Source: a virus. Taken from it: a stretch of DNA of 64,000 nt. The stretch is from IMG/VR virus record IMGVR_UViG_3300049324_000053; one strand, written 5' to 3'. A model generated the notes under the pieces. It was given only the letters and a program-made list of their open reading frames with translations. It made no database searches and was not told the origin of the DNA. Made by a program: the position numbers and the translations under genes. Positions 1 through 64,000 of the stretch are shown in pieces. How positions within the stretch are numbered: the first letter of the stretch is position 1; every line of letters starts with the position of its first letter.

Positions 1-20
1 TCCCGGGGTATCATGCCGCT

Positions 21-296
21 ATGTCCCAGGATGCGATGCCGGCGCGGATGCGGCTGGCGTATGTGCTCGACAACGTGGGTCTGGCGGCGATGGCCGTGCG
101 CGCCCGCGCCGGCGTCTATGACGACCTGCTGTCCGACTCCCCCACGCCGACGGTGGATCTGGTGACCGAGCTGCGGGCCGTGGGCCGTAAGGATCTGGCC
201 GAGCGGGCGATCGCCGGCGAGTGGCTGCCGACGCACGAGGAGGCGGCGGCGTGGGCGCGCTGTTACCCGCCGCAGGACGTCATCCGCACGTTGTGA
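21..296 (+). CDS. hypothetical protein
   Basis: GC3-rich ORF; TATCAT -10 box 6 nt before ATG. Confidence 0.7.
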   Translation: MSQDAMPARMRLAYVLDNVGLAAMAVRARAGVYDDLLSDSPTPTVDLVTELRAVGRKDLAERAIAGEWLPTHEEAAAWARCYPPQDVIRTL

Positions 297-335
297 CGCT
301 GTGGGCATGCTACGTCTGCGCATAGGGTTTATCGT

Positions 336-509
336 ATGGAAAGCTTGTGGCCGGTATTATCGCTGATAGCCGGTATTGTCATGCTTTGTGCGTTGTGGCA
401 GGTGAGCCGGCGGCGGGAGCGTGCGGCGGCTGTGCTGATCGAGGAACTGTCGGAGCTTGTCCAGGCGCTGACCCAACAGCTGTCGCAGTTCAATAGTAAC
501 TCACGGTAA
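336..509 (+). CDS. small single-pass membrane protein (57 aa, MESLWPVLSLIAGIVMLCALWQVSRRRER...)
   Basis: Translated by hand (below ORF-track cutoff); hydrophobic N-terminus, basic stop-transfer, coiled tail; TAGGGT 7 nt upstream. Confidence 0.55.
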   Translation: MESLWPVLSLIAGIVMLCALWQVSRRRERAAAVLIEELSELVQALTQQLSQFNSNSR

Positions 510-537
510 CTACCGATAAGGCAAAGGTATCGGTAGT
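510..537. terminator. inverted repeat CTACCGATA...TATCGGTAG between convergent genes
   Basis: 9-bp stem in an AT-richer spacer; second hairpin CTATTCC...GGAATAG near 592-612. Confidence 0.4.
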
Positions 538-618
538 ACCGAATTCTGTCCTGTGACGTATGTCGACGTAAGGGTAGGGGCTAGGGGAATGCTATTCCGT
601 TCAATGGAATAGTGCGGT

Positions 619-888
619 TCAATGTATGCCCAGCCTGGTCGGCCGGCGTGGATCGTGCTGTGCCTGCCGGCGCGCATAGGCGGCCAGCTCGCGTTGGGCT
701 CGCTCCAGCGTCACCTGGCCGACCTCGTTTTGCCCGTGGTGGTAAGCCTCGGCGGACGCCAGGAACAGGTGCATGCAGGAAGCCAACTGCTGTTCACGTT
801 GGGCGTACGCCCGCACCGTTCCGACCAGCACCCAGGTCGGCAATGTCACGGCTGCCACCACGCAGAGAACCAGCACCATTGTCAACAT
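619..888 (-). CDS. small membrane protein
   Basis: N-terminal hydrophobic helix; TAGACT 6 nt before ATG. Confidence 0.6.
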   Translation of the reverse strand: MLTMVLVLCVVAAVTLPTWVLVGTVRAYAQREQQLASCMHLFLASAEAYHHGQNEVGQVTLERAQRELAAYARRQAQHDPRRPTRLGIH

Positions 889-904
889 ATGGGGAGTCTA
901 GAGT

Positions 905-1090
905 TCAATGCCCGTCCGGAGTACCGGTCAGTAGCAGGCAGCCGATGAAGAACATCACCAGCAACTGCGCGGCGCACAGTCCGGTGAACCACCAGCTGCG
1001 GTACACCGCCCGCACCTGACCGCCTCGACTGCCCAGGCCGAGCGCGGCCATGTCGAATATCGTGCACACCACGAGCACTCCCGTGATCAT
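905..1090 (-). CDS. small two-helix membrane protein
   Basis: Two hydrophobic segments. Confidence 0.45.
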   Translation of the reverse strand: MITGVLVVCTIFDMAALGLGSRGGQVRAVYRSWWFTGLCAAQLLVMFFIGCLLLTGTPDGH

Positions 1091-1343
1091 CTCAGCGTCC
1101 CATCGCGGCGCCGGCGAGCTAGGAGCGGCGCATCACAGTAGGTATCGGGGCGATCTACCCTGAACAGGTGAAGAACACCATACGGGGCGGCCGGCATCGG
1201 GATCGGATGAACATCCCCGTGATGCTGTCGTGCAACCACAACATCACCGTGCGCCGCGCGATCCTCGGCAAGCTGGAACGCTGCCCGGCGTGCGGCGTGG
1301 ATCGCACTGTCGTGCGGCGCTGCTGGTGAGCGCGCCACTGGAT

Positions 1344-1523
1344 ATGGGGGTCGACGAGCTGCGGCGCTTGGCCCGGTTCCTGGAGTTGTTGACCGAGGCG
1401 ACCCGCGAGACACAGGTGCGGGTCGACCGGTTCGACGTCCTGATTCCCGATGCGGATCTGGCATTGACCATTCGGTTCGACCCTGCGCCGTGCGAGTACC
1501 GGGTCGACGATCGGCGCAGTTGA
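1344..1523 (+). CDS. hypothetical protein (MGVDELRRLARFLELL...)
   Basis: Protein-like C-terminal part of ORF 1230..1523; start reassigned to ATG 1344. Confidence 0.5.
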   Translation: MGVDELRRLARFLELLTEATRETQVRVDRFDVLIPDADLALTIRFDPAPCEYRVDDRRS

Positions 1524-1645
1524 CGCGATGTTGGGGCCGCATGGTCAACCGGCAAGGTCGAGCAGTACCCGCAATCCACGGTCGATGGCTTGCAGCTCGT
1601 CGTAGCTCACGACGCCGACGTGTGCTCCGAGGCGCTGCGGGTCGC

Positions 1646-2197
1646 TCAAGACGGCAGCGTGAGGTCGGTGCGGCAGCGACGGGTGACGGCGTCGACCATC
1701 TCGGCGATCGCCACTTTGTCCAGCGGGGTCAGTTCCTTCAGCAGCCGCAGGTAAGCGGTCTCGTTCGCGGCGACGCCCGCAGCGACGAACACTCCCAAGC
1801 CCTGGCCGCGAGCTTGTTCGGGAGTCCAGTACGCCGGCGCCGAGTCGGCGAACCGGCTCTCGACCAGCGCCTCACCGTCCTTGGTCATGACCGGGCCCAG
1901 TTGCAGCCCGTCGGCGGCGGCCAGCAGACCGGTGCGTCCGGCGCGTAGCCGTTGGATGAAGCTGCCGACGACTTCGGGCGGGAAGTCGTGCTCGCGCAGA
2001 TGCTCCCAGATGGCCAGCTCGTATTCCGCGGCGCCGGCGGCGGTGAACCAGGCGTTCAGCCAGCGACGAGCGCGGCGTTGGCTGAATTGGAAGCGGCGTG
2101 GTGGTGAGCCGTCACCCTGGTTGTAGACCAGGACGACGTCGCTGCTGGTGATGTCTTCGTTGAAGATGGTGCCGATATCGACTGACGCTGTTGTCAT
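1646..2197 (-). CDS. hypothetical protein
   Basis: 183-aa ORF with globular composition and high-GC codon bias. Confidence 0.75.
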   Translation of the reverse strand: MTTASVDIGTIFNEDITSSDVVLVYNQGDGSPPRRFQFSQRRARRWLNAWFTAAGAAEYELAIWEHLREHDFPPEVVGSFIQRLRAGRTGLLAAADGLQLGPVMTKDGEALVESRFADSAPAYWTPEQARGQGLGVFVAAGVAANETAYLRLLKELTPLDKVAIAEMVDAVTRRCRTDLTLPS

Positions 2198-2212
2198 GCG
2201 TTATTTCTACCG

Positions 2213-2740
2213 CTACCTGTGGGGTTGTGCTGGACGGCTGGCGGCCGAACGTGGCGCGGCTGCCTTTTTACGTTGTTCGTGCCGTAGCTGTGTCTTGGCG
2301 CGCCAGACGGGGTCGACGCGGGCTCGCTCGTACCAGGCGCGATGGCTGCAGGCGCGTGAGCAGTAGCGCGTCGGGCGCGGCGCGAGGAACGACTGGCCGC
2401 ATTGCATGCAGGTGCAGGTGCGTGGCGGGTCTGTGTGGTGCCGTGCTTGCCGATGTTGCATTTGGCAGGTCGAGTTGCAGTACTCGCGGGGGCGTCCCCG
2501 TTGCGCCTGCAGCTCGGGCAGCGCCTGCTGGCAGGTCTTGCAGTGGGTCGGGCGGGCCCGCGGGAAGTGGATCCGGCGCATGGACTCGGTGGATTTGGGG
2601 CTGCGGCCGAGCGTCTCAGCGATCACCGTGGCCTTGATCCCGGCGGCGGTCAGTTCGCCGAGCGTTTTGAGTTCGGTGGGGCTCCATCGGGACCACGGCT
2701 TCGGTTTCGGCGCCCCGCCGTGGGAAACCTGCATCCTCAT
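2213..2740 (-). CDS. HTH + two Cys4 zinc-finger DNA-binding protein
   Basis: WSPTELKTL...IAETLGRS HTH, then CKTC..YCNSTC and CMQC..YCSRAC motifs. Confidence 0.7.
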   Translation of the reverse strand: MRMQVSHGGAPKPKPWSRWSPTELKTLGELTAAGIKATVIAETLGRSPKSTESMRRIHFPRARPTHCKTCQQALPELQAQRGRPREYCNSTCQMQHRQARHHTDPPRTCTCMQCGQSFLAPRPTRYCSRACSHRAWYERARVDPVWRAKTQLRHEQRKKAAAPRSAASRPAQPHR

Positions 2741-2779
2741 ATCATGCCATTAGGGGCGGACCGGGAGGAATGTGGTTCG

Positions 2780-3265
2780 TTACCGTTCGCGGTCGCGGCG
2801 AACCGTCGGTGACATCTTCGCCCGCTCCAGCAACTGCGTCAGGGCAGGGTCGTTGTCGTACTCGGCCTGTGCGTCGTCGTCGCTGAACGACCGGCGGCGC
2901 GCGGTGGTTCGCCGCTCGGCCAGTTCTTCGGCGCTCATGCTCGCGGCCAGCTGCGCGTATCCCTTGGACAGTTCGGCTTCGGTGCGCCGGTCAAGCTCGA
3001 TCATCGCGTTGACCTCGTCGGGATACATGATCCAGTACGCCAGTGCGACACCGATCAGGCCCACCGGGACGCCGGTGTCGGTTTCCAGCATCCGCAGTCG
3101 TTCCGCCTCGGACAGTTCGGGCTCTGCGACGAGGCTGCTTTGCATTGCTCGGACGATCTCCCAGACGTCCGGCCCCTGGACAAGGGTGGCACGCCGGCCC
3201 ATCGGACCATCCTGGAAGGTGATACCCGGGTAGATGGTCGTGCGCCTGACTTCTTCGGCGTTCAT
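2780..3265 (-). CDS. orphan DUF433-like antitoxin with extra acidic C-terminal segment
   Basis: YPGITFQDGPMGRRATLVQGPDVWEIV...ALAYWIMYPDEV matches the actinobacterial DUF433-type antitoxin pattern; no adjacent toxin; start set to ATG 3265 (TAGATT -10). Confidence 0.65.
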   Translation of the reverse strand: MNAEEVRRTTIYPGITFQDGPMGRRATLVQGPDVWEIVRAMQSSLVAEPELSEAERLRMLETDTGVPVGLIGVALAYWIMYPDEVNAMIELDRRTEAELSKGYAQLAASMSAEELAERRTTARRRSFSDDDAQAEYDNDPALTQLLERAKMSPTVRRDRER

Positions 3266-3331
3266 GGCGACGAATCTACCCGGCGGCATGTATTCGATGG
3301 CGTGTCGTCGGGGACCTGGCATGCTTTGTAG

Positions 3332-4057
3332 ATGCCTGTGCATATACCGCCCGATGATCCGTTGCTGACGCTGCCCGACACTGTCGTCGAGCAGATGCAT
3401 CTGGCCGCTCACGAGGCGTTGCCGGTAGCCACCGGTGGCTTGCTGCTCGGTCACCGGGACGGCGGGCGCATCACGGTGACACGCGCCGCGGTGACTGCCG
3501 ACCCGTATGCTGCCGCGGACCGCTGGCACTGCTCCATCGAGGCCAGGGAAGCGGTATTGAAGCAGGTGCGTGATCATGGCATCAGGAGCCGGTGGGCCGA
3601 TGAAGGGGGCCGGTGGGCCAGCGAAGTGGGCATCTGGGTCTCGTCACCCGTCGTCGAGCGGCTCAGCTTGGACGACGCCGATTCGATTCTTGGGTTGTCC
3701 CAGTTGCATTCCGGCTCGGTAGCGCTGCTGTTCTACCGGTTGGACGCCACCATCGACTGTGTGATCGCCCGTCGGGGACGGCTTATTGCCGGCAGGGGCG
3801 CCATGCCGGGCCGTGTGCATTCGTTGGCGCTGTCAGTGCTGGCCGAACCGTTCTGGACCAGCTATGAGCAGCAGCGGCGGACATTGTCTGCTCCTGCACC
3901 TTTTCGCTGGAACGAGGACTCGATGCAGGTGGATGCGGAACTCGACTCTTCACCCGAGGCGACCTACGACGGAATCTGCCCCCGCTGCAATGACCTTGCG
4001 CAGTGGCAGACGCATGAAGGTTCCGACCCGGACATCAACTGCCCCACCTGTGGCTGA
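3332..4057 (+). CDS. JAB/MPN-fold protein, probably inactive, with C-terminal zinc ribbon
   Basis: PVATGGLLLG (cf. PxETGGxLxG) and VGIWVSSP...LSLDD (cf. GxWHSHP...SxxD); CPRC...CPTC tail. Confidence 0.6.
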   Translation: MPVHIPPDDPLLTLPDTVVEQMHLAAHEALPVATGGLLLGHRDGGRITVTRAAVTADPYAAADRWHCSIEAREAVLKQVRDHGIRSRWADEGGRWASEVGIWVSSPVVERLSLDDADSILGLSQLHSGSVALLFYRLDATIDCVIARRGRLIAGRGAMPGRVHSLALSVLAEPFWTSYEQQRRTLSAPAPFRWNEDSMQVDAELDSSPEATYDGICPRCNDLAQWQTHEGSDPDINCPTCG

Positions 4058-4450
4058 TCAACGTCGCTCTGCGCGCGACTGGTCGAACTCGTGCAGCTGC
4101 ACCGGGATGCCGGCGGCTTTCGCCCGGTCGATCGTGTCGCTGGTGCCGCGGCTGGCGCCGATACGAAACGCCAGGCACAGGTCCGCACCGTCGGCAACCA
4201 TCTGCGCGTTGCGCAGCGGACCCGCGGCCTTGCCGTGACGTTCCCAGTCGGCCGGGCGCCGGACCTCAGTGACCCCGTCAGGGTTCAGGTGGCACCAGAT
4301 GGCCGCGTAGGCATCCGCGCCGGTCGGGCAGGCGCCGTGCACGATGACCAGGTCGGCGCGCCGGTGCAGCTGGTCGAGCTTGTGGTACACCAGGTCCGGG
4401 TCCGGCCAGTTGCGTGATCCGGTGACCAGTACCCGCAGCGTCGGCCTCAC
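4058..4450 (-). CDS. DUF2493 / SLOG-family protein
   Basis: VLVTGSRNW, IVHGACPTGAD, GKAAGPLRNAQMV, SRGT motifs. Confidence 0.85.
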   Translation of the reverse strand: MRPTLRVLVTGSRNWPDPDLVYHKLDQLHRRADLVIVHGACPTGADAYAAIWCHLNPDGVTEVRRPADWERHGKAAGPLRNAQMVADGADLCLAFRIGASRGTSDTIDRAKAAGIPVQLHEFDQSRAERR

Positions 4451-4641
4451 CGTTGGCTGCCTTCCAGTGCGTCGAGGTGGGAACGGACGATCGCTTGCAC
4501 GCGGCCGCGGCGCGCCTGGGCAAGCTCGTCGTGCGCCGCGGCGACGTCGGCGAGCGCCTCGTCGAGCGCCTTCGCGTCGTCCGCCAGGGCGGCGTACACG
4601 GCGCGTTCATGTGCTTCGTGCAGTGCGGCCGCCGGGGTCAT
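4447..4641 (-). CDS. hypothetical helical protein
   Basis: 4-nt overlaps with both neighbours (coupled operon). Confidence 0.6.
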   Translation of the reverse strand: MTPAAALHEAHERAVYAALADDAKALDEALADVAAAHDELAQARRGRVQAIVRSHLDALEGSQR

Positions 4642-5198
4642 GACTGACCTTGGCTGTTGCCGAGGTCATGGATGGGGGTGGTGTCGTCGATCTGCGGATC
4701 CTTGCTCGCGCACAGGTAGCACACCAGGATCATCATCGGGTTGGCCTTCAACGCTCGTTGAATGCGGGGACCGACCCAGCACGGCTCGTTGCATCGCGTG
4801 CAGGGCATGACCACCGATCCGGGGTACTTGTTCGGGAGTGTCTGACCGGACTCCTTGACGATGCGTAACAGTTCGGCGTTGGGGGTGATGGGGCGTGCTG
4901 CGGCCAGCAGTGTCTGCGGTGGACCGTCATCATGGCAGGTGCACCGGTTCAGCCAGAATCGCTGCACATCATGCCCGCCGGTGATCAAAGCGGCGGTGAC
5001 GTACTGGTTGATTTGCTCCTTCTCCTCGGGGACGGTTGCAGCTGCGGCCATGAGGGCGTCGAGCGCGGCCTGGTTCATGCCGGTCACCGCGGCGATGACT
5101 TTGCCGGCCAGGTCGTCGGAGGGTTCAGGCGTCGCGCCACACATGTCCACAGGCAGGCAGTCTAGGGTGTTTGGCTCATCATGGGCGGGTGACGTCAT
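4638..5198 (-). CDS. hypothetical zinc-binding protein
   Basis: CTRC...CYLC motifs; start reassigned to MTSPAHDE. Confidence 0.6.
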   Translation of the reverse strand: MTSPAHDEPNTLDCLPVDMCGATPEPSDDLAGKVIAAVTGMNQAALDALMAAAATVPEEKEQINQYVTAALITGGHDVQRFWLNRCTCHDDGPPQTLLAAARPITPNAELLRIVKESGQTLPNKYPGSVVMPCTRCNEPCWVGPRIQRALKANPMMILVCYLCASKDPQIDDTTPIHDLGNSQGQS

Positions 5199-5494
5199 CG
5201 TCGTTCGACGAGTCCGAGCCGCCCGAACCGTTGTCCGTGCCGCAGTCGCCGGTGGCGATGCTGGAGGCGCGGTTGCGGCGTGAGGGCGTTCAGCTGGCGG
5301 CGCTGCGCGAGCAGATGGTTGCGGCCAAGGCCAGTGCGTATGCTGCGGCGCGTCTTGCGTGGCCGCAGTTGACCGAGCAGCGGATCGCGGCGTTGCTCGG
5401 GGTGGACCGGATGACGGTGCGCCGGGCTTTGGGCAAGATGCCGTCGCGGGCACGCGGGTCCATGCCGGATATGTCGCCTACGGTGGAAGAGTGA
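5171..5494 (+). CDS. HTH DNA-binding protein (start uncertain, possibly 5258)
   Basis: LTEQRIAALLGVDRMTVRRALGK helix-turn-helix. Confidence 0.7.
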   Translation: MAHHGRVTSSSFDESEPPEPLSVPQSPVAMLEARLRREGVQLAALREQMVAAKASAYAAARLAWPQLTEQRIAALLGVDRMTVRRALGKMPSRARGSMPDMSPTVEE

Positions 5495-5886
5495 CAGCCG
5501 ACCGTCCCTCGAACGGCTGCTACGACATCCACGGCCGACTGCTGTCCGACGTCGATGCCGTGCGCCTGATGCTGGAACCGGCCGCCTCGCACGTGCTGGC
5601 GCAAGACGCCCTGCGTGCACCCGAGGGCACCTACTGGCAGGTGCTGACCGTGTACGTCGGCGTCGACCACCGCGACAACCCGGCCGACCCGCCATTGATC
5701 TTCGAGACGCTTGTCGTCACCGAGGGCATCGTGGAACATGCGCTGCTGTGGCCGTGCCTTGGCGACGCGCTGACCGGTCATCACCGTGCGGTGAGCTTGC
5801 TGCGGACCGGGCGCCTCGACCAGGTGCCTCTCGTGTCCTTGTGGCAGCTGCCCTACGGCTGGCATTCGGACACGCTGTCGGGCTGA
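5491..5886 (+). CDS. hypothetical phage protein
   Basis: VLTVYVGVDH...PPLIFETLV motif; GTGA overlap with upstream stop. Confidence 0.65.
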   Translation: MTADRPSNGCYDIHGRLLSDVDAVRLMLEPAASHVLAQDALRAPEGTYWQVLTVYVGVDHRDNPADPPLIFETLVVTEGIVEHALLWPCLGDALTGHHRAVSLLRTGRLDQVPLVSLWQLPYGWHSDTLSG

Positions 5887-5950
5887 CGGTGGACGGCGCC
5901 GGCGATCCCCTGACCCTGGATCAACTCGCCGGCGCCGCGATCGCACGGTA

Positions 5951-6691
5951 TCAGGTGTCCTGCGGGTAGCTGCCGATGCTTGTCATGGTATCGGTGCCGT
6001 CCGGCAGGGTGTGGATCTCGAAGTCACCGAACACCGCCGGTGCGTGCGCTTTCAACAGGCGGCCAAGCTGCACGGCCAGCGTCCGGATCTCCACGTCGGC
6101 GGCCGCGGACCCGCGCATCGCCAGCACGTGACGCCACGCCCGGTAGTTGCCGGTCACCACCATTCGGGTCTCGGCCGCGTTCGGCAGTACCGCACGCGCC
6201 GCCTGACGCGCCGCCTTACGCCGGGCGGTGCCCGCCGGCAGATCCTGCAGATGATCGTCGAGGTTGATCAGCAGTTGTTCGTAAGCGGCCTGCGCGGTGT
6301 GCGCGGCGTGCCGGAAGATGCCGCGCAGCATCGGGTCGCCGGCGATGACGTCGGGCATGATGAACGCCACGTCCCGGCTGTCGACATACCGTTGCGACAG
6401 CTGCGAGAAGTTCAGATGCCGGTGGCGCACCAGTTCGTGTGAGCAGGACCGTGAAATGCCCGTCACGTAGAAGCTGACCGACGCGTGTTCCAGGACCGAC
6501 AGATGCCCGACGTCCAGCAGATGTGCGATGTAGCCGGCGTTGGTGGCGGTCGCCGGATTCGGCTTGTTCCACGACTGGTAGCAGGCGCGGCCGGCGAACT
6601 CCACCAGCGCCGGGCCGTCGTCGGCGTCGGTGGCCCAGGGCACGTCGGCCGGTGGGGCGAAGATGGTGGCGGCGATGAGCTGGACGTGCAT
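5951..6691 (-). CDS. thyX: FAD-dependent thymidylate synthase
   Basis: [34 protein letters not shown] signature, AARAVLPN. Confidence 0.97.
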
Positions 6692-6730
6692 ACCCGCAGT
6701 ATCTCGTCCGCATCTGGGCAACAAGGGCGC

Positions 6731-7012
6731 ATGGGACTGCGCGGCGTGAGTGTCGAGAAATTCGGGCCCGGCGTGGAGATCACCGGCCGTACCGACGATG
6801 GCCGCAGCTGGCTGCTGCACACCGGCGACGTGCCCGGTGGTATCGCCTTGGAGGTTGTTCATGATCTGGACCCTGATGCCGACGAGGACGAGATCGACGC
6901 CCCCGACTGCCAGGTGCTCTACGCCGTCGACCTGCCGGCCGAGGCATGGGTCGCGCTGGTCAACACCGCGCTGTACGTGCCGCCGCCGGGCGCCGCGACG
7001 CTGCCGCTTTAG
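6731..7012 (+). CDS. hypothetical acidic protein
   Basis: Protein-like C-terminal half of ORF 6485..7012, divergent from thyX. Confidence 0.55.
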
Positions 7013-7248
7013 TCGGCTGCTTCGTACGTCGCGCAGAACACCTCGGCCGCGCACGGGTACAGCTCCCCGCCCGCGCCGCGCATCAGGTAGTCGCCGGCGC
7101 GTCCGGTCATCCGTCCTTCGAGGGTGTCGACAGCGAACGTCGTCGACATCTTTATCGCCTGCGTGAGGGTGGTCTTGCGGTAGGAGGTGAACACCAGGGC
7201 GCTGGGATCCGCGACGACGTCGTCGATGTAGAGCGTCGTCGGCTTCAT
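7009..7248 (-). CDS. PGDYG-like small phage protein
   Basis: [35 protein letters not shown] pattern. Confidence 0.75.
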
Positions 7249-7436
7249 GACGTCACGACCGCGTCGGCCAGTAGTTCCGGGTCGAACCCGAATTCGATGC
7301 CCGGCGCCAGCCAGGTGGGCCCGGTCAGGTACGGCCGCCAGGTGACCGGGGTCAAGGCGTCGCACCGGTCGCATGCAGCGGTGCGCGTGCTGACCAGCCA
7401 CTGCCCGCCGCAGAAATGCCGCAGAGCCTCTGTCAT
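7245..7436 (-). CDS. hypothetical protein
   Basis: TACTGT 6 nt before ATG; ATGA overlap with next gene. Confidence 0.5.
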
Positions 7437-7558
7437 GGGTACACAGTAGGCGCATGACGAACGGATCCGGGCGATCGACATAGCGATGCCCGGGGGATCC
7501 GGCCGAGACCGAATACGCACCCGGGCGCACGACGCCAGCGTACCCGTACGCTGCGGCC

Positions 7559-7732
7559 ATGGCATACGTGCAGGTGGATGACAAGCTGCTGCATCAGGTG
7601 GCCGAGGCGTTCGGCACGACCAGCGACCAGGAAGCCGTCGAGGGTGCGCTGTTGCATGTGCTGGCCTGGAACGAAGGCCAGCAGGAGGCGTTCGCGGCGT
7701 TCACGGCGTACCAGGCCCGCAATCAGCCGTGA
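7559..7732 (+). CDS. orphan VapB-like (RHH) antitoxin, 57 aa
   Basis: Hand translation MAYVQVDDKLLHQVAEAFGTTSDQEAVEGALLHV fits the VapB xxIDDxLLxxAxxxxGTxTxxxxVxxAL pattern; TACGCT -10; no PIN gene adjacent. Confidence 0.6.
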   Translation: MAYVQVDDKLLHQVAEAFGTTSDQEAVEGALLHVLAWNEGQQEAFAAFTAYQARNQP

Positions 7733-8106
7733 TCGCTCGGGCGGGCGCCGGTGCCGTCCCAGTACACCGCGTGGCCTTCGGTGACCAGGGTGTCCGACAG
7801 GTTCGTGCCGTCGGGCAGCACGACCTCGGCCATCCAAGCGCCAGTTCGGTCCGTTGGGGCGCCGTATTTATAGCCACGTAGTGTCGTGACGTTGACGGTG
7901 GCCGTGCCGAGCAGAGCCACGACCCGGTCGCGGGCGACTTTACCGGCCACCGACGACAGTGCGGGCGCGTTGATCCGGTTGACACGGACGCGCACCGGGA
8001 AGATGACCTTGCCTTCGAAGCCGATGTCCCGAATGACCTCGATGTCCAATGTGTCCCCATCGAGGACGCGCACTACCCGCGTGTTCGGCCACACCCAATC
8101 GGTCAT
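7723..8106 (-). CDS. thermonuclease (SNase) family nuclease
   Basis: VVRVLDGDTL, VRVNRINAP, YKYG, LVTEGHAVYWDG. Confidence 0.85.
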   Translation of the reverse strand: MTDWVWPNTRVVRVLDGDTLDIEVIRDIGFEGKVIFPVRVRVNRINAPALSSVAGKVARDRVVALLGTATVNVTTLRGYKYGAPTDRTGAWMAEVVLPDGTNLSDTLVTEGHAVYWDGTGARPSDHG

Positions 8107-8115
8107 AGTCCGACA

Positions 8116-8409
8116 TTACGGCGACTTCCGCAGCCGTTCGGTGGTCACGTCGACCGCGACCCGAAACAACCGGCTGATGACCACCGGCAGCACCCCGGCC
8201 ATCGACACCTGGTAGAGCCCGTCAGTTTCCAGCAGCCGGTCCCAGCACGGATCCAGCTCTTTGGTGTCTCCGAGCTTGATACCGCTGAACTGCTCGATCG
8301 GCGCCGGCGGATCAGCTGCGGTGCGCCCCACCGTCAGGCAGAACATGCAGGTGAACCCATGAGGCGGCTGACCGTGACAGTTGGTGCATTCCTGTGCTGT
8401 GTACCGCAT
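8116..8409 (-). CDS. hypothetical zinc-binding protein
   Basis: CTNC...CMFC motifs. Confidence 0.55.
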   Translation of the reverse strand: MRYTAQECTNCHGQPPHGFTCMFCLTVGRTAADPPAPIEQFSGIKLGDTKELDPCWDRLLETDGLYQVSMAGVLPVVISRLFRVAVDVTTERLRKSP

Positions 8410-8420
8410 GGCGGGTGATC

Positions 8421-8624
8421 CTATGCCTGGCTGAGTGCTTCGGCGATCTCCTGCTCGGTCTCACCGTAGATCACAGCGACGGTCATCGACGGCAGCCCCA
8501 TCGTGACGATTTCCGTGGCGGGGATGTGGATGGGTCGGCCGGCCATGAGGTGCTCGACGTTCTGGCGTGACAACCCCAGGATCAGCAGCGGCGCATTGCC
8601 CGCCCGGCCGGTCGCTTTGATCAT
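8421..8624 (-). CDS. hypothetical phage protein (MIKATGRAG...YGETEQEI)
   Basis: LILGLSRQNVEHLMAGRPI motif; TACGCT 6 nt before ATG 8624. Confidence 0.65.
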   Translation of the reverse strand: MIKATGRAGNAPLLILGLSRQNVEHLMAGRPIHIPATEIVTMGLPSMTVAVIYGETEQEIAEALSQA

Positions 8625-8713
8625 GGTGGCAGCGTAGTGGGGTTGTTTGTCGTCGCACAAGACGTGCCGATGGGCTGGAATGTCGCCTTCTGAACTCCGG
8701 CGGCAAACGGTCG

Positions 8714-9484
8714 TTAGGCGCCGGTAGGCGTGCTGGCGCGATGCGCGGTCCGCAGGGCGCGAGCAGCCTGGTCCAGCTCAAGACGGGTCGTGTCCAGCAA
8801 CGGCCAGCGCTCGTGATCGACGCATTCCAGCAGCCGTTCGCACGCGGCCGACGCCTGGCGTGCGCTCGCCTCCACCGCGGGCACCTCGTGGACCAGGTCG
8901 GCCAACGCGTGCGCCAATTCGTCGGCCGCGGTCCGTACCCGGGTGACGTACACCTCCCGCTGATCGGCGCGGTTGGTACTGGCCAGCTGGCCGGCGAGCC
9001 AGTCGGCGTTCACGCCGACCAGGTACGCCCAGAACGACACCCGCTCGGCTGTCGTCAGCCGCGGATACTGCTCGGGTAACGCCTCGTCACGCCGGTCGAA
9101 GTGCTCGACCGCGAGCGCCTGCCCAGGGTCGACGAGGCGGCAGTGGGCTTTACGGTCGTAGAAGGCGGCCTTGTAGAACACCGCCACCCGCTGCAGGCCG
9201 CGTGAATCGTACAGGTGCGACCACATTTGATGTTCGTGAGCCTGCCGGTACCAGCCGGCGGGCAGCGTGACGTGCCGGAACAGGTCGTCGTCGGCGACCG
9301 GCGGGCCGGGAACGAACCCGAGCGCTTCCAGCTGCGACCAGGGGCCGTCGACGGGCAGCAGACCGCTGGCAACCAGCTGATCCTGTCCGGCCTGCTCCAT
9401 GTCGGTGATGTAGTTGTTGATGTCGTCCGCCACAGCGGCGTGCAGATGGTCGTAGGGGGTACGGTTCGCCGTGTTCTCGATCAA
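8714..9484 (-). CDS. conserved hypothetical phage/plasmid protein
   Basis: EQAGQDQLV...LPAGW...RVAVFYKAAFYDR; start reassigned to TTG 9484 after GAAGGG. Confidence 0.7.
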   Translation of the reverse strand: MIENTANRTPYDHLHAAVADDINNYITDMEQAGQDQLVASGLLPVDGPWSQLEALGFVPGPPVADDDLFRHVTLPAGWYRQAHEHQMWSHLYDSRGLQRVAVFYKAAFYDRKAHCRLVDPGQALAVEHFDRRDEALPEQYPRLTTAERVSFWAYLVGVNADWLAGQLASTNRADQREVYVTRVRTAADELAHALADLVHEVPAVEASARQASAACERLLECVDHERWPLLDTTRLELDQAARALRTAHRASTPTGA

Positions 9485-9958
9485 TGTTCGGTCCCTTCTC
9501 GCTGCGAGTAGGGGCGCCGGCCCGCACGTAGTACCCGCACCCCGGTGTGCGGGCCGGCGCAGCCGGCGCACGCCCGCACACCATGACGCACGCATTCTCC
9601 TGAACGGATCCGTCGTGCCGCCAGGGCCAGCACGGCGGCGTTCAGCGACTGGGTTGCCACCAGGGGGGCCGTTGCTTGCCTGCTGGCGGCCAGGCGGCAA
9701 GCGGCGCGTAGTTGCAGGTCGGACAGGGCCAGCTCGGCGTCGGTCGAAAGCCATACCCGCCGAGGTCGTCGGGAAAGACGCATGCGTTCCACCCTCATGC
9801 GCTCCACCCTCGCGCCGGTGACGTCCCATACCGGACATCTGGCGAACCAGGCGCGTCGTGTGCCCGCCGGGTGTCGCGCAGATTCTGACCGGTCGGCGTC
9901 GATGTATCCAGTGCCAGGATCGTCAGCGCCCCGCGGGTGTGCCTTGGAAGGAATACCG

Positions 9959-10111
9959 ATGGTGCTCATTCTGATCTTCCTGCTGGCGGCGCTGGTGCTG
10001 CTCGGGCTCGGTTTCACTGCGCACGTGCTGTGGGTCATCGCGGTGGTGGCGTTGGCTGTTGCCGCGGGACTGTGGACCTACGACCATCTGCGTGCTCGAC
10101 GGGGCACCTAG
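9959..10111 (+). CDS. small hydrophobic membrane protein
   Basis: Two TM helices, basic C-terminus, AAGGA RBS. Confidence 0.7.
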   Translation: MVLILIFLLAALVLLGLGFTAHVLWVIAVVALAVAAGLWTYDHLRARRGT

Positions 10112-10113
10112 CT

Positions 10114-10392
10114 GTGAGCCTGCGCCGGCGCTGGCATCGTGCTACCCCGGTAGAACTGCACACGATGCTGCGTCTGCTGCTCGCGGAGCCTGCTTTCTTG
10201 CCGTCGATCGACGAACAGCCTCCGGTTCGCTGCCTGGCTTGTGACGCCGTTCGGTATGTCAGTCCGATGGTGCTGGACAGCATCTGGTGTGGGCAGCGGT
10301 GGTTGGCATTGTGCGCCCGCTGTCAGCGTTCACTGTGGCGTGGGACGACGACACGCGGGACGACGACACACCGCGTTACTTCCCTGACGTGA
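10114..10392 (+). CDS. hypothetical zinc-finger protein
   Basis: CLAC...CARC; operon spacing. Confidence 0.5.
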   Translation: MSLRRRWHRATPVELHTMLRLLLAEPAFLPSIDEQPPVRCLACDAVRYVSPMVLDSIWCGQRWLALCARCQRSLWRGTTTRGTTTHRVTSLT

Positions 10393-10874
10393 TCATGTCC
10401 GGCTGCGATCGTGATCCTGTGACCCGGCCCGCGGAGTTGACCCGCGACGAGATCGCTCTCGTGCGCGTCGAGGCGTGGGTCGATGCCGACGGCTGGAGCC
10501 AGCATCCACGGCTGCTGTGGCTGGACGCTAGCCGCGATCATGCACATGAGATTCGGCTGTCCCCGGCATGGTGGGCCACAGACCCCGAGGTCACGCTGGC
10601 CATCGTCGTCAATGTGCTGAGGCGCCGGCAGAACCTGGTTCCTGCCGCGGATGCTTGGGTGCTGGTGTTCGAGGCGACCCGGGTGATGTGTGACGAGGAC
10701 GGCCGGGAGCATTCCGACCGGGTGCGGATGGCGGACATGGCGACTGCGGACGGCCGGCTGGTGCGCATCGTGCGCCCGCAGGCGCTGGCCGCGTTCGAGG
10801 ATGCGGTCACCTTGGTGGTGTTCGATGCGGCCGAGCCGCGGGCGCGGCTGCTGCTGGCGCTCGCGCAGCGTTAG
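10389..10874 (+). CDS. hypothetical protein
   Basis: GWSQHPRLLWL motif; GTGA overlap. Confidence 0.6.
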   Translation: MIMSGCDRDPVTRPAELTRDEIALVRVEAWVDADGWSQHPRLLWLDASRDHAHEIRLSPAWWATDPEVTLAIVVNVLRRRQNLVPAADAWVLVFEATRVMCDEDGREHSDRVRMADMATADGRLVRIVRPQALAAFEDAVTLVVFDAAEPRARLLLALAQR

Positions 10875-11215
10875 GTCGCCGGTCTGGGCATGACGAATCC
10901 GCTTGCAGCGGGTTCGGGACAGTCCTCGCACTCAAGTGCCTGGCCGGCTTCAAGCCAGACCTCCAGGTCGCAGCGATGGTGGGTGCAGATCGGGCTGTAC
11001 CGCAGATGGATGTTGTCGCAGCAGCGCACGAGAAAGCCGGCGGCCGGTTCGTCGCAGGCGTGGGCACCGTCGTTGTCGTTGATCGGCACGATGCACGGCG
11101 GTCCGACGCGTAGCAGGATTGCCCACAGCGCCTCGGGCATCCGGTCGGTTTCGGTCAGCAGGCGAACGAACGCCGGTCCGTGATCTTGATTGTCCACCAC
11201 GTGAATTGTCATCAT
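10871..11215 (-). CDS. hypothetical Cys/His-rich protein
   Basis: Multiple Cys/His pairs (CDEPA, CC, CTHH, CEDC). Confidence 0.55.
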   Translation of the reverse strand: MMTIHVVDNQDHGPAFVRLLTETDRMPEALWAILLRVGPPCIVPINDNDGAHACDEPAAGFLVRCCDNIHLRYSPICTHHRCDLEVWLEAGQALECEDCPEPAASGFVMPRPAT

Positions 11216-11587
11216 TTCAGCGTGACACCGGTGTGGGCAGCTGTGTTGATGCCGCGCGTGAGGTTCGCGGTGATGATGCAACCTGTCCGTGGAACGACTG
11301 TCGAGGACAGGTTGATTTTCTCTTCATCGTGCACATGTCATCCACATGGTCTGTGTTAAAGAACTGCTGAGAACACTTGGCTACACTGCAGGCGCCATGC
11401 AAACGTCATGCATGTCGACAGCAGAGCACCTACCTTCTGACCTGCGGTTTACCATGGCTTCATCTTGCAGGCGATACGTGGATCATCAGCGTGATGACAC
11501 GCCGGGACTGTGTATCCGGCACCCGGTGCATCTGGGCGTGGTATGCGATAAGCTCAACGCCCGACCCTCATGCAAGCAGGTGCCCGC

Positions 11588-12499
11588 ATGCCGACCACTC
11601 CACCCGACGACGCCCTGCGTCCCGTCCTGGACCGTGTCATCGCCCTGACCAACGGCAAAGGCGGTGTCGGCAAGACGTCCACCACCGCCGCCCTCGCCGT
11701 TCAGCTCGCCGAAGCCGGCCTACACGTCCTGGCCGTCGACCTCGACCCGCAAGGCGACCTTGCCGACGACCTGGGCTACATCGCGCGCAGCGACCTCGGC
11801 GAGAACCTGATGTCCGCCGTCCTGACCGGCCGGCCGCTGACCCCGCTGACCGGCGTACGCCCCGGCCTGGACGTCGTGCCCGGCGGTGCGCATCTCGAAG
11901 ACCTCGCCGACGCCCTCGCCGCGATGAACCGCCGGCGTGACACCCGGCTGGCGTTCGCGCGCAGCCTCGCCGCCACCCTCGCCGCCACCCATTACGACTT
12001 CGTGCTCGTCGACACCCCCGGCAAAGGCCCGGTCCTGCAGATGCAGGCCCTCGGCGCCGCCCGCTGGGTGCTCATCCCGTTCCGCTCGGACACCAGCAGC
12101 ATGAAGAACCTCGCCGAGGTCGCCCGCCGGTTCGAGGAGGTTGCCGACGTCAACCCCACCATCGCGGTGCTCGGCGTGTTCCTGCACGGCGTCACCGCCG
12201 GCGCGACCGCCGTCCGCCGCGACGTCTACGCCAGGATCCGGGAGTTGCTGGGCAACGGGGTGCCGATCTTGTCGTCCTGGGTGCGGTACGCCGAAGCCGC
12301 CGCCGTCGACGTGCGCGCCCGCGGCCAGGTCCCCGGGGAACTCGAACGGCTGCCCGCCGCCGGACCCTGGTACGCCCGGCTGCGTGACCCCGCACTGCCC
12401 ACCGGACCGGCCGCGAGCAGTGCCACCCTCGCCGGCGACTACCAGCACCTCGCCGAGGAGATTTTCACCCGCCTGAGCGCCGAGGAGACCACGTCTTGA
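11588..12499 (+). CDS. parA: ParA family partition ATPase
   Basis: NGKGGVGKTS deviant Walker A, VDLDPQG, YDFVLVDTP. Confidence 0.95.
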   Translation: MPTTPPDDALRPVLDRVIALTNGKGGVGKTSTTAALAVQLAEAGLHVLAVDLDPQGDLADDLGYIARSDLGENLMSAVLTGRPLTPLTGVRPGLDVVPGGAHLEDLADALAAMNRRRDTRLAFARSLAATLAATHYDFVLVDTPGKGPVLQMQALGAARWVLIPFRSDTSSMKNLAEVARRFEEVADVNPTIAVLGVFLHGVTAGATAVRRDVYARIRELLGNGVPILSSWVRYAEAAAVDVRARGQVPGELERLPAAGPWYARLRDPALPTGPAASSATLAGDYQHLAEEIFTRLSAEETTS

Positions 12500-12987
12500 G
12501 CAGCGACGACCCGCGGCCGCCGCACCCCGCTTTCGCCGCGCTCGACCCGGCGGCCCGCTCCCAGAAACTTGCCGCGCTCGCCCTCGCCCGGCCGCCGGCC
12601 GCCCCGGTGCAGGCGGTCCCCGCCTCGATCCAGCAGCCAGGCACCGCGACGCAGCTGCTGCAGGTATCGCTGTGGATCACGGCTGGTCAGCATCGGCGTA
12701 TCAGCAACGACCCTCGCGCGAACGGCGACGTCGTTCTGGACATCATCGAACAGCTGTCCGGACAGCTGGCGGACATCTTCGCGCCCCGCGACGGGGAACA
12801 CTTCACCGGTCCCCGCCGCGGGCTGGTGCGCGGCCCGTTCAGCCAGCTGTACATCCAGCTGACCCGGGAGGACCGCGACACCCTCAACCTGCTCGCCGCG
12901 CGCTACGTGCCGATGCCGTCCGGGCGCGGCAACCGGTCAGCGTTCGTGCGTGCCGTGCTCGCCGCGGCGTTTACGCGCAGCAGCTGA
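12496..12987 (+). CDS. putative centromere-binding partner (ParG-like RHH)
   Basis: Overlaps parA stop; C-terminal LYIQLTREDRDTLNLLA...NRSAFVRAVL strand-helix-helix. Confidence 0.65.
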   Translation: MSSDDPRPPHPAFAALDPAARSQKLAALALARPPAAPVQAVPASIQQPGTATQLLQVSLWITAGQHRRISNDPRANGDVVLDIIEQLSGQLADIFAPRDGEHFTGPRRGLVRGPFSQLYIQLTREDRDTLNLLAARYVPMPSGRGNRSAFVRAVLAAAFTRSS

Positions 12988-13049
12988 CAGCAGGCCGTCA
13001 ATCATTGATTCGGTAGGTCGTCGCAGGGCCTTGGTTATAGCATCACGGC

Positions 13050-13574
13050 ATGGGCAAGCCGAAACCGAATCCGGACCGTGCACTAGTTCCGGTCGTCGTG
13101 GCCAACAGGCTCGGCGTTCGCGTGAGCGTACTTGCAGGCTGGATGCGTGCAGTTGGCGCCGACGGTGATGGACCATTGCGTGAGGCGGACGTGATCAAGT
13201 GGCGCGCTGACCCGAGTTCGGCGCCTGAGTGGTTTCGTACGAACATGCAGTCGTTCTATGCCGATCGCGAATTGCGGCGGCAGGCCAGAGCTGAACGTGA
13301 CGCACGGTTGGCGGCGGAGTATCGGGATGCCGTATCCGCGGCCTACGAGGTCGTTTGCGAGCTTCTGCGGACGCGGGACCGGAAGTTGTGGCAGGGTCGA
13401 TGGCTCGAACGGCATCCGGCGCATGAACAAGCATTCCTGGAGATCGTGGTGCGCGCGATGAAGGACAGCGGCCTGGCCTTCGACGGCGAACCGGATTTTA
13501 CCTACCTCGGTATCGAGGAACGCGAAGCGCTGCGCGTGTGCGGCTACGACGTTCCGGAGCCTGCGCTGTTGTGA
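13050..13574 (+). CDS. hypothetical protein with N-terminal HTH-like segment
   Basis: VVANRLGVRVSVLAGWM; TAGCAT 6 nt before ATG. Confidence 0.6.
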   Translation: MGKPKPNPDRALVPVVVANRLGVRVSVLAGWMRAVGADGDGPLREADVIKWRADPSSAPEWFRTNMQSFYADRELRRQARAERDARLAAEYRDAVSAAYEVVCELLRTRDRKLWQGRWLERHPAHEQAFLEIVVRAMKDSGLAFDGEPDFTYLGIEEREALRVCGYDVPEPALL

Positions 13575-13810
13575 CGTGAGGCCGCACGTAGCACGCCGTC
13601 GGCCCACTGCTTGCCCTGCGCCCGCTGTTCCGGTGTCAGTGGGTCGAGGTCTTCTTCTATCAGGGCGATCGCGCGGCTCATCTGCACGATCTTGTCCCGG
13701 CGTTCCAGTTCGGCCGCCAACGCCGCGGTGGTCAACGCCGAGATGTCCAGGTGCGCGGCACGCGCCGCGGCCAGCAGTTCGTCCGGCAGACTGATGCGTA
13801 CTCGGGCCAT
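13544..13810 (-). CDS. orphan CcdA/VapB-like RHH antitoxin
   Basis: MARVRISLPDELLAAARAAHLDISALTTAALAAEL...LDPLTPEQRAQGKQWAD; no toxin adjacent. Confidence 0.75.
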   Translation of the reverse strand: MARVRISLPDELLAAARAAHLDISALTTAALAAELERRDKIVQMSRAIALIEEDLDPLTPEQRAQGKQWADGVLRAASRHNSAGSGTS

Positions 13811-13843
13811 GAGCGTCAGTCTGCCGGACGGGGTGCGTGGATG

Positions 13844-14731
13844 TCAGCTGGTCGTCGGGTCCATGAACCGGGCGTACTCGCCCTGGAAGACGACGGGGAT
13901 GGTGCCGGTTTTCCCGTTGGGGTTCTTGGCCACGATCAGCTCCGCTTCCGTGATCTGCGGGTCGTCCGGGTGTCCTTGTTCCCGGTGGAGCAGGATGACG
14001 ATGTCGGCCTGTCGTTCGCTGGCATTGGACTCGTATAGGTCGGCCATTGTCGGGCGCTTTTCCGTCGCCGGTTCCTGGGGGTGTTCCAGTTGCGTGGTCG
14101 CCACGATCGTTACGTTCAGCTCCATCGCCAGCAGTTTGAGCGCCCGGCTGATGTCGGCGATCTCCAGATGGCGCGACTCGGAGTCCGGCGAGTCAAGCAG
14201 CTCCAGCCGGTCGATCACGATCAGAGCCAGTCCCGGATCGAAGTTCAGGCGGCAGGCTATCGCCCGGATCTGGGCGACAGTCGGGAATGGCGACCCGTCG
14301 ACGAAAAGCGGCGTGGTTTTCAGTTTCTCCAGCACCGGCGTGAGTCGTGCCCAGCCTTCGTCGCTGACGCATCTGTTACGTAGCTGCACCACCGGGACGC
14401 CGGCCTCAGCTGCAAGCAGCCGTTGTACGACGGCTGCATGGCTCATCTCTGGTGTAGCGAACAGTGTCGACACTTGATGCTTCATCGTGGTGTTGCGGGC
14501 GAAGCTCAGCGCGAGAGCTGATTTGCCGGCGGAAGCCCGCGAGCCTATGACAACGAGCTGGCCGGGGCGCAGTCCTCCGTCGGTGAGTTCGTCGAGCGCT
14601 GCGATCCCGGTCGGCAGGACAGCCGGCCGCGTACGGTCGGTTCGTTCTGCCGCCAGTCTGATCATGGTCTCTTGTAGTGCGGTGCTGATGTGGATGGGGT
14701 CTTTGCCGGGCGAAGCCTCGCTGGTCTCCAT
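13844..14731 (-). CDS. DnaB-like helicase, C-terminal domain only, arginine finger lost
   Basis: PTGIAALDELTDGGLRPGQLVVIGSRASAGKS; IDRLEL; KNPNG in place of KHRNG. Confidence 0.9.
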   Translation of the reverse strand: METSEASPGKDPIHISTALQETMIRLAAERTDRTRPAVLPTGIAALDELTDGGLRPGQLVVIGSRASAGKSALALSFARNTTMKHQVSTLFATPEMSHAAVVQRLLAAEAGVPVVQLRNRCVSDEGWARLTPVLEKLKTTPLFVDGSPFPTVAQIRAIACRLNFDPGLALIVIDRLELLDSPDSESRHLEIADISRALKLLAMELNVTIVATTQLEHPQEPATEKRPTMADLYESNASERQADIVILLHREQGHPDDPQITEAELIVAKNPNGKTGTIPVVFQGEYARFMDPTTS

Positions 14732-14779
14732 GGTCGTGACACGTTTCCTTCTTCGTGGTCGTTCGACGCGTACTGGTTG

Positions 14780-15835
14780 TTATCGGCCTTCGGAGGCGTG
14801 CTCCGTCGGCAGCTGGATGAATCGGCTGTAGTCATCCTGATAGAGCAGCGGCACGACACCGACAGGGCCGTTGCGGTGCTTCTCCAGGATCAGATCGACC
14901 TCGCCTGCCTGAAAGCCCTGTGGGTCGTAGGCCGCATCCCGGTGCAGCATGAGGACCATGTCGGCATCCTGCTCAAGGGTTCCGGACTCGCGCAGGTCCG
15001 ACAGCATCGGCCGGTCGCCCTTGCGCCGCTTGAGGTTGCGGTTGATCTGGGAGACGACGACCAGCGGCACATCCAGTTCTTTCGCCAGGTGTTTTAGTGA
15101 CCGGTGGGTGAGGGCGACGTCCTGATGGTGCTGGTCGGTGCGCTGAGCGTGCCGTAGCAGCTGCAGGTAGTCCACGATGACCAGCGACAGGCCGCGCTGT
15201 TGCTGCAGCCGTAGGGCTTTACTTCGCAGCTTGGCGACGGACAGGTAGGACGAGTCGTCGATGAGTAGTGGAACCGATTCCAGGGCGTCAAGATGACGGG
15301 TGAGGCGGATCCATTCCTCGTCGGACAGGTTGGGCTTCTTGTGGCGCATCTCCGGCAGGGGAATGCTTGCTTCGGCGGCCAGCACTCGTGTGGTGATCTC
15401 CGATTGGCTCGTTTCCAAGCTGAACAGTGCCGTCGTCTGGCCCTGCGCGATGGCAGCATGGCGGGCGAAGTCCAATGCCAGGGAGAACTTCGGAATGGTT
15501 CGTGGTCCTGCTATCACGATCAGCTGTTGCGCCCGTAGGCCGCCGCCGGTCAACCAGTCCAGCCCAGGGATGCCGGTCATCACCTGATCTGTCCGCTTGA
15601 CACCGTTCTGCTGGGCCCTGATCGCCTCTAACGTGGCTTGTACGCTTTCTCCGGCATGCACAAGGTTGCGCGTTGCGTGCGTTGCGGCGGTTGTCGAATA
15701 CATCACCGTCTGCCCGGGGGCAGCCGAGTCGTCCTCGTCGGTGGCGCGGGTGTAGCCGTACTGAGCCAGGTCCAGGCCGGCGGCCCGAGCCGCGCGCAGC
15801 AGTTCGGTCGGAAGCGTGATCCTCATCGGGCGCAT
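14780..15835 (-). CDS. DnaB-like helicase C-terminal domain with broken Walker A and an N-terminal antitoxin-like RHH fragment
   Basis: AGPRTIPKFS in place of ARPxxGKS; DYLQL, SQINR, LRESGTLEQDAD, KHRNG intact. Confidence 0.9.
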   Translation of the reverse strand: MRPMRITLPTELLRAARAAGLDLAQYGYTRATDEDDSAAPGQTVMYSTTAATHATRNLVHAGESVQATLEAIRAQQNGVKRTDQVMTGIPGLDWLTGGGLRAQQLIVIAGPRTIPKFSLALDFARHAAIAQGQTTALFSLETSQSEITTRVLAAEASIPLPEMRHKKPNLSDEEWIRLTRHLDALESVPLLIDDSSYLSVAKLRSKALRLQQQRGLSLVIVDYLQLLRHAQRTDQHHQDVALTHRSLKHLAKELDVPLVVVSQINRNLKRRKGDRPMLSDLRESGTLEQDADMVLMLHRDAAYDPQGFQAGEVDLILEKHRNGPVGVVPLLYQDDYSRFIQLPTEHASEGR

Positions 15836-15857
15836 GAGCGAAGTATGCCGATCGTTG

Positions 15858-17210
15858 TCAGTGGGCTGCTAGGTCCATGAACCGGCTGTAATGGCCCTGG
15901 AACGCGACGGAGATGACGCCGGTGGGTCCGTTGCGGTGTTTGGCCACGATCAGGTCGGCCTCACCTGCGCGGGGGCTTTCCGGCTCGTACATGTCCTCGC
16001 GATGCATCAGGATGATCACGTCGGCGTCCTGTTCGATGGCACCTGACTCACGCAGGTCCGACAGCATCGGCTTCTTGTCCGCCCGCGACTCCGGGTTGCG
16101 GTTCAGCTGCGAGAGCGCCACGACTGGTACATGCAGTTCCTTGGCCAGCAGCTTCAGCGACCGGCTCATCTCGGCGACCTCCTGCTGGCGTGATTCGGTG
16201 CGTTTGGTTGAGTTCAGCAGCTGCAGGTAGTCCACCACGATCAGCGCCAGATCGTTCTTCTGCCGCAGCCGGCGGGTCTTGGCCCGGATTTCGGTGATGG
16301 TCAGGTACGGCGAGTCGTCGACGAACAGCGGCGCCGCGGTCAGGTTCCCGTATTGCAAAGCGAGTCTGTCCCAGTCCTCGTCTTGCATCTTGCCGGCACG
16401 CAGTCGCTGCAGCTGGACGCGCGCCTCCGCGGACAGCAACCGGGTGGTGATCTCTGAACGGCTCATCTCCAGGCTGAACAGTGCAGCAGCTTTCCCGTGA
16501 CGCAGCGTGGAGTTGCGTACGAAGTCCAGCCCGAGGGTGGATTTGCCGACTGCGGGACGCGCCGCGATGATGATCAGTTGCCCGGGGTGCAAGCCATTGG
16601 TGAGGTTGTCCAGGTCCGTGAAGCCTGTGGGCACCCCATGGGCCTTGCCGTCTTCCTTTTGGCGTGCCTCGATCTCCTCGATGGTGGGCTGGATCAGATC
16701 ACTGAGACGGACGACGTCCTGGTTCATCTGCTGCTCGGCGACGTCGAACACCGCCGCCTGCGCCGCGTCCACCATGTGATCAATGTCTGGTGATGGTGCG
16801 TAGCCGAGCTGCACGATGCGGGTGCCGGCCTCGATGACGCGCCGTGCGATGGCCTTCTCGGACACGATCTGGGCGTAGTACCCGGCGTTCGCCGCGGTCG
16901 GTACCGAGTTGATCAGCGTGTGCAGGTAGGGCAGGTCGCCGGCGCGGACGAGCTGGTCCTGGCGTACCAGCTCTGCTCCCACGGTGACGACGTCGGTGGG
17001 GATGTTGTCGGTGAACAACCGCACGATCGTGTCGAACACGATCGCGTGCCGTGGCAGGTAGAAATCGGCGCCGCGCAGCACCTCGACGACGTCGGCGATG
17101 GCGTCGGTGCTCAGCAGCATTCCGCCCAGAACGCCCTGTTCAGCGGCCTCGTCGTGCGGCGGGGTCCGGTCGAACGTGCGGTTCGCGCCGTTCATGTTCC
17201 CGTCGGTCAT
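15858..17210 (-). CDS. dnaB: replicative DNA helicase, full length
   Basis: PPHDEAAEQGVLG N-domain; AARPAVGKS, FSLEMS, DYLQL, SQLNR, LRESGAIEQDAD, KHRNG. Confidence 0.97.
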   Translation of the reverse strand: MTDGNMNGANRTFDRTPPHDEAAEQGVLGGMLLSTDAIADVVEVLRGADFYLPRHAIVFDTIVRLFTDNIPTDVVTVGAELVRQDQLVRAGDLPYLHTLINSVPTAANAGYYAQIVSEKAIARRVIEAGTRIVQLGYAPSPDIDHMVDAAQAAVFDVAEQQMNQDVVRLSDLIQPTIEEIEARQKEDGKAHGVPTGFTDLDNLTNGLHPGQLIIIAARPAVGKSTLGLDFVRNSTLRHGKAAALFSLEMSRSEITTRLLSAEARVQLQRLRAGKMQDEDWDRLALQYGNLTAAPLFVDDSPYLTITEIRAKTRRLRQKNDLALIVVDYLQLLNSTKRTESRQQEVAEMSRSLKLLAKELHVPVVALSQLNRNPESRADKKPMLSDLRESGAIEQDADVIILMHREDMYEPESPRAGEADLIVAKHRNGPTGVISVAFQGHYSRFMDLAAH

Positions 17211-17690
17211 CCATGCTCCCTTGCTGGTGCCAGGAGCGACAGCCTACGGGCCGCGAAGGAAGCACCGGGAGCAGACGGGGCGGGCGTCATTGTCCAGCCA
17301 AGGCTCGCCGTCGGACGTATCGGCAGGGTCTCCGCATGTCGCGCAGCGGTCCGCCGGAGGGCTCGGATCCGGGGGGGTGCTCATGGCTTCGAGTGTGCCG
17401 TACCGGCGTGTCCACGGTGGGGGTACTGCGCGACGGCGGCAGGATGCGCTAGGGTCGTCGATCAGGCCACCTGGCCTGAGAAATAAATGAAGACCCAGCA
17501 TCGACGCCAATCTGCGCTGGGCCTTCATACGAACTTCGAGCTGAGAGCACTCTACATGCCATCTTCTGGGCTGTGCAACTCGCCGGGCGCATCGCGCCGC
17601 GAGTCCTCATCTCGTTCACCTGCCGTCGCGGGCGTTAACGATGTCGTAACCGACATGGCGCCTACCGCAGGTGCATTGATCATGACAATA

Positions 17691-17732
17691 GAAGAAGCCC
17701 CCGCAGCTTCGCCGGCCAGTGGGGGCTTCTTC
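17691..17732. promoter_or_regulatory. strong hairpin in the leader upstream of the rep-like gene
   Basis: GAAGAAGCCCCC-N18-GGGGGCTTCTTC perfect 12-bp inverted repeat. Confidence 0.6.
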
Positions 17733-17796
17733 TTCCAACCGAACCCACGAGACACACGAAGGACCGAAAATCTGACCGTGTGTCACGAAGGACCGA

Positions 17797-19608
17797 ATGA
17801 GCATCAGCTTAGCTTCTACGCAGCCCCCTGACCATCACTATGGTGTGGCGTCCGTCACTGAACAAGTGCGATGGTTCGCCACTGATCTGAACATTCGGAA
17901 CGCGGCTCGTGACGCATTGTGCGGACATGGTCGCATCGGGTCATTCGCTGACTGTGTCCTGGAACGGATGCGTCTGCTCGTCGACTGGCGTGAACCGCTG
18001 GCCATGGTGCCCGGCGCGCCGTCGGGCACCGACCCCACCGGCGGGCACAGCATCCATTCACGCGCTCAGCTGCTCGGCGTGCGTCATGAGCATCTGGCCC
18101 GGGTCGAAGCGCTGCTCGTCGCACACCAGCTGGCCCTGTACGACACCGACGGCAGCCTGCGGATCGCGGCCTGGAAGCTCGCCGGCCGCCAGTCGGCCAA
18201 CAAGCACCGTTACGGCCATGTGCGGACCACGCAGTCGACCTACGACAAGTGGTGGCAGGCGCTGCTGGACGCCGGCCTGCCATCCTTCGTGCGGTATCTG
18301 GTCTTCGGTGCGCTCGCCGCCCTGGAACGTGATCCGGCGTTGACCGGCGACGACGGTGAACTGCTGTGCGATGTGATCTCCACGGCCGAGCAGCTACGGA
18401 TACCGCGCAGCACCTGGGCGCGCTGGCTGGTGCTGCTCGTCAAGCATGGGGTGCTGATGCGGATGGGGCGCGGCCGGTACCGGCTGGTGTTCGACGCGGC
18501 GGTGCGCCGGCGGCCGGCCTTCCTGCTGGTCACGACGCCATCGGTGTCGTCGCTCGTCGAGGCGGCCGACGACGAGGCGGCCGACCCAGCTGGCGAGACG
18601 GCTGACGAACCGGCCGACGACCCGGCCGGCGACCCGGACCGAACGCTCGTTGAGGCGCCGCGAACTCTCACCGGCGGAACACGATCAAGCTTCCAGGGGG
18701 GTGACGAGAGCGTTTGGGCTCTCACCGGCGCAGAATCGCACCGCTCTGACCTGCGGGTTCGCGGCCCTGTAGAAGCAAAAGAATCTTTAAAGGAAGAAGC
18801 TAAAGCTGCACAGCTACGAGCAAGCTCAGGCTTCTTCCTCGATCACTTCAAAGAGCCGGCCGGGCGGCGGGTGCGGGCGCTGCTGGAGATCCTCATGAGC
18901 GTTCGTCTCGACCTGGCGCCAAGGATGACCGATTCGTTCCCGTTGCGCCGGGCGCTGGGCGACGTCATCGCCGCCGGTGACGAGCTGAACTACCCCGACT
19001 GGCGGGTCTGCCGCGACGTCAAGGAGCACTGGATTTACTCCGCGGACACCGTCGGTGGCGTGGTCTACGCCATGAAGGCGCTGGCCAAGGACTACCAGCA
19101 GCTACGCGACCGCAAGCAGGCCGCGGCGGCACGCCGCCGGCTGCTCGATGCCGACCAGGTGCCTTCAGCTTCGCCGAAGCCGACCGCCGAGCAGCTGGCG
19201 GCCGCCGATGCCGCGCTGGCCGCCAAGGCGGACGCCAACGAGGCCGCTGTTGGCGCTCAACAGGCCCAGGCTGCGCGAGAACGGGCTGCTCAGGCGCAGG
19301 CGTTGGCTGCGCGGGAGGCAGATCCGAATTCGTCGTTCAACATGATCAGGGCTGCCGGCGCCGCGGCGAGGCGGCAGGACGAGCGTCGTACGGCGGTGTT
19401 CGCTGCGCTGCGCGCCGCCGAGCAGAACCAACTGGCGAGGCGACTGGTGCCGGGCGAGTCGCGGGGCCCGGCGTGGAAGCCGTTGCCGGAGAGGGTGGCG
19501 AGGTTGGTGCTGGCCGAACTGGACAAGCGTTGCGGTGCGGATGCGCCGGCCGCGCGGTTGATCGCGTGCGCCAGGACGGTGCTCGGTGGGGAGAGTGCGG
19601 TCGCATAA
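17797..19608 (+). CDS. putative replication initiator (winged-helix Rep)
   Basis: Divergent from dnaB; wHTH IPRSTWARWLVLLVKHGVL; acidic linker whose DNA has repeats and an A-rich tract. Confidence 0.6.
   Translation: MSISLASTQPPDHHYGVASVTEQVRWFATDLNIRNAARDALCGHGRIGSFADCVLERMRLLVDWREPLAMVPGAPSGTDPTGGHSIHSRAQLLGVRHEHLARVEALLVAHQLALYDTDGSLRIAAWKLAGRQSANKHRYGHVRTTQSTYDKWWQALLDAGLPSFVRYLVFGALAALERDPALTGDDGELLCDVISTAEQLRIPRSTWARWLVLLVKHGVLMRMGRGRYRLVFDAAVRRRPAFLLVTTPSVSSLVEAADDEAADPAGETADEPADDPAGDPDRTLVEAPRTLTGGTRSSFQGGDESVWALTGAESHRSDLRVRGPVEAKESLKEEAKAAQLRASSGFFLDHFKEPAGRRVRALLEILMSVRLDLAPRMTDSFPLRRALGDVIAAGDELNYPDWRVCRDVKEHWIYSADTVGGVVYAMKALAKDYQQLRDRKQAAAARRRLLDADQVPSASPKPTAEQLAAADAALAAKADANEAAVGAQQAQAARERAAQAQALAAREADPNSSFNMIRAAGAAARRQDERRTAVFAALRAAEQNQLARRLVPGESRGPAWKPLPERVARLVLAELDKRCGADAPAARLIACARTVLGGESAVA
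18665..18810. promoter_or_regulatory. candidate replication origin inside rep (iteron-like repeats + A-rich tract)
   Basis: CTCTCACCGGCG at 18665 and 18719, CTCTGACCTGCG at 18744, then GAAGCAAAAGAATCTTTAAAGGAAGAAGCTAAAG. Confidence 0.4.
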
Positions 19609-19721
19609 CAGGCCGAAGGTCCCCACAAATTCCATCATTTCCGACTACTCAGGATCATCGGTGACTTGCCGATACAGACGCGAAAGAACAGACACAGCGT
19701 CATGAATGGGAAGGTCATACG

Positions 19722-19955
19722 GTGGAAGAGATTCCGCGGTGCACGTTGGCCGCGATCTACGTTGTCCTGCGCACCGTGGTTGATGAGCCTTCGACCGAGC
19801 GGCGGGGGTTGCTGGTCGAGCGGGTCATGGCGATGCTGCCACCGGCGCTGAAGGCGCGGGTGATTCGGGTGGCGACGCAACGGGTGCAGTCCGGGCGCCT
19901 GATTCATGTGCCGGCGCAAGGTCCCGGCGGATGTGCCGATGAGGGTTGCCACTGA
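19722..19955 (+). CDS. hypothetical protein
   Basis: Helical ORF after GGAAGG RBS. Confidence 0.4.
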   Translation: MEEIPRCTLAAIYVVLRTVVDEPSTERRGLLVERVMAMLPPALKARVIRVATQRVQSGRLIHVPAQGPGGCADEGCH

Positions 19956-20136
19956 TGCGGCGGCTGGGCCCCGCTCCGGCCCGGCAGGGGGTTGCGGGCC
20001 GGAGCGTGTGACTGGCAACTTCGAGGCCAGACCCTAGCATTTTTCGCGTATCGTGCGCAACGGGTTCGGCATGTTGCGCATTGTGTCTGTAACGCTGCGG
20101 TATGTTGCGACTGCCCCCGAGTGGAAGCCGCCGCCC

Positions 20137-20886
20137 ATGCCAGAGCAGACGAACGACGTCGTTGACGTCAACTACCGACTCGACGCCGTCAACCGCGCCA
20201 TGGGCCTGGTCGCACGTGCACCGCACCCCGAACTGACCGACCTGCTCGCCTACGCGGACAGCATCTACCGGTGGCTGTCCCTACGATCCCGGCGTGCCGA
20301 CGGCCAGTCCGACGAAGGGATCCGGCTGCAGGCGTACGACCGCAGCCAGCAGTTCAACAGCCGCTGGTCGTACCTGTCCACGAACCTGCCCTACCTGCTC
20401 GACGCCGCGGAAACGATCTACAAGTACCTCGTCTCCGGGCCCATCGACGAGGTTCCCGTCCAGCTCAACGTGTACGTCAGCGACCCGTACGAGCAAGGCA
20501 CCTCCACCCCCATCTCGAAAGGAACGATCATCGTGGCCGTACAGATGCGCGACACCCAGCAGGTCCGCGTCAGCGTCGAAGCTGTCGACTCCAAAGGCAA
20601 TCAGGTCGAAAGCGGCAACCTGACCTGGACCAGCGACAACGAGACCGTCGCCACCATCACCGTCGACCCGGACAACGCGATGGCCGCCATCATCGTCGCC
20701 GGCAGCCCCGGCGCCGCGGTCGTCACTGTGTCCGACGGCAACCTGTCCGGACAGGAACTGATCACCGTGACCGCCGGCGCCGCGGCAAGCTTCAGCCTGT
20801 CCGAGGGCCCCATCACCGAGCAGCCCGCCGCGGCAACGCCGCCCGCCGCGGCGGCACCCGGCGACGGCGGTGTGACCAACAACTGA
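20137..20886 (+). CDS. protein with duplicated helical motif and C-terminal Ig-like (Big_2-type) domain
   Basis: LLAYADSIYRWL / LLDAAETIYKYL repeat; LTWTSDNETVATITV...AGSPGAAVVTV. Confidence 0.7.
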   Translation: MPEQTNDVVDVNYRLDAVNRAMGLVARAPHPELTDLLAYADSIYRWLSLRSRRADGQSDEGIRLQAYDRSQQFNSRWSYLSTNLPYLLDAAETIYKYLVSGPIDEVPVQLNVYVSDPYEQGTSTPISKGTIIVAVQMRDTQQVRVSVEAVDSKGNQVESGNLTWTSDNETVATITVDPDNAMAAIIVAGSPGAAVVTVSDGNLSGQELITVTAGAAASFSLSEGPITEQPAAATPPAAAAPGDGGVTNN

Positions 20887-21054
20887 GCGCGAGCGCGCAC
20901 CTCGCTGCGCGCTCGGTTCGGACTCGACACGCCGCCTGGGGGGATGGGCGTGGAGAATTCCGGGTAACCGCAAGACCCCCTTTGACGTGGCGCAGCCGTG
21001 GCGATGGCACCCGCCCGCGGCTGCGTCACACCCCCCGGCACGAAGGACGACATC

Positions 21055-21447
21055 ATGCGCCGCATCATCGAGCAGCTCACCGACGACCTGACCGACGCAC
21101 CCGCCGACGAGACCGTGCGCTTCGCGCTCGACGGCACGAGCTACCTCATCGACCTGACCGCCGACAACGCCAAGACGATGCGGGAAGCGTTCGCGGCGTA
21201 TGTCGAGGTAGCTCGCCGGGACAGTGCACCGGCCACCGGCGGCCGCGCGGCGGCCCGCGGCGGCGGCCGGCGGGTCACCGCGGCCGCGCAACGTGCCGCG
21301 CGCAGCGCGTATCTGCAGTCGGTGCGGGCCTGGGCCCGGGACCACGGTTACACGATGTCGGAGTTCGGGCGGGTACCGGAGTCGGTGCTTGCCGCGTACG
21401 GCGAAGCGACCGGCGTGCACAGCCCCGACGATCTGACCGACGTCTGA
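21055..21447 (+). CDS. lsr2: Lsr2 family nucleoid-associated protein
   Basis: DDLTDAPADETVRFALDGTSYLIDL dimerisation domain; VRAWARDHG..SEFGRVP DNA-binding domain. Confidence 0.92.
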   Translation: MRRIIEQLTDDLTDAPADETVRFALDGTSYLIDLTADNAKTMREAFAAYVEVARRDSAPATGGRAAARGGGRRVTAAAQRAARSAYLQSVRAWARDHGYTMSEFGRVPESVLAAYGEATGVHSPDDLTDV

Positions 21448-21453
21448 CCGGCG

Positions 21454-21735
21454 ATGTCCGGTGTGACGCAGGTGCGGTGGTTGCGGCCGGCGGACGGGCA
21501 GGTGTTCCACGCGTTCGTCGGCCCGGCGCCGGGCCGTTCGGAATGCGCGGAGCCGTTCAACGACCGTTGGGAGCCCCCCGATGTGGGAACGGTCTGGATG
21601 CCGCTGTGCCCGCGCTGCCTGACCGCACGGCTGTCGGCACCGCTGCCGCTGCTGCCGGACGTGGCGCTCGGACCCCCGGTCGCCACGGTGGCCGCCGACA
21701 TGCCACGTCAGCCGACCCCGGGGCCTGGTACCTGA
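21454..21735 (+). CDS. small zinc-finger protein
   Basis: H..C...CPRC ligands. Confidence 0.6.
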   Translation: MSGVTQVRWLRPADGQVFHAFVGPAPGRSECAEPFNDRWEPPDVGTVWMPLCPRCLTARLSAPLPLLPDVALGPPVATVAADMPRQPTPGPGT

Positions 21736-21812
21736 TCCGATCTGATCCGATCTGCCGACGGTCCCGCCGATAGCACCAGCAACGACACACCCGGCGACAG
21801 TAGGGCGGCGCG

Positions 21813-21992
21813 ATGAGCAGCAAGGAACCCGATCGCGTTCTCGGTGACGGGGCGAAGGGCGACCTGGAACATCCTGAGCGGACAGCACCCGCAGCCGACC
21901 CGGCCGCGGCCGTCAACACCGACCAGGACAAGACCGTCGACACCGCAGCCGACGCGGCCAGCAAGAACGACTCTCACGCTGACAAGGAGTAG
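21813..21992 (+). CDS. small acidic disordered protein (MSSKEPDRVLGDG...)
   Basis: Hand translation, 59 aa; ends 2 nt before next ATG; preceded by the late-type motif at 21749. Confidence 0.5.
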   Translation: MSSKEPDRVLGDGAKGDLEHPERTAPAADPAAAVNTDQDKTVDTAADAASKNDSHADKE

Positions 21993-21994
21993 TC

Positions 21995-22345
21995 ATGCCT
22001 ACCAGCCCCCTTAGTGGCGACCCGGGCAAGGGCGTCGCCAAGAACGCTCCCGAGGTCACCAGCGAGACCAAGCCGGCCCCGCAACAGCAGGAAGCCGCGC
22101 CGGCCCTGTCGCACGGTGAGGAGCCCGGCTGGGTCACCTCCCGCCGGGAAGCGGAACACAAGTCGATGAACGACCCCGCCGGTCAGACGCCGCTGCAGAT
22201 GCGCGCCGGCAACCACGACCCGGCTGTCGACCCCGCCACCGACGACAACGGCCCGACCCGCACCATCAAGCCCGACGGCATGGAGCCCGGCGCGCTGCCC
22301 GACGACGAGCCGCCGATCGTCGGCGGCACTCTGCCGCCGGTCTGA
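21995..22345 (+). CDS. acidic proline-rich disordered protein
   Basis: AAGGAG RBS; strong GC3 bias. Confidence 0.65.
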   Translation: MPTSPLSGDPGKGVAKNAPEVTSETKPAPQQQEAAPALSHGEEPGWVTSRREAEHKSMNDPAGQTPLQMRAGNHDPAVDPATDDNGPTRTIKPDGMEPGALPDDEPPIVGGTLPPV

Positions 22346-22446
22346 CCCCCAACTCGTCCGGCTCACTGGGCGTCGGCCGGACGGGCGGCGCGGCACTGCT
22401 GCCTGTGGGCCGGTGCCGCGCCGCAGTACAAGGACAGGTGGTAGCG

Positions 22447-22617
22447 ATGCGTCGCGAGACCGCGACCTGGGACGTCGACCTTCCGCATGCGTTCCGGCCG
22501 ACTCGGCGCGCCGACACGTGCTGGTGCGGCCGCAGCCCGGCTGACGACCTGCACGACGAGGTGCCGGCCGGCCCGGAACGTGCCGCGCAGGTTGTCGTCA
22601 CCGAGAAGGGCACCTAG
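22447..22617 (+). CDS. small His/Cys protein
   Basis: PHAF...CWCG...LH motif. Confidence 0.45.
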   Translation: MRRETATWDVDLPHAFRPTRRADTCWCGRSPADDLHDEVPAGPERAAQVVVTEKGT

Positions 22618-22622
22618 AGCTG

Positions 22623-22880
22623 ATGCTGGAACGGCGTGCCTGCGACTGCACCGTCGACGAGTCCGGTGCATCGGCGCGCACTCTCGGCCATGAGGTGCCC
22701 GGCATATACGACGGGGTGCTGTTCTGGCAGTGCAGCGCCTGCCGTGACTGCTGGCCCCGGTTCGACGCCGGCGACGACCCCCGGTTGCATGCTGCTGCGG
22801 TGCGCTATCTGGAGGCGCACCCGGGCGGGGTGTTCACCGGGGGCATGTTCGGCGAGCATCGCCCGTTTGGGCATGACTGA
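22623..22880 (+). CDS. zinc-ribbon phage protein
   Basis: GIYDGVLFWQCSACRDCWPRF motif. Confidence 0.6.
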   Translation: MLERRACDCTVDESGASARTLGHEVPGIYDGVLFWQCSACRDCWPRFDAGDDPRLHAAAVRYLEAHPGGVFTGGMFGEHRPFGHD

Positions 22881-23005
22881 TTGTTGTCGTTCTGTTACTG
22901 ATTGTGGTCTATGGTTCGGCCCGTTATTACTGTTGAGCGGAAGACGAATGTCGCGTCGTCGGTGTCTTGCCGTGTCCCGGCATAGTGTTCGTTAATGTGC
23001 TCGGC

Positions 23006-23437
23006 GTGACCTATGTGCGTGTAACGTCCGCCCTGGCCCTCGTAGGCGCTTTGACCGTGAGTACGCTGCTCACCGGGTGCAACACCGACGCCAAGCAGCC
23101 CAGCTCCATAGCCACCAGCGCGCCCACGTCGGCCGCCGGCACCGGCACCGGTCACGTCGAGGACGTCACCATCATCAGCTGTGACATCGACCCGACGATC
23201 CAATTTCCGGCTATCAAGTACACCGTGACCAACCACAGCTCGAAGCGGTCGAACTACATCATCGAGATCGTCGTCACGAACGCCGCGGGACAGCAGGTCG
23301 GCACCGCGCCGGGCGCGGTCAACGGTCTGGAACCTGGCCAGTCGACCGCCCCGCAGGACACCTCTACTGCCGCGGTCGCCGCCGGCCCCATCAAGTGCAA
23401 GGTGTCCAGCGTCAGCCGGTATGCGGCGGCCGGCTAG
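23006..23437 (+). CDS. lipoprotein with Ig-like (FxLYD-like) domain
   Basis: Signal peptide with LLTGC lipobox; VTNHSSKRSNYII...VNGLEPGQS; start GTG 23006 after TAATGT. Confidence 0.75.
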   Translation: MTYVRVTSALALVGALTVSTLLTGCNTDAKQPSSIATSAPTSAAGTGTGHVEDVTIISCDIDPTIQFPAIKYTVTNHSSKRSNYIIEIVVTNAAGQQVGTAPGAVNGLEPGQSTAPQDTSTAAVAAGPIKCKVSSVSRYAAAG

Positions 23438-23787
23438 TACAGCGCCTCGTTGCCGCAGTCCGGGCAGTCCGGGCTGTATCGCTTGTGCCGGCGGCCGCCG
23501 CGGTAGTACGACGCGCACGAACGGCGTTCCGTACCGATCTCCTTGATCCACCCGATCGGTTCCTCGCCGCCGTCCGCATCGAACGCGCCGGCGGCGAGCA
23601 CCACGGCCGGCAGGCTGTCGTGATAGCACCAGCCGCGCGCATAGAAGCCCGGCGCGTCCTTGCAGGTGAGGGTGACGCGCAGATTGCCACCCATCATGAC
23701 CATGACGTCGATGAAGTAGTACTCGGTTTCGCGCACCCGCCAGCCGCCTTCGATGCGCTGCGGGTTCTCAATCGAGACATTGCTCAT
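23434..23787 (-). CDS. hypothetical protein
   Basis: RGWCY...EPIGWIK motif; Cys-rich tail. Confidence 0.65.
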   Translation of the reverse strand: MSNVSIENPQRIEGGWRVRETEYYFIDVMVMMGGNLRVTLTCKDAPGFYARGWCYHDSLPAVVLAAGAFDADGGEEPIGWIKEIGTERRSCASYYRGGRRHKRYSPDCPDCGNEALY

Positions 23788-23798
23788 CTCGTGAGGGT

Positions 23799-24002
23799 AT
23801 GGACAACTGGCGCCGGTATGGTGACGGCATGCAGGCTGAGTCGCAGTGGGATGCCGTAGCGGACGTGCGGGCGATGCGCGACGAGGACATTCGGATCTCG
23901 GACGAGAAGATGGAAGAGCAGCGGCGTGACGGCGCGGAAGGTCCGGAGATCAACGAGGTGGGCCGGGCCCTGCTGCGTGAACTCGGGCTGACGGTCCGAT
24001 GA
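23799..24002 (+). CDS. small acidic hypothetical protein
   Basis: ATGA overlap with next gene. Confidence 0.5.
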   Translation: MDNWRRYGDGMQAESQWDAVADVRAMRDEDIRISDEKMEEQRRDGAEGPEINEVGRALLRELGLTVR

Positions 24003-24493
24003 GCATCGACGACACTCCGCCGTCAGCGGGCACTCCACTGGTCGTCTGTGCGGTGTGCGCCCGAGTGCTGTCCTATGACGGGACTGCTGGCGGGTACGCC
24101 CACAGTTTCCAGGACCGGGACACCGACCATCCGGCCGTGGCGACCTATGCCCGTGATCTGCCGACGCACCACGCGCGATGCGACTTTTGTAACGCGGACG
24201 TCGCCCATGATGCGGTCTGGACCGTGCCGGCCCGGGATTTTTGTCACCCGCAGATCCTTGGAGCGCCGCCGGAGGTGTCGGTCGGCGACTGGGCCGCATG
24301 CATCGGCTGTGTCGAGCTGGTCCGCTCGAACCGCTGGGATCAGCTGGTGGAACGGGTCGTGCGTCTGAGCCCGTCCCTGTCGAACGTTGCCTCCTTGCAG
24401 CAGCGCGCCTGGCTGGTGGCGTTGTACCGTAAGCTGGCCGAGCACATGACCGGCGAGCCCTACCGGGGGCCGACGCGACGCATCCAAGCGTGA
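23999..24493 (+). CDS. zinc-binding hypothetical protein
   Basis: CAVC, CDFC, WAACIGC motifs. Confidence 0.7.
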   Translation: MSIDDTPPSAGTPLVVCAVCARVLSYDGTAGGYAHSFQDRDTDHPAVATYARDLPTHHARCDFCNADVAHDAVWTVPARDFCHPQILGAPPEVSVGDWAACIGCVELVRSNRWDQLVERVVRLSPSLSNVASLQQRAWLVALYRKLAEHMTGEPYRGPTRRIQA

Positions 24494-24556
24494 GCGAACT
24501 GTTGATCTGACGTCACGCTGCGCGACGGCGTTCGTGTTATCGCCTATGATGGGTTC

Positions 24557-25078
24557 ATGCCGACGCAGCCCGTTCCCACGCAGGATCGCCCTCGCCGCGG
24601 CTCCCGCGCCGGCACCGTGTCGGCCAGCGGCGAGTACAACCGGGCGCGGATCTTGGCGTATCTGGCGGACTGTGAGGCGCAGCGTAAGAATCCCACGATC
24701 TTGGAGATCGGCGCCGCGCTGGGGTTGGCGTTCGGCACGGTGCGCCGGCATCTGCTGACGATGGAGGCCGATGGCCGCATCGAGCGGGCCGGGCAGGTGG
24801 GGCAGGCGCGGGTGTGGCGTTTGACAACCTCGACGCCGGGACCGGTCGAGTCGCTGCGCGAGGTGTTCTGCGCTCGGCTGGCCGCTGCACGGATCACGGC
24901 GGGGTTGAGCGTCGAGCAGGCGGCCATGGCGGCAGGAGTGGCGCCGGAGTGGTTGCGACTGCTGGAGAACGGTGAGGCGCTCCCTGTGACCGGCATGCTG
25001 CTCGATCAGCTGGCGTCGGCGTATGGGACGTCCCTGGCGGCGTGGTTGTTCGAGCCGTTATTGGCTCCGATCGGCTGA
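24557..25078 (+). CDS. regulator with LexA-type wHTH fused to XRE HTH
   Basis: ILAYL...NPTILEIGAALGL..TVRRHLLTMEADGRI; then RLAAARITAGLSVEQAA...LLENG; no S24 peptidase domain. Confidence 0.8.
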   Translation: MPTQPVPTQDRPRRGSRAGTVSASGEYNRARILAYLADCEAQRKNPTILEIGAALGLAFGTVRRHLLTMEADGRIERAGQVGQARVWRLTTSTPGPVESLREVFCARLAAARITAGLSVEQAAMAAGVAPEWLRLLENGEALPVTGMLLDQLASAYGTSLAAWLFEPLLAPIG

Positions 25079-25086
25079 CGCCGGCG

Positions 25087-25284
25087 ATGTCCGCGACCGT
25101 GGTGGCGTATCTGGTCAGTTGCTGTGATTGTGCATGTCGCTGGGACACGGCGAACGCGCTTGTGGTCGGGGCGACGCATGCGGTGCGTTACCGGCATCAT
25201 GTCCGCGGCCAAGTTACTCGCGAGTACGAGTGGTCGCCTCCCCCGGCCCGAGACGACGATTCGTCCCAGCCGACGCTGTTCTGA
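25087..25284 (+). CDS. small C2H2-like protein
   Basis: CCDC...H....H. Confidence 0.45.
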   Translation: MSATVVAYLVSCCDCACRWDTANALVVGATHAVRYRHHVRGQVTREYEWSPPPARDDDSSQPTLF

Positions 25285-25321
25285 CCGTTTCCTCGCCGTC
25301 CGATGTGTTGGTGACGCAGCG

Positions 25322-25861
25322 TCAACCGCTCAGGGTGCGTCGCGGGGGGCGGACCGCCTGCCGGTGATCGCGTAATCCGCTGGTCGCCACGTCCCAGGCG
25401 CTGCGCAGATGCCGGGCCTGATCGCCGCCTTTGCCGCCGGCCGGTGGGCGGATGGGCCGCGGGTACACGGCGGCCGGCCCGGAGCCGTTCGCGCCGGGGC
25501 GCACCGTGACCAGCGGGCAGGGCCACTGTTCGGCGCCGATCGCGCCGAGGGTGATGGCGGTGGCAAGGATGCCGGACGGGTCGATGAACGCGAGCTTGCC
25601 GTGATGGTGGCTGTTGGGCCGGGTGACGCCCTCGACGGTGACCAGCGGCCAGGTGCCGGCCGGCGCTTCGGCCAGCAGGGTGTGCACGGTGGTGGTGACC
25701 TCGTGCAGATAGTGGGGGTCGACGTCGAGCAGTTGTCCGCCGCGGCGCACGACAACCATCGCCATCGCCAGGGTCATCGTGCCGGGCGCGGGGCCGATGG
25801 CGGCCACGATGCCGGTCTCGCGGCCGCCGGGGTCGACGCCGATGACGTAATGGATGGGCAT
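25322..25861 (-). CDS. RuvC-like (RNase H fold) Holliday junction resolvase
   Basis: VIGVDPGGRETG, TVEG, HLRSAWDVA. Confidence 0.7.
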   Translation of the reverse strand: MPIHYVIGVDPGGRETGIVAAIGPAPGTMTLAMAMVVVRRGGQLLDVDPHYLHEVTTTVHTLLAEAPAGTWPLVTVEGVTRPNSHHHGKLAFIDPSGILATAITLGAIGAEQWPCPLVTVRPGANGSGPAAVYPRPIRPPAGGKGGDQARHLRSAWDVATSGLRDHRQAVRPPRRTLSG

Positions 25862-25906
25862 GGGGTCTCTTCCCGGTTGCTCAACGTAAGTGCTGCGTAA
25901 CGGTCA

Positions 25907-26009
25907 GTTCCAAATCTGGGAACAGTTTCCGGCCGATTCGGTCACTGCCGGTGGCGACCCCGTCGGGGCGCCTGTTCCAGATTTCGGAACAGTTCCTGAC
26001 ATACTGTTC
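25907..26009. promoter_or_regulatory. paired operator-like palindromes GTTCC-N7-GGAAC upstream of the packaging genes
   Basis: GTTCCAAATCTGGGAAC (25907) and GTTCCAGATTTCGGAAC (25974), each followed by AGTT. Confidence 0.55.
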
Positions 26010-26037
26010 ACGTGGTCTTACCCAGTGTGATGGTGTC

Positions 26038-26655
26038 ATGACGTCGGTCCAGCCGCTGACGGTCCGCTCCGTCGTCGGCTATCAGCTGCCCGTCCAGCAC
26101 CAGGACGAGGTCAGCTGGTACAACGCCACCCGCGACGCCTACACCGCCGAGACCCGCTTTTCCGAACGCACCGACCTCGCCGACCTCGACCGCCTCCTGG
26201 TTCTGGAACTGTCGATCTACCGGTTGAGCAACCATCTCGCGTCCGGCTACGACTACGAAGGCGAAGAAGTCGACGGCGAACGCCTGCGCCGCCAGCTGCG
26301 TGAGATGTCCGACGCGGTCACCAAACTGAAAACCGCGATGGGCCTGACGAAAAGCGCCCGCGACGCCGCCGCGAACGACGGCGACTTCGCCACCTGGCTG
26401 GCCACCTTGCAGCAACGCGCCCGCCTGTTCGGCATCCACCGCGAAAACCAGCTCACCCGCGCCCTGGTGCTCATGAACGAACTCGCCGGCATCGTCGGCG
26501 CCTACGACCGTGCCGACATCGAGGAGCGCCGGCGCATCGGGTTCGAAACCGAAGCCGACGTTGTGGACTGGATCCGCACCGTCATGGTCCCCGAATATCA
26601 CGAGATCGACGCCCACTTCCAGCAGAACGTGCAGCAATACTGGACCCGAGATTAG
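26038..26655 (+). CDS. putative terminase small subunit / conserved helical protein
   Basis: Position two genes before TerL; helical, KLKTAMGLTKSAR. Confidence 0.5.
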   Translation: MTSVQPLTVRSVVGYQLPVQHQDEVSWYNATRDAYTAETRFSERTDLADLDRLLVLELSIYRLSNHLASGYDYEGEEVDGERLRRQLREMSDAVTKLKTAMGLTKSARDAAANDGDFATWLATLQQRARLFGIHRENQLTRALVLMNELAGIVGAYDRADIEERRRIGFETEADVVDWIRTVMVPEYHEIDAHFQQNVQQYWTRD

Positions 26656-26665
26656 GACGGTCTTC

Positions 26666-27202
26666 GTGGGACGCGCCGACTTCGACAACGCCAAAAAGCT
26701 GTACCCCAGTGTCAACATGGGCGAAGCCGAATGGTTCGCCTATTTTCAGACCCCCGCCGGCGAACAAGCCATCGGCTACATCATGCGCGACATCTACGAC
26801 GAGGTGCTCGCCCTGGAAGAACGCGACACCGGCCGCGTGCCCATGGGCCGGCGCGCCGCCCGCCCCGCCGTGCCGCTGTCCACCGTGTACGCCAAAGTGT
26901 TCCCCCCCGCTTACAGCAACGAACCGTTCCCCGTGGCGCTGCGCACCCTGATGAACGGTCGTTCGATCCGCGCGTTCGCCGCGAAAGTTCCCATGGCGCA
27001 CGTCCCGCTGCACCGGCTGCTGGCCGGTGCCGACACCCCGGACCTGCGGCTCATGGAAGCCATCGCCGCCGCCGCCCGCGTCAAGCCAACCTACTTTTTG
27101 GAATACCGCGCCCAGTTCGTCGCCCTCATGGTGCAGCAAGCATTTCTCGCTCGCCCGCATCTGTCGATCCGTGCCATCCATGACCTGAAAGTGACCGCCT
27201 GA
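26666..27202 (+). CDS. XRE-like HTH protein
   Basis: LRTLMNGRSIRAFAAKV...LHRLLAG..TPDLRLMEAIA; coupled to TerL start. Confidence 0.65.
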   Translation: MGRADFDNAKKLYPSVNMGEAEWFAYFQTPAGEQAIGYIMRDIYDEVLALEERDTGRVPMGRRAARPAVPLSTVYAKVFPPAYSNEPFPVALRTLMNGRSIRAFAAKVPMAHVPLHRLLAGADTPDLRLMEAIAAAARVKPTYFLEYRAQFVALMVQQAFLARPHLSIRAIHDLKVTA

Positions 27203-29943
27203 TGACCGCCAAGGCGATCGTTGCGCCCAACGAAGAAGAGTCCTATCTGGTGGCGCTGCTCGACTCGATCGACGGCATCGACCTGGCCGAGGCATTCTGG
27301 TCGGACCCGTCCACCGCGACCGGCTGCTTTCGCGTCTGGGACTTTCAGTGGAAGTGGTTCACCTGCACCGACACTTTGCAGGCTGATCAATGCGGGCGTG
27401 GTGTCGGCAAATGTCTCGCCCCCGACACCCGCCTGACCCTCGCCGACGGTCGTCGTATTCGGGTTGCCGACCTTGCCGCCGCGACCGACCCCACCGCGAT
27501 CCTGGCCACCGTCGCCCGCGCCGACGACGCCGTGCACGGGTTCGAACTACGACCCGGCACTGTGTACGTTTCCGGACATAAGGCGTGCCTGCGGATCCGC
27601 ACCGTCAGTGGCCGGATCCTGACCGTCAGCACCGACCATCCGGTGTTCACGAGTACCGGCTGGCGCAAGGCCGGCGAACTGGCCGGCGACGACTCGCTCG
27701 CGATCGCCGCCTACCAGCCGGTGTTCGGCCGCAAGGTGCTGCCCCGCTATCTGGTGCGGCTGCTGGCACACGTTATCGCCACCGGCGGCGTCGGTGACCG
27801 ACCCCGCGACGTGTGGTACTCCTCGGCCGACGCCGGTACCGACACCAGCTACTACGACGACCTGGACGCCACCCTTGGCGCTGCCAAACTCGTCGCCCGG
27901 CCCGTCTCTCGCCGCGACCGCATGATCAAAATTGTGGGGGAACGGTGCGGCCCCGGCAACGGCATCGGCCCGTTCATGGCCCAGGCCGGCATGACCGGTG
28001 CCCGCGCCGGCACCATGCGCATCCCCGACCTGGTCTTCGCCCTGCCCGCCCGGCAGCTGGCCCTGTTCCTCGGCCGGCTACTGCAACCCCCCCACGGTGT
28101 TGCCGTGCGCGCCGGCACCGTGCGCTATCAGTGCGCCAACCCGGCGATGGCCGCCGACCTCGCGCATCTGCTCACCCGGTTCGGTGTCACCAGCCGGATC
28201 CGCAGCAAACTGCTGCCGTCCATGCGGGGCCGCACCCGCACCGACGCCCGCATCCAGGTCGTCACCATCGACGACCCTGCAAGTCTCGTGCGGTTCGCCG
28301 CCGTCGTCGGCCCCCACGTGCTCGGCGGCACCCGCACCGCCCTCGACGCCCTGGTCGCCGGCCTGGACCCGGCCGCGTTCACCGCGGCCGCTGCCCCGCC
28401 GGTCGTGGTGTTCGACTCGGTCGCCGACATCACCGACGCCGGCGAACAGGATGTCTATGACGTGACGATGTCCGGCGAACCACAGCTGTTCGCCGACGAC
28501 GTGCTCGTGCACAACTCCACGAAAATCATCATGCGCGGGTTCGCGCATCCTTTCCACGCCCCCGGCGAGCACATGTTCATCACCGCCCCCGAGCTGAACC
28601 ATCTGGGACCGCTGACCGACGGGCTGCAGAACCGGTTCGAAGGCACCCGTATCGGCGCCGAGATGATGACCAAAGGCCGTGGTGGGGGCATCACCAAGCA
28701 GCCGCACTGGCAGGCCCAGTTCCTCAACGGCGCGAAGATCATCACCCGGCTACCGAACCGGGACGGCCGCGGCGTCAAAAGCCAGCATGCCAGCAAACTG
28801 CACCTCGACGAGGCGCAGGACTATCCCGCCGCCGGCTGGAACGAAGTCCAGCCCACCTTCAAACGTGGCGTGCCCGGCGCGCAATGGCATGTGCATGGCG
28901 TTCCCCGCGGTGTGCGGGACAACTTCTACGCCATCACCAGCGACGAGTCCAAGTTCACCGTGCACCGGTATTTTGCCTGCCACCGCCCGGACTGGTCGGA
29001 CAACGAACGGGCCGAGGCCATCCGCAACTACGGTGGTTCGCCGCGGGATCCTGATTACAAGCGCAACATTTTCGGCGACCATGGTGATGCGACGAACCCG
29101 CTGTTTGTGTTGTCTCGGTTCATTGCCGTCTGCGACCTGGACCCTGGCAGTGACTACAACACCGCCGTCTACGCCGCCCGGTCCCTCAGCGACGAACTGC
29201 TCGCCGACCACGACCTCGACGCCCTGCTCGACCTGCCCGCCATCCACCGCATCGGCTATAGTCGCGCACCCCGCGGCTACAGCGCTTACTACGGCGGCAT
29301 GGACGTCGGCATGACGAATCACCCATCCGAGGTGTTGATCTTCGGCCAGCGCACCGGCACCGAGCTGATGGAGCTGCTGCTGCGCGTGCATATGGAGCGT
29401 GTCGACACCGAGCGTCAGGTGATGGTCGTGCAGCGGCTGTTCGACTTCTACGGCAGCAAGCTGATCGCGTTCGCCCTGGACAGGACCGGTATCGGTCACT
29501 CCGTGTGGGACCTGTTGGACAAGTCCTACGTCGGGGATCGGGTGTACGGGTACCACTTCAGTTCGAAGGTCCCGGTTGGTATCCGGGAAGCGGCCGAGGG
29601 CGAGGATCCGCACGACCTCGACGCGCTCATCGAGATGCGCGACCTGGTCGAACACGCCTCCGACGTGCTGCGCGTGGACTGGGTCGACGCCGGCCGGCTG
29701 CAGCTGCCCGCTGATGACGAGCTGCTCGGTGAATGGCAGGGGCAGACGTACAAGGTGGAGAAATCCGGCGGAAACCTCTACGGCAAAAGGGTGTATTCCA
29801 AGGGAAAGATGCACACCTTAGACGCAGGCAAGATGGCGGCCGCGGCAAAGACATTGCCGCCCATTCAGGATGCCATCGACCGGGCCCGTGCGGTGCACGA
29901 CGTCGACCCGGTGTTCGACGAGTTCCTCGGATCGTCCTGGTGA
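27202..29943 (+). CDS. terL: terminase large subunit (intein-containing)
   Basis: Walker A GRGVGK/S split by intein; Walker B LHLDEAQD; nuclease GGMDVG, ALDRTGIG, HTLDA. Confidence 0.85.
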   Translation: MTAKAIVAPNEEESYLVALLDSIDGIDLAEAFWSDPSTATGCFRVWDFQWKWFTCTDTLQADQCGRGVGKCLAPDTRLTLADGRRIRVADLAAATDPTAILATVARADDAVHGFELRPGTVYVSGHKACLRIRTVSGRILTVSTDHPVFTSTGWRKAGELAGDDSLAIAAYQPVFGRKVLPRYLVRLLAHVIATGGVGDRPRDVWYSSADAGTDTSYYDDLDATLGAAKLVARPVSRRDRMIKIVGERCGPGNGIGPFMAQAGMTGARAGTMRIPDLVFALPARQLALFLGRLLQPPHGVAVRAGTVRYQCANPAMAADLAHLLTRFGVTSRIRSKLLPSMRGRTRTDARIQVVTIDDPASLVRFAAVVGPHVLGGTRTALDALVAGLDPAAFTAAAAPPVVVFDSVADITDAGEQDVYDVTMSGEPQLFADDVLVHNSTKIIMRGFAHPFHAPGEHMFITAPELNHLGPLTDGLQNRFEGTRIGAEMMTKGRGGGITKQPHWQAQFLNGAKIITRLPNRDGRGVKSQHASKLHLDEAQDYPAAGWNEVQPTFKRGVPGAQWHVHGVPRGVRDNFYAITSDESKFTVHRYFACHRPDWSDNERAEAIRNYGGSPRDPDYKRNIFGDHGDATNPLFVLSRFIAVCDLDPGSDYNTAVYAARSLSDELLADHDLDALLDLPAIHRIGYSRAPRGYSAYYGGMDVGMTNHPSEVLIFGQRTGTELMELLLRVHMERVDTERQVMVVQRLFDFYGSKLIAFALDRTGIGHSVWDLLDKSYVGDRVYGYHFSSKVPVGIREAAEGEDPHDLDALIEMRDLVEHASDVLRVDWVDAGRLQLPADDELLGEWQGQTYKVEKSGGNLYGKRVYSKGKMHTLDAGKMAAAAKTLPPIQDAIDRARAVHDVDPVFDEFLGSSW
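27412..28515 (+). mobile_element. intein (368 aa) with degenerate LAGLIDADG-type endonuclease region
   Basis: Begins CLAPDTRLTLADG, block B STDHPVFT, ends VYDVTM...DVLVHN followed by Ser. Confidence 0.92.
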
Positions 29944-30243
29944 CTACTCGTCGTCCACGCTGGGAGGCCGGTACCCCTTGACGTCTTCGTGTAGAACGTC
30001 GAGACCGTTCGGCTGGCCCAGGATCTTCATCGTCTTGAGCAGCGCGTCGTAATCCTCGTGCGGCATCATCACAGCGATGGGCGTCACGTCGTCCATGATT
30101 GAGATGTGCAGCCGGCCGATGATGACGCCGTCCATGATGGTGTCGAAGTCTGTGGCGAGCGTCTCCCGCAGGATCGGCACGAGTGGCATCTTTCGTGCCG
30201 GATGTGCCTCGGGCTCAGGTGTGGGCTGTGTTTCGTCGCTCAC
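29944..30243 (-). CDS. orphan Phd/YefM-like antitoxin
   Basis: PIAVMMPHEDYDALLKTMKIL resembles Phd/YefM AVLMSxEDYExLxETLxIL; GTGA-coupled behind vapC. Confidence 0.6.
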   Translation of the reverse strand: MSDETQPTPEPEAHPARKMPLVPILRETLATDFDTIMDGVIIGRLHISIMDDVTPIAVMMPHEDYDALLKTMKILGQPNGLDVLHEDVKGYRPPSVDDE

Positions 30244-30638
30244 TGGACCCCCAGAACTGTGTGGCCGCGGGCGGTGGCTGCGGCCGCCAGGCGATGATCG
30301 AAGGTGGCTATCGAGCCACGGGTGACGTCGGCGGCGAGCAGCACGCAGCAGTCGGGCATCCGCAGCCCGGTCTCTACACGCAGCAGCGCGAGCAGCGTGG
30401 GACTTTCCTGCGGGAACGGGATGGTCTGCAACCCCAGTTTGTGCAGCGCCAGGAGTGTTTGGCCCAGGCGCCCTTCGCGGGCGGGCACGACGAGGGCTTC
30501 GGCCATGTTCAGTGGATTGGTGCACAGTGGCTCGCCTGCCACGTCCCGTAGAAGCTGTCGCGCCTGAGCGTGGTGAGCGTCGTCAGGGTTGAGGTGAGCG
30601 ATGATGACGGCCGCGTCGAGGACGATCAAGCGGGCCAT
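30240..30638 (-). CDS. vapC: PIN-domain VapC toxin
   Basis: IVLDAAVIIA, NMAEAL, LRMPDCCVL, IATFD acidic tetrad. Confidence 0.9.
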   Translation of the reverse strand: MARLIVLDAAVIIAHLNPDDAHHAQARQLLRDVAGEPLCTNPLNMAEALVVPAREGRLGQTLLALHKLGLQTIPFPQESPTLLALLRVETGLRMPDCCVLLAADVTRGSIATFDHRLAAAATARGHTVLGVQ

Positions 30639-30895
30639 TCCTCATGTAGCTGCTGCAGGTCCCCAGGGTTGAAAACGCCCTGCAGGATGCCGGCAGTGCT
30701 TTCGATGGCGGCGAGTTGTTCGCGCCGGCGTCGTTTGCTGTCGTCGCACAAGCTCTGGTGACCGGCTTCGATGAGCCGTAGCAGGAGCTTGGTGCAGCTA
30801 CCGCCGTCTTCGGGCCATTGGCGTGCGGCGTCGGCGAGGGCTTCGGCTACCAGGTCGTTTTGTGTGATCATGTAGCGAGGCTTGGTGGTCGGCAT
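30626..30895 (-). CDS. cognate antitoxin of VapC
   Basis: MPTTKPRYMIT...AARQWPE...LLLRLIEAG...LQQLHEEW; overlaps toxin start. Confidence 0.8.
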   Translation of the reverse strand: MPTTKPRYMITQNDLVAEALADAARQWPEDGGSCTKLLLRLIEAGHQSLCDDSKRRRREQLAAIESTAGILQGVFNPGDLQQLHEEWPA

Positions 30896-30938
30896 GTCTT
30901 AAGAGTAGCACCGAAGTGCTTGGTGTTGCACGTGGGTG

Positions 30939-31331
30939 TTACTGTGTGTGCATGACCAAGACCGTGCGGATCCGCGTGCTGCGCAGTACCGCTGACCGGC
31001 TGCGCGATCTGGCCGACGCCCAGCACACCACCATCGACGCGGTGCTGCGCGCGGCGCTGGACGCGTTGCAGCGCAAGCGGGAACGTGAGCGGCTTGCCGC
31101 CGAGCCGGAGCCGGCCGAATAGGACTTAGGTGTAGGTCGGGTGCGTTTGATGGCCGCGATCCGTTCGCGCTCACGCTGCTCGTCGTCGTCACGCAACACC
31201 CGGTGCCCGGCTTCGATCAGCCGCAGCAGCAGCTCACGGCGAGTGTCTTCGGGCCAGTACTCCATGGCTTCGTCGATCGCTTCGGCGATCGCGTCCGTTT
31301 CCGTGATCCAGAAGCGGCGTCGGATCGGCAT
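30939..31331 (-). CDS. orphan paralog of the VapC antitoxin (only first ~65 aa look functional)
   Basis: MPIRRRFWITETDAIAEAIDEAMEYWPED...LLLRLIEAGH aligns with 30626..30895; the tail overlaps the + strand RHH gene. Confidence 0.6.
   Translation of the reverse strand: MPIRRRFWITETDAIAEAIDEAMEYWPEDTRRELLLRLIEAGHRVLRDDDEQRERERIAAIKRTRPTPKSYSAGSGSAASRSRSRLRCNASSAARSTASMVVCWASARSRSRSAVLRSTRIRTVLVMHTQ
30952..31122 (+). CDS. orphan RHH antitoxin-like protein
   Basis: MTKTVRIRVLRSTADRLRDLADAQHTTIDAVLRAALD; TACTGT -10. Confidence 0.65.
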   Translation: MTKTVRIRVLRSTADRLRDLADAQHTTIDAVLRAALDALQRKRERERLAAEPEPAE

Positions 31332-31355
31332 GCTTGAAACTCTAGACTGCTCGCC

Positions 31356-31544
31356 ATGGAGGACACGGATAATTCGTTCGTCGACATCACTGCCTACGTT
31401 GACGAGCTGCTCGCCGACGAGAAGCTACGTCCGGAGATCGACAGGATCTACGAAAGCATGCTGGCGGCCGACCGTGTGCATGCACTGCTGCGGGCGGCTT
31501 CCGGTGCCGGCAAGGCTGCCGATGAGCCCGATGAGAGGCTGTGA
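31356..31544 (+). CDS. truncated HigA-like antitoxin N-terminal region
   Basis: FVD...ELLADEKLRPEIDRIYESMLAADRVHA; stops before any HTH; TAGACT -10. Confidence 0.45.
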   Translation: MEDTDNSFVDITAYVDELLADEKLRPEIDRIYESMLAADRVHALLRAASGAGKAADEPDERL

Positions 31545-31596
31545 ACGACCGTTGAGCGACCCGAACGAGGCCCCGAACGAGGCCCCGGACGCGGCC

Positions 31597-31968
31597 ATGA
31601 AGCTGCCCAGTCTGCCGTACCTGCGGATCCCGTGCGAGGAATGCCCATGGCTGGCTGATGCGGTGCCGGGCCGCTTCCCGCAGGAACGTTGGCTCGCGCT
31701 ACGGGGCACCTGCGACACCGGTTCCGGCAGCGCCCCGATGGACGCGCCGATGTTCGCCTGCCACAAGACCCGGCCGGGCGCCGAGTATGTGTGCGCCGGC
31801 TGGCTGGCACGTGAAGGCGCCGGCCATGTCGGGGTTCGTATCGCGGTGCTGCGGGGACGACTGCCCGCCGAGGCCCTGTCCCCGAGTGAAGGATGGCCCC
31901 CGCTGCATGCGGATCTGTTCGCGGCCGCCGAACATGACCTCGGTGTGTCGATGGAGGCGGACGGCTGA
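31597..31968 (+). CDS. DUF6283-like Cys-rich protein (start may be TTG 31552)
   Basis: PCEECPW, FACHK, CAGWL motifs. Confidence 0.75.
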   Translation: MKLPSLPYLRIPCEECPWLADAVPGRFPQERWLALRGTCDTGSGSAPMDAPMFACHKTRPGAEYVCAGWLAREGAGHVGVRIAVLRGRLPAEALSPSEGWPPLHADLFAAAEHDLGVSMEADG

Positions 31969-32210
31969 TGCGCTTCTACGTGTACCTCGGTGCTCGCCAG
32001 GTCGCTCAGTTCGATGTCGACGACCTCGGCCGTCGTGACGATCCGGTCGCGATCAGTGTGGATGTCGAGTTCGAGCCCGGCGCGCGCCGGCCGCTGCTGG
32101 GGATCAACCTTGCCGGTCCGCAGGCCGCGTTCGTCGGTGCCTGGCCGGACGGTGACAACTGGGTGCCGTTGGCGTCGCTGAATCCGTTGTCCATCCCGCC
32201 GGTCCCGTGA
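31968..32210 (+). CDS. hypothetical protein
   Basis: Coupled to both neighbours. Confidence 0.6.
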   Translation: MRFYVYLGARQVAQFDVDDLGRRDDPVAISVDVEFEPGARRPLLGINLAGPQAAFVGAWPDGDNWVPLASLNPLSIPPVP

Positions 32211-32644
32211 GCACCGAGCCAGCCGCCGAGTGGTTGGACGATGATGCGTGCATCGCGCGTACGAACTACTTTCGGGTCAAGGATCGGGACGCGTTCATCG
32301 CGGTGCTGGCGCCGGTGGCCATCGACATCATCTTCGCGCCGCAAGACGCTGACCTGCTCTGCCTGGTCGCCCGCGGCACCCAGGGCTGGCCGTACGACTA
32401 CCGCGACGAGTACGGACTGTATGCCAACTTCGATCTCTTCAGCACGCTTGCCACGCATCTGGCCGATGGGCAGGTCGCCATCAGCATGGAGGTCGGCGGC
32501 GCGCGGTCGCGTTACGCGTTCGGGATCGCGTGGGCGGTGAACAACCTCGGCAAGCAGCGGCTGGTCGACCTTGCCCATGAGATCCTGCAGAAGGCTGAGG
32601 AGTTGGGGCCGGACGTTGGTGCGCTGTGGGAGTCGATGCTTTGA
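32207..32644 (+). CDS. hypothetical protein
   Basis: ARTNYFRVKD...MEVG..RSRY motif. Confidence 0.7.
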   Translation: MSTEPAAEWLDDDACIARTNYFRVKDRDAFIAVLAPVAIDIIFAPQDADLLCLVARGTQGWPYDYRDEYGLYANFDLFSTLATHLADGQVAISMEVGGARSRYAFGIAWAVNNLGKQRLVDLAHEILQKAEELGPDVGALWESML

Positions 32645-32648
32645 CCTC

Positions 32649-32691
32649 GCCCAAAATGTTGGGCATGACCGCCGTGTCCAACATCTTGGGC
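32649..32691. terminator. long inverted repeat between convergent genes
   Basis: GCCCAAAATGTTGGGCAT-N7-GTGTCCAACATCTTGGGC. Confidence 0.45.
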
Positions 32692-32825
32692 ATGGAGCGA
32701 CGCATGGCCGATGTTTTTGTCCCTGGCATGGGCTAATGTCGTACCCGCAAGTTCGCCCGCGCTGTGTCAGCCGCCCCCCGCTTGGGCACCGGGGACCGCC
32801 TGGCGAAGGCACTTTCGCCAGGCGG

Positions 32826-33668
32826 TCAGGGTGAAGCGGCCAGGATGCCACGTACCGCGTCGTACGTCGCCCGGTAGTTGGCACGGGGCCCGTTGCGATG
32901 CTTGGCCAGCGTGGTGCGCAGCTTGTCGTGTGGGCTGTCCGGATCCGGGTGCACGAACAGCACCAGGTCCGCGTCGTTCTCCAAGCTGCCGGACCCGGCC
33001 AGGTCGGTCAGCGCCGGCACATGCTGGTTCGCCCGTGACGCGGGCGCCTTGGCCGCGGTGCTGGTGACCAGGACTGCGGCGGGCAGCGCATGGGCGAGTG
33101 ACTTGAGCGTGACGGTGGCGTGGTCGACGACGTCGGCGGTGGTCGCTGTGGGCCTGGCGTCGTCGAGGAGATTGCCGATTCCGTCGACGACCAGCAGCCG
33201 CACACCGAAGTGATCGGCGGCCAGCTGTGCCTGGACGGCGATGACGTCGATGGTGCGTGCCGTGTCGTTGATCATTATTGGGGCGCGTATCAGCCGCTGG
33301 ATCTGGTGGTAGTCCGGGTTGCGCGGGTCGGGGCCGCATCCGATGGTGGTGAGCCTGGTGCTGATGTCGTGGGCGTGGTTGTCGCCGGCGGCGGCCGGCA
33401 CGGCGAACACGAGGGTGGGGACGGTGCGTTCCACGGCGGCGTGATGACACCAGGTCAGTAGCAGGTCCCGGGCCAGGTCGGGGTTGACGGCGGCGATGAC
33501 GGCCAGCTGGCCGGGGTGCAGGCCGCCGGCGAGCAGGTCGTCGAGGTAGGTGGCGCCGGTGGGGATCGACGGGGCGAACGTCTCGTGGCGGACGAAGGCC
33601 AGCACATCGCCGAGGCCGTCGCGCAGGGTGCCGACGATCGGTGTGTTGTCGGTCGTGGTGTCTGGCAT
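32826..33668 (-). CDS. highly degenerate DnaB-like C-terminal domain (no Walker A)
   Basis: IPTGATYLDDLLAGGLHPGQLAVIAAVNPDLAR; VVDG; LAGSGSLENDADLVLFVH; KHRNG. Confidence 0.85.
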   Translation of the reverse strand: MPDTTTDNTPIVGTLRDGLGDVLAFVRHETFAPSIPTGATYLDDLLAGGLHPGQLAVIAAVNPDLARDLLLTWCHHAAVERTVPTLVFAVPAAAGDNHAHDISTRLTTIGCGPDPRNPDYHQIQRLIRAPIMINDTARTIDVIAVQAQLAADHFGVRLLVVDGIGNLLDDARPTATTADVVDHATVTLKSLAHALPAAVLVTSTAAKAPASRANQHVPALTDLAGSGSLENDADLVLFVHPDPDSPHDKLRTTLAKHRNGPRANYRATYDAVRGILAASP

Positions 33669-33864
33669 CCGGGCCCCCGTTGTGCTATCAGCACTCATGC
33701 AAATGATCGTAAAGGTTGACGGCGACAACGCGGCGAAAAGCTGTGGAGTATTCCGCGATTCTGCACTTTTCGGGCTTCTACGAGTTGTGGGCGTCTGAGC
33801 GACGCAGCGAGGCGCAGAATCGGGCAGATTCGGCTTCCTGCGGACAGGCGCCGATGACAAACGT

Positions 33865-34245
33865 GTGCGTATCGACGTTCCCGCCACCGACGAGACGGGC
33901 CATATCGGTGGCCTGATCCCCGCCGCGGTCGTCGACGCCACCTGGGGGGCGCTCGGCAGCCGTCAACAGGTCGAGGACGAGATCGACCTGATGCTCACCA
34001 CGATCCGCGCGTTCTACGACCAGCCCGGCGATGTGGTGATGCGCCAGTGCGGCGCGCTGTCCGCACGCTGCACCGAACTGGCCATCGGGCTGGTGCGTCT
34101 CGAAGGGCGCCGGGAGTGGATTCATCTGCGCACCCGTCAGGTGGACCGGCTGCTCGCGGAGATTGAACGTCAATATCGCATCGCCAGCCGGCTGCTTGAA
34201 GGTCGCCGGCTGGATTGGGAGACGAGCCGGGAGAACAGCCGGTGA
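33865..34245 (+). CDS. conserved helical protein preceding portal
   Basis: Coiled coil; GTGA overlap with portal; late-type motif upstream. Confidence 0.65.
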   Translation: MRIDVPATDETGHIGGLIPAAVVDATWGALGSRQQVEDEIDLMLTTIRAFYDQPGDVVMRQCGALSARCTELAIGLVRLEGRREWIHLRTRQVDRLLAEIERQYRIASRLLEGRRLDWETSRENSR

Positions 34246-35981
34246 CCGCCGTCGAAGCGGGCAGCGATCTTGCGATCAGTGATGCGGGCCTGCCGCTGCC
34301 CTGGATCAACGCCACCGGCCTGCCGAACTCGGTCATCACCGAGAACAACGACACCCGTCAGATCGCCTACCAGCTGTCCACCTGGGTCAGTAAGGCGCGC
34401 GCCGCGTCCGGGCGCAGCGTCGCCACCGACCCGGGGATCTATGTTCCGCAGGAGAACGTGTACGACGAGATTCGTTCGGCGCGGCATGCGATGGAGCACG
34501 ACTCGATCGTGTCCGGTGTCGCCGAGGTCACCGAGGCGATGGCTTTCGCCGGGTTGTCGTGGGAGAGCCCGAATCCTGATGATGCGGATGCGCTCAACCA
34601 GCTGGCCGAGGATGCCGACCTCGACGGGCTGATGCGCCGCATGTGGTACGACATGTTCTCCTGTTCGCAGGCGGTTGTCGCTGCCCATTGGGGCTGGGTG
34701 GAGTACACGGTTCGCGGGCAGACGAAGAATGGTAACCGGCGTAAGAAGACCTACCGGTTCTTCGCGCCGCAGCAGCTGAAAACGCTGGATCCCGCGAAGG
34801 TGGTGCCGACGGGCGCCGGGCCGGTGGCCGGTGAGGGACTCGCCTGGCAGGCCAGCGGCGGGGAGATCGACGCCTACTGGGATGCGTTCGACGGTCGCAT
34901 CAATGATCCGTTGATGTTGTCGTACTTCACCGGCCAGTACTTGCCGACCGTCACCGAGGCCGCGCAGCTGGCCGCCGACGGGGTCGACACAACCCGGTTG
35001 CTGGCGATGGACCCTGCGGCGGTGTTCCGGCACACGCTGACCAAGCCCGATTACCAGCGTCATCCCGCGGTGCGGTTGCGGTCCTGTTTCTCGACGCTCG
35101 ACCTCAAGCAGCAACTGCTGGCCAGTGACCGCGCGATGCTCGTCGGCGCGGCGAACTATATCCTTTTGGTGCGTAAGGGCACCGACGCGGCACCCGCACA
35201 GCAGCAGGAGATCACCCATCTGCGGGAGAATTTCAACTTCGTCGCCAAACTTCCGGTGATCTTCTCCGACCACCGGCTCGAAATTGAGATCATCGCCCCG
35301 AAAACCGATTTCGTGCTGGACCGGGCGCGGTATGACACGCTCGACGAACGGCTGCTCACCCGGCTGCTGGGCACCCTGCTCATTCCCGGTCACGGCCGGG
35401 ACACGACCGACACCGTCGCGACCGCGGTCGCCAGAACGATGGAAAACCGCCGGCACATGATGCGGTTGTGCCTGCAGCGGCGTATCGCCCGCGCCATCGT
35501 CGACCATCCCCGCAACCGGGGGGTGTTCGAACAGCCACCGAGCCTGGTGTTCTCCCCCCGCAACATCGCGCTGGCCGCCGACCCGACCTACGCCCAGGGG
35601 CTGCTCGCGCTGCGCACCCAGCGGGAGATCAGCCGCGAGACGATCCTCGAATACTTCGGTCTGGACGAAGCGGTCGAAGCGATGCGCATGCAGACCGAGG
35701 AAGAGTTCTTCGACGACATCTTCCGCACGCACGTGCCGTTCTCCGCACCCGCTCCCACCGCCGGCACTGCCCCAGCCGACGGCACATCACCTGACACGGC
35801 GGCGCCGTCGCCGGACGCGACCGGCAACAACCGGGCCGCTCCCGCACCAACCCCCAACGGCACCCCCGAAGCGCCCGGCGTGTCCGGTGCTCGCGGCGGC
35901 CGGCCCGTCGGCGGCGGCGACCGGCCCCAGTCGCCGGCCGCGGTACGCCCCCGCACCCGCAAGGGCAACCCGTCGACGTGA
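34242..35981 (+). CDS. portal protein
   Basis: Size, helical content and position between TerL and protease; disordered C-tail with GGRP. Confidence 0.75.
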   Translation: MTAVEAGSDLAISDAGLPLPWINATGLPNSVITENNDTRQIAYQLSTWVSKARAASGRSVATDPGIYVPQENVYDEIRSARHAMEHDSIVSGVAEVTEAMAFAGLSWESPNPDDADALNQLAEDADLDGLMRRMWYDMFSCSQAVVAAHWGWVEYTVRGQTKNGNRRKKTYRFFAPQQLKTLDPAKVVPTGAGPVAGEGLAWQASGGEIDAYWDAFDGRINDPLMLSYFTGQYLPTVTEAAQLAADGVDTTRLLAMDPAAVFRHTLTKPDYQRHPAVRLRSCFSTLDLKQQLLASDRAMLVGAANYILLVRKGTDAAPAQQQEITHLRENFNFVAKLPVIFSDHRLEIEIIAPKTDFVLDRARYDTLDERLLTRLLGTLLIPGHGRDTTDTVATAVARTMENRRHMMRLCLQRRIARAIVDHPRNRGVFEQPPSLVFSPRNIALAADPTYAQGLLALRTQREISRETILEYFGLDEAVEAMRMQTEEEFFDDIFRTHVPFSAPAPTAGTAPADGTSPDTAAPSPDATGNNRAAPAPTPNGTPEAPGVSGARGGRPVGGGDRPQSPAAVRPRTRKGNPST

Positions 35982-36044
35982 TGTTGCCCGCTCCGATCCA
36001 TCCCCGAGTCCGCCGACATTTCACCCAAAGGACGGGAGGACATC

Positions 36045-36308
36045 GTGGCTGACGCTGTGGCAGCGCTGTACCGGCAGGCCGCGCACTGGGAGCGCGCCTT
36101 CACCGCCGACGAACGGCGCAAGCATGCCAAGAGCGGGGCCGCGATGCCCGACGGATCGTTCCCCATCCTGAACCGCACCCATCTGCACGCTGCCCTGACC
36201 CTTTACGGGCATGCCAAGGATCCGGCGGCCGCCAAACGGCACATCATCAAGCGGGCGAAGGCGATCGGCGCGACCGGCATGCTGCCCGAAGGCTGGACCA
36301 GCTCGTGA
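36045..36308 (+). CDS. DUF6582-like head-associated small protein
   Basis: AMPDGSFPI...AAAKRHIIKRAKAIGA..LPEGW; GGAGG RBS. Confidence 0.7.
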   Translation: MADAVAALYRQAAHWERAFTADERRKHAKSGAAMPDGSFPILNRTHLHAALTLYGHAKDPAAAKRHIIKRAKAIGATGMLPEGWTSS

Positions 36309-38461
36309 ACGTCGAAGCCGCCTTGTACCGGGCAGCGGGCTGGACGCCGCACCGGTACGACCCGGCCACCGGTGGCCGTTGCCGTACGTGCGCGCAGCGC
36401 CGCTACACCGGTGAGCATGCTGCCGCCGAGAACGCGGCCGTCCGGCCCGCCGGGCAGCTTCCCGCACCTCCCGGGATGCGCACCCCCCTGCCGCCGGGAG
36501 CGCTCGCGAACCTGCCCGAAGGATTGCGTGGCACCCGTCATCCGTACGCGAAGCTGCCGTCGCCGGCGGCCTGGTCGTCCAAGGACTGCGCGATCTGCGG
36601 GCTGCCCGCCGGCGAACCCGTGCATCTGGATCCGGAAACCAGCAAACCGCTGACCTACGACATTTCGTCTGCGCCCGACGCGATGGCCACCGCCGACGCC
36701 GGCGACGACGACGAACCGGCCGGCGGCGACCCCGACGCCGGCGACGACTCCGCCCCGGCCAGCGCGATGATCGGTTTCTGGTTGCCCACCGCGCTGGCTC
36801 TGACGCTGTTGCCGCCCGGTATCGACGGCGCCGAAGAACCTGATGATCTGCATCTGACGATCGTGACGCTCGCCGGCCTGCCCGACGCCGGTGACGGTCC
36901 GGCGATGGCTACCGTGCTGGCGGCGGTGGCCATCGCCGCCGGACGTATCGCCCCGTTCACGGTCACCCTGTCCGGTGTCGGAGTTTTCACCGCCGGCGAA
37001 AAGCCGGTCACCTACTACTCGGTCGACTCTCCCGACCTGCCCGATGTGCGTGACGTTCTCGTCGACACGCTGACCGGTGCCGGTGTCCCGATCGACACCA
37101 CCCACGGGTTCACCCCGCACATCACACTCGTGTACGACGTCGCCGCGGTACCCGCCCCGCCGACCGACCCGATCCTTATCGACCGGCTCGCCTGCGCCAT
37201 CGGCGAGGACCGTTACGAGTTCCCTCTTGTCGGCAACCCCGACAGTGACAACGACGATGCCAGTGACAACGACGATGCCGGTGACGACGGTATGGCGGCC
37301 GTCATGGATCCGGCCGTCATGGACCCCGGTCCCGCCGGCTGGTCGCAGCCGTTCAACCGGCGGGACCGGGCCCACACTCAGCCCCGCGCCGAAGATGCCG
37401 GCGATGCGGGCCCCGACCGCGGCAGCGCCGGCAGCACCGCGGCGCACACCGAACGAGCGTTTGTCACCGAGGCCAATGGCAAGTTGCTTGTCACCGCCCC
37501 CAGCGATCAGATCCTCGCGCCGATGGCCCGCACCCTGGCCGCCGGCGCCACCGGCAACCAGCATTTCTCCTGGCTGACCGGCCGCCTCGTCGGCGCCGAC
37601 GAGCCCAACCGCAACGGTGCGTTATGGACGTTCGGGGATCTGCAGTTCGGCCAGCCCGGCGTCCGTCACGGACCGTTGAACTGGCTGCACGAGGGAAAAC
37701 ATGTGATCGGCACCCTGGCCGATTCCGTGCTCGTGCCTCACGAGCAGGCTGGCGACGTCGGCGCGCACATCGCCACCCTCGCCGCGGTGTGGTCATGGTT
37801 GTACCCGGCCGAAACCGAAGTGATTCGTTCCGCGTCCGACGCCGGCCGGCTGTGGCAGTCGATGGAATGCGTGTCCGAATCGGTCGAATGCGCCGGTGAC
37901 ACCGGCTGTGGACGCACCGTCGCCTACGGCGACTACCTGTCCGGCACCGGCACCTGTGCACATCTGCGCGAACGCAGTGCGGTGCGCCGGTTCGCACGCC
38001 CGTCGTTCCTCGGTGCCGCCGTCATCGTGCCGCCGGTACGTCCCGGCTGGGCCGGCGCCGACACCCGGGTGCTGTCCGCACTGTCGGCGGTGTCCGCGGA
38101 CAGCTATCAGGCTGCCGGCTGCCCCGACATGAGCGCATCCGAATGGGAACGGCTGATGGGTGAGGTGCTGACGTATGCCGGATCCGGCGCATCCCAGGTC
38201 ACGTCGACGGGCGGCAGCCCTGTCCCGGGTGGTGCGCAAGCTGCGAGCGGCGGCGCACCGGGCTCGCACCGCACCACCTCCGCCACCACCACCGGCGAAC
38301 TCGCCGCCGGCGCCGCCGGCGGTGTGAACGACCCGATGCGTGAACTGGCGTTGAGCCTCGCCGGGCTGACCAGCGTGCTGGCCGCCGAACGCAGCGCACC
38401 GCGGTTGCGCCGCATCGAACGTGACGACGTTGGCCGCATTACCGCTGTCATCGACGAATAG
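36305..38461 (+). CDS. 2H phosphoesterase domain fused to putative prohead (capsid maturation) protease
   Basis: DLHLTI (His183) and FTPHITL (His272) HxT pair; later PNRNG, LNWLH, WQSMEC, Cys/His zinc insert, FLGAAVI. Confidence 0.75.
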   Translation: MNVEAALYRAAGWTPHRYDPATGGRCRTCAQRRYTGEHAAAENAAVRPAGQLPAPPGMRTPLPPGALANLPEGLRGTRHPYAKLPSPAAWSSKDCAICGLPAGEPVHLDPETSKPLTYDISSAPDAMATADAGDDDEPAGGDPDAGDDSAPASAMIGFWLPTALALTLLPPGIDGAEEPDDLHLTIVTLAGLPDAGDGPAMATVLAAVAIAAGRIAPFTVTLSGVGVFTAGEKPVTYYSVDSPDLPDVRDVLVDTLTGAGVPIDTTHGFTPHITLVYDVAAVPAPPTDPILIDRLACAIGEDRYEFPLVGNPDSDNDDASDNDDAGDDGMAAVMDPAVMDPGPAGWSQPFNRRDRAHTQPRAEDAGDAGPDRGSAGSTAAHTERAFVTEANGKLLVTAPSDQILAPMARTLAAGATGNQHFSWLTGRLVGADEPNRNGALWTFGDLQFGQPGVRHGPLNWLHEGKHVIGTLADSVLVPHEQAGDVGAHIATLAAVWSWLYPAETEVIRSASDAGRLWQSMECVSESVECAGDTGCGRTVAYGDYLSGTGTCAHLRERSAVRRFARPSFLGAAVIVPPVRPGWAGADTRVLSALSAVSADSYQAAGCPDMSASEWERLMGEVLTYAGSGASQVTSTGGSPVPGGAQAASGGAPGSHRTTSATTTGELAAGAAGGVNDPMRELALSLAGLTSVLAAERSAPRLRRIERDDVGRITAVIDE

Positions 38462-38476
38462 TCGGAAAGGAAAGTC

Positions 38477-38845
38477 ATGCCGTTTTCGGTGGCATCGCGC
38501 AACTACATGTTGGATCAGGAGGGCGGAAACAACTCCGTCTACATGAGCCTGCATTCGGGTGACCCGGGCAGCACCGGGGCGAACGAGCTGGCCACGACGG
38601 GTGGTTCGCCCAACTACGCCCGCAAGCCCATCACGTGGGCGGCAGCGTCGGGCGGCAGCAAGGTGTCCAACGTCTCCGAGGCGTTCGACATCCCCCCGTC
38701 GTCCACGGTGAGCTACTTCGGGCTGTGGTCGGCAGCTACCGGTGGATCGTTCCGCGGTGGGGGCCCGCTGTCGAGCACGGAGACGTTCGCCGCGCAGGGC
38801 ACCTACACCGTCACCAGCGGCAACGCGAACATGGCGCTCGCATAA
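38477..38845 (+). CDS. small beta-rich virion fibre subunit (Gp80-like), copy 1
   Basis: YMSLHSGDPG, YARKPITW, YFGLWSAATGGSF; paralog of 51873..52304. Confidence 0.75.
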   Translation: MPFSVASRNYMLDQEGGNNSVYMSLHSGDPGSTGANELATTGGSPNYARKPITWAAASGGSKVSNVSEAFDIPPSSTVSYFGLWSAATGGSFRGGGPLSSTETFAAQGTYTVTSGNANMALA

Positions 38846-38928
38846 AGCCGTAAAAAGCTTATAAAGCTAACGTCGAGCTGCGCCGTCCGGGCCTACGCCG
38901 CGGCGGTGCAGCGGTGTCGAACCGCGAG

Positions 38929-39480
38929 CTATTGCGCCATGTTCTCGGGGTCCTCGGCGTCACCGTCGTAGATCACAATCCCCATGATCTCGACATTGTC
39001 GCTGAACTCGGGGAGCTTGACGTGGATCGGGTCTTCCGCGGAGTCCTCGCCCGATATCGCACTCCACGTGATCACTTTGCGAGCGTAGGGGCCGGACGCG
39101 GTCGTGTTGGCGTCCAGGACAGCGACGATCTGTTCGACGTCGGTCAGTTGACCGCTGGCGACCTGGACCATGAACGTTGTGGCTTGTGCGCTGGTGAATG
39201 TCAGCGGGTACCCGTTCTTCTCGCAGAACACGGCGAGCGCGATGAATGCGCAGCGTTTGTTGCCGTCGACCAGTGCGTGATTGCAGGCCAGTGACTGTAC
39301 GAGCGCGGCGGCCTTGTGCAGCGTTGTCGGATAGGCGTCGGCGCCGAACACGGTGACCGCAGGCCGGTGCAGCGCCGAGGCCAGCAGTCCCGGGTCGCGG
39401 ATCGTTGCCGGTTGCCCGAGAGCGATCACCGCAAGATCGAGGAAGCCGGTGAGCGTCAGGTAGCGGGTGGCGCCGGTCAA
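38929..39480 (-). CDS. doc: Doc/Fic family toxin with acidic C-terminal extension
   Basis: IRDPGLLASALHRP, KAAAL, NHALVDGNKR Fic motif. Confidence 0.9.
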   Translation of the reverse strand: MTGATRYLTLTGFLDLAVIALGQPATIRDPGLLASALHRPAVTVFGADAYPTTLHKAAALVQSLACNHALVDGNKRCAFIALAVFCEKNGYPLTFTSAQATTFMVQVASGQLTDVEQIVAVLDANTTASGPYARKVITWSAISGEDSAEDPIHVKLPEFSDNVEIMGIVIYDGDAEDPENMAQ

Positions 39481-39680
39481 AGGTCTGCTAGTGCATCAAA
39501 GGTGGCGGCGTACCGGGTCCGGATCTCGGAACCGATGACGCTCCAGCTGCGTTCACGTCGGTCGAGGTACTCGGTGACGGCGGTGTCGAGCAGTTTTTGC
39601 AGTGAGCAGCCGTCGCTGGCTGCCGCTTGCTGCAGGGCGGCGAGCCGTTCGTCGTCCAGTCGGTAGTTGATCGCGCTCAT
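39477..39680 (-). CDS. RHH antitoxin of Doc
   Basis: MSAINYRLDDERLAALQQAAASDGCSLQKLL...RYAATFDALA; overlaps doc start. Confidence 0.8.
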   Translation of the reverse strand: MSAINYRLDDERLAALQQAAASDGCSLQKLLDTAVTEYLDRRERSWSVIGSEIRTRYAATFDALADL

Positions 39681-39683
39681 ACT

Positions 39684-39896
39684 TCATAGTACCACGATGG
39701 TACCGTCCGTGGTAGGCTCAGGGTGGAGAGTGACATTCGCTCCGGCGACGCCCGTCAGGGCGACCGCGACCAGCTGCAGGACGTGGCGCCTGATGTCGTC
39801 GCGGATGGCAGCGTCGCCGTCGAGGTCGTAGGCCGAGGCCCAGGCGTCACGGTCCACGTCGATCGCCACGGTGACGTCGACGCGCAGCCTGGTCAC
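39684..39896 (-). CDS. hypothetical protein
   Basis: Coupled within the doc operon. Confidence 0.55.
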   Translation of the reverse strand: MTRLRVDVTVAIDVDRDAWASAYDLDGDAAIRDDIRRHVLQLVAVALTGVAGANVTLHPEPTTDGTIVVL

Positions 39897-40195
39897 GACA
39901 GCAACGCGCCGGTGTCGTCGACGACGTCCAGACCTCGGCTGGCCGCGTTCGTGAGCGGATGCTGCGCGCCCAGGATTTCGCTGTCCGCTCCGGTGGTCAC
40001 GTTCACCGTCAACGCCAGTGGTTGCTCGGTGCGTGTACTCCAGCCGAGCACCTCGATGCCGACCACATCGTTGGCGTCGTTCAGCAGCAGCCGCACACTC
40101 TTGCCGCCGAAAGTCCCTACGACGCTTCGTCCCGGCGCCCGCGGCGCCCAGCTGATGAGAACCGCGTCGGCGGCTTGATCAATGTCGATGTTCAT
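39893..40195 (-). CDS. orphan DUF2283-like antitoxin
   Basis: IDIDQAADAVLI...LLLNDANDVVGIEVL matches DUF2283 YDxEADxxYI...DxxGxxxGIEI. Confidence 0.65.
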   Translation of the reverse strand: MNIDIDQAADAVLISWAPRAPGRSVVGTFGGKSVRLLLNDANDVVGIEVLGWSTRTEQPLALTVNVTTGADSEILGAQHPLTNAASRGLDVVDDTGALLS

Positions 40196-40243
40196 GTCGG
40201 CCATCCTTGCCGATCCGGGCTCCGATGGCACACCCTTACCGGC

Positions 40244-41089
40244 ATGGAACCCGAGCCCGACGAGCTGACCCTGGACCTGAAGGTGGCTGTAGCCATCGCC
40301 CACGCCCGAGCCCATCCCGAACAGATGCGCCCGTACGTGCCTCGCAGTGCACAGCCGGACAACAGCGACGCCCGCATGAAGGTGCTCGACGACATCAACG
40401 CTCTGCTCGACGCGCAGGAATCTCCCATCGTCAGCGGCCCGGTGGCGCTGCCGGTCTCTTTGCGTAATGCTGCGGTGATCGCTGTCGCCAGGCTCGGGGC
40501 GGCGCCGTCGGTGACCGCGCTGATCACCGACGCGTTGCGCCGTACGCTCGAAGAAGCCGTCAGCCGGGCCGCTCTCGACAGCCACTACGCACAGCACCCG
40601 CATGCGCGCCCCTCGCTCGGTGAGGTGGCGTTGGCTTACGCAGAGCAGACGGGGTCACCGCTCGCGCAGCGGCCTGAGCTGCTGGATGCAGCAGCTCAGC
40701 AGATTGTGTCCGTGCATCCTGACGCCGACGGCCGTGACGTGCTGATGTGGGCGCAGGGGTGGTTGTCCGCCCAAGAGGAGTCGGCGCAACTGTTTGTGCC
40801 ACAGACTGCGGCACAAGTGCAGGCGCACAAGCGCGCCGAACTGGACCGCTACCTGGACTGGCTGGAAAAGGAGCAGGGACTGCCGACCCCCGAGCAGCTG
40901 GCGGCAGCGGACCGCTGGGTCAACGGCCTGCTCACCGCGATCCGCTCGGCGGACCGGGCCGTGGTGGACGACATGAGCCAGCGCCGGTGGCGGGCGCGGG
41001 CGAGGCGTGAGGCGCGCGAGATGGCTCAGGATCCGGCTGATCGCGGCGAGGTGGCTGCCACGATGCGTTTTCTTGACGGCGACGAGTAG
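40244..41089 (+). CDS. chimeric protein made of several antitoxin-like segments
   Basis: See findings; RAELDRYLDWLEKEQGLPTPEQLAAADRWVNGLL resembles the C-terminus of the 13544..13810 antitoxin. Confidence 0.6.
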   Translation: MEPEPDELTLDLKVAVAIAHARAHPEQMRPYVPRSAQPDNSDARMKVLDDINALLDAQESPIVSGPVALPVSLRNAAVIAVARLGAAPSVTALITDALRRTLEEAVSRAALDSHYAQHPHARPSLGEVALAYAEQTGSPLAQRPELLDAAAQQIVSVHPDADGRDVLMWAQGWLSAQEESAQLFVPQTAAQVQAHKRAELDRYLDWLEKEQGLPTPEQLAAADRWVNGLLTAIRSADRAVVDDMSQRRWRARARREAREMAQDPADRGEVAATMRFLDGDE

Positions 41090-41156
41090 CTCGACCAGCG
41101 GGTAGTGCGCGGCCGCCGGCTGCGATCAGCAAGATCAGGGGCCGATGGTCTCCTTC

Positions 41157-43226
41157 GTGGCTGAAGGAACTGTCCGGCTTCCCCTGGACTCGACGGGAAA
41201 ATATCTGCGCACCCAGACTGTGACGGTCGGTGCGCAATCCGAGGAACAGCAGGTGGTGACCCTTGGTGACGCTGCGGGTCATGTTGCGGCGTTGTCCGCC
41301 GCCGGCGGCCAGTACACCCAGCTGACGAGTGCGTCCACCATCGGTCAGGTCGCGCAGGTCAACCCGTACGGCGCTTTGAAGATTCAGCCGCCGCCCCAGT
41401 TGTGGTTCTCGGACACGTTCAACAATCTTGACACCGTCAACCGATGGGTGACCGGTGGCACTATTGCGCCGATCGCGGCGAACGGTGCGGTGTTCTCTCC
41501 TGGAACCACGGCGAACGCGTCGTCGACGTTGTCGAGCATTCCGCAGTTCACCACGGGCACCGCGTACGTGTCGGTCGTCACCCCGGTCGCGCTGGAGACG
41601 GTGGCGGTGACCGGGGCGCACCGCTGGTTCGGTCTGGGCACGGCGCCGGCGAGCCCGAGTGCGACCAACCCCGTTCAGGACGGTCTGGGCTGGGAGGTGG
41701 ACACCGCCGGGGCGTTGCGGGCGAGCATGTATCAGAACGGTGGGCGGGTCTGGACGTCGATCTTGACGTATCCGTCGGACGGGCAGCCGCATTTGTACCA
41801 AATGGAGTGGTCGGCGTCGGGGGTGCTGTACTACGTCGACGGCACCGAAGTGCCGGTGATCTGGGCGCCGCCGGCGATGACCGGGGTGTCGATGCTGCCG
41901 ATCCGTACGGCGCAGTACAACGGTGCGACCACGTTGTCGGCGCCGACAACGTTCATGCTGCGTGCGGCGGGCATTTCCGACAGCATGGGCCCCACCACGA
42001 TGATCGCCGATGCGACGTATCCGTGGCGGCGGACCTCGGTCAGTGCGAACGGGGTGCTGTCGGCGGGGATGCCGGATGCCACCAGCAGTGGGTCGATCCT
42101 CATGACGACGACCGGTGGGGCGGTCACCGCGACCAGCAGCGGCGTCGGGGTGGTCGGGGTGCAGGTTGCGGGCACCTGGACCGGGACGATCGCGCTGGAA
42201 GCCACTACCGACGGCGTCAACTGGTTCGGCGTCAACGGTGTGCAATCGGGTACCGGTGCGATCGCCGGGGTGATCACCGGCAACGGACAGTGGCGGGTCA
42301 ATTCCGCCGGTTACGCGCAGGTGCGGATCCGGTCGTCGATCGCGGGGACCGGCAGTGCGACCGCGACGCTGATCGCTGCTGCACCCGCCTCTGTGATTAC
42401 TGCTGCGGAGCCGGTGCAGGTTCGTGGTTACGCGATCGCCACGAACACCAGCACGATGACGACGACCGGCACCTATGGGCCTGTTGATGTCAGCGCCGCC
42501 GGCAATGTCACCATCACCGCCTCGGGTGGGTTCGCCGGCACCATCGCCGGTGTCATCGAGCAGACCAACGACGGCAGCACCTGGTATCCGGCCGGTGGGG
42601 TGCGGTCGGACACGGGGCTGGCCGAGTCGACCTGGACGCTGGCCGCCGGCAGCGTGCGCATGTGGGACCTGGGCTGTGAAGGCATCACCGCGGTGCGCAT
42701 CCGGCTGACGACCGCACCGACCTCCAGCTCGGTGGTGTTCCGGGCCAATGCCGGCGGCATGTCGTTCTCCCCGTCGGTGGCGGCCACCCTGCAGGATCCG
42801 CCGCGGGTGGGCCTGACCTGGTACACGACCGGGTTCGCGGTGCCGACCGCGGAGGCGATGGCCACGGTGACCGGATTGCAGCGTCTCGGATCGGCTGTGG
42901 TGACCACTGCGCTGACCGTCAGCGCCGGTAAGACGTTGCGGGTGCAGGCGATCTCCGGGTCGATCACGCTGGTCGGCACGACCGCAGTGCAGACCCGCAT
43001 CACGCTGCGTGCCGCGGCGGGAGCTGCGGCGGCGGCGACCAGCCAGGTGTACTGGACGGTGCGCAAAGGCGCCAGCGCTCTCACGGCGGGCACCGTGTAC
43101 GACTTCGACACGTCGTTCGCCGGCGGGCTGGAGTTCCCCGCCGGCTACGGCATCGGGTTCTCGGCGCTGGCCGGAACTGCCTTGATGCACAGCCTGGACC
43201 TGTCCATGGTCGGTTACGAGTACTGA
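41157..43226 (+). CDS. virion fibre/receptor-binding protein with ConA/lectin-like beta domains
   Basis: All-beta Thr/Gly-rich; DGQPHLYQMEWSASGVLYYVDG; start moved to GTG 41157 (MAEGTVRLPLDSTGK). Confidence 0.65.
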   Translation: MAEGTVRLPLDSTGKYLRTQTVTVGAQSEEQQVVTLGDAAGHVAALSAAGGQYTQLTSASTIGQVAQVNPYGALKIQPPPQLWFSDTFNNLDTVNRWVTGGTIAPIAANGAVFSPGTTANASSTLSSIPQFTTGTAYVSVVTPVALETVAVTGAHRWFGLGTAPASPSATNPVQDGLGWEVDTAGALRASMYQNGGRVWTSILTYPSDGQPHLYQMEWSASGVLYYVDGTEVPVIWAPPAMTGVSMLPIRTAQYNGATTLSAPTTFMLRAAGISDSMGPTTMIADATYPWRRTSVSANGVLSAGMPDATSSGSILMTTTGGAVTATSSGVGVVGVQVAGTWTGTIALEATTDGVNWFGVNGVQSGTGAIAGVITGNGQWRVNSAGYAQVRIRSSIAGTGSATATLIAAAPASVITAAEPVQVRGYAIATNTSTMTTTGTYGPVDVSAAGNVTITASGGFAGTIAGVIEQTNDGSTWYPAGGVRSDTGLAESTWTLAAGSVRMWDLGCEGITAVRIRLTTAPTSSSVVFRANAGGMSFSPSVAATLQDPPRVGLTWYTTGFAVPTAEAMATVTGLQRLGSAVVTTALTVSAGKTLRVQAISGSITLVGTTAVQTRITLRAAAGAAAAATSQVYWTVRKGASALTAGTVYDFDTSFAGGLEFPAGYGIGFSALAGTALMHSLDLSMVGYEY

Positions 43227-43263
43227 TCATCCCGGTCGGAACCACTTTGGACGGGGGTGATCG

Positions 43264-45981
43264 GTGACCGCCGCAATCGTCGCGTTCTGGGCGAACCGCT
43301 GGACCCGTGTCGTGACCAACGGCACCGTCGGCCTGTCCACCACCGGCACCCTGGCCGCACAAGGCATCCGTGCCGAAGCCGGCGCCGTCTCGGTCACCGC
43401 CAACGGCACCCTCGGCGCCACCGGCCGTAAAACCGCACACGCCATCACCATCGCCACCGCGACCGCCACCGGCACCCTGACCGCACCCGGCGGCCGTAAA
43501 ACCGCACGCGGCGGCGGCACCGTCGCGTCCAGCTCCCCGATCAGCGCCGCCGGCCGTAAAACGATCACCGCTACGGTGTCGCTGCCCGCCGCCGGTGCCC
43601 TGACCGCGACCGGCCGCAAACAGGCCACCGCGACCGCCGGCGCCCTGACCGCGACCGCCGCTGCCGCCGTCACCGGCGGCGTCAAACAAACTCCGGCCCG
43701 GCCCATCACCATCACCGCCACCGGCACTTTGACCGTCACCGGCGGCCGCAAGACGATCACCGCCGCGATCACCTTGGCCGCGGCCGGCGCGCTCGCCGCG
43801 ATCGGCTCCAGCATCAAACGCGGCTTCACCAACGCCACCGGCACCCTGACCGCGGCCGCCGGCCGCAAAACCGGCCTCGGCGCCGGCACCTTGACCGCCA
43901 CCGCCACCACCGCCGTCGCCGGTGTGCACACCGCCACCGGCAGCGCCACGCCGCTGACCGCGACCGCCGGGACCGTCGTCGCCGGCCGCAAACAGGTTGC
44001 CACCGCCACCGCCGCCGGCGCTCTGACCGCCACCGTGAGCGCGGCCAGCATCGGCGTCGGACACCATGCCGGCGTCACCAGCCTCACCGGTGTCAGCATC
44101 CTCGGCGCGGCCGGTGCCAGCAGCCGCACCGGCACCGGACTGCTCGCCGGCGCCGGCACCGCCGCTGCTGCTGGCCGCAAAACGGCTACCGGCACCGGCG
44201 CTGTCATCCCGACCGGTGCCACCAGCAGCACCGCTCTGACCGTGGCCGGCACCAAAACAGGACGCTCAACGACCGTTCTGGCCGCCACCAGTGTTCTGAC
44301 CGCGACCGGTATGCACGCCACCACCACCGGCACCGTCCTGCTGACCGGTGTCACCAGCGTCACCGTTGCCGGCGCCTCCATCAAAGCCGGATACGTCAAC
44401 AGCAACAGCACCTTTGCCGTCGCCGGTCACCGCACCACCACCGGCACCGCCACCCTGACCGGCGCCACCCCCACCCTGACCGTGGCAGGTAACAAAACCG
44501 CTTCCGCCTGGGGCATCCTCGCGCCCGCCACCGGCACCCTGGCCGCGACCGGCACCCACACCGCGTTCGGCACCGTCACCACCACTGCTACTGACGTCCT
44601 GGCCGCGACCGGCACCCACACCGCGTTCGGCACCGTCACCACCACCGCCACCGGCGCCCTGGCCGCCACCGGCGCCAAGCAGCTGCCCACCATCAGCCCC
44701 GCCACCGTCACCGCCATCGACACTCTGACCGTCACCGGCGACAAGCATCTCGCCGCCGCGATCACCTTGACCGCGACCGGTGTCCTGACCGGCGACGGCG
44801 CCGGCACCCATGCCGCCCGCCTGCCCGCCACCGGCACCCTGGCCGCGACCGGCATCCGCGGCGCCGTCGGCACCGCCACCCTCACCGGCCCGACCGGCGA
44901 CCTCACCGCCGTCGGCACCGCCACCCGCACCGGCACCGTCCGCCTCGACGCCCTCACCAACCCCGTCAGCGCCGACAACGGCATCAAACGTGCCCGCGGC
45001 TTCGGCGGCATCAACGCTCTCGGACGCCTCGCCGGCACCGTTCAGCACGCCAGCCTCGGCACCGCCACCGGCCTCGGCCAGCTGTCCGCCGACGGCATCA
45101 AACACACCGGAACCGACGCCACCGGTGAACTCACCGACCTCGTCGACGCCCAAAGCTTCGGCTACAAAACCATCGACGGCGCCGGAACCGTACTGTCCAC
45201 CAGCGACCTGACCGCCATCGGCGAAGTGTCCGCCCACCGGTACATCATCGGCACCACCTTCCCCGTCGCCGCCGGCGCCGGCATCCAGATCCGCGGCCGC
45301 AAAACCGCCTTCGGCGCCGGCAGCATCACCGCCGCCGGCATCCTCGTCGTCCGCGCCGACCCCCCCGGCGCCGTCACCGCTTTCGGCACCCCCGCCGTCA
45401 CCCACGGCACCAAAAACATCAGCACCCAGAACATCTCCTTGCGCACCGAATCCACCCTGGCCGCATACGGCGCCAAAACCCTGCCCGGCACCGCCACCGT
45501 GACCGCCACCGCCACCATGACCGCGTCCGGCAGCGTCGGGCTCACCGGCACCGGCGCCGGCGCCTGCGCCGCCACCGGCATGCTCACCGCCATCGGCACC
45601 CCCGGCCCCGCCGCCGCCGCACCCGTCATCCCCATCCCCGTGTCCACCACCGGCGGCGGCACCGGCGGTGGAGGAGGGCTCACCTGGCCCGGCCGCCGCC
45701 CCCCCTTGCAGCTACGCCGCCACCTGTACTCGGGCGCCGTCACCGTCACCGGCGAAGGAACCCTCACCGCCACCGGCGCACCCGCCCCTCACGCCGCCGG
45801 CCAGGCGAGCCTGACCGCCGTCGGCATCCTGACCGCCACCGGAACCGCCACCAGCGCACGCACGCTCGAACCCGCCCGCACCGACAGCCCACCCACCATT
45901 CCCGCCGTCCCCGCCGACATCCTCGACGCGCTGCGCGCCGCCGTCGCCGACACCGAACTGTGGCTCGCGCTCGGCCCCTGA
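43264..45981 (+). CDS. Ala/Thr/Gly-rich ~20-aa repeat virion protein, copy 1
   Basis: Recurrent GRKT...ATGTLTATG units; near-exact 60-nt tandem duplication at ~44539/44599. Confidence 0.75.
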   Translation: MTAAIVAFWANRWTRVVTNGTVGLSTTGTLAAQGIRAEAGAVSVTANGTLGATGRKTAHAITIATATATGTLTAPGGRKTARGGGTVASSSPISAAGRKTITATVSLPAAGALTATGRKQATATAGALTATAAAAVTGGVKQTPARPITITATGTLTVTGGRKTITAAITLAAAGALAAIGSSIKRGFTNATGTLTAAAGRKTGLGAGTLTATATTAVAGVHTATGSATPLTATAGTVVAGRKQVATATAAGALTATVSAASIGVGHHAGVTSLTGVSILGAAGASSRTGTGLLAGAGTAAAAGRKTATGTGAVIPTGATSSTALTVAGTKTGRSTTVLAATSVLTATGMHATTTGTVLLTGVTSVTVAGASIKAGYVNSNSTFAVAGHRTTTGTATLTGATPTLTVAGNKTASAWGILAPATGTLAATGTHTAFGTVTTTATDVLAATGTHTAFGTVTTTATGALAATGAKQLPTISPATVTAIDTLTVTGDKHLAAAITLTATGVLTGDGAGTHAARLPATGTLAATGIRGAVGTATLTGPTGDLTAVGTATRTGTVRLDALTNPVSADNGIKRARGFGGINALGRLAGTVQHASLGTATGLGQLSADGIKHTGTDATGELTDLVDAQSFGYKTIDGAGTVLSTSDLTAIGEVSAHRYIIGTTFPVAAGAGIQIRGRKTAFGAGSITAAGILVVRADPPGAVTAFGTPAVTHGTKNISTQNISLRTESTLAAYGAKTLPGTATVTATATMTASGSVGLTGTGAGACAATGMLTAIGTPGPAAAAPVIPIPVSTTGGGTGGGGGLTWPGRRPPLQLRRHLYSGAVTVTGEGTLTATGAPAPHAAGQASLTAVGILTATGTATSARTLEPARTDSPPTIPAVPADILDALRAAVADTELWLALGP

Positions 45982-46104
45982 CCACCCGTACCGCCACCGA
46001 TAAGCAATCGGTGTATTTGATTACCCGCCTGCCAAGGCCGACCTCAACAGTGATGCAGGGCGACCGGATGTCCCGCATGCACCACCCCCGGCAGGAGGGA
46101 ACGC

Positions 46105-46764
46105 ATGACCGACGGGCCGATGCTTACCGAGAAGCAGTATATGGAGTTGCTCGCGGCCAGGTTGGAGCGGGAAACCGCCGGGCTGCAGGCCGAAAAAGCG
46201 GAACTGGCCGCCGCGCGCGACGAACTCACCGAACACGTCGCCACCCTCAACGCCGAGAAAGCTGAACTCACCGGCCGCATCGACGTGCTGGAAGCGGCCA
46301 AGTCCGCCGCCGAAACAGCCCGCGACGAAGCCGCCGCACAGTTCGAGGCGTACAAGGCGCATCAGGCCGAGATCGCCGCGATCGCCGCCCGTAAGACCGA
46401 ACGGGTCGACCGGGTACGCGCCGCCGCACCACACCTGACCGAAGACTTCACCAGCAATCCCGAACGCCAGCAGCGCTGGGCCGAGATGGCTGAAGAAACC
46501 TTCGCCGAGCATGTCAACGACCTTGTCGAAGCTGCCGTCGCCGCATTCAGCGCCGACGAACGCCGGCAGGTCGCCGAGGCCGACGACAAGGCGACCGTCA
46601 TCGCCAGCATCCTCGCCTCCCGTCAGACCGCCTCCGAAACCCGTTCGACCCGGCAGACCGCCGCCTTCAGCGCCGGAGTGTCCCCGAACGCGAAGACCGA
46701 GACGACCAGTGCCACGCGCCGGCTGATGGTGGCCGGCGGTCATCTTCCCGCCAAGGCCATCTGA
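46105..46764 (+). CDS. capsid scaffolding protein
   Basis: Long acidic coiled coil just upstream of decoration/capsid genes; GGAGG RBS. Confidence 0.75.
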   Translation: MTDGPMLTEKQYMELLAARLERETAGLQAEKAELAAARDELTEHVATLNAEKAELTGRIDVLEAAKSAAETARDEAAAQFEAYKAHQAEIAAIAARKTERVDRVRAAAPHLTEDFTSNPERQQRWAEMAEETFAEHVNDLVEAAVAAFSADERRQVAEADDKATVIASILASRQTASETRSTRQTAAFSAGVSPNAKTETTSATRRLMVAGGHLPAKAI

Positions 46765-46778
46765 GAGGGGGCAACACC

Positions 46779-47315
46779 ATGGCTAGCGATTATGGACTCG
46801 CTTTCGGGTTCCGCCGGAGCAATGAGACCGTTCGCAACTCTGAAGGCCGTCTGAAGACCCCCGCGACGGGGCCGATTTTGCTGATGGGCACCGCAGTCGA
46901 GATCGACCCGGTGAACGCCGGCTACCTGCGCGTGGCTGCTGCGAACGCTCACCAGCGTCCCGGCACCTGCGGCCTGCTGCTGCAGGAAGAGGCGTGGGAC
47001 CGCACCATCTACGAGGCCGACATCATCGACAGTTACGGGCTGATGTTCGCGCGTCCGAACAGACTGTCGGTTTTGACGACCGGTGCGGGCACGAAGGTCT
47101 GGATGCAAAACCAGGCGGCTCGCACCCGCTCCGATGGCCGGGTGTTCAACGCGGTCACGATGTTCCTCACCGCCAACGTTGCTGTCGGTCGCGGTCTTGC
47201 CTGGAACGGCACCGCATACGTCGATGTTGCGGATCCCCGTGACGTGACGAGCTTCGGTGAAGTCACCTACTTCGACTCGGCGCGCGGTTACGTCGAGTTC
47301 GTTCTGGCCCGCTGA
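46779..47315 (+). CDS. capsid decoration/cement protein
   Basis: Beta-rich 178 aa between scaffold and MCP. Confidence 0.6.
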   Translation: MASDYGLAFGFRRSNETVRNSEGRLKTPATGPILLMGTAVEIDPVNAGYLRVAAANAHQRPGTCGLLLQEEAWDRTIYEADIIDSYGLMFARPNRLSVLTTGAGTKVWMQNQAARTRSDGRVFNAVTMFLTANVAVGRGLAWNGTAYVDVADPRDVTSFGEVTYFDSARGYVEFVLAR

Positions 47316-47323
47316 AAGGGGGT

Positions 47324-48313
47324 ATGACGATGCCTGCGACCAAGACCAAGGATCTGATCACCGCGGCCCGCGGTACGATGTCCCCCTGGAATCGTGACCA
47401 CCGTATCGACATGAGTGAGCATCAGGCACTCATCGACCAGGTGAACACTGAAGCGCTGGAGAACTGGGACGACGACAACTGGCACCGCCAGATCGCCGCG
47501 GACATCTCCTCGGCCGTGGACTATCAGTTCACGTTCGAGAATGTGTTCCAGGACTACTTCCGGGTGCAGACCGTCGGCGAGTTCGACCGGGTCCGTATTC
47601 GTGAGCGCCGCGGCCTGAAGGTGTTCTACACCTCTCGCGGTGGATATATCGAGGAATCCCAGATCCGTACCGAGGACTGGGCGCTGCCGCGTGACACGCT
47701 CGGTTTCCATGTCAGCGAGCACACTGACAAGCTGCGGGCGAACTTCGCGATCGCGATGAACGACATCGTCACGCTCGGCATGGAGCGCCTCGAAGCCGAG
47801 GTCAACCGGCGTATCTTCTCCCTGCTGCAGCAGGCGGTTCCGTCCGGTAGTCCGAACTATGTGGCGACCAACGGTCTGACGAAGCTGGAGCTGAACGCGG
47901 CGATCCGCGAGGTCAAGGACGCGATCAAGCCCAACGGGCTCGGTCCCGTTCCGGTGACCATCATCGGGCGCGCCAGCATGATCGACCAGATCAGCGACTT
48001 CGATCTCGGGTTCGACCCCGAGGCCACCGCTGAAGTGCGTGCTCGTGGCCGGCTCGGCGTGTACCGCGGCGCCACCGTCCAGCAGGTGATCAACTACGCG
48101 GACGAGGACGGGTTGAGCTACATCCCGGCCAACGAGCTGTGGGTGTTCGGCGGCGACGTCGGGCGATTCGCGATGTATGGCGGCCTTCAGACGAAGACAT
48201 GGGACGAAATGTCCGTAGATTTCCGCCACTATAGGGCTCGTAAGGATGTGGGTGGACTTGTCCATCACCCCGAGCAGGCCAGGCGCGTCGTTGACAGCTC
48301 TGTGGCTGGCTAA
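47324..48313 (+). CDS. major capsid protein (HK97-like)
   Basis: 329 aa, position, GRLGVYRGATV segment, optimised codons. Confidence 0.8.
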   Translation: MTMPATKTKDLITAARGTMSPWNRDHRIDMSEHQALIDQVNTEALENWDDDNWHRQIAADISSAVDYQFTFENVFQDYFRVQTVGEFDRVRIRERRGLKVFYTSRGGYIEESQIRTEDWALPRDTLGFHVSEHTDKLRANFAIAMNDIVTLGMERLEAEVNRRIFSLLQQAVPSGSPNYVATNGLTKLELNAAIREVKDAIKPNGLGPVPVTIIGRASMIDQISDFDLGFDPEATAEVRARGRLGVYRGATVQQVINYADEDGLSYIPANELWVFGGDVGRFAMYGGLQTKTWDEMSVDFRHYRARKDVGGLVHHPEQARRVVDSSVAG

Positions 48314-48353
48314 TTGATCCACCATGCTCGGGATGGTGTGCTAGTCTCCTGGC

Positions 48354-49148
48354 ATGACGATCAAGAAGTCCTATGCGCCCGACCCCTTCCAGGAGGAGCC
48401 GGGCGCATTGCCTTGCACGAAGTGCGGTGTGAACCCGAGGGCAGTTCGGGGTTCGTGGTGCCGCGGTTGCCGCGCCGCTGCCCAGCGCGAGTACAACACC
48501 CGCATGCGCCCGCGCCCGCAGCAGAAGACGGGCAACTGTTTGGAATGTGGCAACGAGATGACCTGGATCTCGGGGCGTGGGCCCGATCGTGTCTACTGTT
48601 CGGCAGCTTGCAAGATGAAGGTCGACACTGCTGTTCAACGTAACCGGAAGTTAGCGAGGGATGCTGCCGCTCAAGAACGAGCCGCTCGCCGGCATCGGAT
48701 AGATAGTCTGGCCATCCAAGGTTATCGCGAATGTAACGTGTGCCATGAAGTCAAACTCTTTGAGGAGTTTCACATTCAGGGGGCCGGTCATCAGTACGCG
48801 TGTAAGATGTGCGCGCGTTCACGGGCCCGAGTTGAGTCTGGTCTTCAAAAGATCCGCTCGTATCGTTCTCACCTCAAGGGCGCATTTGGACTATCTCCCG
48901 AGGACTTCGACGGAATGCTTATCGAACAGTCCGGGCGATGTGGGATCTGCAACAACCCCATGACGAAGCCGTGCGTCGACCACGATCATTCTTGTTGTCC
49001 GGGAAAGAAGTCGTGTGGGCGATGCATTCGGAAGCTTCTGTGCAACTCTTGTAATGCCGGGATCGGCTACTTACGCGATGACGTGAGAATACTGAATCTC
49101 GCTATCGAGTACCTGGAGGCTCACCGCAGCGTCGGTGAGAGCCTGTAG
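48354..49148 (+). CDS. endonuclease VII-type HNH (free-standing homing endonuclease) with N-terminal zinc fingers
   Basis: QSGRCGIC...VDHDH...IRKLLCNSCNAGIG; lower GC than flanks. Confidence 0.9.
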   Translation: MTIKKSYAPDPFQEEPGALPCTKCGVNPRAVRGSWCRGCRAAAQREYNTRMRPRPQQKTGNCLECGNEMTWISGRGPDRVYCSAACKMKVDTAVQRNRKLARDAAAQERAARRHRIDSLAIQGYRECNVCHEVKLFEEFHIQGAGHQYACKMCARSRARVESGLQKIRSYRSHLKGAFGLSPEDFDGMLIEQSGRCGICNNPMTKPCVDHDHSCCPGKKSCGRCIRKLLCNSCNAGIGYLRDDVRILNLAIEYLEAHRSVGESL

Positions 49149-49155
49149 GTATGCG

Positions 49156-49194
49156 AAAGCACCCGGCCCCCTGTGAGGAGGGGTCGGGTGCCTT
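49156..49194. terminator. hairpin terminator between convergent genes
   Basis: GCACCCGGCCCC-loop-GGGGTCGGGTGC. Confidence 0.7.
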
Positions 49195-49211
49195 ATGTAG
49201 TCCGTGGTGCG

Positions 49212-49586
49212 CTACCAGAGGGCCAGTTCGATGACGCCCCAGTCGTCGCCGAAGTCGATCTGCAGGTACATGCGTCCACCGAGGGCTGTCAGGTGCTTAC
49301 TCAGCGTGCTCAGCAGCAGATCCGGTTGATCCTCCAGCAGGAGTTTGGTTGTGGTCTCATCGCCGTCCATCTGCCCGGCGAGTGCCAACGTTGCTTGCTG
49401 TATTGCCTCGCCTGTCGCGTTCATCCGCAGGGTGTAGGTATCGTTGGTCTTCAGCAGTATCGCGAGCTTCTGGGCATTCGTCCGGTCCGGGTTTGGGCCG
49501 GATGCGCGCCCGACGAACCGCCGCGCTCGTTCAAGCAGTTGCTCGACATGCGGCGACAGCTCGTCGTCAGCGTCGTCGTCGCTCAT
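49212..49586 (-). CDS. orphan HigA-like antitoxin with degenerate XRE HTH
   Basis: DLLLSTLSKHLTALGGRMYLQIDF resembles HigA-type DxxxSTLxxYVEALGGxLxIxAxF; ATGA-coupled. Confidence 0.6.
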   Translation of the reverse strand: MSDDDADDELSPHVEQLLERARRFVGRASGPNPDRTNAQKLAILLKTNDTYTLRMNATGEAIQQATLALAGQMDGDETTTKLLLEDQPDLLLSTLSKHLTALGGRMYLQIDFGDDWGVIELALW

Positions 49587-49780
49587 CGCGGCGGTAATCC
49601 AAGGCCGGCGCGGACCTCTTCCGAGGTGTAGACGCGGCCGGCGGCAATGTCTGCCCTCGCTTCCTGGATCTCGGCGATGATGCGAGGGTTCGTGGACATA
49701 CGCCGGATCTCGCGGCGAGTGATGAAGATCCTGTTGGTTCGGACGTATTTCTCCCACCATTGGTCGAGCGCCGAGAGCAT
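49583..49780 (-). CDS. orphan Phd/YefM-type C-terminal (toxin-binding) fragment
   Basis: NPRIIAEIQEARADIAAGRVYTSEEVRAGL; TGATG-coupled to upstream RHH gene. Confidence 0.6.
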   Translation of the reverse strand: MLSALDQWWEKYVRTNRIFITRREIRRMSTNPRIIAEIQEARADIAAGRVYTSEEVRAGLGLPPR

Positions 49781-50112
49781 CAGGAAGCAGCCCTGACGGC
49801 GTTGTGCTGGAAGACTACCGGCGCGTCTTCTCCGAGTGTAGCGATCAGCACCTGGCGTACCCATTCGGAACGTGACATGTGGCAGTTTGCTGCTGCTGCA
49901 TCCACTGCCTTGGTCAGTTCGCGTGAGGCGCGAACCCGGATCGTTGGTGATGGTCCAGGTTCAGAAGGTGCCAGGGGTGGCCGGCCACCCCTGCGTTCGA
50001 ATCGGGTCATCGTGTCTTCGACCAGTTCGTTGATGTATTCGTCCGTCAGCGGCCGGCCATGGCTGTCGTAGACGATTTCGTCATCTGGGATGTCGCGACC
50101 GGGCTTCCTCAT
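49780..50112 (-). CDS. C-terminal RHH (CopG) antitoxin
   Basis: GGRPPL...SPTIRVRASRELTKAVDAAA...SRSEWVRQ. Confidence 0.75.
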   Translation of the reverse strand: MRKPGRDIPDDEIVYDSHGRPLTDEYINELVEDTMTRFERRGGRPPLAPSEPGPSPTIRVRASRELTKAVDAAAANCHMSRSEWVRQVLIATLGEDAPVVFQHNAVRAAS

Positions 50113-50363
50113 GGTTTTCTCCTTCGGAGGTTGTAGGGCATCACATGAATGACGATGATCTCTTCTGGGAGATCCAGTGCGATGACTTCCAACACGAGAC
50201 CTCGGTCGTCTGGGCCGAACCACATCAGCCGACCATCGTGCCCGTCGGTTCCTGTTTCGAATGTTGGCTCCGTGGTGTTCATGACGTGCTGGGCGTGGGC
50301 TTTGCCGATCCGGTGTTTTCGTGCTGAGCGGTACCAGCTGACCGGGCGATGATCGTCGGTCAC
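50109..50363 (-). CDS. BrnT/RelE-fold-like toxin (toxin-first TA pair)
   Basis: SARKHRI...FGPDDRGLVLEVIA...VIHVMP; ATGA overlap with antitoxin. Confidence 0.7.
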   Translation of the reverse strand: MTDDHRPVSWYRSARKHRIGKAHAQHVMNTTEPTFETGTDGHDGRLMWFGPDDRGLVLEVIALDLPEEIIVIHVMPYNLRRRKP

Positions 50364-50471
50364 GTAAGTATTGTGGCACAGTACCGTGTGGGGTGGCAAG
50401 CTGCGTTGGGTGATCGACCGCGTGCGGAGTGTCACCCTGAAGCAGGACGTTTCGGGCGGTACCGTGCCTGT

Positions 50472-51287
50472 ATGGCCTCCAAAGCCGGTGATCCGGGTCC
50501 TGCCCGTCGTGCCGCGCGGGTAGGCAAGCCCGAAGCGCGTCGTTGCGCGCAGTGTGGCCAGAGCAAGCAGCTGCGCAACTTTCCGTATGTGTACGCCGAT
50601 GGTGAGCCGCCGGGCGTGTGCCGGCGGTGTTTGTGGGCGGCGAAGCTGGCGGCGGATGAGGCCGGTGTGCGGCCGGTGCCGGTGCTGGTGGCTGATCCCC
50701 CGGTTCTGGTTTCGGCGCCGGCGCCAGTTGTCGACGAACCCACGTTGCCGGTGTCCGAGCCGCCGCTGTCTGATCCGCCGCCACTACCCGACCCGTTGCC
50801 ACCTGACGTCTTGCCGCCCGATCCGTTGACGCCGCGGCCGGTCGTGTCGCCGCCGCCGAAGGTGGATCGCTGGCCGGCGGCGCTGCGTGCCTGCGGGGCC
50901 CCGAGTGACGATCTTGCCGAGTTGATGCGCCGTCAGGGCGGGGTGTGTGCGTGTTGCGGTTGCCCGTTCGGTGCGCGCAAGCCGCGCATCCACCGGGACC
51001 GTAGCCAGCCGGACCAGGACAGCTTCTGCGCGATCTTGTGCCATCGGTGTCTGAGCGCTCTGGGAATGCTGAACAACGAGGTGCGGCTGGTGGCGCGGGC
51101 GGCGGACTATCTGCGGTCGGTGTCGGCGGCTGATGCGGATCCGTGTGTGACGACGCCTGTTCCGCCCGCTACGGGCGCGTCGTGGCGGGTGTTGACGCCG
51201 GGGATGGTGGTGTGCGTGCCGGTGGTGTCCTGGTGGGTGCGGGTGCGATCGCGGTTCGTTTCCTGGTGGATGTCGGGTCGTCCCTGA
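50472..51287 (+). CDS. degenerate endonuclease VII-like protein with Pro-rich linker
   Basis: QGGVCACC...IHRDR...AILCHRCLSALG...AADYL: zinc ligands kept, catalytic DH and N replaced. Confidence 0.65.
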   Translation: MASKAGDPGPARRAARVGKPEARRCAQCGQSKQLRNFPYVYADGEPPGVCRRCLWAAKLAADEAGVRPVPVLVADPPVLVSAPAPVVDEPTLPVSEPPLSDPPPLPDPLPPDVLPPDPLTPRPVVSPPPKVDRWPAALRACGAPSDDLAELMRRQGGVCACCGCPFGARKPRIHRDRSQPDQDSFCAILCHRCLSALGMLNNEVRLVARAADYLRSVSAADADPCVTTPVPPATGASWRVLTPGMVVCVPVVSWWVRVRSRFVSWWMSGRP

Positions 51288-51343
51288 GATCCGGCTTCCG
51301 GTGCGCCGATGACTGCTGGGAGTGAGAAACGGGAGGCGAGGCC

Positions 51344-51871
51344 ATGCCAGTCGCAGATGTCGTCATGGAAACCTGGCGCGCGGTCACTGAGATGACTGTG
51401 TGGGTGTGGGTGCGTGACGAGCGTAACGGCGGGTTCCGTAAGCAGCGGGTCGGTGGGGGCAATGGTGGATCCCGGGTGCTGCGTATCAGCCATGATGATC
51501 GTCTTTACAATGCCGAGATCACTGCTGAGGAATGCCGGTCCGCCGATCCGTTCAGCAATGGTGCGTTACGTCTTGAGGGTGAATCGGCGTTCGGTGATGT
51601 CGATGTGCGTTATCACTGGACGGATGCTGAGTACGAGAATCTGATCGCGGTGCGTGATGAGGGTCTGTTCCGTGAGCAGGTTGAGGAGATCGGTTCGGAG
51701 CTGGTGTTGCGCCGGCTGCGGTCGCTGACGGAGCGGTCGGGGACGACGGCGCAGAACGAGATCATCACTGAGGTGTTGGCGGTGCGGTATCCGGTCGGTG
51801 GGTCGCAGCGGACATATCTGGAGATGGCCGCGGAACGTGCGCAGGCCCCTGGCATTCCGTTGAGCGCTTGA
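51344..51871 (+). CDS. conserved hypothetical virion-operon protein
   Basis: GGAGG RBS; late-type motif upstream. Confidence 0.65.
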   Translation: MPVADVVMETWRAVTEMTVWVWVRDERNGGFRKQRVGGGNGGSRVLRISHDDRLYNAEITAEECRSADPFSNGALRLEGESAFGDVDVRYHWTDAEYENLIAVRDEGLFREQVEEIGSELVLRRLRSLTERSGTTAQNEIITEVLAVRYPVGGSQRTYLEMAAERAQAPGIPLSA

Positions 51872-51872
51872 T

Positions 51873-52304
51873 ATGAGCGGCTCGAAGAGTGACTATCTGG
51901 AAGCGGCACTGCTGAATCTGGTGCTGGGTGGTACGGCGTGGACGGCGCCGGCGAACGTGTATGTGGCGTTGTCCACGGCCACCTATTCGGACACGGCGAC
52001 GGGCACGTCGATGACTGAGGTGTCCACGACGTCCACCGGTTATGCGCGGGTGTTGCTGACCAACAATGCCACCAACTGGCCGGCGGCGTCGGGGACGAGC
52101 CCGACGACCAAGGCCAATGGTACGACGATCACGTTTCCGACGGCGTCCGGCAGCTGGGGCACGGTGACGTCGTTCTATCTCGTCGACGCGGCCAGCGCCG
52201 GGAACGTGCTGTACGGCGGTGACCTGTCGGCGTCGAAGGCGATCGCTTCCGGGGACACGGCATCGTTCGCCGCGACGACCGGCATCACGATCACGGAGGA
52301 CTGA
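51873..52304 (+). CDS. small beta-rich virion fibre subunit (Gp80-like), copy 2
   Basis: SDYLEAALLN, VYVALST, GYARV, ITFPTASGSWGTVT, DAASAGNVL. Confidence 0.85.
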   Translation: MSGSKSDYLEAALLNLVLGGTAWTAPANVYVALSTATYSDTATGTSMTEVSTTSTGYARVLLTNNATNWPAASGTSPTTKANGTTITFPTASGSWGTVTSFYLVDAASAGNVLYGGDLSASKAIASGDTASFAATTGITITED

Positions 52305-52307
52305 CCG

Positions 52308-52622
52308 GTGGCTACCAGCTACGAGACGGTGCTCGACGAGGCCGGTTTCACCGCCGACAGCGATCTTGCGTCTCAGCTGTCCGATCATGCGGACGCTGCG
52401 GGGATGCGCAGCAATGGTGCGTACGAGCTGCACGGTGCTTGGAGCAAGGGTGACGTGCGGGTGCATCTGGAGCAGACCACCGCTCCGGATGCGAGCGGCG
52501 GCATGAAGATCATCGTTGAGCATCCGCCGGTACTGATCGTGGTCGCCCCGAATCTGCGGGTCGCGGTCAACCCTGACGACACCGACGCGCTGACCTCGCT
52601 GCTGACCGAGATCGCTTCCTGA
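52308..52622 (+). CDS. hypothetical protein
   Basis: GGAGG RBS; operon spacing. Confidence 0.65.
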   Translation: MATSYETVLDEAGFTADSDLASQLSDHADAAGMRSNGAYELHGAWSKGDVRVHLEQTTAPDASGGMKIIVEHPPVLIVVAPNLRVAVNPDDTDALTSLLTEIAS

Positions 52623-52638
52623 CTTCGGGAGGTGCGGC

Positions 52639-53586
52639 ATCAGTAACGAGCGGCGGGCACGGACCAACTTCGTTCTCGGTGTTCTGACCACGGCGGTCGG
52701 TACTACCGACGTGACGCTGGTGGGTGACGCCTTCGCAAATCTGCCGGCCATCGATTCCACCAGCCATGCCGCGATCAGCCTGATCGACACCGTGAACGGC
52801 TGGTACGAGATCGCGACGGTGACGGCGCATACCGCGGCGTCGAGCACGGTGACGGTGCTGCGGGGGCAGGAATCCAGCACCGCGTTGACGTGGGCGGCGG
52901 GCAGCACGTTCGTCGCCGCCCCGACGACGCGCGACTTTCCGGCCGGTCCGGACTATCCGTGGGCCGGGGACACGTTGACGGGTGGCCCGTACGACCAGGA
53001 GTTCGACCGGATCGGTGTGAACTCCACGTTGCCGACGGGCTGGTCGTGGGTGGGGCAGGGCAGCGCCACCTATGAGGAGCAGTACGGCTGGGGGTCGATC
53101 GTCACTCCCGGTTACAGCCCGACGTCCGGTTATCAGCACTGGATGGTGGTGCGCAGCCTGCCGTCCGCGGCGACGTGGACGGCCACCGCGAAGATCGCCG
53201 GTGCGTTTCCGAAGTCGGCGACGGCGGGTGCGGGCAGCAACCCGACGATGCTGCTGCGCGAGAGTACGACGGGCAAGTTCATCACGATCGAACCGCGGCA
53301 GCATCTGTCGGCGCTGTACTCGGTGACGTACACCGGTCCGACGACCGGTGGTGCGGTGCTCACGTCGCCGGCGTGGGTGGCGACCATCGGGCCGCAGTAT
53401 CTGCGGTTCGCGCGGACCGCGACCAGTACCTATGTGCTGTCGGCGTCGATGTCGGGCAGTACGTTCGTCCCGTTCTATACCTGGACGTCGTCGTTTACTC
53501 CCAACCAGGTGGGATTCGGCGCGGCGCAGGAGATCGGGCCGCTCGGGGCGGCGGTCGCGCACTGCGACTGGCTGCGGGTCAGGTGA
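52639..53586 (+). CDS. tail/head fibre protein with lectin-like C-domain; probable ATC start
   Basis: EIATVTA...TVLRGQESSTA N-domain; frame open from ATC 52639, 6 nt after GGAGG. Confidence 0.7.
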   Translation: MSNERRARTNFVLGVLTTAVGTTDVTLVGDAFANLPAIDSTSHAAISLIDTVNGWYEIATVTAHTAASSTVTVLRGQESSTALTWAAGSTFVAAPTTRDFPAGPDYPWAGDTLTGGPYDQEFDRIGVNSTLPTGWSWVGQGSATYEEQYGWGSIVTPGYSPTSGYQHWMVVRSLPSAATWTATAKIAGAFPKSATAGAGSNPTMLLRESTTGKFITIEPRQHLSALYSVTYTGPTTGGAVLTSPAWVATIGPQYLRFARTATSTYVLSASMSGSTFVPFYTWTSSFTPNQVGFGAAQEIGPLGAAVAHCDWLRVR

Positions 53587-53592
53587 GCTGAC

Positions 53593-54408
53593 GTGCCGAT
53601 CCACTACTACACCGACACCGCGCAACCCACGACGCTGTCCAGTGCGATTCTCGCGACGGGGACCTCGATCATCGTGCCCAGTCTCGTGGGATATCCAGCG
53701 CAGTATCCCTTCACGCTGCGCCTTGATCCGGGCACCAGCAGCGAGGAACTCGTCGATGTCACCGCCGCGCCGACCGGGTCCGGCCCGTACACGCTGACCG
53801 TGACGCGCGGCGTGAACGGCACGACCGCGCTCGCCCACCCCGGCGGAACTGCCGTCACGCTCGGCTGGACCGGCCGGGACGCGACCGAGGCCGCGACGCA
53901 TCAGTACACGCAGCCGCTGCTGAACACCGGCGCCGGTGTGCACGGGCTGCCGACCGGTCAGGCGGTCCTCGGGTACGACAGCAGCTACACGGTGGCCCGT
54001 CCGGACGGTGCGGCATTGTCGACGGTGGCGACGGTGGCGTTGACCAACGTGAATACGATCAATGGATATGTGGTCGCGCCGACCAGCGTTCCGATCACCG
54101 CGTCGAACGGGTGGGTCAATGTTGCCACAGGTTATCGCACCTTACGTTATCAGGGCCCTGATGCGCGTGGCCTGGTCACAGTGGAGGGCTATCTGAAAAG
54201 TGGCACCGTGGCGGCGAACACCACTATCGCGTCCGGACTGCCCAGCCCACAGGCGACAATCATGTTTCTGGGGGTCGCCTGGATCTCGACGACATCCGCT
54301 GCGCCGGCGTTCCTGACTCTCGGTCCTGCCGGCAATATTTCGAACACCGTGGCGATGGCCGCGGGTAGTCAGCTGTTTATCGAGCTGATTTACAGCGTGT
54401 CTGCTTGA
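53593..54408 (+). CDS. tail fibre-like protein
   Basis: EELVDVTA...TVTRGVNGTTALAH N-domain; C-terminal adhesin-like domain with lower GC. Confidence 0.75.
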   Translation: MPIHYYTDTAQPTTLSSAILATGTSIIVPSLVGYPAQYPFTLRLDPGTSSEELVDVTAAPTGSGPYTLTVTRGVNGTTALAHPGGTAVTLGWTGRDATEAATHQYTQPLLNTGAGVHGLPTGQAVLGYDSSYTVARPDGAALSTVATVALTNVNTINGYVVAPTSVPITASNGWVNVATGYRTLRYQGPDARGLVTVEGYLKSGTVAANTTIASGLPSPQATIMFLGVAWISTTSAAPAFLTLGPAGNISNTVAMAAGSQLFIELIYSVSA

Positions 54409-54441
54409 CGTTCTGTGTGATCCCTACCGGAAGGTTCCACG

Positions 54442-54759
54442 ATGGCATTCACCGACGAAGCGGCGCTCGCCACCGACGTCACGTTTCGCCAGCGGGTGAC
54501 GATCGCCACTGTTGTGGCCGCGAAGGCGGTCATGGCCGAGGCGTTCGCCGGTCCGGGGCACGAGAATTACCACATCCTGCGCCAGCAGCTTGCTCAAGGT
54601 GTGATGAACACCCCGGCGGCTTACACCGATCGGTTCGCCCTCGCGGTGGCCAGCAACCCGGCTATCGACGCCAATTCCGACGACGGCTCGCTGCAGTTTA
54701 CGGTGAACAGCGTCTGGTCGTTGATGGCCGGTGTGCCTTCATGGCAGGTGCCTTCCTGA
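54442..54759 (+). CDS. small helical fibre-associated protein
   Basis: FRQRV...DGSLQFTVNSVWSLMAG motif. Confidence 0.65.
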   Translation: MAFTDEAALATDVTFRQRVTIATVVAAKAVMAEAFAGPGHENYHILRQQLAQGVMNTPAAYTDRFALAVASNPAIDANSDDGSLQFTVNSVWSLMAGVPSWQVPS

Positions 54760-54802
54760 CGCGCGTCGTGTTCTGAGGGCAGCGTAAGGCAGGGGGTGTG
54801 GT

Positions 54803-57355
54803 GTGGCGTGGGGTCTTGCGTTCACGCTGCCCGGCGGCCGGTTTCGTACGTCGACATCCCTGCCCGGCTACGCGCTCGCCGGTTACGGTGTCGCCGCCTA
54901 CGCCGACAGTGCGGTACCAGCGGGCAGCAGGACACTTAACGCGCAGGTCACCGCCACCGCCACCACCGCCGCGGCGCTGGGTTTCAGCTGGCAGCTGCAA
55001 GGACAGCCGGCCGCCGGCAGCGCGCAGACCACCGGCCAGCTGGGGTTGCCGCGGCACCTGACGGCCACCGCCGCCGGCGCCGGCGTGGTCACCGCTACCG
55101 GTAGCCGCCGCGTTCAGGTGACCTGCACGGCTGCCGGTCATGCGAGCGTCACGACCGGGGTGTTGCGCCGGGTGCAGACGCTGACCGGGTCGGGCGCCGG
55201 TCATGGTGCGCTCACCGGGACGGCGCGGGTTGCCCGCAGACTCACCGGCACCGCCGCGGCCGGCGCGGGAGTGACCGCTACGGGTGCGGTCGTGCGCCGC
55301 CTGACCGGCGCCGCCATCGGCGTCGCGTCCGGCGCCGCGACGGTCGCCCGTAACCGGGGTCTGAACGGGCATGCGGCCGGTGCCGGGGTGATGTTCGCCG
55401 GACGGTACTTGCAGGCGTATGTGCTGACGTCCTCGTGTGCCGGCGCCGGCAGTGCCGGCGGCGGGCTGTTGCGGTTGCGGCGGACCACGGCGACCGCCGC
55501 GGGGTCGGCGAGTGTTGTCGCCGCTGTGCCCGTCGCGCGCAAGCTGACTGCCGTTCCGGCCGGTCATGTGGCGGTCGCCGCCACCGTCAAGATCGCGGGA
55601 ACGTTCACCGGTAGTAGTGTCGCCGCCGCGATCTTGTCCGCGACTCTTGCCCGCGGCCGTCGTGTCACCGGTGCCGCTGCCGGTATCGCGACAGCGGCCG
55701 CGGTGCCACGCGGCACCATTCCGCTCGCCGCGGTCGTCGCCGGCGCCGGCGTGGTCACCGGCGCCATGACGGCCCGGCGGGTTCTCGTTGCCGTCGTGCA
55801 CGGGGCGAGCAGTGTCGGCGGCGCTGTCCGCCGTCGTTATGCGCTGACCGGTTCGGGTGCCGGCACCGGCGACGGCGCCGGTGTGCTGCTGGCTGGGCTC
55901 GCCACGCTGACCGCTGCTAGTACCGGCAGCGCAGCGACGAGCGCGGTACTGCCCCGTGCCCGGCGTCTGACGGTCGTCAGCGCCGGGTGGACGGTGGCGA
56001 CGGCGCAGGCGTTGCCCGACCGGGGTTTGACCGCCACCGTGACCGCGGCTGCCACCACGAGCAGTGTGCTGACCCAGCTGGTGCCCACGTTCGGGGTGAC
56101 CCGGCTGCTGACCGTGACCAGCGATGGGGCTGCCACGGCCGGTGCGGACGCGGCGGTGGCGGTCCTTGCTGTTCTCGCCGGCGCCGGTGACGGTGCGGCC
56201 ACCGCCGGTGCGGTGGCCACGTTTGCGGTGGCGTTCGCCGCCGGTGGTGCCGGTGTTGCGGCCGGTGGCGGTGACCTGGTCCGGCGGCGGGGTGTGACCG
56301 CTGCGAGCGTCGGTGCCAGCAGTGCCGAGGCTGGGGGGGTTGTCTTCTGGGCGTTGCGCGTGGACAGCGCCGGCGGTGCGGTGTCGGCCGGTTCGATGTC
56401 GGCCGGCCGGGGTTTGGCCGGCGCCGGTGACGGCAGGGGCGTCGTTGCTGCGAGCGTGACTCTGCTGCAGCTGCTGGCCGGGGTGACGGCGGGCGGCGCT
56501 GCGGTTGTTGTGAACGTCGACCGGGATCGGGGGTTGGCCGCGTCGGCTACCGGCATCGGCGACGGCGCCGGTGTGCTGGGTCTGGTGCGGCTGCTGGCCG
56601 GCGCCGGCAACGGTGGCGCTGCTGTTGTTGTGCTGCTGGCAGGTGGTCGTGATGTCACGGCGGCCGCGGACGGCATGTCGAGCGCCGACGGGACGGTTGC
56701 TGTTGTCCGGCTGCTGGCCGCCGCCGCGGCCGGTGCTGCTACGTTCGCCGTCGAATTGGTGAGTGCCCGGGGCCTGGTGGGGGTGTTCACGGCCGGCGCG
56801 GTGGCCGGTGCGCAGCTGGCGGTGCTGCAGCTGCCCAGCGGGTCCGGTGCCGGCGCGGCTGTTGTGGTGGCAGCTGTTCGTGGTGACTGGAGTGTGACTG
56901 GCGCCGGTGGGGGGGCCGGCAGCGGGGCCGGGGTTCTGGTGCTGGGGCTGGCGCTGTTGAACGGCGCCGGCGCTGGTATCGGTCAGGTCGCTGCGGCGGC
57001 AATGGTGGCACTGATCGGCGTCGAAAGTTTCATCGAGGGGTGTTCAACGGTCGTTTGCTGGGTCGAACTGGCGGTGGTGTTCACCGGTGAGCCTGCCGCC
57101 GGGGTCGCTGCCGGCACCGCTGCGGTGATCGGGGTGCTGGCGCTCGCGCCCACCGCGGTGGCGGTCACCTTTGCCGCTGTTCGTATTGCCGGGGTCACTG
57201 TTCTGGCGGCGCTGCTCGGCCTGGCGGTACCCGAACCGGTGCTGCCGCCGGCGCCATCCCCGGTGCCTCGTGCGGCGCCGCAGGTGGCAGCGAGCAGTGT
57301 CGGCGCTGGTGGGGTGGCGGACGTGGTGCATTTTCATGGCGGCCGTGCCCGGTGA
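54803..57355 (+). CDS. Ala/Gly/Val-rich ~20-aa repeat virion protein, copy 2
   Basis: Recurrent RxLTGxxAGxxxxxA units at ~20-aa period. Confidence 0.7.
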   Translation: MAWGLAFTLPGGRFRTSTSLPGYALAGYGVAAYADSAVPAGSRTLNAQVTATATTAAALGFSWQLQGQPAAGSAQTTGQLGLPRHLTATAAGAGVVTATGSRRVQVTCTAAGHASVTTGVLRRVQTLTGSGAGHGALTGTARVARRLTGTAAAGAGVTATGAVVRRLTGAAIGVASGAATVARNRGLNGHAAGAGVMFAGRYLQAYVLTSSCAGAGSAGGGLLRLRRTTATAAGSASVVAAVPVARKLTAVPAGHVAVAATVKIAGTFTGSSVAAAILSATLARGRRVTGAAAGIATAAAVPRGTIPLAAVVAGAGVVTGAMTARRVLVAVVHGASSVGGAVRRRYALTGSGAGTGDGAGVLLAGLATLTAASTGSAATSAVLPRARRLTVVSAGWTVATAQALPDRGLTATVTAAATTSSVLTQLVPTFGVTRLLTVTSDGAATAGADAAVAVLAVLAGAGDGAATAGAVATFAVAFAAGGAGVAAGGGDLVRRRGVTAASVGASSAEAGGVVFWALRVDSAGGAVSAGSMSAGRGLAGAGDGRGVVAASVTLLQLLAGVTAGGAAVVVNVDRDRGLAASATGIGDGAGVLGLVRLLAGAGNGGAAVVVLLAGGRDVTAAADGMSSADGTVAVVRLLAAAAAGAATFAVELVSARGLVGVFTAGAVAGAQLAVLQLPSGSGAGAAVVVAAVRGDWSVTGAGGGAGSGAGVLVLGLALLNGAGAGIGQVAAAAMVALIGVESFIEGCSTVVCWVELAVVFTGEPAAGVAAGTAAVIGVLALAPTAVAVTFAAVRIAGVTVLAALLGLAVPEPVLPPAPSPVPRAAPQVAASSVGAGGVADVVHFHGGRAR

Positions 57356-57364
57356 GCGGGTCTT

Positions 57365-57532
57365 TCACTGCCGGTTCGCGGCACGCTCCCACGGATCGTC
57401 GACCGGATCGTCGATGCCCGCGTCGATGTCGGCTCGCCACTCGCGCCAGTCCTGTGGCGGCAGCGTCGCAAGGAACGCGTTCACGTCCGCGCCGGTCACC
57501 GGTGGCTTGCCGGGCGGGTCGTTCGTCTGCAC
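57365..57532 (-). CDS. 55-aa orphan peptide resembling a VapB/Phd C-terminal neutralising region
   Basis: Hand translation MQTNDPPGKPPVTGADVNAFLATLPPQDWREWRADIDAGIDDPVDDPWERAANRQ; TAGGCT 7 nt before GTG. Confidence 0.5.
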   Translation of the reverse strand: MQTNDPPGKPPVTGADVNAFLATLPPQDWREWRADIDAGIDDPVDDPWERAANRQ

Positions 57533-57587
57533 CTTCGTGAGCCTAGCGACGTTCGCATCCGGGTGCGGCCCGGTCGATGTCTACGGC

Positions 57588-58112
57588 GTGACGGATCTGC
57601 TCGACTACGTGCCGGCGTTGGAGCGTGCTGTCGCCCCGCCGGGCACGTTCGCGGCGACGTTCCCCGCGGCCGGCACCGACGACATGGTCGGTTATCTGCT
57701 TGATGGTCTTGCCGAGGCGCAGATGGACGGGTTCCTGATGGATCCGCGTCTGACGTTCACCCAGGACGGGGTGGTGACACCGGATCTGAGCCCGGGGCAG
57801 GCGGCGCTGGTGACGATGTATGCCGGGTTGCGGCTGCTGCGGGCGACACTGCTCAACCGGGTCGGGTCCACCCGGTACAAGGCCGGGCCGGTGGAGTACG
57901 AGACGTCGACCGGTACGAGCCTGCTGGTGGCGTTGCTGAAGGAAGCTCAGGACCGCCGGGATCGGCTGCTGGTCCGGTTGCAGACGCTCGCGGGAGGGAT
58001 GAGTTTTGCGATGGGCGACCTGTATCTGCTCAAAGCGACCGGCAGTTACGGGGTGGCGATCGCCGAGCTGCCTTCGCTCGGGCAGGTGTACGACCCGATG
58101 ATGGGCGGCTGA
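57588..58112 (+). CDS. head-tail adaptor-like protein
   Basis: Position; RYKAGPVEYE beta hairpin; start reassigned to GTG 57588. Confidence 0.6.
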   Translation: MTDLLDYVPALERAVAPPGTFAATFPAAGTDDMVGYLLDGLAEAQMDGFLMDPRLTFTQDGVVTPDLSPGQAALVTMYAGLRLLRATLLNRVGSTRYKAGPVEYETSTGTSLLVALLKEAQDRRDRLLVRLQTLAGGMSFAMGDLYLLKATGSYGVAIAELPSLGQVYDPMMGG

Positions 58113-58116
58113 ACCG

Positions 58117-58560
58117 GTGGCGGGCATGGCGCCAGGCGGGTTCGACGCGGCCGCGTTCCGCGCCGGCATTCACACCGCGATGGTCATGGGCACGCCGGTC
58201 GACGATGCGGAAGCGGCGACGTTCTACTTCCCGGCGACCGTGACCTACGACCGGCCCGTCGACGCGGACAACGTGCCGTTCGACCCTGGCGCGCATGCCA
58301 CGAAGGTGGCGCCGGCGTCGGTGCGGGTGCCGGTGGCGGTCGAGTACCGCGACGAGACCGAACAGCTGGTCAACTTCGGGTACGTCACCCCCGCCTATGC
58401 GGTGATCACATTGTTGGACGAGGAGTACGCGCAGGTCGCCGGCTGCGAGTATGTGCTGCTGCGGGGCAGCAAGTTCCGCTACCAGTCGACGGCGTACCCG
58501 GTGGCCCTGTTCGACGTCGGCGTGTACACGATGCACTTCGTGTCCGAGGACACCCGGTGA
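58117..58560 (+). CDS. head closure/stopper-like protein
   Basis: Beta-rich 147 aa in neck cluster. Confidence 0.55.
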   Translation: MAGMAPGGFDAAAFRAGIHTAMVMGTPVDDAEAATFYFPATVTYDRPVDADNVPFDPGAHATKVAPASVRVPVAVEYRDETEQLVNFGYVTPAYAVITLLDEEYAQVAGCEYVLLRGSKFRYQSTAYPVALFDVGVYTMHFVSEDTR

Positions 58561-59102
58561 GCACCCCGCCGGGACCGCTGTTCACGCCGCCGATCGTGCT
58601 GCCGGTGCGGTTTCGTTCCCGGCATGTTGCCCGCACGATTTTTGCGTACCTGTCGCAGCGGCTCACCGAAGCGGGCTGGGTGCACGATCCAGTCAACTTC
58701 GGCGCTACCGCGATCACACTGCAGGAGTCGCCGCCCGAGGATGTCACCACCATCGCCGTGAACACCGTCGCGGTCACGATCGGTGACGAACCGGCTGATC
58801 TTGACGAGCAGCTTGGCGGGGGGTTGGTGAGCGTCGAATATCCGGTGCTCGTCGATGTTTTCGGGGAAAGTTACAGCCTGTCGCAGTCGCTGGCCGCTGA
58901 CGTCAAAGACGCGCTGTCCCGGCGCGTCATCCCTGCGTACGACTGGTCGAACGGTGGTCCGACATTGCTGGACGGATCGCTGATCGAGTTCGTCGACGTG
59001 TCCGGGCCCCGGACCCCGGCCAGCTCGCAGGCCCTCGCGGGAGCGGCACGCCACTGGCGGGTGCTGACCGCGATCGCCTACACCACGTTCGCCCTGCCCT
59101 GA
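58557..59102 (+). CDS. tail terminator-like protein
   Basis: VLVDVFGESYSLSQSLAADVKDAL alpha/beta pattern; position. Confidence 0.55.
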   Translation: MSTPPGPLFTPPIVLPVRFRSRHVARTIFAYLSQRLTEAGWVHDPVNFGATAITLQESPPEDVTTIAVNTVAVTIGDEPADLDEQLGGGLVSVEYPVLVDVFGESYSLSQSLAADVKDALSRRVIPAYDWSNGGPTLLDGSLIEFVDVSGPRTPASSQALAGAARHWRVLTAIAYTTFALP

Positions 59103-59116
59103 CGAAAGGCACCTTC

Positions 59117-59419
59117 ATGGACGGCGACAACACTCTCGCGCGGGCGCTGCTCGGCCAGCAGCGTAAACGGCTGCTCGCGTCCACCCTCGGTGCTGCTGAG
59201 ACGGCGCCCTGGTGGGGCACGCTGACGCCTGAGCAGCGTGGCACGTTCCGCGACAAGGTGCTCGCGTCGGTGAACACCTATTACGAGTTCTGCCTGGACC
59301 TGATCGCGTCCGGTGGTGATGTGCTGCGCAGCGACGACACGCTCGCGCTGCTGCAGACCATTCACGCCTCTCAGCTGCGTGTCGAACGTGGCGTCGAAAG
59401 CAACGGAGTGCGCCGGTGA
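59117..59419 (+). CDS. hypothetical protein
   Basis: AAAGG RBS; coupled to next gene. Confidence 0.6.
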   Translation: MDGDNTLARALLGQQRKRLLASTLGAAETAPWWGTLTPEQRGTFRDKVLASVNTYYEFCLDLIASGGDVLRSDDTLALLQTIHASQLRVERGVESNGVRR

Positions 59420-60315
59420 GCCCGGATCGTGATTACAGCGCCAGGCAGTACGGCGGCCTTACGGTAAAAGTGTTCGCCGACGCGGAGCGGGCGAAGATCC
59501 GTAATGCGCGTGGCTGGTTCTCCTCGATGAGCCAGCAGGTCGTTCCGGCGCACGAGAAGATGGCCGAATCGCTGGCCAAGGCCATCGCTGCGGAGCTGAC
59601 TCGCCGCGTCGAAGGTGGTGGTCGGGCACAGGTGACCCGCAACCGGCACGGGCAGTCGCTCGCCGAGCTGATCTGTAACCCGGCGAACCGCATCATCAAG
59701 CAGGACAGTTTCCAGGTCATGATCCCGCAGTTTCTGAACGAGGGGCCGGCGCGGGGGTACTGGAAAGGGCTGGAAGTCGGTTCCGATGCGCACGTCGGGC
59801 AGACGTTCCCCGGATACTTCCTGGCTGCCGGGTCCTGGCACCGGCAGGGGCCTCGAAGCGAGCATCACGATCCGATCCTGGTGCGCGTCAAGGCCGGCAC
59901 GACCGGCAAGAAGTTGTCCGGGGAGGATCGTGCCTCGCTCAAGCGTGGTGAGTGGGGCCAGGTGCGTTCATGGGGCAAGGCGCCGCAGGTCGGCCATGCG
60001 CAGGGGGCGGGTCCGGGACGTGCGCGTGGCGCCCGGGGGGAACCGATCGCGACGCCCGCCGGCGAGCAGCTGCGCCGCGGCGGCGGCACACCGGCGCGTG
60101 GCCGCCCCGGGTCGAAGTCCACGACGGTGACCGGCGCCCGGGTGTGGGAGATCACGATTCGTAACCGGATCCGGCCGTACGAGTACATCGCCACCGGGGC
60201 GCGCAACTGGAACAACGCGCGGACCTGGGAGCCGATTTTGCAGGATGCGCTGGATCTTGCGAAGTTGCGGGCGCTGGGTATCGAGCCGCGGTTCAGCCAT
60301 AAGCCGCTCGGCTGA
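59416..60315 (+). CDS. basic neck/tail-completion-like protein
   Basis: YWKGLEVGS motif, basic insert, position before tail tube. Confidence 0.5.
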   Translation: MSPDRDYSARQYGGLTVKVFADAERAKIRNARGWFSSMSQQVVPAHEKMAESLAKAIAAELTRRVEGGGRAQVTRNRHGQSLAELICNPANRIIKQDSFQVMIPQFLNEGPARGYWKGLEVGSDAHVGQTFPGYFLAAGSWHRQGPRSEHHDPILVRVKAGTTGKKLSGEDRASLKRGEWGQVRSWGKAPQVGHAQGAGPGRARGARGEPIATPAGEQLRRGGGTPARGRPGSKSTTVTGARVWEITIRNRIRPYEYIATGARNWNNARTWEPILQDALDLAKLRALGIEPRFSHKPLG

Positions 60316-60388
60316 CCGCATGCGCTGACACGCCGGTGAGATACGGCCGCTGCTGCGCCGATGTTCTTGGCACAGGCCGATACCGGAG

Positions 60389-61687
60389 GTGTCCGTGTCC
60401 ATCAAGAGCGGCGAGCTGATTCACGTGGGGAACCACATCCTTGTGGACCGCGCGCAGACCGGCGGCGTGTCCTCGTTGAACCAGCCGCAGGACAAGATTT
60501 ACGAGCTGGGCAATTACCGGAGCGTCGGGATCGTGCGTGATATCCCGGACCTGACGTTCGGGTTGGAGTCCTTTGACACGAGCGCGGCGCTGGAGGCGTT
60601 GCTGCTCGGGCGGGACGCGGCCGCCGACCCCGACGGCCAGGTGTATGACCTCGGCCGGATGCAGTACATGGATGTTGCCAGCCAGTTCAAGTCCGGGTTC
60701 TCCCGGGCGAACGCGTACGACGTCGTCGGGTCGATCGCATTGCCGTTCTTGGCTCCTGAGAACGTCGGCTACCGCTTCGGGTTGCACGACAACGCCAGTC
60801 AGACGGCGTCGCTGCGTGGGGACTCGATCTTCTACGCCGAAGGTCCGACGTATGTCGAGGACACCGTCGGGTCCGGCACCGCCGGTCAAAGTGTGGTACT
60901 GGCCCAACCGGCGATTCCGTACACCGGTGACGCCGGCAGCGGGGTGGCGCGGTATGCGCTGTCCGTGTCGCTGGTGGGTGCGGGCAGGCGGCTGCAGATC
61001 GGCCCGGACTACACCGAGGCGGTGACCGGAGCGGGTCCGGCGAAGGCTGTCACGCTGACGATCACTGCGGCGGTGCCGGCGACGGACTCGGTCCGGGTGG
61101 TGTATCAGTCGACGACGGTTGCTACCTATCCGCAGGCGTCGCACACGCCGGTGACGAGTGCGACGCCGGGTGCGTGGGTGAAGCCGGCGGCGATTCGTGG
61201 CAAGGACATCACGATCCTGCTCGGTCCTCGCACCGTGGCCCTGGACCCGCAGCTGCACAAGATGGGCAACGTGCAGGCATTCTCCGCCGAATGGAGGGTG
61301 AACCTGGAGCGTGACGAGCAGCTCGGTTCGGGACAGGCCACCAGCGCCGACTATGTCACCCCGGACGTGACCGGCACCGTGGATCTTAAGCCGTTCGATT
61401 TCCATGATCTCATGGAAAGGATTCGTCAGCTGTCCGGCAAGGCATCGGGAACGGTGGAGTCCATCGGCCCGTACCAGGTCATTCCGGTGCAGCTCGCGGC
61501 GATCTTGCACGACCCGAACTCCACCACCGGCGAGATCCTCAAGACCCTCTACATCCCGGACGCCCGGTTCACCCTGCCGACGTTCCAGGCCCGCGCCAAC
61601 ACCAAGATCACATCCACGATGAACTGGTCCAGTGAGTCGGGCATCCTGCAAGCCAGCAAGGGCCTGTTCCCGTTCGCCATTCCGTAA
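60389..61687 (+). CDS. major tail (tube) protein
   Basis: 432 aa beta-rich, KIYELGN; precedes chaperone and tape measure. Confidence 0.75.
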   Translation: MSVSIKSGELIHVGNHILVDRAQTGGVSSLNQPQDKIYELGNYRSVGIVRDIPDLTFGLESFDTSAALEALLLGRDAAADPDGQVYDLGRMQYMDVASQFKSGFSRANAYDVVGSIALPFLAPENVGYRFGLHDNASQTASLRGDSIFYAEGPTYVEDTVGSGTAGQSVVLAQPAIPYTGDAGSGVARYALSVSLVGAGRRLQIGPDYTEAVTGAGPAKAVTLTITAAVPATDSVRVVYQSTTVATYPQASHTPVTSATPGAWVKPAAIRGKDITILLGPRTVALDPQLHKMGNVQAFSAEWRVNLERDEQLGSGQATSADYVTPDVTGTVDLKPFDFHDLMERIRQLSGKASGTVESIGPYQVIPVQLAAILHDPNSTTGEILKTLYIPDARFTLPTFQARANTKITSTMNWSSESGILQASKGLFPFAIP

Positions 61688-61801
61688 ACCCAAGGACCGG
61701 CCGGCGCGCGTCGCGATGCGCGCAGCGGGCCGAAGCCGGCCGGCGGCGATGAGGTGTGCGTTGCTCGCACCCTCGTCTGCCGCCGGTTCGGCGCACACTA
61801 C

Positions 61802-61832
61802 GAAACAGAAACAGAAACTGAACCCGAAACAG
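61802..61832 (+). repeat. short GAAAC-type tandem repeat
   Basis: GAAACAGAAACAGAAACTGAACCCGAAACAG. Confidence 0.6.
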
Positions 61833-61850
61833 TGATCCACCTGGGGGTTT

Positions 61851-62747
61851 GTGATGCCTTCGCGCGCCAAATACCGGCGCATGACCGAGTTGTATACCGA
61901 TGGTGTCGTCGAACTGCTTGACGACGGCAACCCCATCTTCCTTCGGGTGCTGAACCCGTACGAACGTCAAGAGGCGCTGCACGACGCGCAGGCCGCTCGC
62001 GCCCGTCTCGTGATGGCGTTGACCCGGTTCGACTCCGACGAGGAAGTGAAAGCCCGCGCGTCGATGGCGGTCGACGGTCGTGAGAAAGCTGTCGAGCAAC
62101 TCATCAACCTCAAAAGCAGTGAGCTGATGGTTGACGCGCTCAACGAACTGCGCGACGATCCGGAATGGAAAGAACGTATCGACGTTCTTGACCGTTCCGA
62201 GGAACTTGTCGCTCGTCCCCGCGAGGACAGCGAACGTCAACTCCTTGACGCTGTCGAGGTCGAATATCTCAACGAGATCAGCGCCCGGTCCGATGCAGCC
62301 CGTGAACAGGAACGGGCCCGTCTCATGCATCTGCGCGACGAAGAACTGCTCGGCGAGTACATCGACGCCTGGCGTGCTATGCGTGGCGGTGAGGTCGCCG
62401 ACGCCGAGTTCCGGCTGACCGAACTGTGGTATGCGGCGCGCTGCTGCGACGGGGTCGAACGGGGGGACGGAGTCTGGGATCACAGCGCCTGCGAAGGGCA
62501 TCGCACCCGGCTGTTCGACGTCAAGGCCGACATTGCTGGATTGCCGACCCGGTTGCAGGAGCAGCTGATGGCGGCACTGACCCGGCTCAACATGAGCGTG
62601 CGTGAAGCAAAAAACTCGGTCAGGGCGCCGAACTCATCAGCCTCGTCTCCGCAGCCAAACGCGGAGGAGGAATCGACGCCCTCTACCCCAATCGAGATCC
62701 CCGACAATGTCCCTGGTACCTCGCCACCGCTATCCAGCACGCCCTGA
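61851..62747 (+). CDS. tail assembly chaperone (G-like)
   Basis: Acidic helical protein between tail tube and tape measure; EAKN slippery site. Confidence 0.8.
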   Translation: MMPSRAKYRRMTELYTDGVVELLDDGNPIFLRVLNPYERQEALHDAQAARARLVMALTRFDSDEEVKARASMAVDGREKAVEQLINLKSSELMVDALNELRDDPEWKERIDVLDRSEELVARPREDSERQLLDAVEVEYLNEISARSDAAREQERARLMHLRDEELLGEYIDAWRAMRGGEVADAEFRLTELWYAARCCDGVERGDGVWDHSACEGHRTRLFDVKADIAGLPTRLQEQLMAALTRLNMSVREAKNSVRAPNSSASSPQPNAEEESTPSTPIEIPDNVPGTSPPLSSTP

Positions 62748-62932
62748 CGGTTCTCGGCTATTTCGAACTGCCTGAAGCCGATCAGCCGCCGGAGCGTATC
62801 TGGCTCGACAACAAGGCCCTCATCGAGCATTTCGACGGGGTGCGTGCCAAATACTCGGCGAACAGCTCCGGCCGAGAACTGATCGAAGACGTGGATCTGG
62901 ATCAGAACGAACTGACCCGGGACCTGCACTAG
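62609..62932 (+). CDS. -1 frameshift extension of tail chaperone (GT-like)
   Basis: A_AAA_AAC at 62609-62615; -1 frame open to TAG 62930-62932 (KLGQGAELISL...QPPERIWLD...TRDLH). Confidence 0.75.
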   Translation, partial: KKLGQGAELISLVSAAKRGGGIDALYPNRDPRQCPWYLATAIQHALTVLGYFELPEADQPPERIWLDNKALIEHFDGVRAKYSANSSGRELIEDVDLDQNELTRDLH

Positions 62933-62948
62933 AAGGACGGGAGATGCC

Positions 62949-64000
62949 ATGGCCGGCGAGGATCTTTTCCTTCATGTCGGTACCGACATCCGGCAGGTCA
63001 GCGAGATTTTCACCACCGAGCTGGACCGGATGCTAAACCACCGGTCCGAAGGTGGTGAGTTCGCCCCTGATCTGATTCCGCAGCTGCGCCGGGCCATGGA
63101 GGAGATGAGCCGGTACGAGGCGCAGTACAAGAAGCTGCTGCAGCTGACCGAACGGTCCGGATCCCTGTTCCAGGCCACGGCGGGCGTGCCCGCGGGCAGC
63201 CCGCAGGAAACCGTCCGTCAGAGTGCCGCCAAGAACCTGACGACGGCCGGCCCTGAACTGGAGAACTTGCTGGCCGGGTTCCAGCGTTCTATCCATGATT
63301 TCTACACTCTGGCCAAGGCGGCGATCCCCGCGGACGCCGAGGGGCTGCAGCGGGCGCTGGCCGAGACGATGCGCGCGCTGTTCGACCAGGCCGCGACTGC
63401 GGCCCGGGAAGCTGCGCATCAGACATTCGGTGCCGCTGCCAATGCCGGTTCGCCGGCCGGTGGCGGTGATGCGGCAGTGACGGCGATGGCCGAGCAGATT
63501 CGGCTGGCCGGCGAGTCGCTGACCCGTTCGGTGATCACCTCTGCGGAGTCGTTCGCCCGCATCCTGCATGACGCCACTGCGACCGGTGGGACAACGGCAT
63601 CCGGCGCCGCGCCGAACACGGCACCGCTGGAAACGCTCAACTCCACCAACCTGGATCTCACCGCGGCGATACGGCTGCTGGTCGCCGAAATGGGCGTGCT
63701 GTCCGCTCAGATGGCGGCGAACGTTGCTACCGCCAAGGGTGCCAACGCCACCGCCAGCACCGGTGGCCATGGTGGCGGCCACGGTGGTGGGCATCGTGGC
63801 GGTGGGACAACTGGCGGCGGCGGTTCCGGTGGCGACGGCGGCGGCAGGCAGTATCACAATGGGCACCCCGACGACCCGTGGGATCCCGAAGGCGCCGACC
63901 ATGACCGGCGCCGGGCGCAGAAGGACTGGCGCCGGCGCACCGAAATCTCCACCCAGGAGCTGTACAAGCGGGCCCGCGACCCGCACGACCCGGACTTCTT
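62949..64000 (+). CDS. tape measure protein, N-terminal part (runs off window)
   Basis: ATG after AAGGACGGGAG; open Ala-rich helical frame MAGEDLFLHVGTDIRQV...; follows frameshifted chaperone. Confidence 0.75.
   Translation, partial: MAGEDLFLHVGTDIRQVSEIFTTELDRMLNHRSEGGEFAPDLIPQLRRAMEEMSRYEAQYKKLLQLTERSGSLFQATAGVPAGSPQETVRQSAAKNLTTAGPELENLLAGFQRSIHDFYTLAKAAIPADAEGLQRALAETMRALFDQAATAAREAAHQTFGAAANAGSPAGGGDAAVTAMAEQIRLAGESLTRSVITSAESFARILHDATATGGTTASGAAPNTAPLETLNSTNLDLTAAIRLLVAEMGVLSAQMAANVATAKGANATASTGGHGGGHGGGHRGGGTTGGGGSGGDGGGRQYHNGHPDDPWDPEGADHDRRRAQKDWRRRTEISTQELYKRARDPHDPDF

Follow-up and report, generated by a model that had tools for sequence, protein, structure and literature searches.

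A complete DnaB helicase and two headless, degenerate paralogs encoded in tandem by an actinobacterial phage

An actinobacterial phage of ~131 kb encodes, side by side, a complete DnaB replicative helicase (A) and two DnaB paralogs (B and C) in which the globular N-terminal domain (NTD) is missing and the ATP site is only half preserved, B keeping the arginine finger and C the P-loop. The explanation that we favour, with a probability of about one half, is that A is the working DnaB, while B and C are selected, A-derived accessory subunits of a DnaB-type ring and not helicases themselves. The accepted picture of a DnaB-family helicase is a homo-hexamer with six identical composite sites that fire one after another; in this natural set of paralogs the two halves of such a site lie on separate polypeptides, which are retained by selection. 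In the literature that we searched, neither natural hetero-hexamers of DnaB nor sets of degenerate DnaB paralogs were described, and the A-B-C arrangement is known from one phage lineage.

Organization of the gene cluster

Within the window, the whole 64,000-nucleotide stretch of DNA that was analysed, the three reading frames are found where the original prediction had placed them, on the minus strand and free of interruptions (Table 1). A 5.7 kb segment is identical in the assembly of an independent sequencing run, and the arrangement is thus not an assembly artefact. Together with a small gene for a ribbon-helix-helix (RHH) protein, A, B and C form one co-oriented cluster adjoining parA in a plasmid-like maintenance region. 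The RHH gene starts 33 nt past C, on the same strand and with short gaps between the genes, and no terminator-like site was found on the minus strand inside the cluster; it is probably the last gene of an A-B-C operon, and a candidate autoregulator. An AGGGAG Shine-Dalgarno-like site lies upstream of A, and no recognisable Shine-Dalgarno sequence was found for B. The parA gene and its overlapping partner constitute a plasmid-type partition module beside the helicase cluster, and similar ParA-plus-dnaB modules are present on actinobacterial plasmids.

Table 1. Position of genes and motifs in the window
Feature	Position	Strand	Length	Match or motif
ParA ATPase	11570-12499	+		Pfam AAA_31/CbiA/ParA
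Partner gene, overlaps parA	12496-12987	+	163 aa	
Partition module (parA and partner)	11570..12987	+		
RHH (CcdA-like) gene	13544..13810	-	88 aa	Pfam CcdA 24 bits, above its cut-off
C, DnaB paralog, linker helix and RecA core only	13844..14731	-	295 aa	Pfam DnaB_C only, 221.8 bits over full profile
C, arginine-finger position	13913-13927			KNPNG
C, DNA loop	14024-14038			LYESN
C, Walker A	14516-14545			GSRASAGKSA
B, DnaB paralog without globular NTD	14780..15835	-	351 aa	Pfam DnaB_C only, 252.5 bits over full profile
B, arginine finger	14867-14881			KHRNG
B, DNA loop	14981-14995			LRESG
B, Walker A position	15482-15511			AGPRTIPKFS
A, complete DnaB replicative helicase	15858..17210	-	450 aa	Pfam DnaB (N-domain, PF00772) 100.8 bits; DnaB_C (PF03796) 346.8 bits
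A, arginine finger	15927-15941			KHRNG
A, Walker A	16536-16565			AARPAVGKST
Divergent intergenic region, then ORF	17211..19608	+ (ORF)	587 nt; 603 aa	
D, NTD-less degenerate DnaB-CTD paralog	32826..33698	-	about 290 aa	Pfam DnaB_C 77.6 bits
D, arginine finger	32886-32906			AKHRNGP
D, conserved segment	32967-33005			DLAGSGSLENDAD
D, Walker A position	33465-33494			AAVNPDLARD

Domain architecture and ATP-site residues

As had been predicted, A is a complete DnaB. It carries both Pfam domains, passes the 385.25-bit cut-off of TIGR00665 with 530.8 bits, retains 98 of the 100 near-invariant columns and has as its best PDB match the DnaB of Geobacillus stearothermophilus (Bst DnaB, 2e-120), with A K223/R426 mapping to Bst K216/R420; compared with bacterial DnaB (PDB 2r6a/4esv; TIGR00665) it is a full member. 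The linker helix, with Q174 and T176 kept in both B and C, and the RecA-type C-terminal domain (CTD) are common to all these proteins, but unlike bacterial DnaB the two short copies have no globular NTD, remain below the TIGR00665 cut-off (294.9 bits for B, 236.8 for C), carry one ATP half-site each and have about one third of the invariant residues changed. The claim that the NTD is lacking is fully borne out for C, which has no PF00772 match and whose alignment starts at DnaB position 143. For B it applies to the globular head, which is absent (no PF00772), but not to the whole N-terminal region, as residues 12-84 align to the hairpin and linker of DnaB (106-190).

For both short copies the E-values range from 1e-65 to 1e-75 against Pfam DnaB_C and are about 2e-46 against Bst DnaB. 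Both are predicted to fold as DnaB CTDs, the AF2 models displaying a confident RecA core, accompanied in B by N-terminal helices of low confidence. PHROGs places both in the class of DnaB-like replicative helicases, and the matches are confined to DnaB_C, AAA_25 and KaiC-type models in Pfam and to DnaB-, KaiC- and RadA/RadB-type RecA-fold models in NCBIfam; no domain model of the known helicase loader families (DnaC/DnaI, DciA/DUF721, lambda P) matches B or C.

The residues of the ATP site are distributed between B and C much as originally described. In B the Walker A is broken, with PKF in place of GKS and four invariant P-loop residues altered, and the KHRNG arginine-finger motif is retained along with the catalytic Glu, the Walker B Asp, the SQ sensor and the LRESG DNA loop; as read from these residues, B is predicted neither to bind nor to hydrolyse NTP at its own P-loop. 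The Walker A of C is intact, and none of the five catalytic residues that act in cis (K, S, E, D, Q) is lost. Its arginine finger is lost, Arg being replaced by Pro; the corresponding residue in Bst DnaB, R420 in the K-x-R-N-G hairpin, is the trans-acting arginine finger (PMC12214026). C is accordingly annotated here as a subunit predicted to be unable to activate a neighbour's ATP site. The loss of DYLQL in C, which reads DRLEL, is true of the Tyr and the Gln but not of the Walker B Asp, which is kept. Further, SQLNR reads TQLEH and the DNA loop is altered to YESN from the RESG present in A and B, the residues of this loop (Bst R381, G384) being assigned to ssDNA contacts (PDB 4ESV). Neither B nor C is predicted to be capable of acting as an autonomous helicase.

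These motifs are canonical or invariant in 235 aligned relatives and deviate in B and C alone, which indicates that we are not dealing with normal family variation. The losses are in fact spread across the whole domain, far wider than the point lesions noted earlier: B has lost 30 of the 100 near-invariant CTD columns (70 kept) and C 34 (66 kept), among them R387Y, G390N and H3 residues. The notion of complementary lesions is therefore to be split, given that P-loop and finger are indeed reciprocal between B and C but the overall losses overlap as chance predicts, with 10 near-invariant positions lost in both against 10.2 expected under independent loss. By a rough estimate, conditioned on the overall loss rates of B and C, chance alone would leave C with its five cis residues and B with its five finger residues in 4-9% of cases, and "complementary" damage is thus statistically weakly supported; the loss pattern resembles that of general relaxation no less than that of targeted remodelling.

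Descent and relatives

Among 503 DnaB-family proteins the best BLAST match of both B and C is A, and in trees that leave out the other long branch each joins directly to A (a joint tree was also built), on branches 15-40 times longer than that of A. No orthologue of either was found in 5.8 billion clustered proteins, viral contigs, a phage collection and plasmids, where the nearest matches are ordinary DnaBs of at most 50% identity. Mycobacteriophages have RecA-core-only DnaB-like proteins which form a distinct, deep and catalytically competent clade (PMC4523182). B and C differ from these in appearing as recent offshoots of canonical DnaB with broken catalytic motifs; the proteins nearest to them are canonical actinobacterial DnaBs and A, which argues against membership.

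Several candidate relatives or parallel cases were discarded. Short matches turned out to be either fragments or chromosomal dnaB genes that had been miscalled, and their motifs are canonical; an example is P0004, with its ssb-rpsR-rplI-dnaB neighbourhood. Apart from L012 (55% identical), which carries one dnaB, no viral relative of A was found. What looks like a second dnaB on small Nocardiopsis plasmids results from a concatemer in the assembly. A gene located downstream of dnaB on a plasmid showed no similarity to C. A one-residue GG insertion common to B, C and D recurs in 38 of the 503 family members and is weak evidence as a synapomorphy. More than one matching place occurs in only 3 of the 1327 phage records with a match.

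A fourth paralog, D, is encoded further along the window. It is without Walker A, catalytic Glu and SQ, and keeps the conserved segment and the arginine-finger motif listed in Table 1, with an intact H4 motif. Its one orthologue, P0240, is 64% identical and shares both its lesions and its conserved motifs, which indicates that this phage lineage conserves DnaB cores that bear a finger but are dead as ATPases; in a profile search the D family was confined to its own cluster.

Selection on the short copies

B and C are not drifting neutrally, in line with what their uninterrupted frames had suggested. When neutral drift of A down to 45% identity is simulated, a mean of 4.2 stops accumulates and about 1% of the runs stay open for each gene, and the indels that separate A from B (three) and A from C (three) are all in frame. 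In invariant columns 72-74% of A's residues are retained, compared with 27-42% in variable ones (Fisher p=4e-5 for B and 2e-3 for C), and the replaced residues have a mean BLOSUM62 score of +0.06 and -0.12, against -0.72±0.11 in stop-free neutral simulations, which is 5-7 sd above the neutral expectation. Codon maximum likelihood yields omega values of 0.087 (B), 0.135 (C) and 0.054 (background), which are rough given the near-saturation of synonymous changes; LRT values of 41.6 and 28.9 reject omega=1. The NG86 dN/dS of 0.46-0.63, together with 4-fold-site identity, had raised the possibility of recent duplicates with omega near 1; this was rejected, because outgroup pairs have equal third-position identity and the synonymous sites are thus near saturation. 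The GC1/2/3 profile of both genes is coding-like, GC3 being 0.77-0.78 as compared to 0.85 in A.

These data bear directly on the possibility that tandem duplication left B and C behind without a function, open and foldable through incomplete decay or because nonsense mutations would have polar effects on the downstream RHH gene. The scatter of the losses and their overlap at the level of independent loss, the long branches, the missing orthologues, the absent Shine-Dalgarno sequence of B and the slightly lower GC3 are all what such leftovers would show. However, the rarity of open frames in the neutral runs, the in-frame indels, the conservative replacements, the tracking of column conservation and the rejection of omega=1 point the other way, as does the conservation of a third degenerate paralog, D, in a second phage; polarity would account for the open frames, but not for the conservative replacements. 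We therefore regard this possibility as fairly unlikely.

Possible roles of B and C

If B and C are accessory subunits, A would be the working DnaB, and both would derive from an A-like gene by tandem duplication. They would have shed the head domain, which forms the collar and binds primase, and their later evolution would have been many times faster than that of A, with purifying selection keeping the folded RecA-type core and the linker helix. As non-catalytic or half-catalytic subunits they would bind one another as well as a DnaB-type ring via the conserved CTD and linker-helix interfaces of DnaB, the simplest ring partner being the co-transcribed A. With B supplying an arginine finger where a P-loop face is exposed, and C a P-loop where a finger face is exposed, the outcome would be gating of ring opening, loading or activity, in the way that Rad51 paralogs cap or modulate Rad51 filaments. 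Paralog D, with its dead P-loop, intact finger and similar orthologue, lends this reading independent support. The missing orthologues and the domain-wide disappearance of about one third of the near-invariant residues, with chance overlap, speak against such a role, as do the NG86 values and the lack of a recognisable Shine-Dalgarno sequence for B. A composite B·C ATP site is possible. In a more specific proposal, which we hold to be fairly unlikely, B (and D) as finger donor and C as P-loop donor would cap both sides of the breach in a DnaB lock-washer that has opened, or would together make up a single composite B·C site; in either case the result would be a loader or brake gated by ATP and consisting of helicase paralogs throughout.

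Degenerate or non-equivalent nucleotide sites are found in the Rad51 paralog complexes (Rad55-Rad57, RFS-1/RIP-1, BCDX2) and in the non-catalytic alpha subunit of F1-ATPase, which assemble with, cap or regulate their catalytic homologue. These are other RecA-superfamily branches in other assemblies, and their likeness to B and C is one of analogy, homology being limited to the fold. Helicase loaders bind the CTD tier of DnaB and hold the ring open (PMC13696075, PMC12214026), and a functional analogy with DnaC/DnaI (AAA+), DciA and lambda P is possible, although there is no sequence relationship to B or C. If true, the half-site pair would do in a bacterial virus what Rad51 paralogs do in capping filaments, it would be the first hetero-oligomeric assembly of DnaB-family proteins from nature, and it would add a paralog-based route to the few known ways by which mobile elements control helicase loading. 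The set also provides a ready-made system for the effect of a finger-only or a P-loop-only subunit on a ring helicase, be it loading, braking, capping or poisoning.

The original prediction had considered an alternating hexamer of the two short copies (A3B3-type, here B3C3) with three live ATP sites. In such a ring each live site would be made of a C P-loop and a B finger, and the ring would serve as a second, NTD-less helicase or translocase. The reciprocal lesions agree with it, K, S, E, D and Q being present in C, KHRNG and the DNA loops in B, and the linker helix in both; moreover, an N-terminally truncated form of mycobacteriophage Wildcat gp80 still unwinds DNA, so that an NTD-less core can function (PMC4523182). 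The proposal is nevertheless not supported and we consider it very unlikely, because C has lost putative ssDNA-contact residues and H3 residues, both proteins have dozens more changes at invariant sites, and the complementarity is statistically not compelling. In addition, for T7 gp4, a DnaB-family helicase, one inactive subunit is reported to poison the whole hexamer when hydrolysis is DNA-dependent.

A different target is conceivable, in that B and/or C could act on host DnaB, by dominant-negative co-assembly, in superinfection exclusion, or by handing the host helicase to the phage origin. Indeed, host-type actinobacterial DnaBs match B and C (43-48% identity) as well as A does (45%), and phage P1, which lives as a plasmid, encodes the DnaB homologue Ban (36% identical to C), which is reported to form hetero-multimers with host (E. 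coli) DnaB; unlike B and C, Ban is full length, active and present in single copy in P1. Dominant Twinkle mutations act through mixed hexamers (PMC2638771). On the other side, the genes are co-oriented, directly downstream of the element's own dnaB and beside parA, a placement which points to a function in replicating the element itself, and we judge action on the host unlikely. It is extremely unlikely that B and C are decoys which absorb a host defence that senses or attacks phage replicative helicases: the gene context offers no support, and we know of no defence system that senses the DnaB CTD.

Neighbouring genes

On the other side of A, the divergent intergenic region holds short inverted and direct repeats, and the ORF that follows has no family match and no similarity to a plasmid HTH protein; it is a candidate, unproven, initiator. 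The N-terminus of B and the beginning of the RHH gene are alike at 14 of 21 residues (E=0.06), and the same stretch of B, predicted with low confidence to be helical, also aligns to the DnaB hairpin. A gp4-like primase-helicase is encoded elsewhere in the same genome.

Domains and motifs of the paralogs

Pfam matches the DnaB N-domain only in the complete helicase A, and DnaB_C over its full length in A and in the two shortened downstream paralogs B and C (346.8, 252.5 and 221.8 bits, respectively), of which A alone is above the cut-off of the DnaB equivalog model TIGR00665, B and C being below it. The original prediction that B lacks the N-terminal domain therefore holds, but the hairpin and linker segment is still there. 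We have mapped the motifs onto Geobacillus stearothermophilus DnaB, with the roles of the P-loop lysine K216 and arginine finger R420 as published (PMC12214026). All motifs are present in A. The P-loop of B reads AGPRTIPKFS against the family A-A-R-P-x-x-G-K-S-T, Gly being replaced by Pro and Ser by Phe, and the protein retains the catalytic Glu, Walker B Asp, SQ sensor, LRESG and KHRNG. Paralog C retains G-K-S, Glu, Asp and Gln, and has KNPNG (finger Arg to Pro), LYESN for LRESG, TQLEH for SQLNR and DRLEL for DYLQL; the latter had been taken as a loss of DYLQL, which is correct as to sequence, although the Walker B Asp persists. The initial description of motifs and reading frames is accurate, matching Pfam and the motif mapping, since none of 235 aligned relatives has the B and C variants.

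Coordinates of the DnaB-related genes and the adjoining RHH gene (window numbering unless indicated)
Feature	Coordinates	Strand	Product
A, complete DnaB	15858-17210	-	450 aa
B, shortened paralog	14780-15835	-	351 aa
C, shortened paralog	13844-14731	-	295 aa
CcdA-like RHH gene	13544-13810	-	88 aa
D, fourth paralog	32826-33698 (Pfam DnaB_C match; region 32826-33941)	-	
gp4-type primase-helicase (Toprim primase + DnaB_C fusion)	G000:C1:101242-104232 (L008:10243-13233), outside window	+	996 aa

The N-terminal ~24 residues of B (MRPMRITLPTELLRAARAAGLDLA, 15766-15835, minus strand) resemble the start of the RHH gene (13741-13810, minus strand), with 14/21 residues identical and, over 54 nt, ~76% DNA identity. 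This segment can likewise be aligned to the DnaB hairpin helix, so that recombination is only a possible origin for it.

A set of 100 CTD columns is conserved at ≥97% in relatives; of these, 98 are intact in A, 70 in B and 66 in C, and 10 are lost in B and C alike, against 10.2 predicted by independent loss; B and C are thus broadly remodelled, and not simply point-inactivated. The complementary lesions initially proposed are reciprocal at the headline catalytic residues only, the 100 columns taken together revealing no complementarity. From the loss rates we estimate a 4-9% chance that C would keep all five cis residues and B the five-residue finger motif, which is suggestive, not compelling.

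Origin and maintenance

In a BLAST comparison with 503 family members, B and C each match A best, and in maximum-likelihood trees leaving out the other long branch each attaches directly to A, with end branches of 3.5 (B) and 5.9 (C) versus 0.14 (A) substitutions per site. The joint tree places A, B and C on one side of a branch with 90% SH-aLRT; pairwise identities are 45% (A-B), 44-45% (A-C) and 36% (B-C). The simplest history is that an A-like gene was duplicated in tandem and the copies then accelerated strongly, the order of events being uncertain owing to long-branch effects. A one-residue insertion common to B, C and D recurs in other family members.

A reading of near-neutrality from NG86 dN/dS (0.46-0.63) was dropped: third-position identity among paralogs (0.41-0.61) does not exceed that of A with distant outgroups (0.42-0.62), so that synonymous sites are near saturation and these ratios are upper bounds. 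Neutral drift simulated from A to 45% identity yields a mean of 4.2 stop codons, with 1% of runs staying open, and all indels are in frame. The residue of A is kept more often in more conserved columns (Fisher p=4e-5 for B, 2e-3 for C), and replacements in B and C are much more conservative than drift would give, averaging BLOSUM62 scores of +0.06 and -0.12, against -0.72±0.11 in stop-free neutral simulations. A branch-specific codon model gives omega (dN/dS) of 0.087 for B, 0.135 for C and 0.054 for the background, values that are rough because each branch has one omega and the data are saturated; omega=1 is rejected (LRT 41.6 and 28.9). These five tests agree that both frames are maintained, and function may have been lost recently after a long constrained history.

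Paralog D is without Walker A, catalytic Glu and SQ sensor, and retains the Walker B Asp, DLxGSGSLENDAD and AKHRNGP. Its single orthologue, P0240 (64% identity), has identical lesions and perfectly conserved finger and H4 motifs; an exhaustive profile search found no further members, and the family seems confined to this phage lineage. A finger-keeping DnaB core, predicted to be ATPase-dead, is hence conserved in at least two phages of the lineage, which supports a real function for proteins of this type, to which B belongs.

Possible roles

As read from their motifs, homo-oligomers of B or of C cannot complete an ATP site, and C is missing DNA-contact residues. According to alignment and modelling, the linker helix persists in each of the two proteins, together with a core that can fold. 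We propose that B and C would be accessory subunits that dock at CTD interfaces of the DnaB type. B (and D) would supply a finger where a P-loop face is exposed, and C a P-loop where a finger face is exposed. These faces would be the two open at the breach of the DnaB lock-washer, and because B and C would engage them, they might hold the ring open for loading, cap it as a brake or poison, or form together a composite ATP site acting as a switch. The target could equally be the host DnaB. A translocating B3C3 helicase seems unlikely, because C has lost the DNA loop and inactive subunits are reportedly, from work on T7 gp4, poorly tolerated during sequential hydrolysis in this family.

Phage P1 carries a DnaB analogue, and multi-copy DnaB is rare (3/1327 sequenced-phage records). 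DnaB-type cores without the N-terminal domain are already known in mycobacteriophages (PMC4523182); in the literature searched, no helicase gene with downstream paralogs that divide the composite site between them came to light. The arrangement is known from a single lineage, which limits its significance.

Genomic context

The window corresponds to bases 8922-72921 of a 130,739-bp IMG/VR record (CheckV completeness 92%, GC ~66%), and the 5.7 kb with the DnaB cluster recur at 100% identity in an independent Logan assembly. The record encodes tail proteins, a DNA ligase, clamp-loader-like ATPases and a Sak4-like protein; a 2731-aa ORF among the tail genes, without family match, could be the tape measure. 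A conserved 353-aa protein has its top matches, none above 49% identity, in phages of Rhodococcus and Gordonia; the element thus belongs to a poorly sampled actinophage lineage. The 996-aa fusion, into which a LAGLIDADG-type intein-like element is inserted, indicates a gp4-type replicative helicase besides the DnaB cluster.

Genes A, B, C and RHH are separated by 22, 48 and 33 nt, and no terminator-like site was found in the cluster on the minus strand. Since a ParA gene with a small partner lies immediately past it, and ParA-plus-dnaB modules of similar type occur on actinobacterial plasmids, the cluster looks like a plasmid-type maintenance/replication module of an extrachromosomal prophage; extrachromosomal replication is described for mycobacterial prophages (PMC7157519).

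Upstream of a 603-aa ORF, the interval 17690-17797 contains a 13-nt perfect inverted repeat (AGAAGAAGCCCCC/GGGGGCTTCTTCT) as well as CACGAAGGACCGAA, which occurs twice without mismatch at 29 nt spacing, possibly operator or origin elements of the divergent region adjoining dnaB. A 913-aa ORF (27202-29943, plus strand) has weak intein splicing and LAGLIDADG matches, under Pfam cut-offs, and may be a second intein-bearing gene. A 718-aa protein (36305-38461, plus strand) carries a 2'-5' RNA ligase/LigT-like phosphoesterase domain, its size being unusual for the family.

Follow-up and report, generated by a model that had tools for sequence, protein, structure and literature searches.

A LigT-like 2H phosphoesterase domain fused to a phage prohead protease: a candidate for capsid-carried counter-defence cargo

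A single gene of a large, uncultured, high-GC phage (IMG/VR record IMGVR_UViG_3300049324_000053; the window is the whole 64,000-nucleotide stretch of DNA that was analysed) encodes a LigT-like 2H phosphoesterase domain followed by the maturation protease of the phage itself. The best reading of this fusion, and the one to which we incline on balance, is that the protease carries an active-looking 2H domain as cargo that would be loaded into the capsid and delivered against host defences; the 2H domain thus probably serves in counter-defence.

Layout of the fusion gene and its head-gene neighbourhood

The fusion gene (Table 1) consists of 718 codons without interruption in a single reading frame, and its GTG start overlaps the stop codon of the upstream gene (GTGA). 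A sequence-only reading of this DNA had proposed one open reading frame with a 2H domain followed by a protease-like domain, and the family and fold evidence given below confirms both. The acidic tandem-repeat linkers that it described on either side of the 2H domain are also found. The upstream linker, acidic in most homologues, contains a repeat with a period of 39 in two copies or of 18 in 3.2 copies, and the second linker contains an acidic 18-nt repeat at 37243-37289 (2.6 copies, 93% matches; DSDNDDASDNDDAGDD) as well as a doubled AVMDP (AAVMDPAVMDP) readable at 37295-37327. ATG codons from which a free protease might be made lie at 37292, 37304 and 37319, and no convincing ribosome-binding site was seen at these internal starts. 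In a tblastn search of 50,697 phage records, the whole fusion protein gave one weak match, confined to the protease part (GX15bay, 31%), while the 2H domain alone matched none of the phage records; megablast with 15 kb of the source DNA returned no match. The GX15bay protein carries the annotation 'portal protein'.

Table 1 Features of the fusion gene and of neighbouring head genes in the window
Feature	Coordinates	Strand	Remarks
Large terminase, intein-interrupted	27202..29943	+	
Probable portal, 588 aa	34215..35981	+	Assigned from synteny and language-model features only
Small DUF6582-like gene	36045..36308	+	Translationally coupled to the fusion gene
Whole 2H phosphoesterase-prohead protease fusion gene	36305..38461	+	718 aa; full-length homologue P0002 has 62% identity and the same architecture
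N-terminal region with two H-x-[FY]...C-x-x-C...H motifs	36350..36625	+	Residues 16-38 and 79-107
Acidic tandem-repeat linker 5' of the 2H domain	36685..36764	+	From repeat finding
LigT-like 2H phosphoesterase domain	36749..37261	+	Residues 149-319; HxT at 36851-36859 and 37118-37126
Variable low-complexity linker 3' of the 2H domain	37243..37480	+	Differs even in the 62%-identical homologue P0002
Prohead protease domain, predicted T4 gp21/assemblin fold	37481..38182	+	Residues 393-626
C-terminal extension	38183..38461	+	Residues 627-718; Gly/Ala/Ser/Thr-rich stretch and conserved tail; common to P0002 only
Small head protein, phrog_240/PF23140	38477..38845	+	Directly downstream of the fusion; first gene of a 7.6-kb insertion
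Scaffold-like gene, coiled-coil signal	46105..46764	+	Directly after the protease in 22 relatives
Major capsid protein candidate	47324..48313	+	phrog_2522, E 8e-5; 48 related loci, 38-76% identity

The gene order terminase, small gene, portal, protease, scaffold-like gene and capsid is kept in about 40-48 IMG/VR loci, and we therefore conclude that the maturation protease of this phage is the product of the fusion gene. The gene had earlier been placed in a slot between portal and scaffold, and the upstream half of this placement stands: the portal candidate is present in 47 related loci, precedes the protease gene in those that were tabulated, and has only portal families among its best language-model feature matches (score 0.96-0.97), with no Pfam, PHROG or PDB sequence match. 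The downstream half needs amending, since the gene that directly follows is not a scaffold but the phrog_240/PF23140 head protein; the scaffold-like and capsid genes, which in relatives come directly after the protease, lie here 7.6 kb beyond it, past the insertion. The capsid candidate itself had no sequence match in the PDB. The open reading frame at 39959-41089 was considered as the capsid gene and rejected in favour of 47324-48313 because of the phrog_2522 match and the synteny of the latter. Several relatives also have the DUF6582-like gene between their portal and protease genes, and its motif is built into the N-terminus of the protease in three others (L027, L032 and P0004).

The protease domain and its family

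Residues 393-626 have no match in Pfam or PHROGs, the curated protease families S77, S78, S78_2, S80 and Mu-like_Pro included, and hhalign with single S78 and Mu-like protease sequences likewise gave none. The structural model of this domain is of moderate confidence (pLDDT 66.8), with the most conserved motif at low confidence. Its top Foldseek match is T4 gp21 (5jbl; prob 0.99), with herpes proteases next, and the VIA comparison with 5jbl_A gives Z 9.7 (rmsd 3.6, 138 of 165 residues aligned), the next structure being 1vzv with Z 6.2. From this model the C-terminal domain is predicted to have the gp21/assemblin prohead-protease fold, which bears out its earlier description as protease-like.

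Besides the fold, the domain shares with T4 gp21 and the herpesvirus assemblins the position of its gene after the portal and, near its N-terminus, a G-x-x-V/M-x-A-[DE]-x-x-NRN motif, and its conserved His and Ser may correspond to theirs. His462 (37688-37690) and Ser519 (37859-37861), both invariant among homologues, were tentatively mapped to gp21 H85 and S140 by motif resemblance and by one weak hhalign match (E 0.0045, probability 7.7%), a local match of 30 residues only. The domain differs from gp21 and the assemblins in lacking significant sequence similarity to them (12% identity), and in having a helical C-terminal subdomain, a long N-terminal extension with His/Cys motifs and the 2H domain, and an extra cluster of invariant Cys and His residues (Cys522, Cys529, Cys535, Cys551 and His553; 37868-37963) that may bind a metal.

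N-terminal extensions in the protease family range from 11 to 572 aa. In relatives that have no 2H domain, the H-x-[FY]...C-x-x-C...H motif is repeated one to four times in this region, and a scan of 17 non-2H family proteins found no Pfam domain there. Because these other extensions have no recognisable enzyme, a general slot for swappable enzyme cargo in the family is not supported here.

In the protease tree, 17 of the 19 rows of one clade carry the 2H domain, and a further member of the family (L047) gained one independently at the opposite end of the protein. These comparisons indicate that the 2H-protease fusion is old and has been kept, as the 2H domain is retained in a clade whose protease domains are only 44-53% identical, P0002 apart (70%). 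Such retention is at odds with the idea that the 2H domain has no enzymatic role and serves as a spacer in structure or assembly, or that it is the decaying relic of a fusion; two members of the clade (L015 and L038) that have lost the 2H domain and kept the protease are what this idea has in its favour, and we regard it as very improbable given also the predicted fold of the domain (pLDDT 92 when rounded) and the conservation of its catalytic residues described below.

Identity and conservation of the 2H domain

The domain N-terminal to the protease is a LigT-like 2H phosphoesterase, far beyond chance. It matches PF13563 (E 9.5e-11, 42.4 bits against a cut-off of 27; 45.8 bits in a second Pfam search) and PF02834 (1e-5, 26.1 bits against a cut-off of 23.3). 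The two H-x-[TS] motifs, H183-L-T185 and H272-I-T274, have the right spacing; they lie where the sequence-only reading had put them (HLT at 36851, HIT at 37118), and neither varies across 15 full-length homologues or across 24 2H sequences. Among 67 further relatives, both catalytic His residues and the Thr of the first motif are invariant, and the second Thr is kept in at least 90%, with one exception. The AlphaFold model (pLDDT 91.6) shows two pseudo-symmetric lobes. By residues and predicted fold, the domain is apparently competent as an enzyme.

Foldseek, which had been suggested earlier for a comparison with Acb1 and LigT, matched this domain to the LigT-type drCPDase at E 6e-10. VIA comparison of the model gives Z 16.7 with the Deinococcus CPDase (5h7e; rmsd 3.7, 160 residues aligned), Z 15 with E. 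coli LigT, Z 13.7 with rotavirus VP3 and Z 10.2 with Acb1 (7t26), which ranks 40th, below LigT, AKAP18, Usb1 and VP3. LigT and the bacterial RNA 2',3'-cyclic phosphodiesterases (5ldm, 5h7e and Thermus TT0787, 1iuh) are thus the best fold and sequence matches, with two HxT motifs and a similar size, although they are free-standing cellular enzymes with 18-22% identity to what is here a domain of a predicted virion assembly protein. Acb1 (T4 gene 57B; Erwinia phage FBB1, PDB 7t26/7t27; PF23474) is also a phage 2H enzyme of the same fold class, and its known role is to destroy cyclic oligonucleotide alarm signals; it is, however, a free early protein and not a domain of a head protein. The 2H domain scores 10.6 bits with PF23474, whose cut-off is 27, and the match covers model positions 101-117, that is, the second HxT motif only; PF23474 is absent from the Pfam matches of the fusion protein at E<=1. 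Membership of the Acb1 family is rejected on this failed cut-off and on the closer structural match to LigT and the CPDases, and for the same reasons the comparison with Acb1 is weaker than had been implied, while that with LigT holds. Failing membership of the Acb1 family leaves room for the predicted cleavage of CBASS cyclic oligonucleotides.

The same structural ranking, in which RNA 2',3'-cyclic phosphodiesterases and LigT (Z 15-16.7) come out ahead of the viral signal-degrading enzymes VP3 (13.7) and Acb1 (10.2), would suit a 2H domain that acts, packaged or not, as a LigT-type 2',3'-cyclic phosphodiesterase or Usb1-like RNase, healing toxin-cut tRNA or mRNA ends or trimming host RNA. An RNase role is also among those offered for packaged 2H domains in PMC5512222. 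Fold rank, however, does not reveal the substrate, and the presence of the Thoeris inhibitors Tad3 and Tad6 among the fusion partners of this 2H clade suggests signalling defences instead. Moreover, a search of the genome for RtcB and the RNA_ligase family found none, and without these nothing would finish the repair; the search for T4 Rnl1 (PF09511) was uninformative, as its control was silent. We consider an RNA-end enzyme unlikely here. Antitoxin-like genes, of which the Fic/Doc gene of this phage was checked, would fit pressure from toxin RNases.

Partners of the 2H clade and the proposed capsid cargo

We took a census of partner domains over the 143 nearest cluster representatives of the 2H domain, whose clade comprises 2,323 representative clusters; 67 of the 143 were scanned for Pfam partners. 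The representatives have a median length of 630 aa and only 17 are shorter than 260 aa; the clade is mainly a fusion domain, mostly inside head-assembly proteins. Among the partner families that could be recognised, prohead proteases are the most frequent, with 15 of the 67 by Pfam (Peptidase_S78_2 in 12, S78 in 2 and Mu-like_Pro in 1) and, among the 143, 11 with the protease family of the window, making four protease families in all. The other head partners among the 67 are portals (10), MuF (2) and capsid (1), and the defence or effector partners include Tad3 (3) and Tad6 (1), together with NUDIX, ADP-ribosyltransferase and Zeta toxin. Where coordinates are known, the 2H domain is N-terminal to proteases, including those of the S78_2 and Mu-like types, and C-terminal to portals, with two exceptions (P0023 and L047). 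Since the same 2H clade has been joined repeatedly to head-interior proteins (four protease families, portals, MuF and capsid), this comparative evidence favours a head-targeted 2H domain.

The preference for proteases could also have a different origin. Hobbs and Kranzusch (2026; bioRxiv 10.64898/2026.03.04.709575) report that some CBASS cyclases are switched on by phage prohead protease cleavage, that T4 gp21 activity suffices to activate CD-NTases late in infection, and that Acb1 and Acb2 mask this gp21-triggered activation in T4; in addition, mutations in the prohead protease allow escape from type I CBASS (Richmond-Buccola et al.). With a protease of predicted gp21 fold, the 2H domain may have been fused to it for the same timing and amount, destroying a cyclic-oligonucleotide signal late in the cytoplasm, with packaging incidental, a possibility that we think doubtful. 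In a stronger form, which we judge to be no less doubtful, the protease would itself be the event sensed by CBASS cyclases, the fusion would be an antidote linked to its trigger, and the four protease families would have acquired the 2H clade independently for this reason. The prominence of proteases among the recognised partners agrees with both forms. The signal diffuses, however, so that adjacent genes would do as well as a fusion, and a trigger-linked antidote leaves the fusions to portals, MuF and capsid unexplained. The position of the 2H domain outside the Acb1 family also speaks against it, as does, more weakly, the search for an Acb2-type sponge (PF13876, which we take to be the Acb2 family), which found none in this genome and none in five relatives that have a 2H domain, with a control that was weak or silent.

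Prohead proteases are enclosed in proheads. In the capsid-cargo mechanism that we favour, the gp21/assemblin-fold protease would be built into the prohead and the 2H domain, as part of the same protein, would therefore enter with it as cargo. The protease would then cut the acidic, fast-evolving linkers and digest itself, while the compact 17-kDa 2H domain would remain in the head with the DNA and pass into the next host on ejection. It would hydrolyse defence nucleotides in that host and, at the late stage of infection that precedes assembly, in the cytoplasm as well, the candidate substrates being cyclic oligonucleotide or 2'-5'-linked signals, or the 2',3'-cyclic phosphate ends left by host RNases. 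Linker release, retention after packaging and delivery to the next cell are steps that we purely infer, and it counts against the cargo proposal that prohead proteases are usually degraded and that their fragments leave the head. T4 provides a parallel in its internal proteins and Alt, which are packaged in the head, processed by the protease and injected. Loading in the prohead core, protease trimming, ejection with the DNA and anti-host action are what we propose here from the genes, although in T4 short capsid-targeting peptides sit on separate proteins, whereas here cargo and protease would form one covalent chain.

The idea of a packaged 2H domain is not new. In an article that also cites Alt, Iyer, Burroughs, Anand, de Souza and Aravind (2017, J Bacteriol; PMC5512222) predicted a packaged role for 2H domains fused to MuF or portal, in degrading nucleotide signals or acting as RNase after packaging, and noted that polyvalent proteins carry assemblin-like peptidases at their C-terminal ends. 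Our fusion resembles these head-associated proteins in that the 2H domain has no RNA-ligase partner, sits on a head-interior protein and is followed by an assemblin-like peptidase, so that the layout of effector domain plus C-terminal peptidase is present. It differs in that the 2H partners named in the text of the article are MuF and portal, whereas in this fusion the 2H domain is joined to the maturation protease, giving a simple two-enzyme protein, and in that its protease family is unrecognised by Pfam or PHROGs. The interpretation originally put forward for this DNA, a 2H enzyme loaded into capsids and delivered on infection, keeps its basis in an intact 2H domain joined to a real prohead protease and in the logic of head enclosure, with its comparison to Acb1 weakened.

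Fusion of 2H domains to head proteins emerges as a recurrent arrangement that would put a predicted nucleotide- or RNA-cutting enzyme inside phage heads. With the census of 2H partners, a prediction made nine years ago (PMC5512222) can readily be tested in cultured actinobacteriophages, and it is tied to the recently described activation of CBASS by prohead proteases. Candidate cultured phages in which a 2H domain is linked to a head protein are Microbacterium phage OneinaGillian (cluster EG, with a MuF-protease fusion; PMC7302621) and the Gordonia phages MelBins, Tardus and GMA2. If carried in the head and delivered, the 2H domain would provide the arriving phage, ahead of all expression of its own genes, with a ready enzyme against nucleotide-based immunity or RNase toxins.

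The fusion gene and its 2H domain

The virus record that holds the window is a single sequence of 130,739 bases (92% complete by CheckV), and G+C across the window ranges from 61 to 74%. The fusion gene runs through 718 codons without interruption and opens with a GTG codon that shares bases with the stop codon of an 87-codon gene just before it (GTGA). Among database proteins, P0002 (690 aa) comes closest, with 62% identity and the same layout end to end, and both main domains, 2H and protease, are common to 13 further proteins. The preceding gene, translationally coupled to the fusion, carries the motif MPDGS[FY]PI...DL.NA; language-model features liken it to DUF6582 (0.93), it has no Pfam match, and its homologues occur in 16 related loci. 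Its motif is built into the protease N-terminus of the related loci L027 and L032 and of the database homologue P0004, and its profile matches the crAss001 cargo protein gp45 (7qog_M) at chance level (E 0.35).

Pfam PF13563 (E 9.5e-11, 42.4 bits; cut-off 27) and PF02834 both match residues 149-319, whose PHROG matches are families carrying the name 'RNA ligase'. Both HxT motifs lie where the sequence-only reading had placed them; 15 full-length homologues and 24 sequences keep them without exception, and across 67 further 2H relatives both histidines and the first threonine are invariant, with the second threonine kept in at least 90%. Using an alignment-based model of the domain (pLDDT 91.6), we found the best solved matches among RNA 2',3'-cyclic phosphodiesterases and LigT, both in Foldseek (E 6e-10 to 5h7e, 4e-9 to 5ldm) and in the structure comparison VIA (Z 16.7, 16.5 and about 15). 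Viral signal-degrading 2H enzymes rank lower in VIA (rotavirus VP3, Z 13.7; MHV ns2, 12.4; phage BCSR5 phosphodiesterase, 10.3; Acb1, 10.2; penguinpox cGAMP PDE, 9.1). The domain had been compared with Acb1 as well as LigT, and the Acb1 comparison is the weaker one; the Acb1 Pfam model reaches 10.6 bits on this region, below its cut-off of 27. Because of this structural ranking and the missed cut-off, the domain is LigT-like and outside the Acb1 family, an assignment that does not decide its substrate. A genome search found no RtcB or RNA_ligase genes, matching the observation of Iyer et al. 2017 (PMC5512222) that 2H versions of phage polyvalent and head proteins never pair with ligases; an RNase or signal-degrading role was concluded there for such versions.

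Acidic tandem repeats on both sides of the 2H domain, already noted from the sequence, were recovered by Tandem Repeats Finder, and the AVMDP duplication is readable. Each homologue, P0002 included, has a 2H-protease linker of different length and sequence. Other members of the protease family are extended at the N-terminus by 11 to about 400 aa; these extensions contain no Pfam domain and bear one to four copies of the motif H-x-[FY]...C-x-x-C-G...H, of which the window protein has two. Written out as H-G-F-x-W-P...C-x-x-C-G...N-D-x-x-H, it stands in front of the protease domain in many relatives, with loci L009, L012, L013, L018, L025, L027, L028 and L032 among them. This repeated His/Cys motif may be a small metal-binding module.

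Features of the fusion gene and its surroundings (window positions)
Feature	Position	Strand	Remark
Large terminase	27202-29943	+	913 aa
DnaB_C-like helicase ORF	32826-33941	-	E 1.3e-21
588-aa gene	34215-35981
Small coupled gene	36045-36308	+
Fusion gene	36305-38461	+	718 aa
His/Cys motif, two copies	36350-36625	+
Acidic repeat before 2H	36685-36764	+
First HxT (HLT)	36851	+	H183
Second HxT (HIT)	37118	+	H272
Acidic repeat after 2H	37243-37289	+
AVMDP duplication	37295-37327	+
Cys/His cluster	37868-37963	+	in protease domain
7.6-kb insertion	38477-46000
Fic/Doc gene	38929-39480	-	in insertion
Large ORF	41145-43226		in insertion
Large ORF	43264-45981		in insertion
Scaffold-like gene	46105-46764
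Capsid candidate	47324-48313		329 aa

The protease domain and its place in the head module

Neither Pfam nor PHROGs gives a match to residues 393-626, and the family they belong to has no name yet in either database. The alignment-based model of this domain is moderate (pLDDT 66.8). In Foldseek it matches gp21, the prohead protease of T4, best (5jbl, probability 0.99), with herpesvirus assemblins next, and the Foldseek-independent VIA search also places 5jbl first (Z 9.7, 138 of 165 residues, rmsd 3.6), with the varicella-zoster protease second (Z 6.2) and unrelated folds at about 5, upholding the proposed protease-like C-terminal domain. Invariant in the family are His462, Ser519 and the cluster Cys522/529/535/551-His553. 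By hhalign, the family motif around ADEPNRNG pairs with gp21 38-67 (AEVVNRNK), a match that is local and weak (E 0.0045, probability 7.7%), and the motifs GPLNWLHE and SMEC resemble the surroundings of gp21 H85 and S140, its active-site residues (CBASS preprint, bioRxiv 10.64898/2026.03.04.709575); from this likeness, the two motifs may be equivalent to the H85 and S140 regions. The Cys/His cluster, which has no obvious counterpart in T4 gp21, is possibly a structural metal site. In phage GX15bay (locus L001, MK557849.1), CDS 5884-7866, annotated 'portal protein', matches the protease domain (residues 421-633, 31%) and may be wrongly annotated or a fusion; a 940-aa 'PhoH' CDS lies upstream of it.

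Scanning IMG/VR with the protease alignment gave 51 loci, and tblastn of the window's neighbour genes against related loci gave a conserved order: large terminase (39 loci), a 126-aa gene (38), the 588-aa gene (47), the protease, a 219-aa gene with a coiled-coil signal (22), a 178-aa gene (42) and the capsid candidate (48; also a phrog_2522 match). The 588-aa protein has no family match, and its best language-model neighbours are all portal families. Given this conserved order with a portal-like neighbour, the fusion gene is the phage's maturation protease. Its proposed slot between portal and scaffold holds in the conserved order of the relatives, but in the window an insertion, which the relatives lack, splits the protease from the genes for the scaffold-like protein and the capsid. 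It carries a small head protein (phrog_240/PF23140), antitoxin-like genes, a Fic/Doc gene and a pair of large ORFs without assignment, the second lying in a stretch of 73.5% G+C with a GC skew of -0.29. Farther upstream, an intein appears to interrupt the large terminase: its residues 128-438 match the Pfam families Intein_splicing and LAGLIDADG_3, both below cut-off, and for most relatives the alignment starts only at about residue 436. The helicase ORF lies between terminase and portal, within the packaging/head region.

Distribution of the fusion

Within the protease family, 2H occurs in the protease gene at only 6 of 51 loci, five in front and one, L047, behind (Pfam-confirmed). One clade of a maximum-likelihood tree built from 53 protease domains has 19 rows, and 17 of them bear 2H; the other two, L015 and L038, have lost it. 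Protease domains in this clade share 44-53% identity with that of the window (P0002, 70%), and the fusion has therefore been kept for a long time. L047 (9821-11518) sits on a distant branch, with its protease at 54-275 and 2H at 400-553, and arose as a separate fusion with the domain order reversed.

Searching 1.84 billion cluster representatives with the 2H domain (phmmer) gave 2,323 proteins at E<=0.001, of which 619 reach E<=1e-10. The best 143 new matches of these 2,323 have a median length of 630 aa (105 of at least 400 aa, only 17 below 260 aa), and 11 of them contain the protease family of the window. Pfam partners were counted in 67 of the 143 (260-1,700 aa, by rank order): Peptidase_S78_2 (XkdF) in 12, Peptidase_S78 in 2, Mu-like_Pro in 1, Phage_portal in 5, Portal_Mu in 3, the P23-45 portal barrel in 2, MuF in 2, Phage capsid in 1, the Thoeris inhibitors Tad3 in 3 and Tad6 in 1, and NUDIX, ADP-ribosyltransferase, Zeta toxin and ATLF in 1 each. 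In per-protein scans, 2H stands in front of S78_2, Mu-like or window-family proteases, which form the chain end, and follows the portal in portal fusions; the exceptions are the homologue P0023 (S78 protease first) and L047. The 2H model also matches predicted structures of cultured actinobacteriophage proteins, among them long proteins labelled 'RNA ligase', 'putative structural protein' or 'capsid morphogenesis protein' from Gordonia MelBins, Tardus and GMA2 and Microbacterium OneinaGillian. For cluster EG, which includes OneinaGillian, a MuF-protease fusion has been described (PMC7302621), and the passages searched in that paper contain no discussion of the 2H part. One protein of the 2H clade, P0031 (502 aa), combines 2H with DUF7701 and Tad3, a published type I Thoeris inhibitor. 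Tad3 and Tad6 bind ThsB (2026 review, PMC13728456). These fusions point towards signalling defences.

A possible role in the virion

Prohead proteases are built into the prohead as it assembles; they cleave the scaffold and capsid proteins and also degrade themselves. T4 loads internal proteins and Alt into its heads and then injects them. A C-terminal tail directs the HK97 protease to the prohead, an arrangement that would explain the position of cargo in front of proteases. We infer that the 2H domain would enter the prohead together with the protease, be released at the variable acidic linkers, be retained with the DNA and then be delivered. Such carriage agrees with the finding that one 2H clade has been joined repeatedly and independently to head-interior proteins, in a consistent orientation. 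Iyer et al. 2017 (PMC5512222) describes 2H domains in polyvalent proteins, fusions to MuF and portal, and assemblin-like peptidases at the C-termini of polyvalent proteins, predicts counter-signalling, and cites Alt.

Alternatively, a 2H enzyme synthesised as part of the protease chain could be an antidote produced along with the trigger of CBASS, acting in the cytoplasm late in infection. According to Hobbs and Kranzusch (bioRxiv 10.64898/2026.03.04.709575), the activity of T4 gp21 is sufficient to activate CBASS cyclases through activation-loop cutting, an effect that Acb1 and Acb2 mask in T4, and earlier work had found CBASS escape mutations in prohead proteases (Richmond-Buccola et al.); a fused 2H could therefore serve this purpose, and proteases are indeed the commonest recognised partner of the clade. 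However, an antidote role leaves the fusions to portal, MuF and capsid unexplained, a diffusible signal offers no clear reason for a covalent link and, as weak evidence, no Acb2-type gene was found in the window's genome or in five 2H-bearing relatives. The locus is not a new kind of system; it is a well-supported further example of 2H fusion to a head protein.
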